A stretch of 64,000 nt of DNA from Macrostomum hystrix (taxonomy: Eukaryota; Animalia; Platyhelminthes): contig CATNEN010000039.1 of NCBI GenBank assembly GCA_950097015.1, positions 558,001 through 622,000 of the forward strand. Direction: 5' to 3'. The notes below the pieces were generated by a model. That model did no database searches and was not told the origin of the DNA. It saw only the letters and a list, made by a program, of their open reading frames with translations. Positions 1-64,000 of the stretch are shown piece by piece. The position numbers and the translations under genes are program-made. The number at the start of each line of letters is the position of its first letter. Within the stretch, counting starts at the first letter, position 1.

Positions 1-511
1 CCCGTGGTCGTTTCACTGTTGAGGACGCAAACACGCTCGAAGTTTCTCTTCGGCTGAGATTCAACCCGTGGTCTTTTCACTGTTGAGGACGCAAACACGC
101 TCGAAGTTTCTCTTCGGCTGAGGTTCAACCCGTGGTCTTTTCACTGTTGAGGACGCAAACACGCTCGAAGTTTCTCTTCGGCTGAGATTCAACCCGTGGT
201 CTTTTCACTGTTGAGGACGCAAACACGCTCGAAGTTTCTCTTCGGCTGAGGTTCAACCCGTGGTCGTTTCACTGTTGAGGACGCAAACACGCTCGAAGTT
301 TCTCTTCGGCTGAGATTCAACCCGTGGTCTTTTCACTGTTGAGGACGCAAACACGCTCGAAGTTTCTCTTCGGCTGAGATTCAACCCGTGGTCTTTTCAC
401 TGTTGAGGACGCAAACACGCTCGAAGTTTCTCTTCGGCTGAGATTCAACCCGTGGTCTTTTCACTGTTGAGGACGCAAACACGCTCGAAGTTTCTCTTCG
501 GCTGAGATTCA
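1..511. repeat. 64-bp tandem repeat (~8 copies, truncated by window start)
   Basis: Unit cccgtggtcttttcactgttgaggacgcaaacacgctcgaagtttctcttcggctgagattcaa recurs at 1, 65, 129 and onward with only single-base variants and no spacers. Confidence 0.95.
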
Positions 512-1445
512 AGCTCGTAGCCAGTGCATGAATTGCATCCTCAGCTGTACAACCTCCGCCTTGGCATTATGATTTCCATGGCTGTGCCAGTGCTGGACAT
601 TGATCTACGATAAACTGTTCCACAATGAGCTAATGAAATTAATAAAATATCTAATCATCCACCTCGCTACCGCCTAAAATCCCCGGCGCAGTGCGCCCAC
701 CTCTCTCTGCGCCGCCCAGCGGATGTTTTCCACCTGTCTGTCGCTTGTTAGGCCGATTTTACCTGGTGGAGGCGGTGGGGAGACAGCAACACCCTAGCAA
801 CAGCAGATATGCTAGCAGGAGTCCCAAGGCCATTAGCTACCAGCATTTCGGCAGATAAAACTTTGCATCCTCAGCACATTGCACTCCTCCCATGCTCTCC
901 CAGCACTGTTGCTGCTGCAGCCGGTATGCCGTGAAGGCCAGAGTCCAATTGTTACCGGGGTGGCTGCAGCTTGTTTGCATTGGGAGGAGGGATGGAAAGC
1001 AGGGCGAAGGCGCTATCTGCTTGGGTAGCAGTTCCTACCTGCATCCGCAGCTTGGGGGCAGCAGCTGTGCTACGTGGCTGGCGGTGCCTCATGAATTATT
1101 CAGTTCTGTCCAAGCCAAGCTTTCCGTGGGCTCCCCGCAGCTCTCCTGCCTGCTCCCAGTTTGTCCCACTGCTATTGTTTTTCCTTACTTGGGCTTTGAC
1201 TGGTCTCAGCTGCCATACTTGCCACAAGAGGCTGGCGTCAAAGAAGCCATGAAAGTCAAAGACGCTCCAACGAGCTTAATTGGCAGAGTTGCTGAATGTT
1301 TTGAAAGGGGTGAAGACTTAAAAATGTACTTTTGTTTTTGATAGTTGTTGCAAAAAATGTATTTTAGAGTGCGTATGTAAATATGGTGAGAATTAAAAAG
1401 AGTTTTGGCCTAACAGCTTTTCTCTCGATAGAGTGACTGACGCGC

Positions 1446-2002
1446 TTGAAGAGGGTTAAGGTTACTTAGCTTGAGTCAATAACAGACAAATAGAGAGGGG
1501 AAGTCAGGTGTACTGGCGGCTGTTACGTCGATTCCAAATTGACTGATATCAAGACGACTGTTGCTTTAGGCCATCATCGCTAGTATGAAAAACTCGAATT
1601 CCCCTCTTTAGCAAGTAGTAGGGGTTATGTGCACTCTGCCGCAGGAATTTCCGTGGAAAAGCCACGGGGCTCAGTGTGTAAACATAGGCGCCCATGTAAA
1701 TGCATTGGTGGATTCTGCCGCAGGGAAAGCCGTGGCAGTTCCGGGGAGGCCCAGGTGGATTTGCTAAAAATAGAAACAAGGGAAGTGTACATTACTGACC
1801 CACTTTACAAAGCATGCCACAAGTATATTCACTGTTCGCTGTATATTCACGTATATTCACGTTCCGCACAATAATTTTAATGCATAGAGACCTGAAATTT
1901 CATATCGTGCGTTTCTATGGCTGGAGTAACCTTGGGGTTAGTGAGTGAACATAGGAGCCTATGTAAATGCATTGATGTGCTCTGCCGCAGGGAAAGCCGT
2001 GG
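1446..2002 (+). repeat. Left terminal inverted repeat of the Polinton
   Basis: ttgaagagggttaaggttacttagc...gggaaagccgtgg is the reverse complement of 18190-18745. About 5 differences were seen, all within roughly 1645-1680. Confidence 0.95.
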
Positions 2003-2115
2003 GAGTTCCGGGGTGGGGTGGGGAGGTCCGGGGCTGATTTGTAAAAAATGTGGGTTAGTGGGAACTCGCAGACCATGTTTTACTATAGCTGTATGTTTGC
2101 GGCAATGATTTAGTC

Positions 2116-2123
2116 TATATAAG
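2116..2123 (+). promoter_or_regulatory. Candidate TATA box for the PC4-like gene
   Basis: TATATAAG lies about 80 bp upstream of the ATG at 2199, just inside the left TIR. Confidence 0.4.
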
Positions 2124-2198
2124 TACCAAAAAATTGATTGATTCACGTGGAGCCGAAATTTTGTTTAAACGAGATAATTAATTCTGTTTAAGTTTGTC

Positions 2199-2966
2199 AT
2201 GGACATCTGCGAAGGATATAAGCTGCAAATACAGGAATATGAAGGAGTGAAATTCATTGCTATCAGAAAATTTTACCGACATGGCAGCACTGCGAGTTTG
2301 AAACCTGGAGTCCCCGGTTTCAATTTGAACATCCGGCAATGGCAGAAGCTCAAGGAACTGAAGAGATCGCTTGTCAAGGCTGCCTTGGACAACCAGCCGA
2401 AAGTTGTACAACTTGGCTTTGATAAATTCATCGAGGTGAAGGACAGCATCATCTGGCTAAAGCGACTGCCCGAGGACTGCTGCGAAGAGTTTCTTAAGCG
2501 GAACACAGTGCCGCTGACACCACCGCTGTGGCGGAAGCTGTGGCAGTACGCGGATTGGATTGACGGGCAGCTATCGGCTCAACGTGAGATGTCAGATATG
2601 TACGAGCTGGAGCCAGGATCTTCCTCGGACAGCATCAAAGGCGAAGACGGTGCTGGTGACAACGCAGACGAAACCAAACCTGCCCTGAAGATGGAAGATT
2701 CGGACGGTGCTGCTGCTGCTGATGAAGCTGCAATGTCATCCAATCTGCAAATTGATACGGAGTTCGCCACTTCAACGCCTTTGCCACTTTCAAAGGCTGT
2801 AGCTGGAGCCATTCCTCAGCAAGACACTGATCTACAGGAGGACCCAGTCTGGTACCAATTCCGAGCTCAAGCGGCTGCAGCTGAGAATGCTAGGAAGCGC
2901 AAGCAGCCGTCGTTTGCTCTGCGTAGATTGGATGCCATGAAGCTGCCCAAACTGCGCTTCGACTGA
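2199..2966 (+). CDS. PC4/Sub1-like ssDNA-binding or coactivator protein (one clear and one degenerate PC4 domain, acidic low-complexity tail)
   Basis: LQIQEYEGVKFIAIRKFY..SLKPGVPGFNLNIRQWQKLKE matches the PC4 pattern VSVxxFKGxxxIDIRxY..xKPGxKGISLxxxQWxxL. A second copy is suggested by QLGFDKFIEV..VPLTPPLWRKL..WID. The C-terminus has an NLS-like RKRK. Confidence 0.8.
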   Translation: MDICEGYKLQIQEYEGVKFIAIRKFYRHGSTASLKPGVPGFNLNIRQWQKLKELKRSLVKAALDNQPKVVQLGFDKFIEVKDSIIWLKRLPEDCCEEFLKRNTVPLTPPLWRKLWQYADWIDGQLSAQREMSDMYELEPGSSSDSIKGEDGAGDNADETKPALKMEDSDGAAAADEAAMSSNLQIDTEFATSTPLPLSKAVAGAIPQQDTDLQEDPVWYQFRAQAAAAENARKRKQPSFALRRLDAMKLPKLRFD

Positions 2967-3077
2967 ATGCGGACCCTCTGACACTAAAAGCAACATTTTT
3001 ATCCATACTTTTTTTCCAATTTTTTAAAAAAAATATGTGCTGCTTGTGCGTTCCAACATCTTAAGAAAAAATAAATT

Positions 3078-4175
3078 ATGAAAATTTTCGCCTCATTGTT
3101 TCTGAAAATGGAAAAAATTTACTTTAACCCGAATCAGCCAGCGAGTTATTGCAGTTCTTCAAAGCTTCAACATGAACTGAGAAAAAGAGATTATCACATC
3201 GGGGTTAAGGGGATTGAGCAATGGCTAAGTCAGCAGCCAGTGCATACTCTACATAAGCCGGCTAGAGTTCGATTTCAAAGGGCGCCAATAATAGTAAGAG
3301 CCATTGATGATCAGTGGGAGTTGGATCTGGTGGAAATGATTCCGTTTGCCAAATATAATCGCGGGCATAAATACATTCTTACATGTATAGATGTTTTATC
3401 TAAATTCGCTATGGCCAGAGCTCTGAGGTCTAAAAGCGCAGCAGAAGTGCAATCAGCGTTTGAGAGCATGCTGAAGAGCTCAAAGCGGCAGCCACGCACC
3501 GTCCGCACGGATCAGGGAAAGGAGTTTATTAACACAATATTTCGCCAGTTCTGCATAGACCGCGGGATTCTGGCGTTTCCAACAAACAGTGAGCACAAAG
3601 CTGCTGTAATAGAAAGATGGAATCGAACTTTAAAAGGCAAGATGTGGCGTTATTTTACTCACAACAGCACTCTACAATGGCTTGATGTGCTACCTAAACT
3701 GGTCAAGTCCTATAACAATACATTCCACAGAAGCATTAAGACTACACCAATGAATGTTTGCAAAGAAAATGAGACTGACATCTGGATGAATCTTTACGAT
3801 GGGAAAGCGATTGAGACAGTTAAGAATCTGAGAAAACCGAAGTTCAGTGAAAACCAGTCTGTACGAATTTCAAATGCTCCCAGACTCTTCAGAAAGGGAT
3901 ACATGGCTAACTGGAGTGAAGAAGTGTATACTGTAGTGTCTAGAGCTCCAAAGCATTATCCGTATATGTACCAGATTCGAGACATGAAGGGTGAAGATAT
4001 TCGAGGCCTCTTTTATGAGCATGAGCTGCAAGCTGTTCCGGACTCCCAGCGGCTGTATGTGATTGAAAAGATTCTAAAGACTGAGAAGCGGAAGGGAAAG
4101 ATTCGCTATCTCGTAAAGTGGGCCGACTACAACTCGACTGGCTGGGTGGATGAGAAGGACTTAAGAAAGGTATAG
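3078..4175 (+). CDS. Polinton rve (DDE) integrase with C-terminal chromodomain
   Basis: Catalytic motifs WELDLVEM, RTDQGKEF and IERWNRTLK, the Polinton-type FRKGYMANWSEE, and the chromodomain YVIEKIL..YLVKWADY..WV. The true start may be the ATG at 3108. Confidence 0.95.
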   Translation: MKIFASLFLKMEKIYFNPNQPASYCSSSKLQHELRKRDYHIGVKGIEQWLSQQPVHTLHKPARVRFQRAPIIVRAIDDQWELDLVEMIPFAKYNRGHKYILTCIDVLSKFAMARALRSKSAAEVQSAFESMLKSSKRQPRTVRTDQGKEFINTIFRQFCIDRGILAFPTNSEHKAAVIERWNRTLKGKMWRYFTHNSTLQWLDVLPKLVKSYNNTFHRSIKTTPMNVCKENETDIWMNLYDGKAIETVKNLRKPKFSENQSVRISNAPRLFRKGYMANWSEEVYTVVSRAPKHYPYMYQIRDMKGEDIRGLFYEHELQAVPDSQRLYVIEKILKTEKRKGKIRYLVKWADYNSTGWVDEKDLRKV

Positions 4176-4217
4176 ACATCTAAGTTATTCGATATTTTAA
4201 TATTTTGATTTTGAGGA

Positions 4218-5024
4218 ATGAGCAGCATCGTAATAAACAGTGAGCATGCAGAAGGTTCTTCTAGTGACTTTAATTTTCGCCTGTCTGCACCTATATACTT
4301 GGATCGAAATGTGGATTATGAGGCAGGTCTGGCTGAAATCCATATGCCTACTGCATGGCTCAATGTTGACGAGCCTTACTGCTTCACAGTCTCAGATGGA
4401 AGAGAGCATGAGGCCCTGGTTCTTCAACCCGGACGCTTTGACAGAGTGGAGGAGCTGGTGGAGCGGTTGAACGAGCTACTAGTCAACTCTGAGTCACTGT
4501 TCTTTGATGCCATGAGCGATAGAGAGTCTGAGATGGAGGCTGATGAATCGGGCCTGATGGCTCGCAGCAATAAAGATTTTGGGATAAAGTTTGAAATTCA
4601 GAATCAAAGAACAGTGATGCACAACAATACCGCACGAGCAGAGTTGTATTTTCCTCCAAGCAAAATCCTGCAGTGGTTGGGATTTGGAAACCAGTCAATC
4701 AAAATCCCACCTGGGCGCCACGTGTCAAGCTGTTGCATCGGCTGTCCGCCCACCAACCTGGTCAATGTGCACTGCAGCCTTGTTGAGTCAACAAGCTGCA
4801 ACTGGGACTCCCTGCTGCGAACTGTGAACATCAGTTCTAATGCTGAATGGGGCTGCTACTTCAGCAAAGTGTTTAAGAAAACATTGTTCTTCCCAATCCA
4901 GAAAGCAAATTTTCTACACAGCATTCGAATTCAACTGCGGGATACATTTGGTCACTCTCTGACTGCTCAGAGCTGCAGTCCTGTTTTGCTCACGATTCAG
5001 ATCCGGGAGAAACTTATTCGATGA
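4218..5024 (+). CDS. Minor capsid protein (penton, single jelly roll)
   Basis: N-terminus SDFNFRLSAPIYLD..YEAGLAEI and C-terminus LLRTV..FFPI..SIRIQLRDTFG..LTIQIR are typical of Polinton minor capsid proteins. It lies within the virion gene block. Confidence 0.8.
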   Translation: MSSIVINSEHAEGSSSDFNFRLSAPIYLDRNVDYEAGLAEIHMPTAWLNVDEPYCFTVSDGREHEALVLQPGRFDRVEELVERLNELLVNSESLFFDAMSDRESEMEADESGLMARSNKDFGIKFEIQNQRTVMHNNTARAELYFPPSKILQWLGFGNQSIKIPPGRHVSSCCIGCPPTNLVNVHCSLVESTSCNWDSLLRTVNISSNAEWGCYFSKVFKKTLFFPIQKANFLHSIRIQLRDTFGHSLTAQSCSPVLLTIQIREKLIR

Positions 5025-5407
5025 ACTATCAGCAGCTGATCCGGCAGTACTCTGGAACTCGAAATGGAAGCGATAAATCTGCGCCCTATGGGTGCGGAAG
5101 TTTTCCAGGGATCATGACATATCAACCTCCTCCAGCAACTTCACCAGCACATGCATCTCAGTTGGCCTCGGCTGGCAAAAGCGTTAGCAAAAGAAGACAG
5201 TTGAATGCTAAAGTTTCTAGGAAAAAGAGAATACAGAAGACACCTCGCCAAAATGGCAAGAAGGGGAAAAAATCAAGGAAACGGAAAAATGCAGGTAGAA
5301 AGAAACCTAAGAAAGGAGAGAGCAAAGCCAAGGGCAAAACGGTAAGCAAGAGGAAGCGAAAAGTCAGCAGGAAAACGGTGAAGCGCGTGCTGGACTCTTT
5401 GTCGTAG
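5021..5407 (+). CDS. Small highly basic protein, putative DNA-condensing core protein
   Basis: 39 of 128 residues are K or R, concentrated in the C-terminal part. It overlaps the upstream stop (ATGA) and ends 2 nt before the MCP start. Confidence 0.65.
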   Translation: MNYQQLIRQYSGTRNGSDKSAPYGCGSFPGIMTYQPPPATSPAHASQLASAGKSVSKRRQLNAKVSRKKRIQKTPRQNGKKGKKSRKRKNAGRKKPKKGESKAKGKTVSKRKRKVSRKTVKRVLDSLS

Positions 5408-5409
5408 AA

Positions 5410-6690
5410 ATGGCTTATGGATTCAACCCAAGGCTCGATTTGTTCAAGGCTCCTGCGCTGCAGACTGCCATTGACAAATCCTCCTATGTCGATATTCACC
5501 CCGTGAACTCAATTGCTGCAAATGCACCCATCGAATTCGATTGCCACCCATCAGCTGACGAATACACCGATCTATTGAATTCTTTTCTGTACATTCGCTG
5601 CCGCCTAGTCCGACTGGATGGGTGCTTGCTGAGGGAGAATGTTCTGAACGCTGAAGGAGAGCTGACAGAGCGCCGAGACAGTGATGTGCACCCTGAAAAC
5701 TTTGTCCTGTCTACGCTCTTCTCTGATGTCATTGTGAGCATTAACCAGCGAGTTGTGTCCGGGGGAGACCAACTCTATCCCTATCATGCCTATTTCAAAG
5801 CTCTCATGAGTTCCTCAGACGCCCAGCAGCTGAAGTTCTACCCCGCTGGATTCCTGCAACCTGACTCCGCTGCAGAGGCGCACATGGAGAGCCACAGGCA
5901 GTCCCGCTGGGTGGAGTATGCCGGACCGTTGCTCAGCGACATCTTCCAGTGCCCCATGTTGCTGCTGAACAACCTACACCTGCACATCAAGTTGGTGCCC
6001 AGCGACGCTGCATTTGCCATCAGAACCCCGGTCACAAACAACACAGCCTACCGCATGGAAATCTCCCACTGCATCCTGCATCTCTGCCGAGTCAAGGTGG
6101 CTTCTCACATCAGCCTAGCCCATGAGCAGGGACTGATCAACCAGAATGCGCTCTATCCTATGGAGCGAGCCGAAATGCAGAACTTTATTCTGCCCCAGGG
6201 AATCCAGTCGAAGAACATTGAAGGCTTTACCCACGGAAAACTCCCTAAGTTCATCATGCTGGCTTTCGTGAGCCACCGAGCCTTCAACGGGAATCATCAC
6301 ACCAGCCCCTTCGAGTTCCAGAGCTTCAACCTCAGCCAGCTAGCTCTAAAGAAAGGTGGGGAAGCCATGTGCCACGGTGCATTCACACCCGAAAACAACT
6401 CATTTGTGCGAGAGTACTTGCATTACCTGAAAAGCTGCCAGTCTGCCAGCCCCACCAACTCGGTCCCTTGGATCCCCTATCAGATCTTCTCCAACGACAA
6501 CACCGTGTTAGCGTTCGACCTCACACCCGAGGGAGCAGCCCTGTGGTACGGACAGAAAGAAGGAAACCTGCGGCTGGAGATTCGGTTCCGACAGGCGCTT
6601 GACGAGGCCGTGACTCTGATTGTCATGTGCCTGTATGACTCTCTGATTGAAGTCACCAAGCATAGGGAAATTTTGCTAGATTTTTCATAA
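5410..6690 (+). CDS. Major capsid protein (double jelly roll, Polinton PY)
   Basis: LDLF.AP..QT.I.KS.Y..I.P, PIEF, Y.DL.NSFLY, LFSDV.V.IN, YPY.AY, GKLPK, AFNG...SPF.F, AFDLTP and GNLRLEIRF are all Polinton MCP motifs. Confidence 0.93.
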   Translation: MAYGFNPRLDLFKAPALQTAIDKSSYVDIHPVNSIAANAPIEFDCHPSADEYTDLLNSFLYIRCRLVRLDGCLLRENVLNAEGELTERRDSDVHPENFVLSTLFSDVIVSINQRVVSGGDQLYPYHAYFKALMSSSDAQQLKFYPAGFLQPDSAAEAHMESHRQSRWVEYAGPLLSDIFQCPMLLLNNLHLHIKLVPSDAAFAIRTPVTNNTAYRMEISHCILHLCRVKVASHISLAHEQGLINQNALYPMERAEMQNFILPQGIQSKNIEGFTHGKLPKFIMLAFVSHRAFNGNHHTSPFEFQSFNLSQLALKKGGEAMCHGAFTPENNSFVREYLHYLKSCQSASPTNSVPWIPYQIFSNDNTVLAFDLTPEGAALWYGQKEGNLRLEIRFRQALDEAVTLIVMCLYDSLIEVTKHREILLDFS

Positions 6691-6695
6691 TAATT

Positions 6696-7211
6696 ATGAA
6701 CACTTTTCAGATGTTTAAACTTGCCAGAAGCTTTTTGCCCATTAGAAACGTTTTTATAGTGTCTCTAAATTTGAATAGTTCTAATAATGCTGAATTAGAA
6801 TTTCATTTGCGGAGTTACCTGAATGAGAAAACATATAAGAGCAAATTTATTTTCCTTTTGTTGCATCACAGCTCCTTGTCAGGTCACTGGGTGGTTTGCG
6901 ACGTCACTTACGGGAGTTCTGTGGAGCTTTTCAATTCCCTTGGCTGGGACTCGAAAACTTTAATGATTATTCATGATTTACTGCAAGTAGCCTTGGGTTC
7001 CCCGCTTCGTTTGAGCAGCAATGTGGATCGAATTCAAAGCTGTGACTCTGTCAAATGCGGTCTCTTCTGTCTTTATTTTACTTATCAGAAGTTTCAATTC
7101 AAACGGTCATTTAAGTGGGTTCTGCGACAACTGCATGCAAAGGAAAAGAGCCACCTGAATGACAGAATGCTTCGGCAGTTCGAAGCCAGCCTAAGAAAGA
7201 GAAAGTTATGA
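6696..7211 (+). CDS. Adenain-like cysteine protease (virion maturation)
   Basis: GHWVV (His), FNSLG (Asn where FDSxG is usual) and IQSCDSVKCGLFCLYF (oxyanion Gln and catalytic Cys). Confidence 0.88.
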   Translation: MNTFQMFKLARSFLPIRNVFIVSLNLNSSNNAELEFHLRSYLNEKTYKSKFIFLLLHHSSLSGHWVVCDVTYGSSVELFNSLGWDSKTLMIIHDLLQVALGSPLRLSSNVDRIQSCDSVKCGLFCLYFTYQKFQFKRSFKWVLRQLHAKEKSHLNDRMLRQFEASLRKRKL

Positions 7212-7897
7212 AAGTCAGCTCTACAAATTGGCTAAATCCGACTATGGAAACCAGTGCGAATAGAACCTGCTATGATGCCCGCCTGCGGCAGGGAAGCTGC
7301 ATGATTGTCAGCGGGCCAACCAATGCTGGCAAGACAACCTTCGTGAAGCAGCTAATTCAGTACAGGGATGTTATGTTTGATACGATGCCTGAGAGAGTCC
7401 TGTGGTACTATGGGGTTTCGCAGACAGTGCACTCTGAGCTGAGCAGCCTGGGAGTGCACATGCAGCAGGGATTCCCCAGCAACATTGAGGCGGCTCTAAG
7501 ACCCAATGACCTGATTGTTTTTGATGATTTGATTGAAGAGACTTCTAGCTCTGCTGCGATGCGAAATGTATTCACCGGAATCGCTCATCACTTACCCTGC
7601 TTTCTGGTAATGCTGACTCAGAATGTATTTTTTAAAGGAAAAGAGTTGCGAACGATGAGTCTGAATGCGATGTACTTTGTCATCATGAAGAACCCCAGAG
7701 ACCAGCTGCAGATTGCAGCACTGGGCAGGCAGTGCTTTGCAGAGAAGCCCGGCTTTCTGCTGTCTGTGTTTAAGCATGTGACCGCTCAAGGCAGGGGAGC
7801 TTACCTGCTTCTGGATTTCCACCCATCCACTCCCGATGAGCTGCGAGTGCGAGCGCGGATCCTGCCCAACCAGCGCCCCCACCTGGTTTATACCTAA
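7208..7897 (+). CDS. A32/FtsK-HerA-type genome packaging ATPase
   Basis: Walker A GPTNAGKTT, Walker B LIVFDDL, plus HH..C..TQN.F, RTMSLNA.Y..MKNPRD and YLLLD. The start could be the downstream ATG at 7244. Confidence 0.93.
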   Translation: MKVSSTNWLNPTMETSANRTCYDARLRQGSCMIVSGPTNAGKTTFVKQLIQYRDVMFDTMPERVLWYYGVSQTVHSELSSLGVHMQQGFPSNIEAALRPNDLIVFDDLIEETSSSAAMRNVFTGIAHHLPCFLVMLTQNVFFKGKELRTMSLNAMYFVIMKNPRDQLQIAALGRQCFAEKPGFLLSVFKHVTAQGRGAYLLLDFHPSTPDELRVRARILPNQRPHLVYT

Positions 7898-7936
7898 GAA
7901 TGGCAAATACGCTGTTTTCCATATCTATACTCAACA

Positions 7937-8260
7937 ATGGACACGCTTTGTTTTCATGAAAGCATCTTTGCAATTCTTGCATCAGCGAAATACACTGTCA
8001 GCTTCAAGCGCTTGCTAATCAAGCACGGTCCGAAAGAAGTGCGAAAATTCCTTGTTGAAGCCTGTTACAACCTATTGGAAAACAACCTGACTTTCTCTCT
8101 TATTGAAAAGGCTGAGCTGGCAAAGTCCAAGCAGATTATTCGAAAAATCCCAGCACAAAGAAAAGAAGCTGACTTGCTAAATCATAATTTCATAAAAATT
8201 CTCCCCACTCTGCTGAAGCTTGTGCATAGAAGAAAGAAGGAAAATGAACAAGTTCTCTGA
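7937..8260 (+). CDS. Small conserved Polinton protein, possibly a membrane-active virion protein
   Basis: L.EAC.NLL.NN....K..L.K.K..IRK resembles a small ORF that often follows the Polinton ATPase. The C-terminus has an amphipathic stretch FIKILPTLLKLV. Confidence 0.55.
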   Translation: MDTLCFHESIFAILASAKYTVSFKRLLIKHGPKEVRKFLVEACYNLLENNLTFSLIEKAELAKSKQIIRKIPAQRKEADLLNHNFIKILPTLLKLVHRRKKENEQVL

Positions 8261-8948
8261 GATGGTTCTGATTCCCAAGTCTGAGTATGACATGCTAATG
8301 ATTAATGTGAAACCCAATGAGTCTGCAGGAGACATTGCGGTAAAGCAGGCACAGATTAAATGTGATGATATATTGTATGCCGACGATTGCCCAGACAATG
8401 TAAAGACAGCCATGTACCAGAACGCTATGAAAAGTTTGTTGTCCAAGCGCAAGCAAGTTGGAAAGGAGAGTGTAGCAGGAGAGAGTCAAGCGGCAAAGAA
8501 ACAGAAAGCAGAGATGCTGCCGAGCAGCTGGGCTGAAAAGATTGCCCAGTCCGTGCCCCAGAAATTCAAAACCAGGGCTCGCAGTCTATGGGCCATCCTA
8601 TCTGATAATCCCTCCCTCATCCAGGTGTTCGAAAACGGCGAGGTGCAAATGGCTGGGCAGAGAATACCATCCTCAAACATCATGGATCTGTTTCATACTG
8701 CAGTGAGGGATTCAAAATGCGACAGCGAGCCGGTGGGCTGGAGTGAGTTTGTTTCATTGCTTCAAGACAGCAAGCTAAACATTCCAGCTTCAGCGATAGG
8801 GAAATCAGTGAGAAAGCTTATTTCCAAGCCAGCAGCCTCTCTAGAGGCGGAAGCTCTAGACTGTGCTCATCATACAGTCAAGGGACTTGGAAGCGAGAGA
8901 GCCTGGTTACAGCTGGGCAGAAAGAAACTATTTAAGAAAGGAAATTAA
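8244..8948 (+). CDS. Conserved Polinton protein of unknown function
   Basis: MVLIP N-terminus and GE...G..IP.SNI.DL..P.GW.EF...L...NIP...IG, a pattern I recognise from other Polintons. The first in-frame ATG is at 8244. Confidence 0.7.
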   Translation: MNKFSEMVLIPKSEYDMLMINVKPNESAGDIAVKQAQIKCDDILYADDCPDNVKTAMYQNAMKSLLSKRKQVGKESVAGESQAAKKQKAEMLPSSWAEKIAQSVPQKFKTRARSLWAILSDNPSLIQVFENGEVQMAGQRIPSSNIMDLFHTAVRDSKCDSEPVGWSEFVSLLQDSKLNIPASAIGKSVRKLISKPAASLEAEALDCAHHTVKGLGSERAWLQLGRKKLFKKGN

Positions 8949-8991
8949 ATCAGCTGTCTGTATTTTCTTTCGATATTCGATATCGCCGATA

Positions 8992-9858
8992 ATGAACTAT
9001 ATTGACTTCCAAGGCTTTCCATGTGAGAGATCAAGTAGTGGTTTCATTGTGAAGGAGCTGGCGGTTGTTGAAGTCCGAGCAGGCAGTTACAATATCACTC
9101 ATCATGTTTATTCTTCACCATATGCATGGGAAATGATCTCGCCTGAGATGCAAGTGCACTACAGAAAACTCTCAAGGAATCTGCACCGGCTCAAATGGAA
9201 CGATGGAACCCGATCTTACAAGAAATTAAAAACTGACATTCCCAAAATTTCTTACGGCCCAACTTGGACTAGCGGAGCGAGGAAGTCCGCTTTTCTAACT
9301 GAACTTCTTGGCCAACAGGCGTACAACCTTGAGGACCTGGGAGGACCTTTAGTCGAACAATCTGATACCGGCTGCGCATTAAAAAATACATTAATGTACT
9401 ACAGCTGGTTGAAGCCCAAGTTTTCCATAAGCTTTAGAAGCGAGGTGTGTCAGCACCATTCAAAAGGCATCAGCACTTTCAACGAAATCAGCAACTACAC
9501 TACCGCAAGCAGAAAAAATATCGGAAATGAGTACACCTTTGACAACTCTGAGAGTGACCAACCTGGTCGGTGGCGTGGATCTGAGACTGGCTGGAGGCAG
9601 GGGCGCCCAACTTCCTCTACGGGAACTGGCTCTCAGCATGGCTCATGTCATCTACCGACCCGTTTGGCCCCAAGTGCTCATCAAGAGGATGCGGGATCCG
9701 GGAGTCACTCTGCTGCTCTATCCCACCGGTCAACTGAGCATCTGTGGCGCCCGGAGCTACTCGGACTCAGTCAGGGCTGCCCGTCGCTTCGTGGCTATGC
9801 TGCATCGCAGAGTGCCTGCTCAACTGCTGCCTCATCAGTCCATTTGTGTACGAATTAA
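8992..9858 (+). CDS. DnaQ/DEDD-like (RNase H fold) nuclease-related Polinton protein; C-terminal extension overlaps the TBP-like ORF
   Basis: IDFQGF..FIVKELA..H..SSPY.W..LHRLKWNDG..NLEDLG..CALKN. The recognisable domain ends near 9420 and the frame stays open to 9858. Confidence 0.55.
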   Translation: MNYIDFQGFPCERSSSGFIVKELAVVEVRAGSYNITHHVYSSPYAWEMISPEMQVHYRKLSRNLHRLKWNDGTRSYKKLKTDIPKISYGPTWTSGARKSAFLTELLGQQAYNLEDLGGPLVEQSDTGCALKNTLMYYSWLKPKFSISFRSEVCQHHSKGISTFNEISNYTTASRKNIGNEYTFDNSESDQPGRWRGSETGWRQGRPTSSTGTGSQHGSCHLPTRLAPSAHQEDAGSGSHSAALSHRSTEHLWRPELLGLSQGCPSLRGYAASQSACSTAASSVHLCTN

Positions 9859-10093
9859 AACTATTAGTGCACATGGAAAGATTGACTTGCCCAACCCCCA
9901 ATGCTTGACAAGCCTCCGTGATGTGCTACCGAATGCTAGATATGAGCCAGAGTCCTTTTCTGCTTTGATTTGCAAACTGGACTTCTGTAAGTGCCTGCTT
10001 TTTCACAATGGCTCATTCGTTCTCAGTGGTGCGAAGACAATGAACATGCTGATTGCCGATTTTTCCAAGCTTCACCGTTTTCTGTGCCAGTAA
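9527..10093 (+). CDS. Divergent TATA-box binding protein (TBP core only) encoded by the Polinton
   Basis: Two TBP repeats. Repeat 1 is VTNLVG..L.LRELA...YRPVWP..IKRMRDPGVTLLLYPTGQLSICGARS..S.RAARRF. Repeat 2 is YEPESFSALICKL..CLLFHNGSFVLSGAKT. Compare TBP YNPKRF..RIREP.TTALIF.SGK.V.TGAKS..SRLAARKY and YEPELFPGLI..LLIF.SGK.VLTGAK. An AATAAA overlaps the stop. Confidence 0.9.
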   Translation: MSTPLTTLRVTNLVGGVDLRLAGGRGAQLPLRELALSMAHVIYRPVWPQVLIKRMRDPGVTLLLYPTGQLSICGARSYSDSVRAARRFVAMLHRRVPAQLLPHQSICVRIKTISAHGKIDLPNPQCLTSLRDVLPNARYEPESFSALICKLDFCKCLLFHNGSFVLSGAKTMNMLIADFSKLHRFLCQ

Positions 10094-10770
10094 TAAACTT
10101 ATGTTTCAACAGTTAAATAAGAAGACGACGACGGCTGAACAAAGTGTAACGTTTTTCATGCAATCTGCCACTTGTTTAAAATGTGTGCATTTTAACCAAT
10201 TTTATTTTGAAAATCTGACTTGGATTGGTCTTTCTTTATTTTCTAAACTGAAATAGCAATTGCTTGAGCATAGCAAATTTAAACAGATCACCACTAAAAG
10301 CATGGGAAAAGCACACCTACCACCACCACCCAGATTATGTACTCCTAAACAAATAAAACGAACACGAGCAAACAGAAATAAGAAAAGTGAATATTATTTA
10401 GATAATTAATGGATAATGGATAAAAACGAGTAGCAAATTAGCAAAAAAGAAAATAACAACTGTCGCTTCATTCATTCTGCAGTGCTAAAATAAGGTGCGT
10501 TGAAACAAAATAGAAAAGTCTGACTAATGTGATGCAACTGATTCCAACATGACTTTGGCAAGTTTGTATTGAAATAGAAAAAGGAAAACCTCTACCTGAA
10601 AATGTTACGCTCGTGATTTGCTTGGAGACTACAAAGATGTAACTAAATGAATAACTCTATTCATCAGCATCACCATCATTGTTCAGATGAGTTAAACCGC
10701 GGAAACAATTATGAGAATAAGTAAGAAGTCAAGAAATTACAAATTCAAAGTTACTCAGATGTGTAAAGCA

Positions 10771-13700
10771 TCACTCTAAGCAATCAGCTGCCCTTTTCGG
10801 TCTACCCCTGATCGTTAGCTGAAAGTGGCCGAACGGAAGACTTGTGTTCGAGCCAGTCCACGCTCGCTTGTCCTCCCAGATACTGAGAGCGAGCTTGCGT
10901 TGCTCCATGGTGAAAACGCGATGTTTCTCACTTCCAATTCGACGAACAGTGAGCGACAGCTTTGAAGCGTCCCTGAAAATCTTTACGTAGTCATCGTGGG
11001 AGACTTCATTCTTCAGCACGCTTCGTTGGATACCTTTTGCTTTTGCTTTGCTAGCCGTCGAGCTTTCGGCGAGGAAAGAATAGAGCTTGGGCCTCAGCAG
11101 CACCCACTCAATCTGCCGCACTCCACCAGCTTCATCTTTAATGCAGCCTAGCCTGGCCTTCAGTTGATTCGAGAAGAGTGGGTGATTAGATAAAAAATTG
11201 GATGTGTCCAAGAGGCTTTCGGCATGCAGGATTGGCAGCACTTCTCTCTGCAAGTTAAGATTGTCTAAGCTCAAAAACAGCGAGTCTGTATCGCCACCAC
11301 AAACACGAACTCTCGCTCCATCACGGAATTCTAGCATGGGTTTTATTCTGTCGTAGTAAAGTCGATACATGATGATCTTGGAGCGATCTAGAACACACTG
11401 CCCCATGAAAATTGGGCGATCAAGAGTTACTTCACGCTTTTGAAGCTCGAAGATGCTGAGTGACGGTGTAATGATGGTGAATGATGTGACATTTGGTTGC
11501 GAAGAAACAGTCTTCACCTTTTTCTTGTTATTGCACACTCTGATGTCTCGCCGCTTGCGTACGTTCTCCATTGTTTTGCCAAACAGGGAATTATTTTTCA
11601 GCTTGTAGAAATCCTTCTCGAAATCATTTTTCGCCATAGAGCGCTTCTCACTATTCATCTTAATGTAGTCCGCGAAGACAGGTTCTTGCCTGAATTCGAT
11701 CATCCTTTGGAGCTTGTGCAACTTCATCCCGTGCGATAGATAGAATCGGAGGGCTGAAGAGTGCAGTACATAGGAAAATTTGTTGTGGCATGTGAGCATT
11801 AACTTTTGTACTCCACGGTAGTGCGCAGCGGTAGGATCTACAGTGGTGTTCGCGTCGGGCTGCTGATGACGATGATAATTGTCGTGCTGAAGCAGTGTCC
11901 ATAATTCTCGCATGTACTGTGGAAATTCATCGAAATCCGGACACCTTTTCTCTGGGGCGAATGGAAGATCCTCCGTTGCCGAGTGGATTTCGGCAGGGTA
12001 GAGCAAATCCGCTTTGACAAGGTAGCCGATTGGAGCGTCATCGTCCAGGGCGAGAAAGCGGCGCTCAGACCATGAGCACAGCTCCTCTTGACTAAGCCAG
12101 CGAAAGCCACCAACAGGTAGGGGCATTGTGAGCGCATGACCGTAAAGGTTATTAGCATCAACAGCCAGTAAACTCCTACCTGCTGTTTCATCATCATCAC
12201 TGCTTTCGCTCTGGGCATGATGTACATTGACAAAAGACATTCCGCCCCGAATTCCTTTCTCAAACATTTTGTACATCTCGAGATCGGTTAGCAGTTCAAT
12301 CTTGACTTGAGAAGACTTTAGCGCTGAAGCAAATGACAGGCCTGGGGTTGACACAAAATGCACCGGATCTAGCTTGTCTTCCTGCAAACTCAGCCTTCGA
12401 AACCCTTCAAAGATATCTGCAAGTTGCCTGATGTCCAGCTCCAAGTAGCATTGCATGTAATCGCGCAATGTTGTGGATTCGAACTCAGTCCATGCCTTCT
12501 GCGCATGCCGATACTCCGCCTCGGTACAGTGGCTGTTGGTGAGTCGATTAAAAAAACTGTCTACTTTTGGTAGTTGGCGATCATCGAGCACATTCAAATT
12601 TGAGAGATAATCATAAGGGAAAACTCCCTTACTGAGCAGTACATCCCTTGAAAGATTTGGATACTTTGATCGCATCGCATTAGTGATGGGACAGTTGTCC
12701 TCCGGCAAGTTCTTGATAAGCTGAGAAAGACTGCTGTGTAGGAATTGCAGTGAATCGATGAACTGCATCGTGAAGAACAGGGGCTTCTTCTTACCATCTT
12801 TTTCGTACTCATCAATTAGGAATTCCACTCTCATTGAGAGATAAGATTCAGCAGTTTGTGGTATAACACTTACTTTCCAACCTGGCATGTCGCCTAGGGC
12901 GCTCGAAAAAATCAGGTGCAGGTCATAACCACGAAGATTATGCATGACGATGGGCAAGAAGCGCCGCCGCAGTTTAGCAAGCTTGTTGCATGAAGCACAG
13001 GCAGCTCCTCTAAAATCTCCGCTCAAATGGTCATGATCCCAATGTTTGTCAGATGATGAGGTAAGAGCTGCACTGCAATAGTGGCACTGAACGGATTCAG
13101 CAAAGTTGCGCCTATCTTCTTCCTTGCTCCTGTCTGCTTTTTGGTGGCTGAACTCCGTATTCCACCCATAGATTCCACGAGCAAGTTGTTCGAGTGAGGC
13201 CAAAAACTGCTTCACGACAGAATTCGGATTGGGACCGCTGCAGAGGAAAACATCCTCACTCGGCCTCCGAATGTCGCTGCTCATACCCTCTCTTGGAATA
13301 ACAATGTAGCCAGCAGCTACAGGCAGATGCTCAGTTAACTTGGTGATACCAACTGCTCTGTCAGGCTCCATTAGTTCACACGGGGTGTTCAGAGCTTCAA
13401 AATCTGCGTAGACAACAAATGGGGGACTGATAGTCTTTTCCCAAGCCATGAATTGCATTGTGTTGCTATTTGCATCAGGCATGCGCTCCATGATGCTGGG
13501 TTTCAGCTGAGGATTGCAGCTGTCTCGATGCTGCTCTAACTCCTCCTGGGATCGAAACGGAGAAATGCACTTCTCACACCATTTGCGATTCCTCAGACCT
13601 TTTTTGCTGTTCAGGAGCCGGTCCAGGTTCGAAACTGCACACCAGTGTCCAGTCCCACAATTCTCAGCATCATTATCATCATCATTAGCATCATCGGAGC

Positions 13701-15554
13701 ATGAGTTGCGAAGCAAGAGTAGAGGAATAACCTTGCGAGAGGCACAAAGCCCAGGAAGTGGCTGGCGAATGACATAGGCCTCATCATGCTCCCAGGTAAA
13801 AACTGTGAAACAGATTTCGGGATTCTTTTCTTCTATAACTTCTAAATCGGAAATTGCGATTGGTAAACTGATGCCGCTCAGATCGATTTCACCCAGCCAT
13901 CTGCTGTAAGTTGTTAGTCGATGACAGGACTTCATCACACCAGGATCACTGCTGTGCAGGTAAGCAAGACAGGCAAATAGAAAGCAATCATTTCCATTGC
14001 TCGGTGGGTTCATGATGGCCTTCTTAACTACTAGCCGATTGGGCACAGTAAAATTAGCACATCGTCCTCGATAGTAGCGAATGCGATCAGTGAGGGCAGT
14101 GCTCAGATCAAAATAGTTGATTTGCTCAACTATCCAACCACTCCCATTTGCATTGTAGGTGTCAATCTTGCGTTCCAGCTCAGAAAACTGCTGCAGCCAC
14201 CACAATTCAAAGTCTCTAAGATCAGTAAGAAGCTCGAGACTGCATGCGAACCACTTATCCTCCGCATTAACTACCATTGCTTCTTTGATTCTCACCATTC
14301 TAATGTTGAACTTAAGCTGCGCTCGAACAGAATTGTTCTCGGATGAATCGAATCTCATCTCAACAGCCTGTAGCACTGCGAACTTAGTAGATGTTAAAAA
14401 GTGAAATGGATCGAGACCTCTTGAGGTTGGAGTGAAGCGTCTGACCTGCAGTATGTCATCATGCGCACTGGCCTGAACAGCCGAGCTGAATTGAATGCCT
14501 GCGTGAATTGATCATTTTTTTTTAATATTCGCATTTCCATGGACAGTTAAAAATAAGTTATTTCCTCTAATTCTATCTCCTCATAGTGTCAATCAACGAA
14601 ATCGGTGAATCAAGAATCAGTGAATCAGTGAATCGGTAATTCGGATTAAGTGAATCGGTGAATCAGGAATCGGTGAATCAGGAATCGGTGAATCAGGAAT
14701 CGGCGAATCAGGAATCGGTGAATCAGGAATCGGTGAATCAGGAATCGGTGAATCAGGAATAGGTGAATCAGGAATCGGTGAATCAGGAATCGGTGAATCA
14801 GGAATCGGTGAATCAAGAATCGGTGAACCGGGAATCAGTGAACCGGGAATCAGTGAATTGGGAATCAGTGAACTGGGAATCAGTGAATCAGGAATCGGTG
14901 AATCAGGAATCGGTGAATCAGGAATAGGTGAATCAGGAATCGGTGAATCAGGAATCGGTGAATCAGGAATCGGTGAATCAAGAATCGGTGAACCGGGAAT
15001 CAGTGAACCGGGAATCAGTGAATTGGGAATCAGTGAACTGGGAATCAGTGAATCAGGAATCGGTGAATCAGGAATAGGTGAATCAGGAATCGGTGAATCA
15101 GGAATCGGTGAATCAGGAATCGGTGAATCAAGAATCGGTGAATCAAGAATCGGTGAATCAGGAATCGGTGAATCAGGAATCGGTGAATCAGGAATCGGTG
15201 AATCAGGAATCGGTGAATCAGGAATCGGTGAATCAGGAATCGGTGAATCAGGAATCGGTGAATCAGGAATCGGTGAATCAGGAATCGGTGAATCAAGAAT
15301 CGGTGAACCGGGAATCAGTGAACCGGGAATCAGTGAACTGGGAATCAGTGAATCAGCGGATGGGTTTGTTATGACTACTTAGCGTGTACTTTTAGAGGGA
15401 TAAGTCTACTTCGCTGGCTATGCTGAACTCATTTGAATAAAAATTGCATGAACTCACCGGTTGGCTCGAGCTCGAAAGTGAAATTGGTGGACTCATGCGA
15501 CAGATCACTTGCTGCTGCTGCTGATGTGGTGGCTGGTGAAGTGTCTCTCGACAT
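10771..15554 (-). CDS. Protein-primed family B DNA polymerase (pPolB); predicted exons 15554-15458 and 14498-10771, about 1274 aa
   Basis: Exonuclease motifs YADFEA and HNLRGYD, KGVFPYDY, and polymerase motifs DANNLYG, KLKNNSLFGKTMEN and GDTDS. The N-terminal region has GSGW, an OTU-like DCF..GHW and a Zn finger. An endonuclease VII/HNH-like insert reads DHDH..G.FRGAAC..CN. The frame is open up to 14511, and a phase-1 GTGAGT...CAG intron joins a 97-nt ATG exon in frame. Confidence 0.93.
14598..15356. repeat. 15-bp minisatellite (gaatcggtgaatcag) inside the predicted pPolB intron
   Basis: About 50 tandem units. It explains the spurious GESGI and NQESV repeat ORFs. Confidence 0.95.
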
Positions 15555-16348
15555 TATCTCGGTTCCTTTTATTACACAGTTGGAAGCATTTTAGATCAGA
15601 TGGGGGAATTTGCTGAAACGCATATTTTTGTGATGATTTTATTTGGAAAAGCTAATATCAGTAACATAATTTGTGAATATACTAAACATTCATATTATCG
15701 AAAGTTGCTAATCGGGTCTGGTCGTTACATACTAAAATTTCGGGTCCAAAACTTTTATAGTGTGCATACATTTGTTCTCTCTAAATCGATAAATCAAAAT
15801 TAAATAACTCAAAGCCGCGAACTTTTCCAAAATGCAGCGCTTCCGTATTCTTTCAGCATTATTAACTGATACAAAATAGGTATCAGTTTTTACTTTTATT
15901 AAAAATATGCGATGTGAAAACATTGGAAACAGAAGTTAATTAGAGACGGAGATTATAAAAAATAACGCAGAGCCAACCAGAATCAATCCCAATCCTCATC
16001 CTTGCATTAAACACATGACACCCTAGCACAGGTTGATCAATCAGCACTACATAGATGCATAAACTTTTACTTTATAGACATTAGATCGCTAGATGTTAAA
16101 AATTATGAAATTTGAAATTCGCGTTTGAAAATAATTTATGGGTCTTGACTTAATTTACAAAAAATATTTCCAGATACACAATTATTAACTCCTACAATCA
16201 CCATGAGATGCCATCAATCGGCGCTCATAAAGCAATACGTTAATAAAAAATAAGATCCTCCAATCCTCCTAGGTAAAAAAGCGCCGTTGGTATCAGTAAA
16301 GTCACTCTATTTTCTTCCACTTATTTCAAACTTGGTACTATTATAAAA

Positions 16349-17302
16349 TTAAGAGTTGCTCAGGCGAATTCGGAAAGTCCCCCCCAAGCCAATCCAATAT
16401 TCACCGTTAACACTGCTAGGCAGAACCAGCTGGATGCAGATGGGTGCTGGCTGCTGCAGTGCTTCATTAGCGGTCGCGGCCGCAGGCTGAACCTCAGTCG
16501 GTGGTGGTGGTGTTGGTGGTGGTGGTGGAGGCACAGGACCCGACTCAAGGTCGCGGATCACGTCAGACAGACTGACTTCTGCTAGCATCCTGGCACGCTC
16601 CATATTTTTCCCGGAAACAGGGATTGCATGTTGCTGCTGCAGCTGCTGCTGTTCGATTACTTCGTGCTCATCAAGGTTCTCGAAAAATGCGGTGTCCAGC
16701 TCAGGCAGCTCGAAGTTAGGAGTGTCAGCGTCAAGCAGGGGAGCTCCGACATCGCCGTCAAGTAGAGCAGCAGCAGCAGCAGAAGCAGCAACAGCAGCAT
16801 CAGCATCAGCAGCTGCAGCGGCTGCTGAAAGAACGCCAGGGGTCGAAGAATCTGCTGTTGCAGTAGCGGTGCCGGGCAGCGAGGGAGTGCCGATGTCTAT
16901 AGCAGCAGCATCAGCAGCAGCAGCAGTAGGCTGGGCGTTGAGCCGAGCGACAGTGCTGGTGACTCGACCGCATAAATTAGCTATTACTTGACTCAATGAG
17001 CTCTCCGGCTCTGCCGCCTTTTTGCCTTCCTCTTGATGCGCCACTTCCAGAGCAGTAATGCGCGCCCGCTCGCGATCCTCAGCAGAGCTCCAGTTAACAG
17101 TAGCATGATTTTTATGCCGCTTTATTTGGCCTCTAACAGTAAAGAGCTCAACCGACTGACATTGGTGACATAGTAGCCATCGGGTGACATTGCAGCCTTG
17201 TTTCACAACATGATGCTTAAGTCCACCGAGCATACTAGTGTTGCAGGTGGCACACACTTCATGAACGTAGGATGGGCACCGGGGACGACTCATAGCTTTC
17301 AT
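16349..17302 (-). CDS. Polinton accessory protein with a Cys/His-rich (putative Zn-binding) N-terminus and Ala-, acidic-, Gln- and Pro-rich regions
   Basis: 317-aa ATG-initiated ORF with CATC..HH..C..CHQC..H..H, FELPELDTAFFENLDEHE, a polyQ run and a polyP run. TATAAA lies about 65 bp upstream. Confidence 0.6.
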   Translation of the reverse strand: MKAMSRPRCPSYVHEVCATCNTSMLGGLKHHVVKQGCNVTRWLLCHQCQSVELFTVRGQIKRHKNHATVNWSSAEDRERARITALEVAHQEEGKKAAEPESSLSQVIANLCGRVTSTVARLNAQPTAAAADAAAIDIGTPSLPGTATATADSSTPGVLSAAAAAADADAAVAASAAAAALLDGDVGAPLLDADTPNFELPELDTAFFENLDEHEVIEQQQLQQQHAIPVSGKNMERARMLAEVSLSDVIRDLESGPVPPPPPPTPPPPTEVQPAAATANEALQQPAPICIQLVLPSSVNGEYWIGLGGTFRIRLSNS

Positions 17303-17365
17303 GGACTTAACATTTATTCAAAGTGACTCTTGTGAAAATTTCAAATTTTCAAGTCCAGTTTAATC

Positions 17366-17373
17366 TCTTTATA
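17366..17373 (-). promoter_or_regulatory. Candidate TATA box for ORF 17302-16349
   Basis: TATAAAGA on the minus strand about 65 bp upstream of the ATG. Confidence 0.4.
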
Positions 17374-18189
17374 TCTATTCCCATCCCCTTATCTTGCAGA
17401 ACACATAGCGGCTATGTTTACAGCTTTGTTTTTTTTCACATTTTGTTTGGAATGTGTACACTGTTATGCCATACAGAGGGTCAGAAAATTATTAATATTA
17501 CCAGGTAGCCAGTCACACATCGCACAAACTGCTTTGTTCATGCAGTGAATTGGCCCAGCAACCGATTGTTACTGAGTTTTGTGGGCGAAATTAGCTGATA
17601 AGAAACTGATAACTGTTCCCGCGGTGTTTTGGTACAAACAAAAACAACCTCGCGAATATTGATCCGCATGGAATGGGACTATTGCAAATCAAGTGCGCCG
17701 GCACTTTTACCACAAAACCACATATTTATCTTACTGTGGCATTCAAGATATTGTTCTCTATAGCTCTCTACGCTCGTATATGGTGTTTCGATAATCTATT
17801 AAATGTTTGATTTTAATTTGTCAGGCCTTTGCAGACAGAAACCCAAAAGCCGACACTGATTAACTTCTAGTTAACAATGAACTTATCAATTGTTTCCTGC
17901 ACAGCTCCTTAATGAAAGATTTCAGTGGTAAATTAATTAGATTTTTACTTTTCTCTATGCACGCATTCCTCATCAGAAAGCAGTTTTCCGAAAGCATAGG
18001 TCCATGTATTCCCATTGCCATAGTTTAAATACCCAGACATCGGAAGCAGATTCACTACCTTCTAAGTCCAACCCGCCTATATTATTGCTGCAGTGTTGTG
18101 TCTTGTAAAACTGGGACGGGCTAGAATTTGAACAAATTGTTTGCTTTTTTATAAAAAGCCATATTTTCTTTCTGACCTCCATGGGATTT

Positions 18190-18745
18190 CCACGGCTTTC
18201 CCTGCGGCAGAGCACATCAATGCATTTACATAGGCTCCTATGTTCACTCACTAACCCCAAGGTTACTCCAGCCATAGAAACGCACGATATGAAATTTCAG
18301 GTCTCTATGCATTAAAATTATTGTGCGGAACGTGAATATACGTGAATATACAGCGAACAGTGAATATACTTGTGGCATGCTTTGTAAAGTGGGTCAGTAA
18401 TGTACACTTCCCTTGTTTCTATTTTTAGCAAATCCACCTGGGCCTCCCCGGAACTGCCACGGCTTTCCCTGCGGCAGAATCCACCAATGCATTTACATGG
18501 GCGCCTATGTTTACTCACTGGGCCCGTGGCTTTTCCGCGGAAAATCCTGCGGCAGAGTGCACATAACCCCTACTACTTGCTAAAGAGGGGAATTCGAGTT
18601 TTTCATACTAGCGATGATGGCCTAAAGCAACAGTCGTCTTGATATCAGTCAATTTGGAATCGACGTAACAGCCGCCAGTACACCTGACTTCCCCTCTCTA
18701 TTTGTCTGTTATTGACTCAAGCTAAGTAACCTTAACCCTCTTCAA
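18190..18745 (-). repeat. Right terminal inverted repeat of the Polinton
   Basis: Reverse complement of 1446-2002, ending ...gctaagtaaccttaaccctcttcaa. Confidence 0.95.
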
Positions 18746-18971
18746 CCCAGTGAAAAAACTGTCTTAGCTGTCCATAGCTCCTGTCCCTAGCAACTCACCA
18801 GCTCGCCAGCCCCGAAGCGTTAAAAAGTCGTACCGTAGAGATAAATAAAATGTTAGAATTTTTTCAACATGCAGTTTGTAAAACAAAGCTGGGAAAAGTT
18901 CTTGATGTGCTTCAGCTTTTAGCCTCTGAAAATCATCCAGCCTGTTCACGCAGGCTCGCCCTTTGCAGCTC

Positions 18972-21900
18972 TCAGGTCCAGTTGACATCGGCCCAGCCAG
19001 CAATCAGCGTCCATGTATTATTCTGGCCGTCCTTGTTAATGTGGAGGCCGGTGACATCAATGCTGACGGTGAAGGTAGCATTGTACTGCATGCCATAAGT
19101 GGGGCACAGCTGCGTAGTGTTGCTGGTGCTAAAGTCGTGCCAGGGGATATCCATGGCCTGCCGACCCAAAGGCTTGTTGGCCATGTAGTCATCCTCAGAG
19201 ATGGCAAACCAGCTCCATCCGCCGTCCATAGACTTGAGGCGGCTTCGTTCATCGAAAGCCGTGCCAAAGAGGCTCGAGTCGGCGGGCATGACAAAGCCGA
19301 TCTGACTGACCAGGCTGTCCAGCGCCTCCCAGCTGGCGCCAAAGTCCACTGATCGGGAGCATTGGGCCCGGCCGCCCGGTCTATAGAGCATGCAGGTGTA
19401 GATGGCACCCTCCTTGGGGCTCACAACGTAGCTTCGGCCATGACTGAAGCCGGTAGCCTTGGGAGTCACTTCGTAGCAGGCGTCGGCTGGGGAAACGTCG
19501 TTCGTCTGCGCGCAGCCGTAGAACTCGACTCGTAGCGATCGGCTGTAGGTCTTTGGCCCACCGTTCAGCGGCAACAGGCGGATGTAGCGACCTACGACGG
19601 CCTTGTTCAGCTTTACGTAGGCTGAGCCGCCAGAGTACGTTGCCGTGTAAATCTGACGGAAGAAAAGCAGTGCTAGTGAAACTGCGAGCATTATAACTCA
19701 TATTTTCCTGCTTTCAGCTTGATTACAGATAAAGCTTGTTTGTGTAAACAATCAAAATCTCCCACAGCTAAATAAACCAGCTAACTGTAACAAATCGAAT
19801 TGAAAATCGAGGTAGAGGTAACTATTAGTTATCAGAAGATTCGACTTACCTCCTTGGTGTTTGTATTGTTTGCGTTCACATCAAACCACAGGAGACCCTC
19901 CTCACTGTATTGGAACCAGAAAGTGTCCACCTTGTTGTTCGTGTCAGTTTGGTGTGTTTGCAGCCTCACTGCGCTTACACGAGTTCGATTGCCGAAGCTA
20001 ATCTCGAGATACTCGTTGCCGTAGAACGGGGGTCCACGATGTGGTGTCGTCCACGCAGCAGTTGAATTGTAGCGGCTGTTGAGAGCACTGTCCGTTCCAA
20101 GGAAGCCACTGGAGGTTATCTGACAGTTTGCAATGGCGCCCGATTCCATGCCCAACGGACTGTCACAGTCGGGTACGAAGACTTCCAGTCCGTTGCGGAA
20201 TGTGGGTGAATAGCCGCTAATAGCCGTTGTAGTAATGACGCTGCCCGGTTTGTTTCGGTGTGTGTAGAAAGCATCGGCCAGTAGTGTAACAAACGTTATT
20301 CCGCTTCCGTACTTGAGGGCGCGCAAAGGATCAACACTGGCATTGATTACGATGTATACATTGTCGGTGTAAGTGATGCGTGAGAAAGTAATGAGAATTC
20401 CCTCGCTAGCGTTCGTATTGTTCTGGACAGTTACCGTGAATGGGGTCGAGCTAACAAAATCCGAATATCCGATAACGTATGGAATATACCAATAAAGGTT
20501 CACTCCATATGCGTTGCCACGCGAGGTCTCGGTGTGATTGAGTCGAATCGCCAGCTGAAGCTGCGATCCGGGAATTTTACTGTAGACCGAAAGATTCTGA
20601 ACCTCCGTTTGGAAAATTTGTAGACTTGGCTTGTCAGTTGCACTGATATTCACCGTGACCGGTGCCATTGTTGTAATTGTCTGCCCACTGAACGTTAGGT
20701 TACAGTAGATGTACTGTACGCTGTTGGCAATGTTCTCATCGTGGTCCATCAAGCGTGCCTTGACTTCGAACTGCAGCACGTCAGAGTCTTTGTGATATTT
20801 GCTCCATTGGTAGCGCCTGAAAACTCCAGTGTTGCCAACGTACGCATTTGCTGTTATCACGTCCACCTGGGTGTTTCCTAGCGTCGAACTATTTGAGTAG
20901 ATAAACTTAAGCTTGTCTCTACAGCAGATGTTCGTACCCATGAAAGTCACATTCAACTCTCGGAATGTGAACTTTGCCTCTGCGCTGGCAGGTGTCGCGT
21001 TGGCATAAATGGTAATCGTAAAGTTTGTAAGTGATTCAGCAATGGTGACATTGAATTTAAAAGTCTTCTCCTCAAAAATCCTCATTGTGACCATATTAGT
21101 AGTCGCAGGCATCAGGTACGGATTGAGTCCCGTGACAGAAGGCATTGTATCGGTGACGTTGAGTGACTTGCTGCCAACCCAGACTAGACTGTTACTGATG
21201 TTTACTGAAGCTCCAACCCACAGGGTTTCTCCAACGCTTGTCATAGTTCCATTTACAAAGATATCAGCCTCGATTATAATTTTGTTGTCTTCCTGAGTGG
21301 TTGCACCAGAAATGGCAATGTTTTGAATAAAACCCAGGTAGATTTGGCTTCGATCATTGGAGCCAGAACCGTAAGTATCGTTAAAAACTCGGGTTAGCTG
21401 CGTGTCATTCACGCACGGCAGGTTCCAGCCAACTCGAACGACTCTTGTGGAGCATATATGCAGCTTGCCGCGGTCACTTGTATTGAACGGAACAAGAAAT
21501 TCGACAGTGTATTCACCAAGTGTATCCACAGGTAGATAGCCCTCAAGCACAACCGTGTGGGTGCCATTTCGTACTAGATTCTGTGAGCCGTTTCTGAGTC
21601 CTAAACTGAATTGAGGCACGAATTGAATGGCTGGAAGGCTGCTGTTGATTGTTAGATTCACACCATCCACCCACAGCTTTTTGGAGCCTATGTAAATAAC
21701 CCCGCCTGCAGATACAACCGATCCATTAGTGCCTGACTTGACTTGAAGAACAACTTCGTAGAGACCCGAGTTGTCACTGCCTGTGTACTTGACATTAGGC
21801 TGACCCACATTTGCGAAGTTCAAAAGATCTAGCTGATACTCTTTAACGATAGTGGTGCTGCCGTTGGCAAAGGTCAAGTTCGGCACAATCATTGGACTCA

Positions 21901-24163
21901 AGCAAGGGACATTTAGGCCTCGATTGGCTAGTCCGACACGGCAAATATGAAGATTATCGTTTAGCGACACCACGTCAATAATATAGCGTCCGTAGCTTTG
22001 TACAACACTAGTCATGTTGTACTTCATAGTATAAGTGCCGCCAACCCACACAGTCGTATTGGGCGTCTGTTTGACGGTACTAAAAGTGGACTCATTCACT
22101 GTCGAGATGTTATTAAAGACCGTTGTAGGATCATATTCGAGTCCCACTCGAGATACATACAGCCTATTGGCCTCATACTTCACACTGGCGCCGAGCCAGT
22201 ACAATGTGTTGTTAAATAGGTTGCTCGTGTTCATGATGTAGTGCGGAGTAATGCACGCCAGGATTTGAAATCGAATAGTATTCTTGTCTCGAATCCACGG
22301 AAAGTCCAGCAGACCGACATTTGAAACGTACTGGGCCGGAAATCGAACCAAAACTCTATCAACTAGCCCATCATCAGCAGAAGAAATGTTCGTAACCCTG
22401 AGTGTGCTCGTGCTAATATTCACAAAGTTCTCACCAACCAACAGTAGCTGCACATCACAGATGGATAAGACAGCGCGGTTGTTGTCCATGACAGTAATAA
22501 ATTCTATATCCATTGGCCCATAGTGTGTGCCTATTGGCTGGTAAATGTCAAGCCAGAAAGCATGCGTAGTCCCATTGTAGATGGTACTCACCGTCATGGC
22601 GTTTTTTAAAGTAAACTGCGGCTGCTTGTTGGAAGGATAAGTTGGCTGGGTTGTGACAACAGTGAAATTTTGTGAAGAAACCCAGATAGCATTGCCATAT
22701 CGAACGCCAGCGACTATTTTTAGACTGCCTCCAGAGGCGATCAGCGAGTGGTTTAGAACGATTCCAGATATTTCAATCACAATATCGTCATCATAGAGGC
22801 CACTTCGGATGCCGGTATCCGTGATTGGGCCCAAGTCGAAAATCACATAGTCCTTGTTGGTGTCATTGGCCGAGCTAATTAGGGTTACTGTGTTATTGCT
22901 GTAGTAGAAGCATGGCATATTCCTGCCGACATGAAGAATGCGAATGCGTTGAAAAGACATCAACGCTTGCGAGTTGTTGAATGGAAATGCCACTTCGACC
23001 CTGTAGCTGCTGCTGCTGTTGCGCGGAAGAGTCATATTAAGAAAAACAGTAGCAGTAGATCCAATCATGACGTAGTCCATGTTTTGTGTGAGCTGCATAA
23101 CCGGATTGGTGGCCGGAGTGGTCCAGTTCGGGGTCTGGGCCGTCACGTTGACGCTGGCAGTCCAGATCTGAGCGAAGTTGTGCTGCAAAGCGAGCCCAAA
23201 CTTGTAGGACGTGCCAACTGAGCTGCCGTTTAGCATCCTAGCGGCAATCTTGAACGTGATGGTGTTGTCGGCATCGGTCGTGCTACTTGTCCTCATGGCG
23301 CCGTTAATAAGCTCTCCAGCGTCGAACGTGGCGATGGAACTTCGGTACTCACCCGTTGCGGCGTCAAAGAGAACCCTCGACGGAAACGTCAGGTTTCCAC
23401 TCGTAGGTGCACATCTGAAGGACCTGCCACTGTCTTCGCCAATCGTTGCAAAACAGATCGACATGATGTCAGTTGTGTTTAGTGGAGCGAAAATATCCAT
23501 GATAATCTGATTGAGCATGACCCCGGTGGTAAATTTCGCAGTGAACACGCCAGTCTCTCCAATCATTAGGCTAGATGGTCCAGTAAGAGTCAGATTAGAG
23601 ACGGTGGCACTGGTATTAGCGGTCATGTTTACCCAAGGGTAGGCCGCCTGTCCCACCCAGACTTTTGTTTGATTCGCATAGCGAGCACCGAAACTCACAT
23701 AGTAGCTAGTGTTAAATACCATGCGGGGTGAGTTCAGGACGGCAGCGCTAAACTCAAAGATAATTCTACTATTTGAACCACTCGCACCCGTATTGGTAAC
23801 GTTTCCGATGTTTAGGATGGCTCGTTCATTCCGATAGTCGTTTCCCTTTGACTCCAGGATCCACTGGTTGTTTAGTACGGTTGCGTTGATGCCGCTGATG
23901 CTGGATCCAATGCTGGTGATGGTCGGGGAGCAGATGGAGAAAAGGGCTGACGTGTTGTCACTAGCCGTGTAGATTTCGATTCGCAGTTCGCTGCTTGATG
24001 TGGCATCCATTGTGGCGTTCACTCGAAAGCGAAGGACATTTCCAAAAGTTACTGTCGCCGGTTGGAAGTCAAGCTTCTCCATCATCCAGGTGAAGTTTCC
24101 AATTGTTTGGCCCATAGCTGGGCCGGCCAGAATGGCCAGAGACAGTAGTAAAATGGAAAGCAT
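18972..24163 (-). CDS. Large secreted glycoprotein: repeated ~150-aa beta-rich modules, an F5/8 type C (discoidin) domain and Asp-box repeats; exons 24163-19850 and 19652-18972
   Basis: Signal peptide MLSILLLSLAILAGPAMG and many NxS/T sites. CDSPLGMESGAI..QITSS..YLEI.F..RYIRL.P..LRVEFYGC spans a phase-0 GTAAGT...CAG intron. Asp-boxes are SVDFGASW and SMDGGWSW. Confidence 0.85.
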
Positions 24164-26133
24164 GGGCAGGCAATAGCAAGGCTTGCAAACTCTGTAGGAG
24201 CATTGGGCCTTTCAAGCTTGAAGCTTTGGGGATTTTAAATGCTTCTTGGAGGCGAGAGGGGGGCATAGGGAACGTGCGGGCAGGTGAGATAGGGCAGAAA
24301 GAGGAAGAGAGATAGTGGAAAATCAATTCCACACCGTCATGGCAACAAGAAAAACAATTCTGAGATGAGGGTTTTGTGTTGAGGCAGAAAACTTTGAAGC
24401 CAGGGTGAGGAGCAAGAGAAGAGTTGGAAACAGAGGAAGGCGAGGAGCGAAGCCGGATCTTCACAGCACAGCAACAACCTCAAAGCCAATCTGCCCACCC
24501 CTCCGTCCACCCCAGCTGCTTGAGCAGCATGATGGTGGCAATAACTCATGTCAGCACCTGACGGGCCCACACGAGACGAAAAGAAGGGAGACGTGGGCTT
24601 TGCATGGGAAGGATATTAAAAGGCAGGTATTGGGTTCGCTCTGAGACCAACCAACCCAGCGCCTGCAGTGAATGATGGAGAAGGGCCTTCTAGCTCCGAT
24701 CCATAGGCTGGCCGTATGTTTCCAAGCTGCATAAATTTTTCTGCAGCCATGGCAGCAGCCTGGGAAAATATCAAGCCTGAGCATAACAAAAATAGACAAA
24801 TGCGTCGGGCTGCAAAGCAAATGAGTGGGCTAGCAACAGAGGCAAGGGAGTGTGCAAGGGAGGAAGCTGAGAGTCCGACTGCTTTCAACGCTGCCATTAT
24901 CCGCGTGCGCTGGTCTGTGACTCGCGCAGCTGACACATGCTCACTGATGCAAACACCTGCAATCGGCTAAATGTGAGATTTTTTTAGCGAAAATAGCTCC
25001 CATAATTCCTCTTTATGGCTTGTTCCAATTATCAGCTCACTAACGTTCAGCAATTTTATCGGCATCGCCTGCTTCGCTTTTGTTCCAGTATAGCCCCAAA
25101 ATCTACCAAATTAGATCGTAGCTTTGATGTTTCCATTACAAAAATTATGCTTAACAGCAAACCCCTAATATATATAGTAATTGTAGCTGCTGCAATCGGC
25201 GAAATAATTTGCGTCTTTCGCACGGGTCACAGACTAAAGAACCCATTTCAACAATACTAAAGGCGGGGGGTTTATTCGTGTAAAAATCACTCATGCTTAC
25301 GGAGAGATTGATCTAGTGCAGCGATTAATTGTATATATATAAACTTTTGACCCATCAACGCCACGGAAGATAGTTTACGAATATAAGGAAGTTGTCTATA
25401 TAACTAATCATTTAAGCAGCTTTCTTAAGTGTACATAACACGATAAATACTAATTTACAACAGCTCAGCCTTGCGTGATTTCATATAATGCGCAATCAAT
25501 ATTGCTTAAATTTTGATTCGGCCGAAAAATTTTTTCACCAAATTTGACGTGTGCACGCTGGATAACATCCAAGCTGAGATTGCATGTAAACGAATATTTA
25601 GTTTTTTTGTCTATTTGTCTATGGCAGTTCCACATTTTCATAGCCAGGTGTATATTTTAAAATCAAGAATACAGAAATTATAGAATTATAAACCTTGAGG
25701 AATGAGGCTAAAAGAAAAAAACGCTTTGGAATTACAGCATGGAAGTGGCTATTCCTATGGTCCAGTAAGATCATTTTAGCATAATTATTTCGCTTTGGCT
25801 TTAAGCCGGCAAGAACTTATGTAAAACAACTCTCACATTTGAGGATGCAATGTTTTGGTCTGTGCAGCATGCATTTGCGAGTAACTTATTAAAATATTAA
25901 AAAAAGCAAGATAGCCACTTAATTTTTACTTAATCATATGAACAAGATATGCTCGAAATACATATTATCGCAGCATTTTATATTATCGCGAGGTAATTTT
26001 TTTACATTATGGTCAACCAAGTGCGATTGGCGTTCAAGCACGGATATTCTGAAATATAGTAGAAGTTCTAACTCTTAAAATGCTGATGCTGAGCATGCCT
26101 GCTTTAAAATCATACAAATATATATATATGTGC

Positions 26134-26170
<37 letters not shown>

Positions 26171-27729
26171 GAATACATATCTCGACATGTTTATCATCAT
26201 TGATAAAGCCAGAATGAACTGAATGAGTTAAATTATTCATTAAATTCATTAAATTAAATGAAAATTACCGGCCTATATTCATACTTCTTGTTACTGTCTC
26301 TGCCAGTCATTACATTAAAAGTAGGACAACAGAATATATGCCTAATGGAAATGCTGCTTAATGACTTAACTTGCATTTCAAAGGCTTTTTTATGCACACA
26401 TCTGCTAGCAAACCTATAATAAAGAGTTTATATATAAAAAGCTTGAGAGAAATCACTGACAAAAAATACAACTTAAAAAAATTAGGTCATCAGTTATAAG
26501 ATAATAGATTTTATGAGTCGCCTTTTTGCTCTGCATGCATGCTACTAATTTTTTTTCTGTAAAACTTTTAGCATATAGGGCCTAAACAAAAAGGCTCTGT
26601 CTAAATAGTTGGATTTTATTTTAATATGGCAACTTATTTAATATTCAATATGAAGGTGTACTGTTGCTCATAAAGTCGTTTTGGAATACTATTTTTTTCG
26701 TAATAGATAAGATAACTATTACAGTGTGAAAGCTTAACACGCCTTCTTCAATGAACTGAATATATTAAAATGTATATTTTACAATACAAAATCAACACAA
26801 TGTCAATTGCATTGCATGTATGTCAATATAATTTAATACATATATATAATTTTTTTGCAATTTACTAAGTCTCCTTAGACTATATTAAATTGATAATGTA
26901 TTATACATTTACTAGTTGTCTATTAGACAACCCATGTTTATTAGACAAATTATAGACTTTTTTGTCCTATAGAAACGATTTTTTTCTTGCTGTGTTCAAA
27001 TCAACTTTACACTCCTTATGAGCTCAATAAAATTTATAATATATATTTTCGTTGCGAGTCAATTATGTTTCAATAGCCTGTTATGATAGCAGCCAATTAA
27101 TTATTTTCCGTTTTAGCTTTAAGACCCATACTTTTTAGGAGAAAAATCTAACAACATATGATTTATGGATTAAGGATTATAGATTGGATTCGCATTTTAT
27201 GTCTAGACTGCTCAAGCTTGCTTAGTAAGCCTTTTGTTTTGTACTATATATGACAAAACTGCGAAAAAGTAAAGGCTGGTTATTTTACTTTATAAAATTC
27301 CTAACAAACGTTTTTCAAGCTTATTGCAAACTATTCTATTATTTCTTCTGGTGTAGTCATACCCTGCTTCATGCTTTATTAATTCTGACACTGCTACCAC
27401 CCCTTGGCCTGCTATTTCTGAGCCCTGCACTGCTAATTTCAATCGCTTGGTTAGTAGCTCCCATTATTTGCACACATCCAGTTATATCCAGTTCCTCACA
27501 TGTTTCATCTCAGCCTATCAAACTATCACTCACTGGTTTAATCTCAGGCTAATCTCAAATCTGAGGTTTAATTTCCCCTAGATTTATTTGTTGTACGATT
27601 CTGATTGACAAATTACACATATTTTTGGCTCAGCTGCATAAAGCTTCTTGGGATCCAGCTGCTAAATCGAAACCTAGTGTATAAAGTTAAATACTTTTCC
27701 TAAAACTCACCACCCGCTCTGCTTCAGAC

Positions 27730-30700
27730 ATGCCAATCTTTCTACTGGCAGTGCTGCTATTCGCCAGTCTCCATGGCAACGGGTGCGAGGGTAGTCGGCT
27801 TGCGTCAGTCGCTTCAAACCGCTCTAATGAAAAGCTACTTATTGAAATGTTGATTAGCAGGTGAGAGTGCGACTATCAGAGGGTATTAGGCTCAGAGATA
27901 GAATTGGCTGATAAGGGACTTTGCTCAGAGATAGAATTGGCTGATAAGGGACTTTGCTCAGAGATAGAATTGGCTGATAAGGGACTAGGCTCAGAGATAG
28001 AATTGGCTGATAACGGACTGGGGTCAGAGATAGAATTGGCTGATAAGGGACTGGGCTCAGAGATAGAATTGGCTGATAACGGACTGGGGTCAGAGATAGA
28101 ATTGGCTGATAAGGGACTGGGCTCAGAGAAAACATTAGCTGATAAGGGACTGGGCTCAGAGATAGAATTGGCTGATAAGGGACTAAGCTCAGAGATAGCA
28201 TTATCTGATAATGGACTGGGCTCAGAGAAAACATTAGCTGATAAGGGACTGGGCTCAGAGAAAACATTAACTTATAAGGACTGGGCTCACAGATAGAATT
28301 ATCTGATAAGGCACTGGGCTCAGAGATAGAATTGGCTGATAAGGCACTGGGCTCAGAGATAGAATTGGCTGATAAGGGACTGGGCTCAGAGAAAACATTA
28401 ACTGATAAGGGACTGGGCTCAGCGATAGCATTAGCTGATAAGGGACTGGGCTCAGCGAGAGCATTGGCTGATAAGGGACTGGGCTCAGAGATAGCATTGG
28501 CTGATAAGGGACTGGGCTCAGCGATAGCATTAGCAGATAAGGGACTGGCCTCAGAGATTGCATTCAGAGATGTCGCACCGTCAGGTACCGGGAGAAGGGC
28601 CTGCTGGGCCGACCGGTGAAGGACTACGGCAATCTCGTGGAGATCAAGTTCGGCCTCGCGTTTGTGCAGATCCTGGACCTGGATGAGAACAAGCAGCTGC
28701 TGCGCACAAACTGCTGGCTGCGCTATCAGTGGCAGGACCACCACCTGAACTGGCGTGACTGGTCCTACCCAATGTTCAAGAACCTCACGCAGATCCGCGT
28801 CTTCCCCGATCTCATCTGGACCCCGGACATTCAGCTGCTCAACTTCGCCGACGAGAGGCTGTCGGAGCGCCGAGAGGCCCGCATCGTTGTGTACGAGGAT
28901 GGCTCCGTGCTGTGGGTGCCACAGTCGCTATTCAAGAGCACCTGCCCCGTGGAGATCTTGCACTTCCCCTTTGACACGCAGCTGTGCCAGCTTGAGTTCG
29001 GCTCCTGGACCTACGACATGACGCAAATGAACATCACCTGGTATGACTACGAGATCACCTACGACAACAAGACGCAGGGCTTAGAGCCAAACCCCTACAT
29101 CGACTATACCAACTACATCCGCAGCCAGGAGTGGCGCACCGATGGCGAGGACGAGCCGGGCATCTGGCCGTCCCGTCGACGCCTGCAGATTCGCTCAGTG
29201 GTCCGCTGCCGCACTGTCACCTACCAGTCCGCAGACGGCAAACAATACAATCGCACCTACAAGACCCTGCGCTACCGGGTGCTCATGCGCCGCAGCGCCT
29301 CCTTCTACCTGTCCATCTTGGTCCTGCCCTGCATCCTGCTGTCCTGCCTCACCTGGGTGATCTTCTGGTTGCCACCCGAGTCTCCTGCCAAGATGCAGCT
29401 CGGCATGAACATTTTTGTAGCCTTCTTCGTCCTCATGCTGCTGCTGGCCGAGACCACCCCCTCAGCAGTGAAGAACTTCCCTCTCATTGGCTACTATTAC
29501 TGCCTGAATATGATTATGATCACCCTCAGCACCTTTCTCGCCGTCATCGTGGTCAACTTGCACTTCGGCGCTGACCGCCGCGCCCCACTGAACCCTTTCG
29601 TACGTCAGCTGGTTATCGAGGGTATCGGCCGGCTGTACATGGTTCGCCAGAGCATCCCACTGGCCAGCCACAAGCCGCCACCGCAGCAGCCGCTCGTTCC
29701 GCAGCTCCAGCAGCACGGGAGTTTGGCTGCATCACCAGCTCAGCAGCACCAGGTGAGCGTCCAGCCTCAAAACTGCTGCTGAAACAAATGGCTGCCTGTC
29801 AAAGCTCCACTGGAAGAATCCAGTGGAGAAATCTCCAAATGAAAAGCTTCCCTCTATACTAAATCTCTAAGGTTAGTTTGACCGGTATTTCAGCCTACAT
29901 AAACCGGTATTTCAGCCTACATAAACCGGTATTTCAGCCTACATAAACCGGTATTTCAATTCATAAACCGATTTTTTCCAACTTGCTTCATTTAATTAGT
30001 AATTCTTGTGAGATTGTGTAGATCTCTTTGTTTAAAAAATCGATTGGGAAAATGGTTAAATACTAGAAAACATACTGAAAAACGCTGCTATTCTTAAGGA
30101 TTAAACTTTTTCATCTTTAGAAGAGGCCCCTAAACTGCCAATTATAATTGATTGCATCAGTGCTTTTCTCAACCGTGCGCGTTAGTAAAGGGCAGGCTGA
30201 GTTTGAGTTGCGTACTATCTGTGCCTAGGCCAGATGGATTTGAGTGATTTAGGACATGGGACTAGGCTAAACTGCGTTGACCCGAGTTCGAATCTTTGAT
30301 GCAGTGAAATATTCGTGAAATAACTTCCAACCATTTTTCAGTTTGTTTATAATCCTGCTCTGAATAGTAAGCATTTAAAGTTTTCTGAGAACAAGCTGAA
30401 AATATACTTTGCTAGCTTTGTTAGCATTGGTTCTATGTTGCTGGGGGACATAAGTTCCCTGCTGCTAAAGGGACATTTTTCATCTGCTATCAGTGTTTGC
30501 CCATACCTGTTACCAATGATGGAGATTGTGTCTGGGCCACCCGGAGGGGGGCTAAAAGGCTAGTATAGTAATATTTTTTATACCAGTGGGACAGAGACAG
30601 GCGATTGGCTTCGATTCACGAAGCCTAACAGCGCATAAATAAGAAATAGGATGGATGGCGGGCGCGCAGCGCACAGGGATGGTCAGAGCCTGATGTACAC

Positions 30701-31205
30701 CAGCCAACCGCCGCACTGGTTTAACAACCGACCGCTAGGCCCACTCAAAACACATCTCCTTTGTACGCGTACATTTTGTTCATTAACGCAGCTAGATACG
30801 AAGTACTCAAATTAAAGCAGTTTTTTTGTAAATTACATGTTCTTACTGTCGCCCTCCCGCCCGCAGCCGAAGCTTCACCTGCCGCAGCTAAAGTACAACA
30901 AGTTTGACTCTCGTCGGCCCAGCAACGCAGCCGAGGACTCGCCGATCCTGGCTGGCGGCCACGCAGGTGCAGTTGAAAAGGACGTACGTGAGGTGAAGCG
31001 CTGCCTGCGCATGTACCTGAGTCGGCTCAAGGAGAAGGAGCGGAAGAACGTGCTGGCGATGGAGTGGCGCACCTTTGCGCTCATTCTCGACCGCGTCTTC
31101 TTTTCCGCCTACGTCATGGCCATCCTTATCGCCGTCATCAGCTTGATTCCCAGGGCGCATCCGAAGCTGGAATACAGCAACGAGGACCAGGAGTTTTGTC
31201 GCTGA
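27730..31205 (+). CDS. Cys-loop ligand-gated ion channel, non-alpha nAChR-family subunit, predicted anion-selective; exons 27730-27860, 28585-29752, 30867-31205
   Basis: Signal peptide, RPV, IWTPDI, Cys loop CPVEILHFPFDTQLC, FGSWTY, M1-M3, and EW..A.ILDR..M4. GT-AG junctions join in frame. There is no vicinal CC in loop C, and a PA motif precedes M2. Confidence 0.93.
27890..28556. repeat. 33-bp minisatellite filling nAChR intron 1
   Basis: Unit gctcagagatagaattggctgataagggactgg, about 20 diverged copies. Confidence 0.93.
29881..29958. repeat. 22-bp tandem repeat (~3.5 copies) in nAChR intron 2
   Basis: accggtatttcagcctacataa repeated. Confidence 0.9.
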
Positions 31206-31405
31206 CGTTGTCCACAGCCGTCTCTTTTGATTTGTCCCTCAATAAATTTCCGCACTTATCTGCGAATCTCTCCGACCCTCTGCACTGCGGAGGTTGTTGC
31301 AGAGCATTCTAGGCCTAATTTTTAGTCTACTTTTAGGGCAGTACTAGGGCGCAATTGCTGTGCTCAAAATTACCAGGTAGCGTGAACAGTGAAGTGGCAG
31401 GCTTT

Positions 31406-34400
31406 CCAGCTATTCCGTGAGCAGAGTTGAGTCTGGAACCTCAGTACCAAAGCTGCCAGCTATTCCATGAGCAGAGTTGAGTCTGGAACCTCAGTACCAA
31501 AGCTGTCCAGCTATTCCGTGAGCAGAGTTGAGTCTGGAACCTCAGTACCAAAGCTGCCAGCTATTCCGTGAGCAGAGTTGAGTCTGGAACCTCAGTACCA
31601 AAGCTGCCAGCTATTCCATGAGCAGAGTTGAGTCTGGAACCTCAGTACCAAAGCTGCCAGCTATTCCGTGAGCAGAGTTGAGTCTGGAACCTCAGTACCA
31701 AAGCTGCCAGCTATTCCATGAGCAGAGTTGAGTCTGGAACCTCAGTACCAAAGCTGCCAGCTATTCCATGAGCAGAGTTGAGTCTGAAACCTCAGTACCA
31801 AAGCTGCCAGCTATTCCATGAGCAGAGTTGAGTCTGGAACCTCAGTACCAAAGCTGCCAGCTATTCCATGAGCAGAGTTGAGTCTGAAACCTCAGTACCA
31901 AAGCTGCCAGCTATTCCATGAGCAGAGTTGAGTCTGGAACCTCAGTACCAAAGCTGCCAGCTATTCCATGAGCAGAGTTGAGTCTGGAACCTCAGTACCA
32001 AAGCTGCCAGCTATTCCATGAGCAGAGTTGAGTCTGGAACCTCAGTACCAAAGCTGCCAGCTATTCCATGAGCAGAGTTGAGTCTGGAACCTCAGTACCA
32101 AAGCTGCCAGCTATTCCGTGAGCAGAGTTGAGTCTGGAACCTCAGTACCAAAGCTGCCAGCTATTCCATGAGCAGAGTTGAGTCTGGAACCTCAGTACCA
32201 AAGCTGTCAGCTATTCCATGAGCAGAGTTGAGTCTGGAACCTCAGTACCAAAGCTGTCAGCTATTCCATGAGCAGAGTTGAGTCTGGAACCTCAGTACCA
32301 AAGCTGCCAGCTATTCCGTGAGCAGAGTTGAGTCTGGAACCTCAGTACCAAAGCTGCCAGCTATTCCGTGAGCAGAGTTGAGTCTGGAACCTCAGAACCA
32401 AAGCTGCCAGCTATTCCATGAGCAGAGTTGAGTCTGGAACCTCAGTACCAAAGCTGTCAGCTATTCCATGAGCAGAGTTGAGTCTGGAACCTCAGTACCA
32501 AAGCTGCCAGCTATTCCATGAGCAGAGTTGAGTCTGGAACCTCAGTACCAAAGCTGTCCAGCTATTCCGTGAGCAGAGTTGAGTCTGGAACCTCAGTACC
32601 AAAGCTGCCAGCTATTCCGTGAGCAGAGTTGAGTCTGGAACCTCAGTACCAAAGCTGCCAGCTATTCCATGAGCAGAGTTGAGTCTGGAACCTCAGTACC
32701 AAAGCTGCCAGCTATTCCGTGAGCAGAGTTGAGTCTGGAACCTCAGTACCAAAGCTGCCAGCTATTCCATGAGCAGAGTTGAGTCTGGAACCTCAGTACC
32801 AAAGCTGCCAGCTATTCCATGAGCAGAGTTGAGTCTGAAACCTCAGTACCAAAGCTGCCAGCTATTCCATGAGCAGAGTTGAGTCTGGAACCTCAGTACC
32901 AAAGCTGCCAGCTATTCCATGAGCAGAGTTGAGTCTGGAACCTCAGTACCAAAGCTGCCAGCTATTCCATGAGCAGAGTTGAGTCTGGAACCTCAGTACC
33001 AAAGCTGCCAGCTATTCCATGAGCAGAGTTGAGTCTGGAACCTCAGTACCAAAGCTGCCAGCTATTCCGTGAGCAGAGTTGAGTCTGGAACCTCAGTACC
33101 AAAGCTGCCAGCTATTCCATGAGCAGAGTTGAGTCTGGAACCTCAGTACCAAAGCTGTCAGCTATTCCATGAGCAGAGTTGAGTCTGGAACCTCAGTACC
33201 AAAGCTGTCAGCTATTCCATGAGCAGAGTTGAGTCTGGAACCTCAGTACCAAAGCTGCCAGCTATTCCGTGAGCAGAGTTGAGTCTGGAACCTCAGTACC
33301 AAAGCTGCCAGCTATTCCGTGAGCAGAGTTGAGTCTGGAACCTCAGAACCAAAGCTGCCAGCTATTCCATGAGCAGAGTTGAGTCTGGAACCTCAGTACC
33401 AAAGCTGCCAGCTATTCCATGAGCAGAGTTGAGTCTGGAACCTCAGTACCAAAGCTGTCAGCTATTCCATGAGCAGAGTTGAGTCTGGAACCTCAGTACC
33501 AAAGCTGTCAGCTATTCCATGAGCAGAGTTGAGTCTGGAACCTCAGTACCAAAGCTGCCAGCTATTCCGTGAGCAGAGTTGAGTCTGGAACCTCAGTACC
33601 AAAGCTGCCAGCTATTCCGTGAGCAGAGTTGAGTCTGGAACCTCAGAACCAAAGCTGCCAGCTATTCCATGAGCAGAGTTGAGTCTGGAACCTCAGTACC
33701 AAAGCTGTCAGCTATTCCATGAGCAGAGTTGAGTCTGGAACCTCAGTACCAAAGCTGCCAGCTATTCCATGAGCAGAGTTGAGTCTGGAACCTCAGTACC
33801 AAAGCTGTCCAGCTATTCCGTGAGCAGAGTTGAGTCTGGAACCTCAGTACCAAAGCTGCCAGCTATTCCGTGAGCAGAGTTGAGTCTGGAACCTCAGTAC
33901 CAAAGCTGCCAGCTATTCCATGAGCAGAGTTGAGTCTGGAACCTCAGTACCAAAGCTGCCAGCTATTCCGTGAGCAGAGTTGAGTCTGGAACCTCAGTAC
34001 CAAAGCTGCCAGCTATTCCATGAGCAGAGTTGAGTCTGGAACCTCAGTACCAAAGCTGCCAGCTATTCCATGAGCAGAGTTGAGTCTGAAACCTCAGTAC
34101 CAAAGCTGCCAGCTATTCCATGAGCAGAGTTGAGTCTGGAACCTCAGTACCAAAGCTGCCAGCTATTCCATGAGCAGAGTTGAGTCTGGAACCTCAGTAC
34201 CAAAGCTGCCAGCTATTCCATGAGCAGAGTTGAGTCTGGAACCTCAGTACCAAAGCTGCCAGCTATTCCATGAGCAGAGTTGAGTCTGGAACCTCAGTAC
34301 CAAAGCTGCCAGCTATTCCGTGAGCAGAGTTGAGTCTGGAACCTCAGTACCAAAGCTGCCAGCTATTCCATGAGCAGAGTTGAGTCTGGAACCTCAGTAC

Positions 34401-35131
34401 CAAAGCTGTCAGCTATTCCATGAGCAGAGTTGAGTCTGGAACCTCAGTACCAAAGCTGTCAGCTATTCCATGAGCAGAGTTGAGTCTGGAACCTCAGTAC
34501 CAAAGCTGCCAGCTATTCCGTGAGCAGAGTTGAGTCTGGAACCTCAGTACCAAAGCTGCCAGCTATTCCGTGAGCAGAGTTGAGTCTGGAACCTCAGAAC
34601 CAAAGCTGCCAGCTATTCCATGAGCAGAGTTGAGTCTGGAACCTCAGTACCAAAGCTGTCAGCTATTCCATGAGCAGAGTTGAGTCTGGAACCTCAGTAC
34701 CAAAGCTGCCAGCTATTCCATGAGCAGAGTTGAGTCTGGAACCTCAGTACCAAAGCTGCCAGCTATTCCATGAGCAGAGTTGAGTCTGGAACCTCAGTAC
34801 CAAAGCTGCCAGCTATTCCATGAGCAGAGTTGAGTCTGGAACCTCAGAACCAAAGCTGCCAGCTATTCCATGAGCAGAGTTGAGTCTGGAACCTCAGTAC
34901 CAAAGCTGCCAGCTATTCCATGAGCAGAGTTGAGTCTGGAACCTCAGTACCAAAGCTGCCAGCTATTCCATGAGCAGAGTTGAGTCTGGAACCTCAGTAC
35001 CAAAGCTGCCAGCTATTCCATGAGCAGAGTTGAGTCTGGAACCTCAGTACCAAAGCTGCCAGCTATTCCATGAGCAGAGTTGAGTCTGGAACCTCAGTAC
35101 CAAAGCTGCCAGCTATTCCATGAGCAGAGTT
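31406..35131. repeat. 50-bp minisatellite (~74 copies)
   Basis: Unit ccagctattccatgagcagagttgagtctggaacctcagtaccaaagctg, highly homogeneous. Confidence 0.97.
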
Positions 35132-35380
35132 AAGCCCTTTGATTTAGCAAGCTCAGATTTTTTTGGCTGCTGAGTTTTCAAGCCGCTGGTTAGCAGTTGT
35201 GCTACACAAATTTTTTTGTATTTGTATTTTTTAAGCTTACTTTTTGTATTTAACTAATGTCAGTCACTGTAGCCTAGTCCCAATAGCATCCGTCTGCTCA
35301 CTGCTTACACAAATTTACTTACCGCCACACCTTACCAAATCAGTGTTAACGGCGTCCGCTACCACAGTCTGTGGTCAAAG

Positions 35381-37487
35381 CTGACAGTCCTCACTGCTTA
35401 AATGTCCTGAAGCCTGACAGTCCTCACTGCTTAAATGTCCTGAAGCCTGACAGTCCTCACTGCTTAAATGTCCTGAAGCCTGACAGTCCTCACTTCCTGA
35501 ATGTCCTGAAGCCTGACAGTCCTCACTGCTTAAATGTCCTGAAGCCTGACAGTCCTCACTGCTTAAATGTCCTGAAGCCTGACAGTCCTCACTGCCTGAA
35601 TGTCCTGAAGCCTGACAGTCCTTACTGCCTGAATGTCCTGAAGCCTGACAGTCCTCACTGCTTAAATGTCCTGAAGCCTGACAGTCCTCACTGCTTAAAT
35701 GTCCTGAAGCCTGACAGTCCTCACTGCCTGAATGTCCTGAAGCCTGACAGTCCTCACTGCTTAAATGTCCTGAAGCCTGACAGTCCTCACTGCTTAAATG
35801 TCCAGAAGCCTGACAGTCCTCACTGCTTAAATGTCCTGAAGCCTGACAGTCCTCACTGCTTAAATGTCCTGAAGCCTGACAGTCCTCACTGCCTGAATGT
35901 CCTGAAGCCTGACAGTCCTCACTGCCTGAATGTCCTGAAGCCTGACAGTCCCCACTGCTTAAATGTCCTGAAGCCTGACAGTCCCCACTGCTTAAATGTC
36001 CTGAAGCCTGACAGTCCCCACTGCTTAAATGTCCTGAAGCCTGACAGTCCTCACTGCTTAAATGTCCGGAAGCCTGACAGTCCTCACTGCTTAAATGTCC
36101 TGAAGCCTGACAGTCCTCACTGCCTGAATGTCCTGAAGCCTGACAGTCCTCACTGCCTGAATGTCCTGAAGCCTGACAGTCCCCACTGCTTAAATGTCCT
36201 GAAGCCTGACAGTCCTCACTGCTTAAATGTCCTGAAGCCTGACAGTCCTCACTTCCTGAATGTCCTGAAGCCTGACAGTCCTCACTGCTTAAATGTCCTG
36301 AAGCCTGACAGTCCTCACTGCTTAAATGTCCGGAAGCCTGACAGTCCTCACTGCTTAAATGTCCTGAAGCCTGACAGTCCTCACTGCCTGAATGTCCTGA
36401 AGCCTGACAGTCCTTACTGCCTGAATGTCCTGAAGCCTGACAGTCCTCACTGCCTGAATGTCCTGAAGCCTGACAGTCCTCACTGCCTGAATGTCCTGAA
36501 GCCTGACAGTCCTCACTGCTTAAATGTCCTGAAGCCTGACAGTCCCCACTGCTTAAATGTCCTGAAGCCTGACAGTCCCCACTGCTTAAATGTCCTGAAG
36601 CCTGACAGTCCTCACTGCTTAAATGTCCGGAAGCCTGACAGTCCTCACTGCTTAAATGTCCTGAAGCCTGACAGTCCTCACTGCCTGAATGTCCTGAAGC
36701 CTGACAGTCCCCACTGCTTAAATGTCCTGAAGCCTGACAGTCCTCACTGCTTAAATGTCCTGAAGCCTGACAGTCCTCACTTCCTGAATGTCCTGAAGCC
36801 TGACAGTCCTCACTGCTTAAATGTCCTGAAGCCTGACAGTCCTCACTGCTTAAATGTCCGGAAGCCTGACAGTCCTCACTGCTTAAATGTCCTGAAGCCT
36901 GACAGTCCTCACTGCCTGAATGTCCTGAAGCCTGACAGTCCCCACTGCTTAAATGTCCTGAAGCCTGACAGTCCTCACTGCTTAAATGTCCTGAAGCCTG
37001 ACAGTCCTCACTTCCTGAATGTCCTGAAGCCTGACAGTCCTCACTGCTTAAATGTCCTGAAGCCTGACAGTCCTCACTGCTTAAATGTCCGGAAGCCTGA
37101 CAGTCCTCACTGCTTAAATGTCCTGAAGCCTGACAGTCCTCACTGCCTGAATGTCCTGAAGCCTGACAGTCCTCACTGCCTGAATGTCCTGAAGCCTGAC
37201 AGTCCTCACTGCTTAAATGTCCTGAAGCCTGACAGTCCTCACTGCCTGAATGTCCTGAAGCCTGACAGTCCTCACTGCGTGAATGTCCTGAAGCCTGACA
37301 GTCCTCACTGCCCGAATGTCCTGAAGCCTGACAGTCCTCACTGCCTGAATGTCCTCAAGCCTGACAGTCCTCACTGCGTGAATGTCCTGAAGCCTGACAG
37401 TCCTCACTGCCTGAATGTCCTCAAGCCTGACAGTCCTCACTGCGTGAATGTCCTGAAGCCTGACAGTCCTCACTGCGTGAATGTCCC
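35381..37487. repeat. 30-bp minisatellite (~70 copies)
   Basis: Unit ctgacagtcctcactgcttaaatgtcctgaagc-type with period 30. It produces the 707-aa KPDSPHCLNV pseudo-ORF. Confidence 0.97.
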
Positions 37488-38117
37488 AAAGTGAGCTGGT
37501 CCTTTGTATTTTGCATTACATTCTATAATTGCGAGTTCACAAGATTCCTCAGTCAAGCATAATGCTGGTAGCGTGCCAGCTACCTAAAGTTAATTTGCTA
37601 GAAGTGGCATTGATTGCCTTACTAATTTTGCGCTAGTTGCCATCCTCAAGTCGTAGCTGCTGTCAGTTGTCAACAGGTATCGACTCCGCTTAACCAACTA
37701 TTTTAGCTTTTTACAATATTACTGACACACTTACATTGCGATGTACAGAGAGTTTTGTCACATTTCCCAATCGGGCTGTAGCCAGCCCGTCTGTGTCTGC
37801 ATCTGTAGCTCTAGTCGTGTTTTCATTGTCCCTTCGTCCTATCCACACGGTCTGTGCTGTGGCTTTTTAGCAGCCAGCTTTTTCATTCTAATTTTCAATT
37901 CTTTTTTTTCACGATGACTTTTAAGCTCTACCAATGAGCAGCGTTAGCCGCAGTTTTAGATTTGTTTAGAATCTCTGCAAGCTTTCTGTACTTTAGTGGT
38001 TAGTGATTAAGTGTCTCACCTGCCCAGTGCTGCTGGTTCTGCAAATCCTTAGGCTTGATTTTCTATATCTTTGTTTATATTGATCTGTTACTGAGTGGAT
38101 GCTGTGCTAAATTTTGA

Positions 38118-38900
38118 GCTGTGCTGTATGCTGTTCTGCATGCTGTATGCTGTGCTGTATGCTGTGCTGTATGCTGTGCTGTATGCTGTATGCTGTGCTG
38201 TATGCTGTTCTGCATGCTGTATGCTGTGCTGTATGCTGTATGCTGTACTGTATGCTGTATGCTGTTCTGTATGCTGTGCTGTATGCTGTTCTCCATGCTG
38301 TATGCTGTGCTGTATGCTGTTCTGCATGCTGTATGCTGCGCTGTATGCTGTGCTGTATGCTGTGCTGTATGCTGTGCTGTATGCTGTATGCTGTGCTGTA
38401 TGCTGTGCTGTATGCTGTGCTGTATGCTGTGCTGTATGCTGTTCTGCATGCTGTATGCTGTGCTGTATGCTGTATGCTGTTCTGCATGCTGTATGCTGTG
38501 CTGTATGCTGTATGCTGTTCTGCATGCTGTATGCTGTGCTGTATGCTGTATGCTGTTCTGCATGCTGTATGCTGTGCTGTATGCTGTTCTGCATGCTGTA
38601 TGCTGTGCTGTATGCTGTTCTGCATGCTGTATGCTGTGCTGTATGCTGTGCTGTATGCTGTTCTGCATGCTGTATGCTGTGCTGTATGCTGTGCTGTATG
38701 CTGTGCTGTATGCTGTGCTGTATGCTGTGCTGTATGCTGTATGCTGTGCTGTATGCTGTTCTCCATGCTGTATGCTGTCCTGTAGGTTGTGCTGTAGGCT
38801 GTGCTGTAGGCAGTAGGCCGTGCTGTAGGCTGTAGGCTGTGCTGTAGGCTGTAGGCTGTGCTGTAGTCTGTGCTGTTGGCTGTGCTGTTGGCTGTGCTGT
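38118..38900. repeat. Complex simple repeat built from tgctg and tatgctg units
   Basis: Mixed 5-bp and 7-bp units (tgtgc, tgtatgc, tgttc). Confidence 0.95.
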
Positions 38901-39425
38901 ATAATACGCTATACTATGCTGTACTATGCATTGTATTGAATGCTATACTGATATACTAGCGGTGACAGAACCGGCAGTTGTGAAGCTCGTGTCAACAGAA
39001 TTCGCATTGTTTTCTATCAAGTCCAGCGTATTTTTTGCAAAAGCAAAGTGCATCCAGCTGCACTTTTACTGTGTCCTATTCACTTGGTTTCACGGTGATC
39101 AAATACAAACTAGTCTAGTCCATGTAGAAATCGCTACTGCTCTTGGCTTATTATTTATTTTGACTCTAAAAATGCTCATGAAGGCTTTCAGTCAAAGGCT
39201 GGCATTTTCCTGGCGTTGTCCGAATTCAGTGCTTTTCATGGACTAAGCCCAAACTGTCTGTTCCGGAGTGCAGATCTCAACTCTCTGTTAATCTCCCTTT
39301 CCAGCCCTACAACGCTTCTGTGTGCTCTGACTCAGTCCGTGATTGGCTCATCTGAGAGCAGGTAAATCTGATCAGGTGTCAGGTGTCAGAAAGCCTCACT
39401 CAGGTGTCTAACTGCTCGACAGAAA

Positions 39426-42400
39426 ATGCTGGGCCGCCGCAGCTGCTGCAGGATATCTATACGGCATCTGGTGCTGCTGCTACTGCTATTGCCGTTTGCC
39501 GTAACACAAGTTCACTCTGGCGATCCAGGCGACCTGTACGCCAGCACTGACGGGATCACGCCTCTGAATTTCAGCGAACTCAGGTCTACAGTCTACAGCC
39601 TAAACAGAAAGACACACTGGCTGCTGCAGGTTTACAACAACTTCTGCGGCCATTGCATCACGTACTCTCGCGAATTCAAGCAGCTGGCCCTGCAGCTATG
39701 GCGTGAGTAGTGTGAGATGGTGCAGTGACAGGTGTGTGAGATGGTTCAGTGACAGGTGTGTGAGATGGTGCAGTGACAGGTGTGTGAGATGGTGCAGTGA
39801 CAGGTGTGTGAGATGGTTCAGTGACAGGTGTGTGAGATGGTGCAGTGACAGGTGTGTGAGATGGTGCAGTGACAGGTGTGTGAGATGGTGCAGTGACAGG
39901 TGTGTGAGATGGTGCAGTGACAGGTGTGTGAGATGGTTCAGTGACATGTTTGTGAGATGGTACAGTGACAGGTGTGTGAGATGGTGCAGTGACATGTTTG
40001 TGAGATGGTGCAGTGACAGGTGTGTGAGATGGTTCAGTGACATGTTTGTGAGATGGTGCAGTGACATGTTTGTGAGATGGTGCAGTGACATGTTTGTGAG
40101 ATGGTGCAGTGACATGTTTGTGAGATGGTACAGTGACATGTTTGTGAGATGGTGCAGTGACATGTTTGTGAGATGGTGCAGTGACAGGTGTGTGAGATGG
40201 TGCAGTGACAGGTGTGTGAGATGGTGCAGTGACAGGTGTGTGAGATGGTGCAGTGACAGGTGTGTGAGATGGTACAGTGACAGGTGTGTGAGATGGTACA
40301 GTGACAGGTGTGTGAGATGGTACAGTGACAGGTGTGTGAGATGGTACAGTGACAGGTGTGTGAGATGGTGCAGTGACAGGTGTGTGAGATGGTACAGTGA
40401 CAGGTGTGTGAGATGGTGCAGTGACAGGTGTGTGAGATGGTACAGTGACGGTTGTGTGAGATGGTACAGTGACAGGTGTGTGAGATGGTGCAGTGACGGT
40501 TGTGTGAGATGGTTCAGTGACATGTTTGTGAGATGGTACAGTGACAGGTGTGTGAGATGGTACAGTGACAGGTGTGTGAGATGTTTCAGTGACATGTTTG
40601 TGAGATAGTGCAGTGACAGGTGTGTGAAATGGTGCAGTGAAGGTTGTGTGAGATGGGAGATATTGCAGTTACCAATAGGTATTCCATATTTTCAAGCTGA
40701 GCAGTTCATTCGCATTATAGCCTGGCGCCGCACGCTTCGCATCGGTGTGATCAATGTGGCCTCGGCCGCCAACTCGCAGGCGATGCGGCACTTTGAAGTC
40801 TCTGCCGTGCCCGCCCTGTTGTACGTGGCGCCCGACTGCACCTGGGATGGAAAATTCTCGGCTGTCCTACCGAGCGACACCAAAGTGCTGCCCACCCGCC
40901 TGCTGGACCTCCTGCAGCAGTCCGTGCCTGAGCTGGCGCCGATGTTACCCGGGTGAGCACCGCTTCAGAAAGGCCTTTAAGAGTTATATTCTAAAATAAT
41001 TAAGCTGTGCTAGCAACACTTCATGATCCCTGCCACACTCCATGATCCCTGCCACACTTCATGATCCCTGCCACACTTCATGATCCCTGCCACACTTCAT
41101 GATCCCTGCCACACTCCATGATCCCTGCCACACTCCATGATCCCTGCCACACTCCATGATCCCTGCCACACTCCATGATCCCTGCCACACTCCATGATCC
41201 CTGCCACACTTCATGATCCCTGCCACACTCCATGATCCCTTCCACACTCCATCATCCCTGCCACACTCCATGATCCCTTCCACACTCCATGATCCCTGCC
41301 ACACTCCATGATCCCTGCCACACTCCATGATCCCTGCCACACTCCATGATCCCTGCCACACTCCATGATCCCTGCCACACTCCATGATCCCTGCCACACT
41401 CCATGATCCCTGCCACACTCCATGATCCCTGCCACACTCCATGATCCCTGCCACAGTCCATGATCCCTGCCACACTCCATGATCCCTGCCACACTCCATG
41501 ATCCCTGTCACACTCCATGATCCCTGCCACATTCCATGATCCCTGCCACACTCCATGATCCCTGCCACACTCCATGATCCCTGCCACACTCCATGATCCC
41601 TTCCACACTCCATCATCCCTGCCACACTCCATGATCCCTTCCACACTCCATGATCCCTGCCACACTCCATGATCCCTTCCACACTCCATGATCCCTGCCA
41701 CACTCCATGATCCCTGCCACACTCCATGATCCCTGCCACACTCCATGATCCCTTCCACACTCCATGATCCCTGCCACACTCCATGATCCCTGCCACACTC
41801 CATGATCCCTGCCACACTCCATGATCCCTGCCACACTCCATGATTCCTGCCACACTCCATGATCCCTGTCACACTCCATGATCCCTGCCACACTCCATGA
41901 GCACTGCCACACTCCATGAGCACTGCCACACTCCATGAGCACTGCCACAGTCCATGAGCACTGCCACACTCCATGAGCACTGCCACAGTCCATGAGCACT
42001 GCCACTAAAGATCAGGGTAAACCCTCCCACAGAGAGACACGCAACTGCAACTTTATGCTAAAAGAGCCGCCGCCTGGCCTTCTGGCCCGCGGCCTTATCC
42101 TGGAAGCCCCACCAAGCCTCCGCTTGTGCTGGCTTCCCGCGGCCGACTCAGCCGACTACGTGGAGGTCAAGCGTGTGCGCGCGGACGGCTCGACAGGGCC
42201 TGCGAAATCGGCGAGCTCTGCGGCCAGCCTCCGTCACCTCCTAGGCCTCCCGCAGCCTGCTGATCCACAGTCTAAAGCCGCCACCACTGCCCCTGCACTG
42301 GCGGTGCAGTTACCACGTCCGCCGACCCGCACGGACATAGAAAGCGCTCTGATCCGCGCCCTTCTGTCTGACGCAATGCTGGCTGGGCCCAGCCGGCCCG

Positions 42401-43775
42401 AAGTTTGGCGGGCAGCGCGCGGGCTCGCCGGCTTGGCCGCTGCGCTGCTGCCGGCCGCCGGTCGCCTGGCCGCCGCCATGCCTGAAGACCCGCCCGCCGC
42501 CTTTTCTGATGAGGACGCGGCCGATTCTGGCTGGAAGCGTCTGCTATCCCAGGCTGGTTTCCCGCAGGAACCACCCGACCTCTGGGAGGCCTGCATCGGC
42601 TCCAAGCCCATGCTCAGGGGATACCCCTGCGGTCTCTGGCAGGTAACTCTCACCTCTCCCCATGATTGACTGTTGCACAGCTGTTCCAACCCCACACCCA
42701 CCTAATTGGCAGCTGTTCCACACCCACACCCACCTAATTGACAGCTGTTCCACACCCCACACCCACCTAATTGGCAGCTGTTCCACACCCCACACCCACC
42801 TAATTGGCAGCTGTTCCACACCCACCCAATCCGCAGCTGTTCCACACCCCACACTTACCCAATCCGCAGCTGTTCCACACCCACCCAATCCGCAGCTGTT
42901 CCACACCCCACACTTACCCAATCCGCAGCTGTTCCACACCCAACCCAATCCGCAGCTGTTCCACACCCACCCAATCCGCAGCTGTTCCACACCCCACACC
43001 CACCCAATCCGCAGCTGTTCCACACCCACCCAATCCGCAGCTGTTCCACACCCCACACCCACCCAATCCGCAGCTGTTCCACACCCACCCAATCTGCAGC
43101 TGTTCCACACCTCACACCCACCCAATCCGCAGCTGTTCCACACCCACCCAATCCGCAGCTGTTCCACACCCCACACCCACCCAATCCGCAGCTGTTCCAC
43201 ACCCACCCAATCCGCAGCTGTTCCACACCCACCCAATCCGCAGCTGTTCTACACCCCACACCCACCCAATCCGCAGCTGTTCCACACCCACCCAATCCGC
43301 AGCTGTTCCACACCCACCCAATCCGCATCTGTTCCACACCCCACACCCACCCAATCCGCAGCTGTTCCACACCCCACACCCACCCAATCCGCAGCTGTTC
43401 CACACCTTGATGGCGCTGCGCGTCCAGTCTGGCGTTGCCGCCTCGCCGCCTGTGGCGCCGGTACTTCGCGCCTTCATCATCAGCAGCTTCTCCTGTAGTT
43501 GGTGCGGGCGGAACTTTGCCCGCGAGTCATCTGACCTGCCAGCTGAGCCGATGTCGCCTCGCCAAGAACTCCTGTGGCTTTGGCGTCTCCACAATCGTGT
43601 CAACCGGCGCCTGGCTGGCCGGCCATCCGAGGATCCCGCACACCCCAAGCTGCAGTTTCCCCCGGTGGCCCTGTGCCCCCACTGCGGCGGCAACGAGGAT
43701 GCCCTGGTGGACTTCCTTGTGCGCTGGTACACTGCCTGGCGCCGAGGCTCTGCTGGAATCCAAGCAATGGTCTGA
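39426..43775 (+). CDS. QSOX: Quiescin sulfhydryl oxidase (QSOX family); exons 39426-39702, 40721-40952, 42033-42642, 43395-43775
   Basis: Signal peptide and thioredoxin motif FCGHC. ERV/ALR domain: C.GSKP..RGYPCGLWQ|LFHTL, FSCSWC, LLWLWRLHNRVNRRLAG..SEDP..PKLQFP...CP.C. The GT-AG junctions are phase-consistent (1, 2, 0). Confidence 0.9.
39710..40655. repeat. 24-bp minisatellite in QSOX intron 1
   Basis: Unit gtgtgagatggtgcagtgacaggt, about 39 copies. Confidence 0.95.
41016..42005. repeat. 19-bp minisatellite in QSOX intron 2
   Basis: Unit catgatccctgccacactc, shifting to catgagcactgccacactc at the 3' end. Confidence 0.95.
42676..43406. repeat. 25/32-bp minisatellite in QSOX intron 3, overlapping the start of exon 4
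   Basis: Unit cacccaatccgcagctgttccacac(cccacac). The last unit supplies the real acceptor and the codons for LFHT. Confidence 0.93.
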
Positions 43776-43957
43776 CTGCTATTGCTGACTTGGTACGCAG
43801 CAACTCTGAACTGAACGGATCTGTACTCTGTAGGAGGAACGACTGTTTGCACAGCTGGTGCATGGCGTGTATCATTTTTCTGAACTCATTTTTCTATATA
43901 TAGCTCGTACTGTTCATGTGAAATTGTGTGCGAAAGAGAGCGGGTTCCTTGAATTCG

Positions 43958-46900
43958 ATTCTATCCTAGGAACCATGGAACCTAGGAACCTAGAATACAT
44001 TCTATCCTAGGAACCATGCAACCTAGGAACCTAGGATACATTCTATCCTAGGAACCATGCAGCCTAGGAACCTAGAATACATTCTATCCTAGGAACCATG
44101 CAACCTAGGAACCTAGGATACATTCTATCCTAGGAACCATGCAACCTAGGAACCTAGGATACATTCTATCCTAGGAACCATGCAACCTAGGAACCTAGGA
44201 TACATTCTATCCTAGGAACCATGGAACCTAGGAACCTAGGATACATTCTATCCTAGGAACCATGGAACCTATACAAACCTAGAATACATTCTATCCTAGG
44301 AACCATGCAACCTAGGAACCTAGGATACATTCTATCCTAGGAACCATGGAACCTACGAACCTAGAATACATTCTATCCTAGGAACCATGGAACCTACAAA
44401 CCTAGAATACATTCTATCCTAGGAACCATGCAACCTAGGAACATAGGATACATTCTATCCTAGGAACCATGCAACCTAGGAACCTAGGATACATTCTATC
44501 CTAGGAACCATGGAACCTATACAAACCTAGGATACATTCTATCCTAGGAACCATGCAACCTAGGAACCTAGGATACATTCTATCCTAGGAACCATGGAAC
44601 CTAGGAACCTAGGATACATTCTGTCCTAGGAACCATGCAACCTAGGAACCTAGGATACATTCTATCCTAGGAACCATGCAGCCTAGGAACCTAGAATACA
44701 TTCTATCCTAGGAACCATGCAACCTAGGAACCTAGGATACATTCTATCCTAGGAACCATGGAACCTACAAACCTAGAATACATTCTATCCTAGGAACCAT
44801 GCAACCTAGGAACCTAGGATACATTCTATCCTAGGAACCATGGAACCTACAAACCTAGAATACATTCTATCCTAGGAACCATGCAACCTAGGAACATAGG
44901 ATACATTCTATCCTAGGAACCATGCAACCTAGGAACCTAGGATACATTCTTTCCTAGGAACCATGGAACCTATACAAACCTAGGATACATTCTATCCTAG
45001 GAACCATGCAACCTAGGAACCTAGGATACATTCTATCCTAGGAACCATGGAACCTAGGAACCTAGGATACATTCTGTCCTAGGAACCATGCAACCTAGGA
45101 ACCTAGGATACATTCTATCCTAGGAACCATGCAGCCTAGGAACCTAGAATACATTCTATCCTAGGAACCATGCAACCTAGGAACCTAGGATACATTCTAT
45201 CCTAGGAACCATGGAACCTACAAACCTAGAATACATTCTATCCTAGGAACCATGCAACCTAGGAACCTAGGATACATTCTATCCTAGGAACCATGCAGCC
45301 TAGGAACCTAGAATACATTCTATCCTAGGAACCATGCAACCTAGGAACCTAGGATACATTCTATCCTAGGAACCATGCAACCTAGGAACCTAGGATACAT
45401 TCTATCCTAGGAACCATGCAACCTAGGAACCTAGGATACATTCTATCCTAGGAACCATGGAACCTATACAAACCTAGAATACATTCTATCCTAGGAACCA
45501 TGCAACCTAGGAACATAGGATACATTCTATCCTAGGAACCATGGAACCTACGAACCTAGAATACATTCTATCCTAGGAACCATGGAACCTACAAACCTAG
45601 AATACATTCTATCCTAGGAACCATGCAACCTAGGAACATAGGATACATTCTATCCTAGGAACCATGCAACCTAGGAACCTAGGATACATTCTATCCTAGG
45701 AACCATGGAACCTATACAAACCTAGGATACATTCTATCCTAGGAACCATGCAACCTAGGAACCTAGGATACATTCTATCCTAGGAACCATGGAACCTAGG
45801 AACCTAGGATACATTCTATCCTAGGAACCATGCAACCTAGGAACCTAGGATACATTCTATCCTAGGAACCATGCAGCCTAGGAACCTAGAATACATTCTA
45901 TCCTAGGAACCATGCAACCTAGGAACCTAGGATACATTCTATCCTAGGAACCATGCAACCTAGGAACCTAGGATACATTCTATCCTAGGAACCATGCAAC
46001 CTAGGAACCTAGGATACATTCTATCCTAGGAACCATGCAACCTAGGAACCTAGGATACATTCTATCCTAGGAACCATGGAACCTAGGAACCTAGGATACA
46101 TTCTATCCTAGGAACCATGGAACCTATACAAACCTAGAATACATTCTATCCTAGGAACCATGCAACCTAGGAACCTAGGATACATTCTATCCTAGGAACC
46201 ATGGAACCTACGAACCTAGAATACATTCTATCCTAGGAACCATGGAACCTACAAACCTAGAATACATTCTATCCTAGGAACCATGCAACCTAGGAACATA
46301 GGATACATTCTATCCTAGGAACCATGCAACCTAGGAACCTAGGATACATTCTATCCTAGGAACCATGGAACCTATACAAACCTAGGATACATTCTATCCT
46401 AGGAACCATGCAACCTAGGAACCTAGGATACATTCTATCCTAGGAACCATGGAACCTAGGAACCTAGGATACATTCTGTCCTAGGAACCATGCAACCTAG
46501 GAACCTAGGATACATTCTATCCTAGGAACCATGCAACCTAGGAACCTAGGATACATTCTATCCTAGGAACCATGCAACCTAGGAACCTAGGATACATTCT
46601 ATCCTAGGAACCATGGAACCTATACAAACCTAGAATACATTCTATCCTAGGAACCATGCAACCTAGGAACATAGGATACATTCTATCCTAGGAACCATGG
46701 AACCTACGAACCTAGAATACATTCTATCCTAGGAACCATGGAACCTACAAACCTAGAATACATTCTATCCTAGGAACCATGCAACCTAGGAACATAGGAT
46801 ACATTCTATCCTAGGAACCATGCAACCTAGGAACCTAGGATACATTCTATCCTAGGAACCATGGAACCTATACAAACCTAGGATACATTCTATCCTAGGA

Positions 46901-47516
46901 ACCATGCAACCTAGGAACCTAGGATACATTCTATCCTAGGAACCATGGAACCTAGGAACCTAGGATACATTCTATCCTAGGAACCATGCAACCTAGGAAC
47001 CTAGGATACATTCTATCCTAGGAACCATGCAGCCTAGGAACCTAGAATACATTCTATCCTAGGAACCATGCAACCTAGGAACCTAGGATACATTCTATCC
47101 TAGGAACCATGCAACCTAGGAACCTAGGATACATTCTATCCTAGGAACCATGGAACCTACAAACCTAGAATACATTCTATCCTAGGAACCATGCAACCTA
47201 GGAACCTAGGATACATTCTATCCTAGGAACCATGCAACCTAGGAACCTAGGATACATTCTATCCTAGGAACCATGCAGCCTAGGAACCTAGGATACATTC
47301 TATCCTAGGAACCATGCAACCTAGGAACCTAGAATACATTCTATCCTAGGAACCATGCAACCTAGGAACCTAGGATACATTCTATCCTAGGAACCATGCA
47401 GCCTAGGAACCTAGGATACATTCTATCCTAGGAACCATGCAACCTAGGAACCTAGAATACATTCTATCCTAGGAACCATGCAACCTAGGAACCTAGAATA
47501 CATTCTATCCTAGGAA
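43958..47516. repeat. 41-bp palindrome-rich minisatellite (~86 copies)
   Basis: Unit attctatcctaggaaccatgcaacctaggaacctaggatac, with up to three CCTAGG palindromes per unit. Confidence 0.97.
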
Positions 47517-48241
47517 AGTATGGAATGAAGATGATCTTGAAGGCATCTGGTTGGTTGTAGCTCTCAAATCGCATCTTGCCACACTACAGCTATACGTATT
47601 TGCTTAGGCTTAGTCATTGGACATTTGTTTTTATTTTCAAGCCGTTCCAGATCATTTGAATCTATTTACTGATTTTAGCCTGTATTAGAATACTCACGCT
47701 ACCTGCCAATACGCTGAGTGCTTCCATGCTGGTGGCAGCTGGCAGGGGTGGCAATATTTGCCCTGTCAGCTCAAATGCGAAATTAATAGTCGTATAATAT
47801 GTGAATGCTCCAATTATAGCCAACTTTCTCTGCATGCATCTGGACTCAAACACCAACGCTTCGGCTGTCAATTTTGAATCTTTCGAAAATCTGGATCGGG
47901 TGCAGGCTCCTGAGTGGCCTCCTTAAAATAAATGACGGACACAAGTTGAAACAGGATTTGGCGAATAGCAGAATCTGATTAGGCAAAGAAATGGCAATGG
48001 TTGTTTTGGACACCAGTCTGCATGCAAATGGTGAGCAAGTGAGATAAGCGTGTATTGTTTTCTCCTGCCAATCAGGTGGAGTTTATCTAGTCATTTATGA
48101 GATTTTTGCAATCAAGGAGAATCAAATAATTTATTTATGCAAAAGAGTACACAGAATTGAAAACAGCAAAAGGGCTAGATCAGGTCACGAATATTTGTAT
48201 AATTGTTTCGGCACAAAACTGGCATTTAGAACGAAGGCCCG

Positions 48242-50704
48242 TCACATTTCGAGCAGGCTGAACCGGGCCTTGAAATTCTCGTCTCCGTTTTGGTACGGGT
48301 ACCAGAAGATGTAGTTGGTGATCCAGACGTTGTTGTAGATGTTGAAGCTGACACCATCTACCTTTGTGAGCCGGTCCAAGTATGGAAAAACACTGGCCTC
48401 CTGGAAGCGATTGAAGGGACAGGCTAGAGGAACGTCCTTTGACTGAACGAGTAACACCGTCTTGGAGGTGTCTGACTGGCAGGACAGTACGGCGTGGTCG
48501 TTGATCGCATGCTGCAGTACTGAGCCACCGTAGGTGACTCGCAGTGGGTCAACGTAGCTATCCACTTTGTTAAGCAGCCACTGGCACGATGCGTTCGGTG
48601 CGTCCATGATGTCTCTGGCCACGCGGAACTCAACGAACAGGCCCTCCTCGAGCCTTGTGGATGTCTTGTTCCACACGAGTACATGAATGTCGATTCCAGT
48701 TGTGAAGTTGTAGGTTAGGAACACCTTTTGAGGAGCGCCGTAATCACTCACAGCCAGGGAGACTTCTGGTTGAATCACAATCACGAAGCTGCTGTTGTCA
48801 GGCTTGCGGTAAAAGTCAGTCGCCTGCATCCGCCATTCCAGGCTGAGCGGATTTGCATTGGCAGTAATATTCGGCTTGCCATAGCCCGGATTTCCGTAGC
48901 TCCTCAGCAGCTTGTCATCGTCCAGCTCGTCATATGAGCGGTAGACAAACTTGGCGAGCCGATCCCTCTGAGTCGCGAAGCTCTGACCCCAGTTCATCTG
49001 TAAGTGGTCGATCGAGCCATCGGGGAAGAAACTAACTCGGTATCTGCCATACTCAAAGATGGTGTCGGGCTGCAGAGGCTGCCTGATGTATCCTGTTGTG
49101 TCAGGCAGTTCGGGTGTCAGTTGACTCATCTCCTGCGCCATGTAGCTGCTTAGAGGGTGTCCCTTTGCTGCCTGTATCGACAGAGTGTTGAACATGCGCT
49201 GCTCGAGCCAGGCGTTCTGATTTTGTACGTAGCCAGAACCGCTCCTTGCCCTGTTAAAATCCACATTTCTGTAGTTGTTCTGGTCCGGCTGTGACGGCAG
49301 CCCCCAGGTATGCTCAGGCGGCTTGATCATGAATCGAACGGCATCTTGGACCTGTCATATGTTATATTTAGTAAATGAACGTTTTGCACCATATTCTAAT
49401 TATTCGAGCCTTTAAAGTATCTCGCAATATCATCACATAGAGAACATCACTACTAGTTGAATTTCATATTTCATATTTCAGGACGTATATCGTATAGTTC
49501 TTGCGATATTTATGCCAATCGAAAATATTCATCCAGAGAAAAAGTCCGCCAGACATGTTAGAAATGTTGTTTAAATACGAAAAAGAAAATTAAAATTAAT
49601 ATCTACCTGAGAGTCATCAGGACGACAAACTCCGTCGTTGTGACAACGAGTAAACGCCCGGCTCAACGCTCGGTACTCAGCCATCTTACGAGGGTCCGAC
49701 GCGATACCCTGAATCCATGTATCGCCTATCTCAGTTTTCACAACCTGCATGAGATTCTGGTAGGGTAGAATGGCGGCCACGAAGTCTTCAAGTGTCGAAG
49801 CGATCACCTCGGCTCCGTTGAATTGGTCTCTCAGGATTGCGTAGGAGTTCAGCACCTCCGCTACGCTCTGAGGTGGTCCCTGGTTGTCGCTCCGGAACGA
49901 GAAGCACAAGATATCTGGAACACCGCTCACCATGCTGCAGTCTCTGACGCTGATGCCTCCTGGATTAGCCGGACTGTCTCCCGGATCGTTGGGATAACCG
50001 GATGGGTGCCAGATCCCGATGATCGACTCCTGACTCAGCTCATCTATCCACAAAAAGGGCTCTCTGGTTACCTCCGGTGGATAAGAGGCAGGGTTCACGC
50101 CGACTGAAACAGCGAGCACATTGTTTTTCTTTAGAACGGGGATCGCGGCGCTAGTAAGTCCAGGCACATCGCGTTGACTAAGGACTCGCAACTTCTTGTC
50201 CGGCTGGAATTTTTTATCCAGCCGCCTACTGATATTGAGCGACGCTTCTAGCAGTGCTCCGTTCATGTTCTCAATCTGCATGTTCATCGGTCCTGCATGC
50301 CACACAACATCCCCCAATATAAGCGCGTCTTTCATGGCTTCCAGGTCCGTCGAATTAGGGCACTGCAGCTGAATCCCATTGAGCGTGAGATTTTCGGGGC
50401 AGTTCAAGTACATGTCCAGCAGCCAGGGATGGGTGGTGTAACGAAACCTTTCCCTGAAGCCGCCCTGCCTGATCTGTTGAACTAGACTGATAGCCTGTGG
50501 AAAGTGAACATGAAAGTACCTGTTAAGAACGTTGTTGATGAAGCCTGTTTCGGGGATGCCATTGTATCCTACGTCCAGGTGATTCATAAACACAACATGG
50601 ACTCTTGTCGGCGCGCTTGTGCTGTCCGTAATTGTTGCTGCGAAGATCAGCAGCAGCCCCAGAAGTTGCAGGTAACTCGCAGCCGTACGCAGCTGCGAAT
50701 TCAT
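48242..50704 (-). CDS. Secreted glycoside hydrolase-like protein (DUF5054-like, GH38/57-type N-terminal barrel); exons 50704-49607 and 49351-48242
   Basis: Signal peptide, VHVVFMNHLDVGY, DVPG.T, DNQGPP, EIGDTWIQG..SDP.K, EHTWG and FN..NN.W.TNY..WY. A phase-0 GT-AG intron joins the two ORFs. Confidence 0.8.
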
Positions 50705-53300
50705 GCTTAAAATTTGCGGCAGAATTTCTACTTGACCTGGGCCTGAGTGCGCACGAGGTGTTCTTTCCTTCTGGCCCCTTGCCACAGGCTTTATCACCTT
50801 TTCAGTTCAGATTTTCTTATCAGATAGGTTCACTCTCACCAGGTGCGTGCTTGTTTATGCCACGTACTACTTTCGCAGCTAAAATGTCCAATCTATACTG
50901 CCTGCTGGGTCCGGTTCGAACCAGAAATGATCTCTGCTGCTAGTTTGCAGCCGCATATTACCGCCTTATTAGAGCCTTAGTGGGGCCAGCTAATTGAAAT
51001 GTACAGGACTTGATAAAAATCAACTCGCTAATTATTCCACCATTTTTGTGCACAGAGCGATAGTGTTAAGGTGTTTAGGCAGTTCTAGCTTTACCTATAT
51101 CACATTCGATTTGTAGTGGCGACATTGCAGTGCAGTAGCAGCTGTATACTGATGTAATGTGAAGTAGCAATACTGGGTGAGACAAAAAGTGATGATTGCT
51201 CTTGCTTGCCTAGCAGTGTTAGTCACGCCTAATTTAGCCTTAGTTATACTTGTACTTTTGTAGTGGAGGGTTGGAGCTTACTAATGAATTAGAGCATCGG
51301 GCTCGCGACTTGGTGGGATTTTTGCTGACTCCAATTGAAACAATTTATTTGTGTTCTTTTGCAATTAGAAACTACAGTCTTCAGTTGGACCAGAAATTGC
51401 TGTGCCTGTATTGCTGCACCATTTCTACACAGGTACATCTTACCCGATCGGGGCAGGTAGCCAATTACAATTATTTATTTTGTTTAAGTTTTATTTTTAG
51501 GGAAATTTATATAAGCAACTAAACTATAACTTTAGTTTATTTACTAAATTAAAAGTCCTGATAATTTTCTAGTCGAATACAGCTGCAAAAACAATGTCAA
51601 TAATTATAATTCGAAACCACCCAGGGCGAGTCGAAGGCTGCATCCGGATCCAGGAACCCGAAGGCTGCATTCGGATTCAGGAACCCATTCAGCTGCGGGC
51701 TCTAATTGTTATACAGTTTGAATGGACTTCGAAATTGTGCACTACCACGGTTTAATTTTTGTTTGTAAGCTTTTTGTGGACCGGCACATTATTTATTAGA
51801 GCAACGCTTTGTCGCTTTTAATTCATCGCAATATCACTATCAAATTATTCATCTTAGAATATAATTGATAATTTGACGTCATACTAAATTAGACGATGAA
51901 ACATGAAGCAAGGAAAATGCGTCAGATTTTTTCGCGTGCTTCAGGGTCTGCTGACTGATCCTGACGCACCGAAAAAAATGCGGCAGCATTCGCAGTCTTC
52001 ATCAAATCGTGAAAAGCATCTGTGAATATATATGTACTTGTCGTAAATATATTCACATATCTTTTAGTGCCAACAGGTCAGGATGCACAAATGGTCTGTC
52101 GTTACACTTTGTTCACACTACACATCATAGTACATTGCGCGACTTTGTGCAATTCGCAATTCTATGATCTCACCTGTAAAACCTAGTCAAAGGCTAGGAT
52201 TGCGACCTGAACAGACACAGAACGGATAAAACTTTTGCAATAAGTACAAAAATCAAAGTCGATTTGTTGACGGAGAATGGTGAGATATATGAGAGTGGAA
52301 AATTTCGTTAGCCCTGAAAATCGTAACAAACAAAAAAACAAAACTTATAATTTAACTTATCTTCTAATATTCTTCAGCATGCTTTGATAGACATATCAGT
52401 GCAATATAATAATTCCTTTTAAGTTTTGCAAAGCAGCTTTAAAAAACTGGCTTATACAAATGCCCGGCAGTTTTGAATAGTATTACTAGACAGATTCAAA
52501 GAATGCACTGTCTGTATGGTTATTTATGATTGCACATTACGTTGCGCGACTTAGTGTGTGTAAAAAAGACGTTTTACATTGCTAAATGAATGAAAATTTA
52601 ACATCTGCTGTCTCAGAAATTTAGCTAATGTCCAATATTCTGAATAATTATTTATTCTGAAGAATAAAAGTTATTTTTTTCTTTTAAGTGTAACATTTTT
52701 GACCACTAGAACTAGCTACTTTTCTAATAAGCATGTATAAATATTGTAAACAAACTTATAAGTTATATGCCATGTACTCATCTAAATATGCTTATTCATT
52801 AATCATGAATGTGCAGAGTCCTCTCTAAATATGACAATATAATATTTTGAATTGAAAGCTTTACAAAGTGAATATTGCCTTCTGTGCTAATGCCAGATTG
52901 CTATAGGAAACTTTGCACCTGGCTAGACTAGTTAGGAGTTCTGACATAACCAAAACAAGCTTGCTTAATTGTTGTTGACTATCATTGGTTTGCTCATTGT
53001 GGTTTGTTAAAATATCTAATAAATAGAGCAAGTTCGCAAGTTTAAACTTCAGTCCAAATCATTCAGAAATACAAATTCCCTTATCTCAGCATCAATTAGT
53101 AGTTTGTGAAAGACATATATGTACAAGTAAAACAGATACAAAAGATATTTAATCTGACTATTTATTGTTATCTTACTAAAAAATCTAAATAAATTTCCAT
53201 TTAGTATTCTTTTTCTATCTGTTTTTACATCAGTATGTATGAATCTATCTTATTTTTGTAGGGCAATGGTGCAGGGGCTGTGCAACAAGGTATTTTTTAT

Positions 53301-54340
53301 GGCAGTGCTTATCCCCACAGTACCGTAGAAATAATTTTTGTCTTATTCCTATGGCACCATGGGAATAATTTCCTGCTTATCTGCATGGCACACTGACGAG
53401 ATAGCTGTCCTATCTTTAACATATTCCATGGGAATAATTTCCTGCTTATCCGCACGGCACACTGATGAGATAGCTGTCCTTTCATCTATCTTTTTATCAT
53501 GACTGCAATTTTCCTTTTTTCTTCCGGTTTTTAAAAGAAATTTTTTATGCACCTATTTTAACTTGGCCTAGAATACACGTCTGTAGACATACAACGATCA
53601 AAAGTAATTTAAACTAGTAGCTGGTAGTCGTCCTTCGAAGAGTTTCAAACATAGAGTGCGTAGGATTTGTAGCTCCAGAGATGCGTAAAGTAATAGACTG
53701 GATTTTAGACTTAGAAGGCTTGAGCTATAAGATTAGAAAAATACACACTTCAGTTGTATTCTTTTAAATATATAAATAATAGAAATATATATTTTATATA
53801 CTTAAAAAAGCCACTGTATTGGTTAACTAATTGTGAAAAAAGCAGAAAACTTTAATTTGTTTACTTGCTTTTAAAAACCGGAAGAAAAAAGGAAAATTGC
53901 AGTCATGATAAAAAGATAGATGATAGGACAGCTATCTCGTCAGTGTACCGTGCGGATAAGCAGGAAATTATTCCCACGGAATATGTTGAAGATAGGACAG
54001 CTATCTCGTCAGTGCCGTGCGGATAAGCAGGAAATTATTCCCACGGTACTATAGGAACATACATGCGCAACCTCCCAAATCTTAGCCAGCTGTGCAACTT
54101 AGTTTTTGCTCTCATTTGCTCTCTTTTTCTCTCCCCTTTTTCCCTTTCTTCACGCCTTCCTTTTTTGTCCCTTGGTCCCCCCTTTGATTTTTTTGCGCTT
54201 GGTCTATTGGTTTTTGCGACTTACCTTGCTTGGCCCTTGTTTCACCCTGCCGGTTCGGCCGGGTCGGCCGGGTGTTGCGCATGTATGCGTAGGAATAAGA
54301 CAAAAAATATTTCTAAGTTACCATGGGGATAAGCACTGCC
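53301..54340. mobile_element. Non-autonomous Mutator/MuDR-like DNA transposon (foldback MITE)
   Basis: TIR ggcagtgcttatcccca ... tggggataagcactgcc with a perfect 9-bp TSD attttttat (53292-53300 and 54341-54349). Inverted arms of about 240 bp contain internal ~69-bp direct repeats. Confidence 0.85.
54058..54287. mobile_element. Small hAT-like MITE nested in the right arm of the Mutator-like element
   Basis: TIR catacatgcgcaac ... gttgcgcatgtatg. The flanking 8-mers tataggaa and cgtaggaa are each one change from cataggaa, the site predicted by the intact left arm. Confidence 0.7.
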
Positions 54341-56972
54341 ATTTTTTATTGTGGTCTATCCTGTGTGCCTATAATTTTTAATTTCAGTTTTTCTAGGGTT
54401 CACTGTGATATTTTGACTTAGGTCTTTCTTTGCATTGAGATTCCTAAATGAGGTCAGGTGTCCTACTCTTTGCAAAATATTGTATTGCTGTAACTCAAAA
54501 ATAATGAAGACAATACAATTCAAAAGTCAAAGCTAAACAGCTGATATTTAAGTGTTAATTCATTCATAAGAGAAAGCTATGAATGATTAATTCCCCTGGC
54601 AGTGCTCTTTCTGTCCCCTGCCAAGTACTGTACTTAATTTAATTTAATATTCACAATTTGCACTGGTAGTTTACTTCACAAAATCTTGATAATCTCAACA
54701 CAAGAACAACACAAACTCTACTTGATAATGCTTTAGATAATAACAAGAACTCACAAAAATAACATGACAATTAACACAAATAACTAGACAAAACAGATGG
54801 TCCCTATAACAAAACAAGACAAATAATACAAAACCTAACCCAAAGGGGCTAGTCTAAAACCAAGGTGACCAGCAAGCACTTCGGCACTATGGCACAACAA
54901 TAGTTCTATTGTGCCACACCTAATATCAATTTGACGGCCTCCCACTGATGATTGTCGGCAATATGGAGAGTACTCCCGTGCTTGCCAATCCCTATCTAAC
55001 ACTCCATCAGCAGTTGGCCAGACATGCCAAGCTCAGTGCAAGCTACTTACTAATGTGGGGTTGAGTGTCGGTTTTCTTTGACTAGCTGGTTGGACCAGTT
55101 TACCTGTCCCTGTATCTATTACTAGGATGCAAAACAATGTGGAAAAGAATGATTGCCAAGAAATGACATGAAACAACGTGATACGAAAAGACACAAAAGG
55201 ACACATAGGAACAAAATGACAATGCAATAGTCAGTTATATAGTTAAAACCCCGCCCCAGCCCCCATCAAAGCCTGGGTGCCGGCTGCACTGCTTGTTCTA
55301 CTGCCAGGTCGACCTTGCTAGTTAACAAACTGGCTACTGATTGGCCGGGCCCAAGGTGTCAGGCTTAAGTCACATCAGATTGGCCATCAGACGGGGGTTA
55401 TTCGAATGCCTTGGCTGTAGAGCAGGGTGACTGGCCAGTCGCATGTGTAGGCCTAGCTAGGGCGCGCATGTACAAACAACTAACCTATAACATACATTAT
55501 AATAATTCATTAATATTGACATTTGCGAATAAGTTACTTCAAGTAGAAATATTTAGATAATAAAATAAACATGCCGACACACTACATCACAGTGACTAAA
55601 TTATTTAAAGCAGAAATGCATATTTTTAGCATTTAAGCTCATTGTATACTGTAAAAATAGATACAAAACAAGCTATAGATAAAGTTTGCTTGTCAATAGA
55701 TTAAAAACTCATTATACCTATTTTAGTGTTACATTTTTTTACTAAGAAATGTAAGAGGGCTTATCACTTTCTCTCTCTCTCTCTGTGGTAGCCTATGTTA
55801 CATGTTTCCAAACTTATTGCTCTACTGTAACTTCATTTGCTCTTTGACACACTGGCACATTGTCTTGTCTTGGACATTGTCTTGGACTGAAATTGCAAAC
55901 ACATAAAAATAAGTAAATTTTTACATAATATTCATCATATTTTTCATATAAATATTATTTCACAAGTTCAAACATTAAAACTAATACCTTGATACCAATT
56001 TTTAAAAGGCACAGGCACACAAATATTTGTAATATAAACTAGCCATTTAGCCAACCTCTGGGTGGCCTTATCCCCTTAGCAATCAAGCAAACCTTATTAA
56101 AATATGTATATGTACTCATACTAATGTGGGCAACTTTTGCATCATTTGGTGAAGGCAATGTTAAAAATCAGTTGTGAGCAATTCAGGAGATAATTAATTG
56201 CAAATGAACAAACAACAAAGCAAGATTAGCATTTTTGTGTGTTCGAATTTTTAGTATATTTGATGTTGTTAATATATATATATTGGAATAATATTGTTAG
56301 AATTAAAAAAATGTTTATATAACTTATAAATTCATAGAGTAGAACATATTAATACATATATTAATGCATGTTATATGTATTAATATTGGAGGACTTATCA
56401 TAGAGGACACTGGCTCCCATGTTATGTATGAATCTAAGTAAATTACTTTATCTGGTTGGAAAGTTTTAGTATTCAGTATACTACTTTGAGAGAATGAAGT
56501 TTGAACTTTAAGAAACATTTTAATAGTATGTATGTAAACCATGATTTATGAATTTATGAGTAAAAATTAATTTTTGAAATAAAATAAAATTTTGTCTCAA
56601 CTGGCTCACAGTCTGACATCCACTTTACTTAAAAAGTGTATTCCTAATTATTGGTTGTACATATATTATGCGACAAATTTAAATAATGGCATTTAAACAG
56701 GCATTATCTTATGATTTTTTGACAAATAAAATGTGACTCATTGACCTTAGTATATCCACGAAATAAAATTTGATATTAATATTAGTAGGGTACATACACG
56801 AATCTATAGTTTCGTTTGGCGGCCATAGTCCTATACTAGAGATAGAATTTGCTGCTGAAGTCATAAACCATATTTGCATTCCCAAATGCAAATGTAAGGT
56901 GTAAGGTGCAGCTCCAACTTACTAGTAGTTCTTGCAAGCAGCCCCGAATCAAAACCCTCAGCTCTGACTACC

Positions 56973-58503
<1,531 letters not shown>

Positions 58504-59110
58504 CCCGGTTTCTTGTGACCTCGGCTCACATAGCGACTCAATGGGATTTCAGACTCAAAAGTGTTTCATTTGTAACCTGTTGTTAGTCTGTCCTACTGCT
58601 CCCGGAATCATTTCGCGCAGCTGCCAGTCCCTTAAATCTTATGCGAGTGTTGGGCTCTCTAAGTGCAGAAAACTGATCCCATGTGTCTAAGGCTCACGAG
58701 TTGTAATAACCTGAGCCGCTTATTTTGTCCAGACTCCACCATCTGCCTCGCTCCCTGCTCTAGTTATCGACCCGGCGCGCTGAAACCGACTGCTGCGAAT
58801 TCAATAATAAGCATAACTATATGCCCGTGTATACCCTATAATCATACGTAACTTTGCGAAGCTTAACTAATTACTTGTTTGAATATTCAGTGCCTGCGGT
58901 AAGTGCAGGCTTGGCTATACTGCCTCCACTCGGTCCAGCGCCTCAGTGAATATTCTGTCCCTACCTAAATAAACTAACGGATTTTCAACTTGCTTGCTCA
59001 TTTCGCAACGCCTTTGTCTCTGCTTTACTCTAATGGTCTGCCTTCCATCCTAGAATTTAGGGACACCGCCAGCTTTTATAAATAGATTCTGCTTGCAGCC
59101 CCAAACACTT

Positions 59111-59655
59111 CCGCCTGCCCTCACCCCATACTGCAGCCGCCTGCCTTCACCCCATACTGCAGCCACCTGCCCTCACCCCATACTGCAGCCACCTGCCTTC
59201 ACCCCATACTGCAGCCACCTGCCTTCACCCCATACTGCAGCCACCTGCCTTCACCCCATACTGCAGCCGCCTGCCTTCACCCCATACTGCAGCCGCCTGC
59301 CTTCACCCCATACTGCAGCCACCTGCCTTCACCCCATACTGCAGCCACCTGCCTTCACCCCATACTGCAGCCGCCTGCCTTCACCCCATACTGCAGCCGC
59401 CTGCCTTCACCCCATACTGCAGCCGGCTGCCTTCACCCCATACTGCAGCCGCCTGCCTTCACCCCATACTGCAGCCACCTGCCTTCACCCCATACTGCAG
59501 CCGCCTGCCTTCACCCCATACTGCAGCCACCTGCCCTCACCCCATACTGCAGCCGCCTGCCCTCACCCCATACTGCAGCCACCTGCCTTCACCCCATACT
59601 GCAGCCGCCTGCCTTCACCCCATACTGCAGCCGCCTGCCTTCACCCCGACTGCAG
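59111..59655. repeat. 26-bp minisatellite (~21 copies) directly upstream of the next gene
   Basis: Unit ctgcagccacctgccttcaccccata, ending at ccccgactgcag|aagATG. Confidence 0.95.
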
Positions 59656-59658
59656 AAG

Positions 59659-61288
59659 ATGTCAAAGCCAGCATCGTCTGAGGTGACAGCAGAGTTAAAG
59701 CTTTCGCAGCACCGCGGTCAGGCGCTCAACACGACGCTACGGAAATCAACGCTGGCCTCCGTGGCTGCTGTAAAGCGCCGGGCGCCCCGCTGCCTGAGTC
59801 AATGCGTGCTGCGCAGCCTGCGCGAGAACAACCGCGCCTTGGCCAGCGAGCGCGGCAGGCACCTGTCCGAAATCTCCCAGCTCAGCCAGCAGGTGCGCGA
59901 GCTGCAGGCTGAGAACCTGCGGCTTCAACAGCAGCTGTCAGCGCTAAAGCAGAGCGCCTGCGGCCAGGAGCAGCAGCTGCTCGGCAGCTCCCTTTTCGAG
60001 CTGCACTCGCACAATGTCCGCGCCTTGGACTGCCTGTACAAGTAAGTGCGCCGCCCTAATCACTACACTGTGTTATCCCAAATGCGCTGTTGCCAGTTGT
60101 AGCAGCTTTTTTAATGGCTTGAATTGAATGGAAGTGCTTGCCACGCGCTACCGATCATGGAGTCTGTGCCTTGGCACCTTTTGCAATCTCAGATATGGAA
60201 ATACACCCACTCACCGGCCTGCCTAGGTCCGTGACCACCAGCCAGAAGCTGCTAGCCAGTGTGCAGTCGGAATACGAGCGGCCCCTGGAGGCCTCGGTGG
60301 CCACCATCGGGGAGCAGCTAAGCGTACTACTGACGGCCTACACTGATCCGTTCACCCAGCGCGACCTGATCCGGCGCAGCCCCCTGCGGCCGCTCAACTT
60401 GCCTCGATCGACTTCGGATCAGTCGTCTGAGGCATTAGCCAGCGCGCAAGCGCCGAAGATGGAGCCGGGAAAGCTGCGGCAGGAGCAGGTGGGATTCTTG
60501 TTTATCTTTCAGTGACCTCTGGACTTTATTCAGCGATTGGTTTTTCATCTTGGATTAAGCTTGAAATGCCCTGCTCTCTAGCAAAACACAGCCTTTAGTG
60601 GGTGGATGAGTAGCTGAACTGTGGTCCGACTCCTGATCTTGCGGCGAGGCCACATAAATTTGGGGCGCAGCCGCGGGGAAAAGGCTTGAGAGCTTGTCGG
60701 GTACTTGGCGGCCATCAGGACATGTGTGGCGGCCCCCACACAGTGAGAGTTTCAGGCTCTCACGTCGGTGTAGCCATTAGTATGTATGCGAAAGTGCTTG
60801 TCCACTGGTCAAGACGGGCTGAATGCATAACAAAATACGCACCACAGGAGCCGCAACAGCATGCGAATCAGCCGCCAGCCGTTAAGCAAGCCGCGAATGC
60901 CTCGAAAGCACACAGAGAAGCCGGCAAAGTCGCTACCGAGACTCCGTTTTCCAGCCGGCCGCGTCTGCCCCGCACGCCGCCTCCTTCATCGCCCGCTGCA
61001 GATTCGGCGCACTGCCCGAACCAGCGAGGCGGTGCCAAGCGAAAGCGGCAGCCAGCGACTGCGGTCACCAGCAAAGCGCCGCCTAAGCGCCGCGCCCGGC
61101 GCGAAGTCATCGTCGATGTTGTGGTGGAACCTGGCAGCTCAGATGCAGCGGCCCCGGCATCAGGCGACCTGTTTGAGCCACGCAGCAGCGTCGCTGACAG
61201 TGGCCTGCCGGTCACGCTGCAGGGCTTTCGCGACGGGCAGCGGCGGCGTCGGCAGCCCCTAAGGAGCCGCCGAGCCGCTGATAAATAA
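59659..61288 (+). CDS. Coiled-coil protein with basic C-terminus, possibly shugoshin-like; exons 59659-60041, 60227-60488, 60848-61288 (~361 aa)
   Basis: Phase-consistent GT-AG junctions (2, 0) and AATAAA at about 61442. LRENNRALA followed by a heptad coiled coil resembles the shugoshin N-terminus, but no clear C-terminal SGO motif is present. Confidence 0.55.
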
Positions 61289-63718
61289 CGCGGTGCTCTG
61301 TCTGCTCTGTGCGTCGGCCAGTGTTTTGCGAATACCTGAATGGAGGGCTGATTTCCGTCAATTGCTGCTGACAACTTGTTGTTTCGTTGCTGCTAGTTCT
61401 GACCCAGCTTGCAAACTCACCGTCCTTCGTGTTGTGTTATTAATAAATCGCTTTTATTTTTCTTTTATTTTACTCGACTATTTTATGCTTACTAAAAGAA
61501 TTTCACAGCTCATGTTTATGTCCTTGTTCTCTGGACGCTTTCACTTTCAGAAACTTCCCTTCCCGATGCATGTGATTGGCGAATATCTGCTTTCAAAGTG
61601 ACATGGAGTTATAGTTCTCGAACATACCTGAACATGTATATCGAAAAAGTAGCGTGCGTTTTTGCTTCTCCAAAGTGAAATGTGTGAAACTTCAAGTTGT
61701 TCGTCAAACTGCTTTGAACGCATTTATAGTGCTGGCAATTATTTACAATTTGGCTATACTGCGAAAAAATTTTAATATGCTTTTGCTGTTAAATATAAAA
61801 TCCATACCCTCTGAAGTTACATGCGGTTCTGCAGCGAAGTCTGCATAAATATCAGCGCGATTTACCAGCGCAATGCTGCCCGGCATTGGCTTACCTGCCC
61901 ATTAAACTGGCTTTTCATTTCCTAATTTTCCATGGCTTCAACGCGTACCAACCAAGTAAAGAGCATGTGACTCATTCGTACTTATTGCCTGCTTCGGTAC
62001 CGTATCCGAAGTTAAGGACAATATAATAATCGCAAGCTCTAAAAATCTATTTAAATAAAGGCCAGGAACTCGAATTTGATAACTGTGCCATGTTTTTAGG
62101 CAAATCTGCTCGCGCACATTAAATTGCTTTAACCGGCATGACTTGCCAAGCAAGACGAGACATCTAATAATTTAAAGAAATTAGCAATAGCAAGTTTAAA
62201 ATAATTTGTCGCGATTGCATTAACATGTGCAGCAGAACGACATCTATAATCTCCTATATAGAAGGAAAACATGTAACTGTCATTATTAGACAATACACAT
62301 ACTGGTCCATAACTATGGTTTGTTGATAAAGAAACGTTCGTGTAGTGTTTTTCGGAGTGGGTGCCAGTCTAATTTTTACTTTTAAAATTAAAACAAAATA
62401 AAGAGTTTATATTATTGTAATGAACTTGTTCTGTAAGATCGTGTCAGTAAAAAAGTTAATTTTAGAAAAATAATAAAAAATGTTAAATATCTAGCTGACA
62501 TGCAATCTATGACGAAGTCAATATTTGATTCACACTTTTATAGTATATTATATTTTTAAATAGCCGAATGTTCGTTCGAAAAAGAAATAGCTAATAAGCC
62601 TATCATTTATTTATTGACAGTGATAGTAATTGCTAAGCCGCTAAGCGATTTTAACACCTGCTGGCGATTAGAAGTATTATAATTTTTCGTTATCATACAA
62701 ATTGCTTTAAATTATACTAATTAGGTGTTATCTAAAATTTACGAAATGAGTTTGTATCGTAGAGCCACAATCACTGCCTCTTCGTCTCTGGCAAAAGTTG
62801 CTTCAATTCCTACTCCATTTATAAAGAGTAGTATTCCCTTTTTGCCACCTTCTAAGAATGTAAAAAATGATTTTGGTGTTCAGGTTGCTCTTACACGCCA
62901 GAGGGCAAAGTCCTTTTCACCTTTTGCTTCGACACCTGCCAATGTGTGCGTCATTACTGGGCTTCAAGGTAAGCGCTGCTTAATACTGATGATTTATCTA
63001 TTCATTTAATCATCTAGCTGTGTTTACCATATCTATACTTTTCCAGGCTTTTTTGTCTTGTTAAATTCATAGTATCTTGTATTTTTTACCTCTAATCAAA
63101 GACCTAGGTATAATTTTGCCTTATTGCTTGGTTAGGCCTATCAAAAATTAAGAAGATGTAGCTAACTAAAAGCAAACTTTTTTTTTGATAGTTTTTCATA
63201 TTTTTACATATAAAATATAGTATTGGAATAAAGTATAAGTATAGTATTTTTTAGCTTTTCTAGAAATAACCTACAAAAATTCTAGACTAGATCATGCTAG
63301 CCAAATCTGGAAAGAATTGGGCAAGCATTTTTCACTTAAAGTTTTGCTACAAATTTTAGTAGTAATTCCTAAAATAGATAGAAGCAAAACAATACTTTTT
63401 AAAGCTCTAGCATTATAGGCATTACATTTTTCATAATGTTTATTATGAAGTTTTTAAAAAACCAAAAAACAAAACATAAAAACACTGTAGATTACAAAAA
63501 ATACCTAGCAATCCAGAAAAATGTCCTAGGGCTCTTACTAAATTCAATATTACTTCTTTAATAATGCCACCAAAGTTGCCGTAGGTCTAAATTAATTCTA
63601 CTGCTGTTACCAAAGTTGTTACAGGCCTTTTATACTTTTGTCAATCTTATGAATGTCTTTAATTATTCGCTTTATGTATTTCTTATCTCAATTCAAATTG
63701 GTAGCGTTTATGTATTCA

Positions 63719-63791
63719 AATATGGTAGCGTTATACTTTCAATATGGTAGCGTTATACTTTCAATATGGTAGCGTTATACTTTCAGTATGG
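63719..63791. repeat. 22-bp tandem repeat (~3 copies)
   Basis: aatatggtagcgttatactttc repeated. Confidence 0.8.
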
Positions 63792-64000
63792 CCGGTATCT
63801 TTACTGTATATTCCCTTCTGCTTATAACTGTATTATTTCTATAAGTACTTTGTATCAATCTTTATCCGTCTTTATCAGTCTTTATCCGTCTTTATCAGTC
63901 TCTCAATTATCATTCAGTTAACCTTCAATTCAATCTTCAGTTTAGTCTTTAATTTCAATCTTCAGTCCGTTTCATAGGGCTTTCCAGTGGATCTAGAGTT

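Follow-up and report, generated by a model that had tools for sequence, protein, structure and literature searches.

The window analysed here, a 64,000-nt stretch of a Macrostomum hystrix contig, contains an intact Polinton at 1614-18577 that encodes a compact TBP, in which aligned residues indicate a rebuilt DNA face with the TFIIB-binding glutamates retained. The best reading, which resembles the herpesvirus vTBP/TATT system, is a one-protein late-gene switch acting on host RNA polymerase II (Pol II) and probably keeping TFIIB. As the TBP is altered and seven genes share a TAAGAA box upstream, a private promoter code is likely, and we put at slightly better than even the chance that the element TBP binds this box, YYTAAGAAWR, and recruits host TFIIB and Pol II as a private late-gene switch.

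The element is 16,964 bp long (1614 to 18577), within the 13-25 kb range applied here for Polintons, and both pPolB and a retroviral-type integrase are present (Pfam). Its terminal inverted repeats (TIRs) are about 400 bp long (range applied, 100-1500 bp), and the left and right copies are 98.7% identical. Polinton termini follow the AG-terminus rule. The initial annotation described an element bounded by one pair of TIRs; the pair was found, but the true ends are the AGTAGTAG termini located at 1614 and 18577 and not the limits of the longer inverted arms (1446-2016 and 18176-18745). Contigs of three other runs depart from the sequence at 1614, and their flanks there differ. No target-site duplication (5-8 bp in the definition applied) is visible at either terminus; a 168-bp inverted copy flanks both and hides or replaces the original junction, so that a duplication would be masked or gone. 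Comparison with the contigs of other runs gave 40 differences, 30 of them in genes. Outside the TBP gene, 17 of the gene differences are synonymous and 11 non-synonymous, and both differences within the TBP gene are non-synonymous in the TBP frame; together they are too few and too mixed for use. The ends and genes of the element are as follows, L004-L007 being metagenome loci considered below.

1446-1613, no strand assigned: additional 168-bp inverted sequence beyond the left terminus, a 100% complement of 18578-18745
1614-2016, forward: left TIR, starting with AGTAGTAG and containing a CTCTGCCGCAGG block three times
2199-2966, forward: PC4-fold protein, 255 aa, with core at residues 8-54, a region to about 128, an acidic tail and a basic C-terminus
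3078-4175, forward: retroviral-type integrase with chromodomain (Pfam rve and chromo)
4218-5024, forward: putative minor capsid protein, from its position; without family match
5021-5407, forward: small Lys/Arg-rich ORF, putative core protein
5410-6690, forward: putative major capsid protein, 24% to its L004 counterpart (E 1e-29); without Pfam match
6696-7211, forward: adenain-like cysteine protease (Pfam Peptidase_C5, E 9e-4, below cut-off)
7208-7897, forward: packaging ATPase, with a P-loop below the Pfam cut-off and 28-30% to the L004-L007 ATPases
7937-8260, forward: small helical ORF 3' of the ATPase, 29% over 73 columns to its L004-L007 counterpart, not significant
8244-8948, forward: ORF with an N-terminal VLIP motif common to the gene before TBP in L004-L007 (hhalign E 3e-4)
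8992-9858, forward: ORF 8992, whose frame continues across the first 332 nt of TBP
9527-10093, forward: compact two-lobed TBP, 188 aa, with an altered DNA face; AATAAA at the stop
10771-14358, reverse: protein-primed DNA polymerase B (pPolB) with an Endonuclease_7 (Endonuclease VII) insert (Pfam)
14600-15356, no strand assigned: 15-bp tandem array of about 50 copies, upstream of pPolB
16349-17302, reverse: Cys/His ORF, 317 aa, with two CxxC (17, 45) and Ala-, acidic-, Gln- and Pro-rich tracts
18176-18577, reverse: right TIR, 98.7% to the left TIR
18578-18745, no strand assigned: extra inverted flank outside the right terminus, partner of 1446-1613

Among these genes, the integrase, C5 protease, P-loop ATPase and pPolB agree with the full virion and replication gene set initially described, while the capsid calls are weaker: the major capsid protein is putative, called from synteny and 24% identity rather than fold, and the putative minor capsid protein from its position. 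The protease and ATPase are homologous to L004 genes that pass Pfam cut-offs, that of Pox_A32 in the case of the L004 ATPase. A scan of IMG/VR with the ATPase returned only two weak P-loop loci. Among the element ORFs, Pfam detected neither a TFIIB nor an RNA polymerase family. ORF 8992 had no match in Pfam, PHROG and further searches, and its residues 1-143 show 74% to P0012. A relationship to RnlA was rejected, the matches being weak (E 0.8-1.8); the ORF may be exonuclease-like.

The predicted TBP fold at 9527-10093 was recovered by Pfam (PF00352, E 9e-22, in two stretches; score 77 bits, cut-off 22.9) and in a model with pLDDT 95.2 and pTM 0.87, and the two lobes forming the saddle are present in Pfam, model and structure comparison. 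The model showed TM 0.82-0.83 to solved yeast, human and archaeal TBPs, though it was built from 119 sequences that include cellular TBPs and so leans to the known fold; an earlier fold from seven sequences was poor (pLDDT 60.7). The best viral TBP in BFVD reached TM 0.72, below the 0.83 to cellular TBPs.

According to the yeast TBP DNA-contact residues listed in Table 1 of PMC12529657, the element TBP retains N69, V71, L114, F190, L205, F207 and V213, and eight of the 15 contacts are altered (F99>P, F116>Y, V122>S, T124>C, N159>T, V161>S, P191>S and T215>S). A Trp adjoins the F99>P position. Among the four intercalating Phe of cellular TBP, F190 and F207 are retained and F99 and F116 replaced, leaving the canonical contact set incomplete. 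With one intercalating Phe lost and another turned into Tyr (F116>Y), the protein could bind DNA weakly (PMC7221094). The two C-lobe glutamates of TBP that bind TFIIB (PMC7221094), yeast E186/E188, are present as E140/E142, and were retained in all five flatworm-type TBPs and in 90% and 98% of 87 compact TBPs. Positions N159/V161 are T, S or A in 98-100% of the compact TBPs, in 5/5 flatworm-type TBPs and in 4/4 TBPs of the L loci, whereas 42 eukaryotic and 18 archaeal TBPs have N/V in 98-100% of cases; the groups were drawn from the FastTree analysis. In a patch of the N-lobe that presumably serves TFIIA, Mot1 and NC2, R105, R107, R137, K138>R and K145>R are basic and K97>V, K133>V and R141>A are lost.

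Decay or absence of the TBP in sister copies would have pointed to a neutral capture, but intact relatives were found at 66-75% identity. In the overlap with ORF 8992, the TBP frame is identical at 39-41 of 42 positions to five M. lignano gene models, and the read-through frame of ORF 8992 at 34 of 48 to one M. lignano model. A sister M. lignano model, P0008, contains regions of TBP, pPolB and the Cys/His ORF in matching order. Furthermore, four of the seven loci from a metagenome scan (L004-L007) carry a TBP beside a Polinton ATPase and other core genes, and their TBPs have DNA-contact changes identical to those in the element TBP. Two further loci (L001 and L003) were rejected as Polinton TBPs, theirs being of archaeal type, as was L002, which has a TBP with an internal stop and without a core gene match. 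Scans of IMG/VR revealed no relative of either TBP group, nor of PC4. Considering that relatives and unrelated Polintons carry it, sequence comparison identifies the TBP as a retained gene and not a one-off capture.

The trees, calculated on selected subsets (FastTree, 269/275 sequences; further trees, 40 and 30 hand-picked sequences), supported a single origin of the element TBPs at 99/94 under LG+G4 (40 sequences) and 92/79 under a mixture model (30 sequences), though long branches may attract. The element TBP grouped with other compact element TBPs and not with animal TBP; recent capture of an animal TBP was weakly rejected (AU p 0.037), and grouping with archaeal TBP was not (p 0.056). The idea of captured basal factors in the initial annotation is thus doubtful for TBP. 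Its view of Polintons as a class without TBP was also too strong, as Starrett et al. (2021) label a TBP among MELD-virus genes.

The box YYTAAGAAWR lies 42-147 nt upstream of seven of the 13 genes, including those for the integrase, packaging and putative capsid proteins. Ordinary TATA boxes were found only ahead of PC4 and the Cys/His ORF, the two genes nearest the TIRs.

2116-2123, forward: canonical TATA box TATATAAG, 83 nt before the PC4 ATG
3060-3069, forward: YYTAAGAAWR box, 46 nt before the integrase ATG at 3108 and 16 nt before the ATG at 3078
4160-4169, forward: YYTAAGAAWR box, 56 nt before the putative minor capsid gene
4872-4881, forward: YYTAAGAAWR box, the weakest case, 147 nt before the basic ORF 5021
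5306-5315, forward: YYTAAGAAWR box, 102 nt before the putative major capsid gene
7190-7199, forward: YYTAAGAAWR box, 52 nt before the ATPase ATG at 7244 and 16 nt before the ATG at 7208
7893-7902, forward: YYTAAGAAWR box, overlapping the ATPase stop, 42 nt before ORF 7937
8931-8940, forward: YYTAAGAAWR box, 59 nt before ORF 8992
17366-17373, reverse: TATA box TATAAAGA, 71 nt before the Cys/His ORF ATG

Five of the boxes are thus spaced at 42-59 nt and two at 102 and 147 nt. The seven sites are the only ones in the element, all on the forward strand and each ahead of a gene start; the remaining 47 kb of the window contains three. No TAAGAA box was found upstream of TBP, pPolB, the protease or ORF 8244. 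TAAGAA occurs within 70, 110 and 150 nt of five, six and seven of the 13 starts, counts matched by 1, 1 and 0 of 5000 dinucleotide shuffles, respectively; TAAGAA was fixed beforehand, while the sites were already known when the YY...WR extension and the window sizes were chosen. Five of the seven boxes lie inside upstream coding sequence at Lys/Arg codons, in two codon phases, a codon effect to which the dinucleotide shuffle is blind; of the other two, one lies at a stop codon and one in a spacer.

In the metagenome loci a different box was found. ATAGGA is common to L004 and L005 (9/20 upstream windows) and occurs in 5/11 windows of L006 and L007, a count reached by 1 of 2000 shuffles; three of these 11 windows lie a few bases off the ATG, and the check is not independent, since L006 and L007 are close kin of L004 (TBP 76%). 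TAAGAA is present in 0/11 windows of L006 and L007, and ATAGGA precedes 0/13 genes of the M. hystrix element; ATAGGA is found also away from gene starts. We tentatively suggest, at somewhat below even chances, that distant animal Polintons have in common an old element-borne TBP that reads a family-specific TATA variant (TAAGAA in the present element, ATAGGA in L004-L007) and engages host TFIIB and Pol II.

The ORF at 2199-2966 does carry a PC4 core (Pfam PF02229, E 3e-6, score 27.1 bits, cut-off 25; PDB PC4, E 5e-4), but only this ssDNA-binding core, at residues 8-53, was matched. Three relatives show 74-80% over residues 1-130, and by sequence the core keeps aromatics at human F77/W89 (Y14 and Y26). 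A tandem PC4 repeat at residues 67-128 was unsupported (hhalign E 0.12). Within the PC4/Sub1 family, which includes a phage T5 homologue, the core with its aromatics is shared, W89Y being as in MoSub1 (PMC9600219); the element protein differs in that it begins with the core, behind which come some 70 unassigned residues and then an acidic tail. The gene is separated from TBP by 6.5 kb and has an ordinary TATA box upstream; its product most likely binds ssDNA during protein-primed strand-displacement replication. Two CxxC are present in the Cys/His ORF, as are the tracts of what was initially described as a Zn-binding activator-like protein, though 'activator-like' reflects composition only. 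Neither family or structure match nor homologue was found for it by Pfam and further searches, apart from the sister copy visible via P0008; a PHROG endolysin match was rejected as low-complexity sequence, and the best score of an Atlas search with the Cys/His domain, 0.80, is what chance would give. In the Oncoid of adintoviruses, located upstream of PolB, an LxCxE Rb-binding motif accompanies a CxxC pair (Starrett et al., 2021, PMC8502044); the position and two CxxC of the Cys/His ORF fit, but LxCxE is absent from all 13 ORFs. The Cys/His ORF may be an early regulator.

That these two proteins and TBP form a small pre-initiation module of TBP, coactivator and activator on element promoters, the kit of the initial annotation, now appears improbable, and nothing found links PC4 or the Cys/His ORF to the proposed TAAGAA switch. 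All three genes lie within one element, P0008 keeps the order of TBP, pPolB and Cys/His ORF, the two ordinary TATA boxes would have PC4 and the Cys/His protein made first, the PC4 ssDNA domain also carries sequences required for coactivation (PMC9600219), and herpesvirus late complexes use CxnC proteins (a reference title in PMC7498053). However, PC4 and the Cys/His ORF have TATA boxes instead of the shared box, the PC4 match is limited to residues 8-54 of a fold that also works in DNA replication, for example in phage T5 (PMC9600219), the Cys/His ORF is without family or structure match or LxCxE, and no PC4-like match was found in the TBP-bearing L004-L007, which are partial contigs. It also seems unlikely that the TBP is a decoy or non-promoter protein that soaks up host TFIIB via the retained glutamates or binds element DNA in replication or packaging, with the box read by a host factor or a by-product of Lys/Arg codons. 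A TFIIB face retained while eight of 15 DNA contacts, F99 and F116 included, have changed would suit this, as would the five boxes in coding sequence, but the DNA-face changes are identical across distant element TBPs and invariant in the family rather than scattered, parallel changes occur in KSHV ORF24, whose binding to promoters is proven (PMC12529657), and the box differs between two lineages with differing TBPs.

Reading of the box by the transcription system of a co-infecting virus, with the TBP as an adaptor or leftover, appears the least probable. TAAG is the baculovirus late motif, large DNA viruses commonly have TBP-like proteins (BFVD matches), and virophages and some PLVs depend on helpers; we know of no helper virus for the present element. 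Against this reading, the TBP model is nearer cellular TBPs (TM 0.83) than BFVD viral TBPs (best 0.72), and the glutamates for cellular TFIIB are retained, unlike in most viral TBPs (PMC7221094).

Considering the candidate box and the retained TFIIB glutamates, which are in line with the initial proposal that host Pol II is redirected to element promoters, we propose the following scenario for the late-gene switch. Host TBP would first read the two ordinary TATA boxes, giving the PC4-fold protein, which would then serve as ssDNA-binding protein in protein-primed replication, and the Cys/His protein, possibly acting as an early regulator. The element TBP would next switch on the integrase, capsid and packaging genes via YYTAAGAAWR, with E140/E142 recruiting host TFIIB and Pol II.

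This scenario resembles the vTBP/TATT system of herpesviruses (KSHV ORF24 and EBV BcRF1; PMC7498053, PMC12529657), in which a nuclear DNA element has its own TBP-fold protein and a non-standard TATA-like box precedes structural genes, with ordinary TATA before early genes. KSHV ORF24 and the element TBP are both polar at yeast V122, T124 and V161 (PMC12529657). However, ORF24 has 752 aa, binds Pol II through its N-terminal domain and depends on five further factors of the virus; it lacks the TFIIB acids and keeps F99 and N159 (PMC12529657). The element TBP, whose late function is predicted, is a bare 188-aa core that keeps E186/E188 and has lost F99 and N159. As host TFIIB would be kept, unlike with herpesvirus vTBP, the element TBP would be a minimal change-of-specificity TBP. 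Two-lobed TBPs of Nucleocytoviricota are likewise thought to serve viral promoters, but most of them are accompanied by a TFIIB of the virus, and they have diverged in the TFIIB signature (PMC7221094); the element, in whose ORFs Pfam detected neither of those two families, TFIIB and RNA polymerase, retains host-type glutamates. MELD viruses with adintovirus-like PolB combine a TBP-like gene with a Polinton-sized element (Starrett et al., 2021, PMC8502044; 10.1101/697771). The TBP label in MELD viruses is thus already published, as a label in the Fig. 5 legend within a section on non-animal datasets, and in the text covered it comes without analysis of residues, promoters or spread; one supplement file of that study gave no TBP match. 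In the literature covered, which excluded subscription papers, Repbase, figures and bioRxiv supplements, a function of Polinton TBP, a Polinton late box and a Polinton PC4 were not found.

A dedicated TBP with a box before structural genes brings the timing of Polinton capsid genes, and helper-free particle formation by animal Polintons, within reach of experiments that require only a single small protein and a 10-bp site. Compact 'TBP-like' annotations in invertebrates (e.g., 'TBP-like 1' of Mercenaria) may, as the present comparison suggests, be element genes and not host paralogues. If the tentative reading of an old TBP common to distant animal Polintons is true, one 188-aa protein would be the smallest known viral late-transcription switch, the different boxes of each family would make natural orthogonal TBP-promoter pairs, that is, TBP-DNA code pairs, and such 'transposons' would run a timed, helper-independent virus programme.

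The window holds one complete-looking Polinton by ORF calls and Pfam. These calls and the terminal inverted repeats confirmed the initial annotation in placing a TBP, a PC4-fold and a Cys/His ORF inside one such element:

1446-2016 and 18176-18745, inverted arms
start 2199, + strand, PC4-fold ORF (Pfam)
start 3078, + strand, integrase (Pfam)
start 4218, + strand, putative minor capsid
start 5021, + strand, basic ORF
start 5410, + strand, putative major capsid
start 6696, + strand, protease
start 7208, + strand, ATPase
starts 7937 and 8244, + strand, two small ORFs
start 8992, + strand, ORF 8992
start 9527, + strand, TBP (Pfam)
10771-14358, - strand, protein-primed DNA polymerase B (pPolB)
16349-17302, - strand, Cys/His ORF

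The terminal sequence AGTAGTAG occurs in two places only, 1614 and 18577; Polintons typically end in AG. Contigs from sequencing runs X2, X5 and X6 diverge from the window at 1614, indicating that this position is the mobile end. Beyond both termini the outer 168 bp form a perfect inverted copy (1446-1613 vs 18578-18745), and thus no target-site duplication is visible at the 1614/18577 junctions; the inverted flank may reflect an assembly artefact, end-to-end conversion or a palindrome in whose centre the element inserted. The nearest named proteins were Macrostomum lignano gene models, which makes a related flatworm the likely host. Directly upstream of pPolB, a 15-bp unit is repeated about 50 times (14600-15356); the array, open in both directions without ATG as (IGESG)n and (PIPDS)n, contains 37 TGAATCA motifs, which resemble an AP-1 site, and is a possible enhancer. 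In the surrounding DNA, pieces of a host gene with an F5/8 type C (discoidin) domain (18972-24163, - strand) come to within about 230 bp of that outer flank, minisatellites with units of 19, 24, 26, 33, 41 and 50 bp in up to 86 copies are dense at 27889-47516 and 59111-59655, and a nested inverted repeat lies at 53299-54342.

The proposed TBP fold was borne out: the ORF matched Pfam TBP in two stretches (E 9e-22) and 35 PDB sequences, and a model built from a 119-row alignment (pLDDT 95.2) reached TM 0.82-0.83 against cellular TBPs, compared to TM 0.72 for the best viral match in BFVD. This match, A0A5P9U4S6, an unnamed protein of 189 aa equal in size to the element TBP, could correspond to the TBP that Starrett et al. 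label in MELD viruses. One of their figure legends on these viruses names 'TBP' (Starrett 2021, PMC8502044), so a TBP gene in this element size class is already in print, though a supplement search gave no match for TBP. The 276 candidate proteins included five close relatives, of which four are full length, with 66-73% identity in the alignment; P0015 is more distant (49%). In the mis-spliced M. lignano models P0008, P0012 and P0014, TBP is fused to parts of adjacent element genes, showing that sister elements share this gene order. Where TBP and ORF 8992 overlap, the TBP frame was identical at 39-41 of 42 positions to five models; the alternative frame matched one model at 34 of 48. This suggests that selection acts on the TBP frame, although the two comparisons drew on different copies. 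ORF 8992 (8992-9858) has no stop ahead of the TBP start and overlaps TBP by 332 nt, a run-on also present in P0012; TBP, having no promoter-like box of its own, may share the ORF 8992 transcript. At position 9672 (TBP residue 49), the window encodes Gln, but Arg is found in each of the six relatives aligned and in almost every contig of four runs; the Gln is either a sequencing error or a variant private to this copy.

TBP in Polintons is no flatworm one-off, and its retention in sister copies, set against a one-off capture, extends to a second lineage. A metagenome scan gave seven loci from 133 pattern matches, and at four (L004-L007) a TBP of about 26% identity adjoins Polinton genes (ATPase at 4/4, integrase at 3/4, putative capsid and protease at L004). 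Both lineages share the order ATPase, small ORF, VLIP-motif ORF (ORF 8244 in the window), TBP, only the VLIP-motif match being significant among those upstream of TBP. A profile of this TBP group retrieved 213 proteins at E <=1e-20; among the 120 of these listed, the best matches were 170-aa TBPs, and at least two proteins were named from the clam Mercenaria. Four TBP clusters looked up had 21-84 members. Many of these sit on separate megabase contigs and some are truncated, a pattern that a mobile gene would produce, as far as cluster membership shows. Within the limits that long branches set on all trees and topology tests, flatworm-type, L-locus and compact TBPs grouped apart from cellular TBPs (99/94, LG+G4, 40 rows; with 30 rows, 92/79 under LG+C20 and 97/97 with two more compact rows), and forcing flatworm-type TBPs with animal TBP was weakly rejected (p 0.037) and with archaea was not (p 0.056). 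A further compact group of 180-200 aa metagenomic TBPs (P0028, P0033, P0062, P0068, P0076, P0128), possibly from other viruses, branches beside the element TBPs. The L004-L007 TBP frames (3332-4192, 1923-2753, 2004-2951 and 2237-3088, respectively) have no Met close to where the domain begins, and each overlaps the 3' part of the VLIP ORF; the protein may be made via splicing, frameshifting or an extended overlap at its N-terminus. Between TBP and integrase, these loci carry a small ORF (L004 4244-4732 and counterparts) with a pair of hydrophobic C-terminal segments and an ATAGGA box 55-69 nt upstream. At locus L002, a compact TBP (154-612) is interrupted by a stop and lies next to an ORF of this hydrophobic type; it is a decayed copy.

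Using the yeast DNA-contact list (PMC12529657, Table 1; numbering verified via P0046 against 1ngm), we found N69, V71, L114, F190, L205, F207 and V213 kept in the element TBP, and F99>P48 (W47 adjacent), F116>Y65, V122>S71, T124>C73, N159>T112, V161>S114, P191>S145 and T215>S167 altered. At N159/V161, 9/9 flatworm-type and L-locus rows and 98-100% of 87 compact TBPs have T, S or A, vs N/V in 98-100% of the 60 rows from cellular TBPs. The acids E186 and E188, described as TFIIB contacts in passages of PMC7221094, are retained. Since DNA-contact residues are altered while these acids are kept, the protein looks, from its sequence, like a changed-specificity TBP still able to meet TFIIB.

The motif TAAGAA, set before counting, lies within 70, 110 and 150 nt upstream of 5, 6 and 7 of 13 starts, whichever ATG is used for integrase or ATPase; 1, 1 and 0 of 5000 shuffles reached these counts, as did random windows 10, 7 and 8 times in 20,000. 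The extended form YYTAAGAAWR, defined post hoc, has seven sites in the element, all on the + strand and preceding a start (by 46, 56, 147, 102, 52, 42 and 59 nt), and three in the rest of the window. Because the box sits just 16 nt before the first ATGs of integrase (3078) and ATPase (7208), the second ATGs, at 3108 (46 nt) and 7244 (52 nt), are likelier starts. Just two genes have an ordinary TATA within 200 nt: PC4, with TATATAAG at -83, and the Cys/His ORF, with TATAAAGA at -71. At L004/L005, 9/20 upstream windows share ATAGGA, found post hoc, which recurs in 5/11 windows of the related L006/L007 and precedes 0/13 window genes; TAAGAA is absent from the 11 L006/L007 windows.

The PC4 match (Pfam, PDB sequence search) spans residues 8-54, where human F77 and W89 correspond to Y14 and Y26; three relatives share 74-80% identity over residues 1-130, and residues 129-215 are acidic (21 D/E vs 5 K/R). 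The single-stranded-DNA core of the annotated PC4 was recovered. Elements with pPolB displace a single strand, so an SSB role is the plainer reading, a coactivator role being possible. The partial L004-L007 contigs gave no PC4 match. PC4 folds act, in passages of PMC9600219, in eukaryotic transcription and in phage T5 replication. The Cys/His ORF has two CxxC and no LxCxE, and sequence, profile and structure searches returned no family or structure match; its suggested activator-like character comes from composition. A sister copy is visible through P0008 (55-88% in antisense frames). Judged by composition and position, the Cys/His ORF may encode an early regulator.

We modestly favour the following scenario, inferring its binding and timing steps from the observed TBP fold, residues, retention and boxes. 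Host TBP would start the two TIR-proximal genes (PC4, Cys/His ORF); element TBP would then bind TAAGAA and use host TFIIB and Pol II for transcription of integrase, capsid and packaging genes, and the PC4-fold protein would assist replication. This proposed private late switch keeps the part of the initial annotation that gave the element a TBP, here with a candidate box, for host Pol II. Its three-part kit of TBP, PC4 and Cys/His ORF, which do share one element, is quite improbable given the readings of PC4 and the Cys/His ORF. Weighing against the box, 5 of 7 copies fall where the preceding gene encodes Lys or Arg, and TBP, pPolB, protease and ORF 8244 lack one. That the element TBP is a decoy or non-promoter binder, which an altered DNA face with kept TFIIB acids would fit, is unlikely. 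A helper-virus promoter as the source of the box is the least probable.

The proposed switch would work like the beta/gamma-herpesvirus vTBP-TATT system, as described in the portions of PMC7498053 and PMC12529657 consulted. KSHV ORF24 is also polar at V122, T124 and V161 but lacks the TFIIB acids (PMC12529657, same portions). Unlike that vTBP, the element TBP keeps these acids and has no Pol II-binding domain or recognisable partner set; it is not a member of that system. Titles and abstract listings yielded no study on what TBP does in Polintons or on late boxes in them; in the excerpts consulted, PMC7221094 does not mention Polintons, PMC11161782 TBP or PC4, or the nematode Polinton preprint promoters. 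A widespread one-protein late switch with family-specific box codes may, as a tentative proposal, be a feature of TBP-bearing Polintons.
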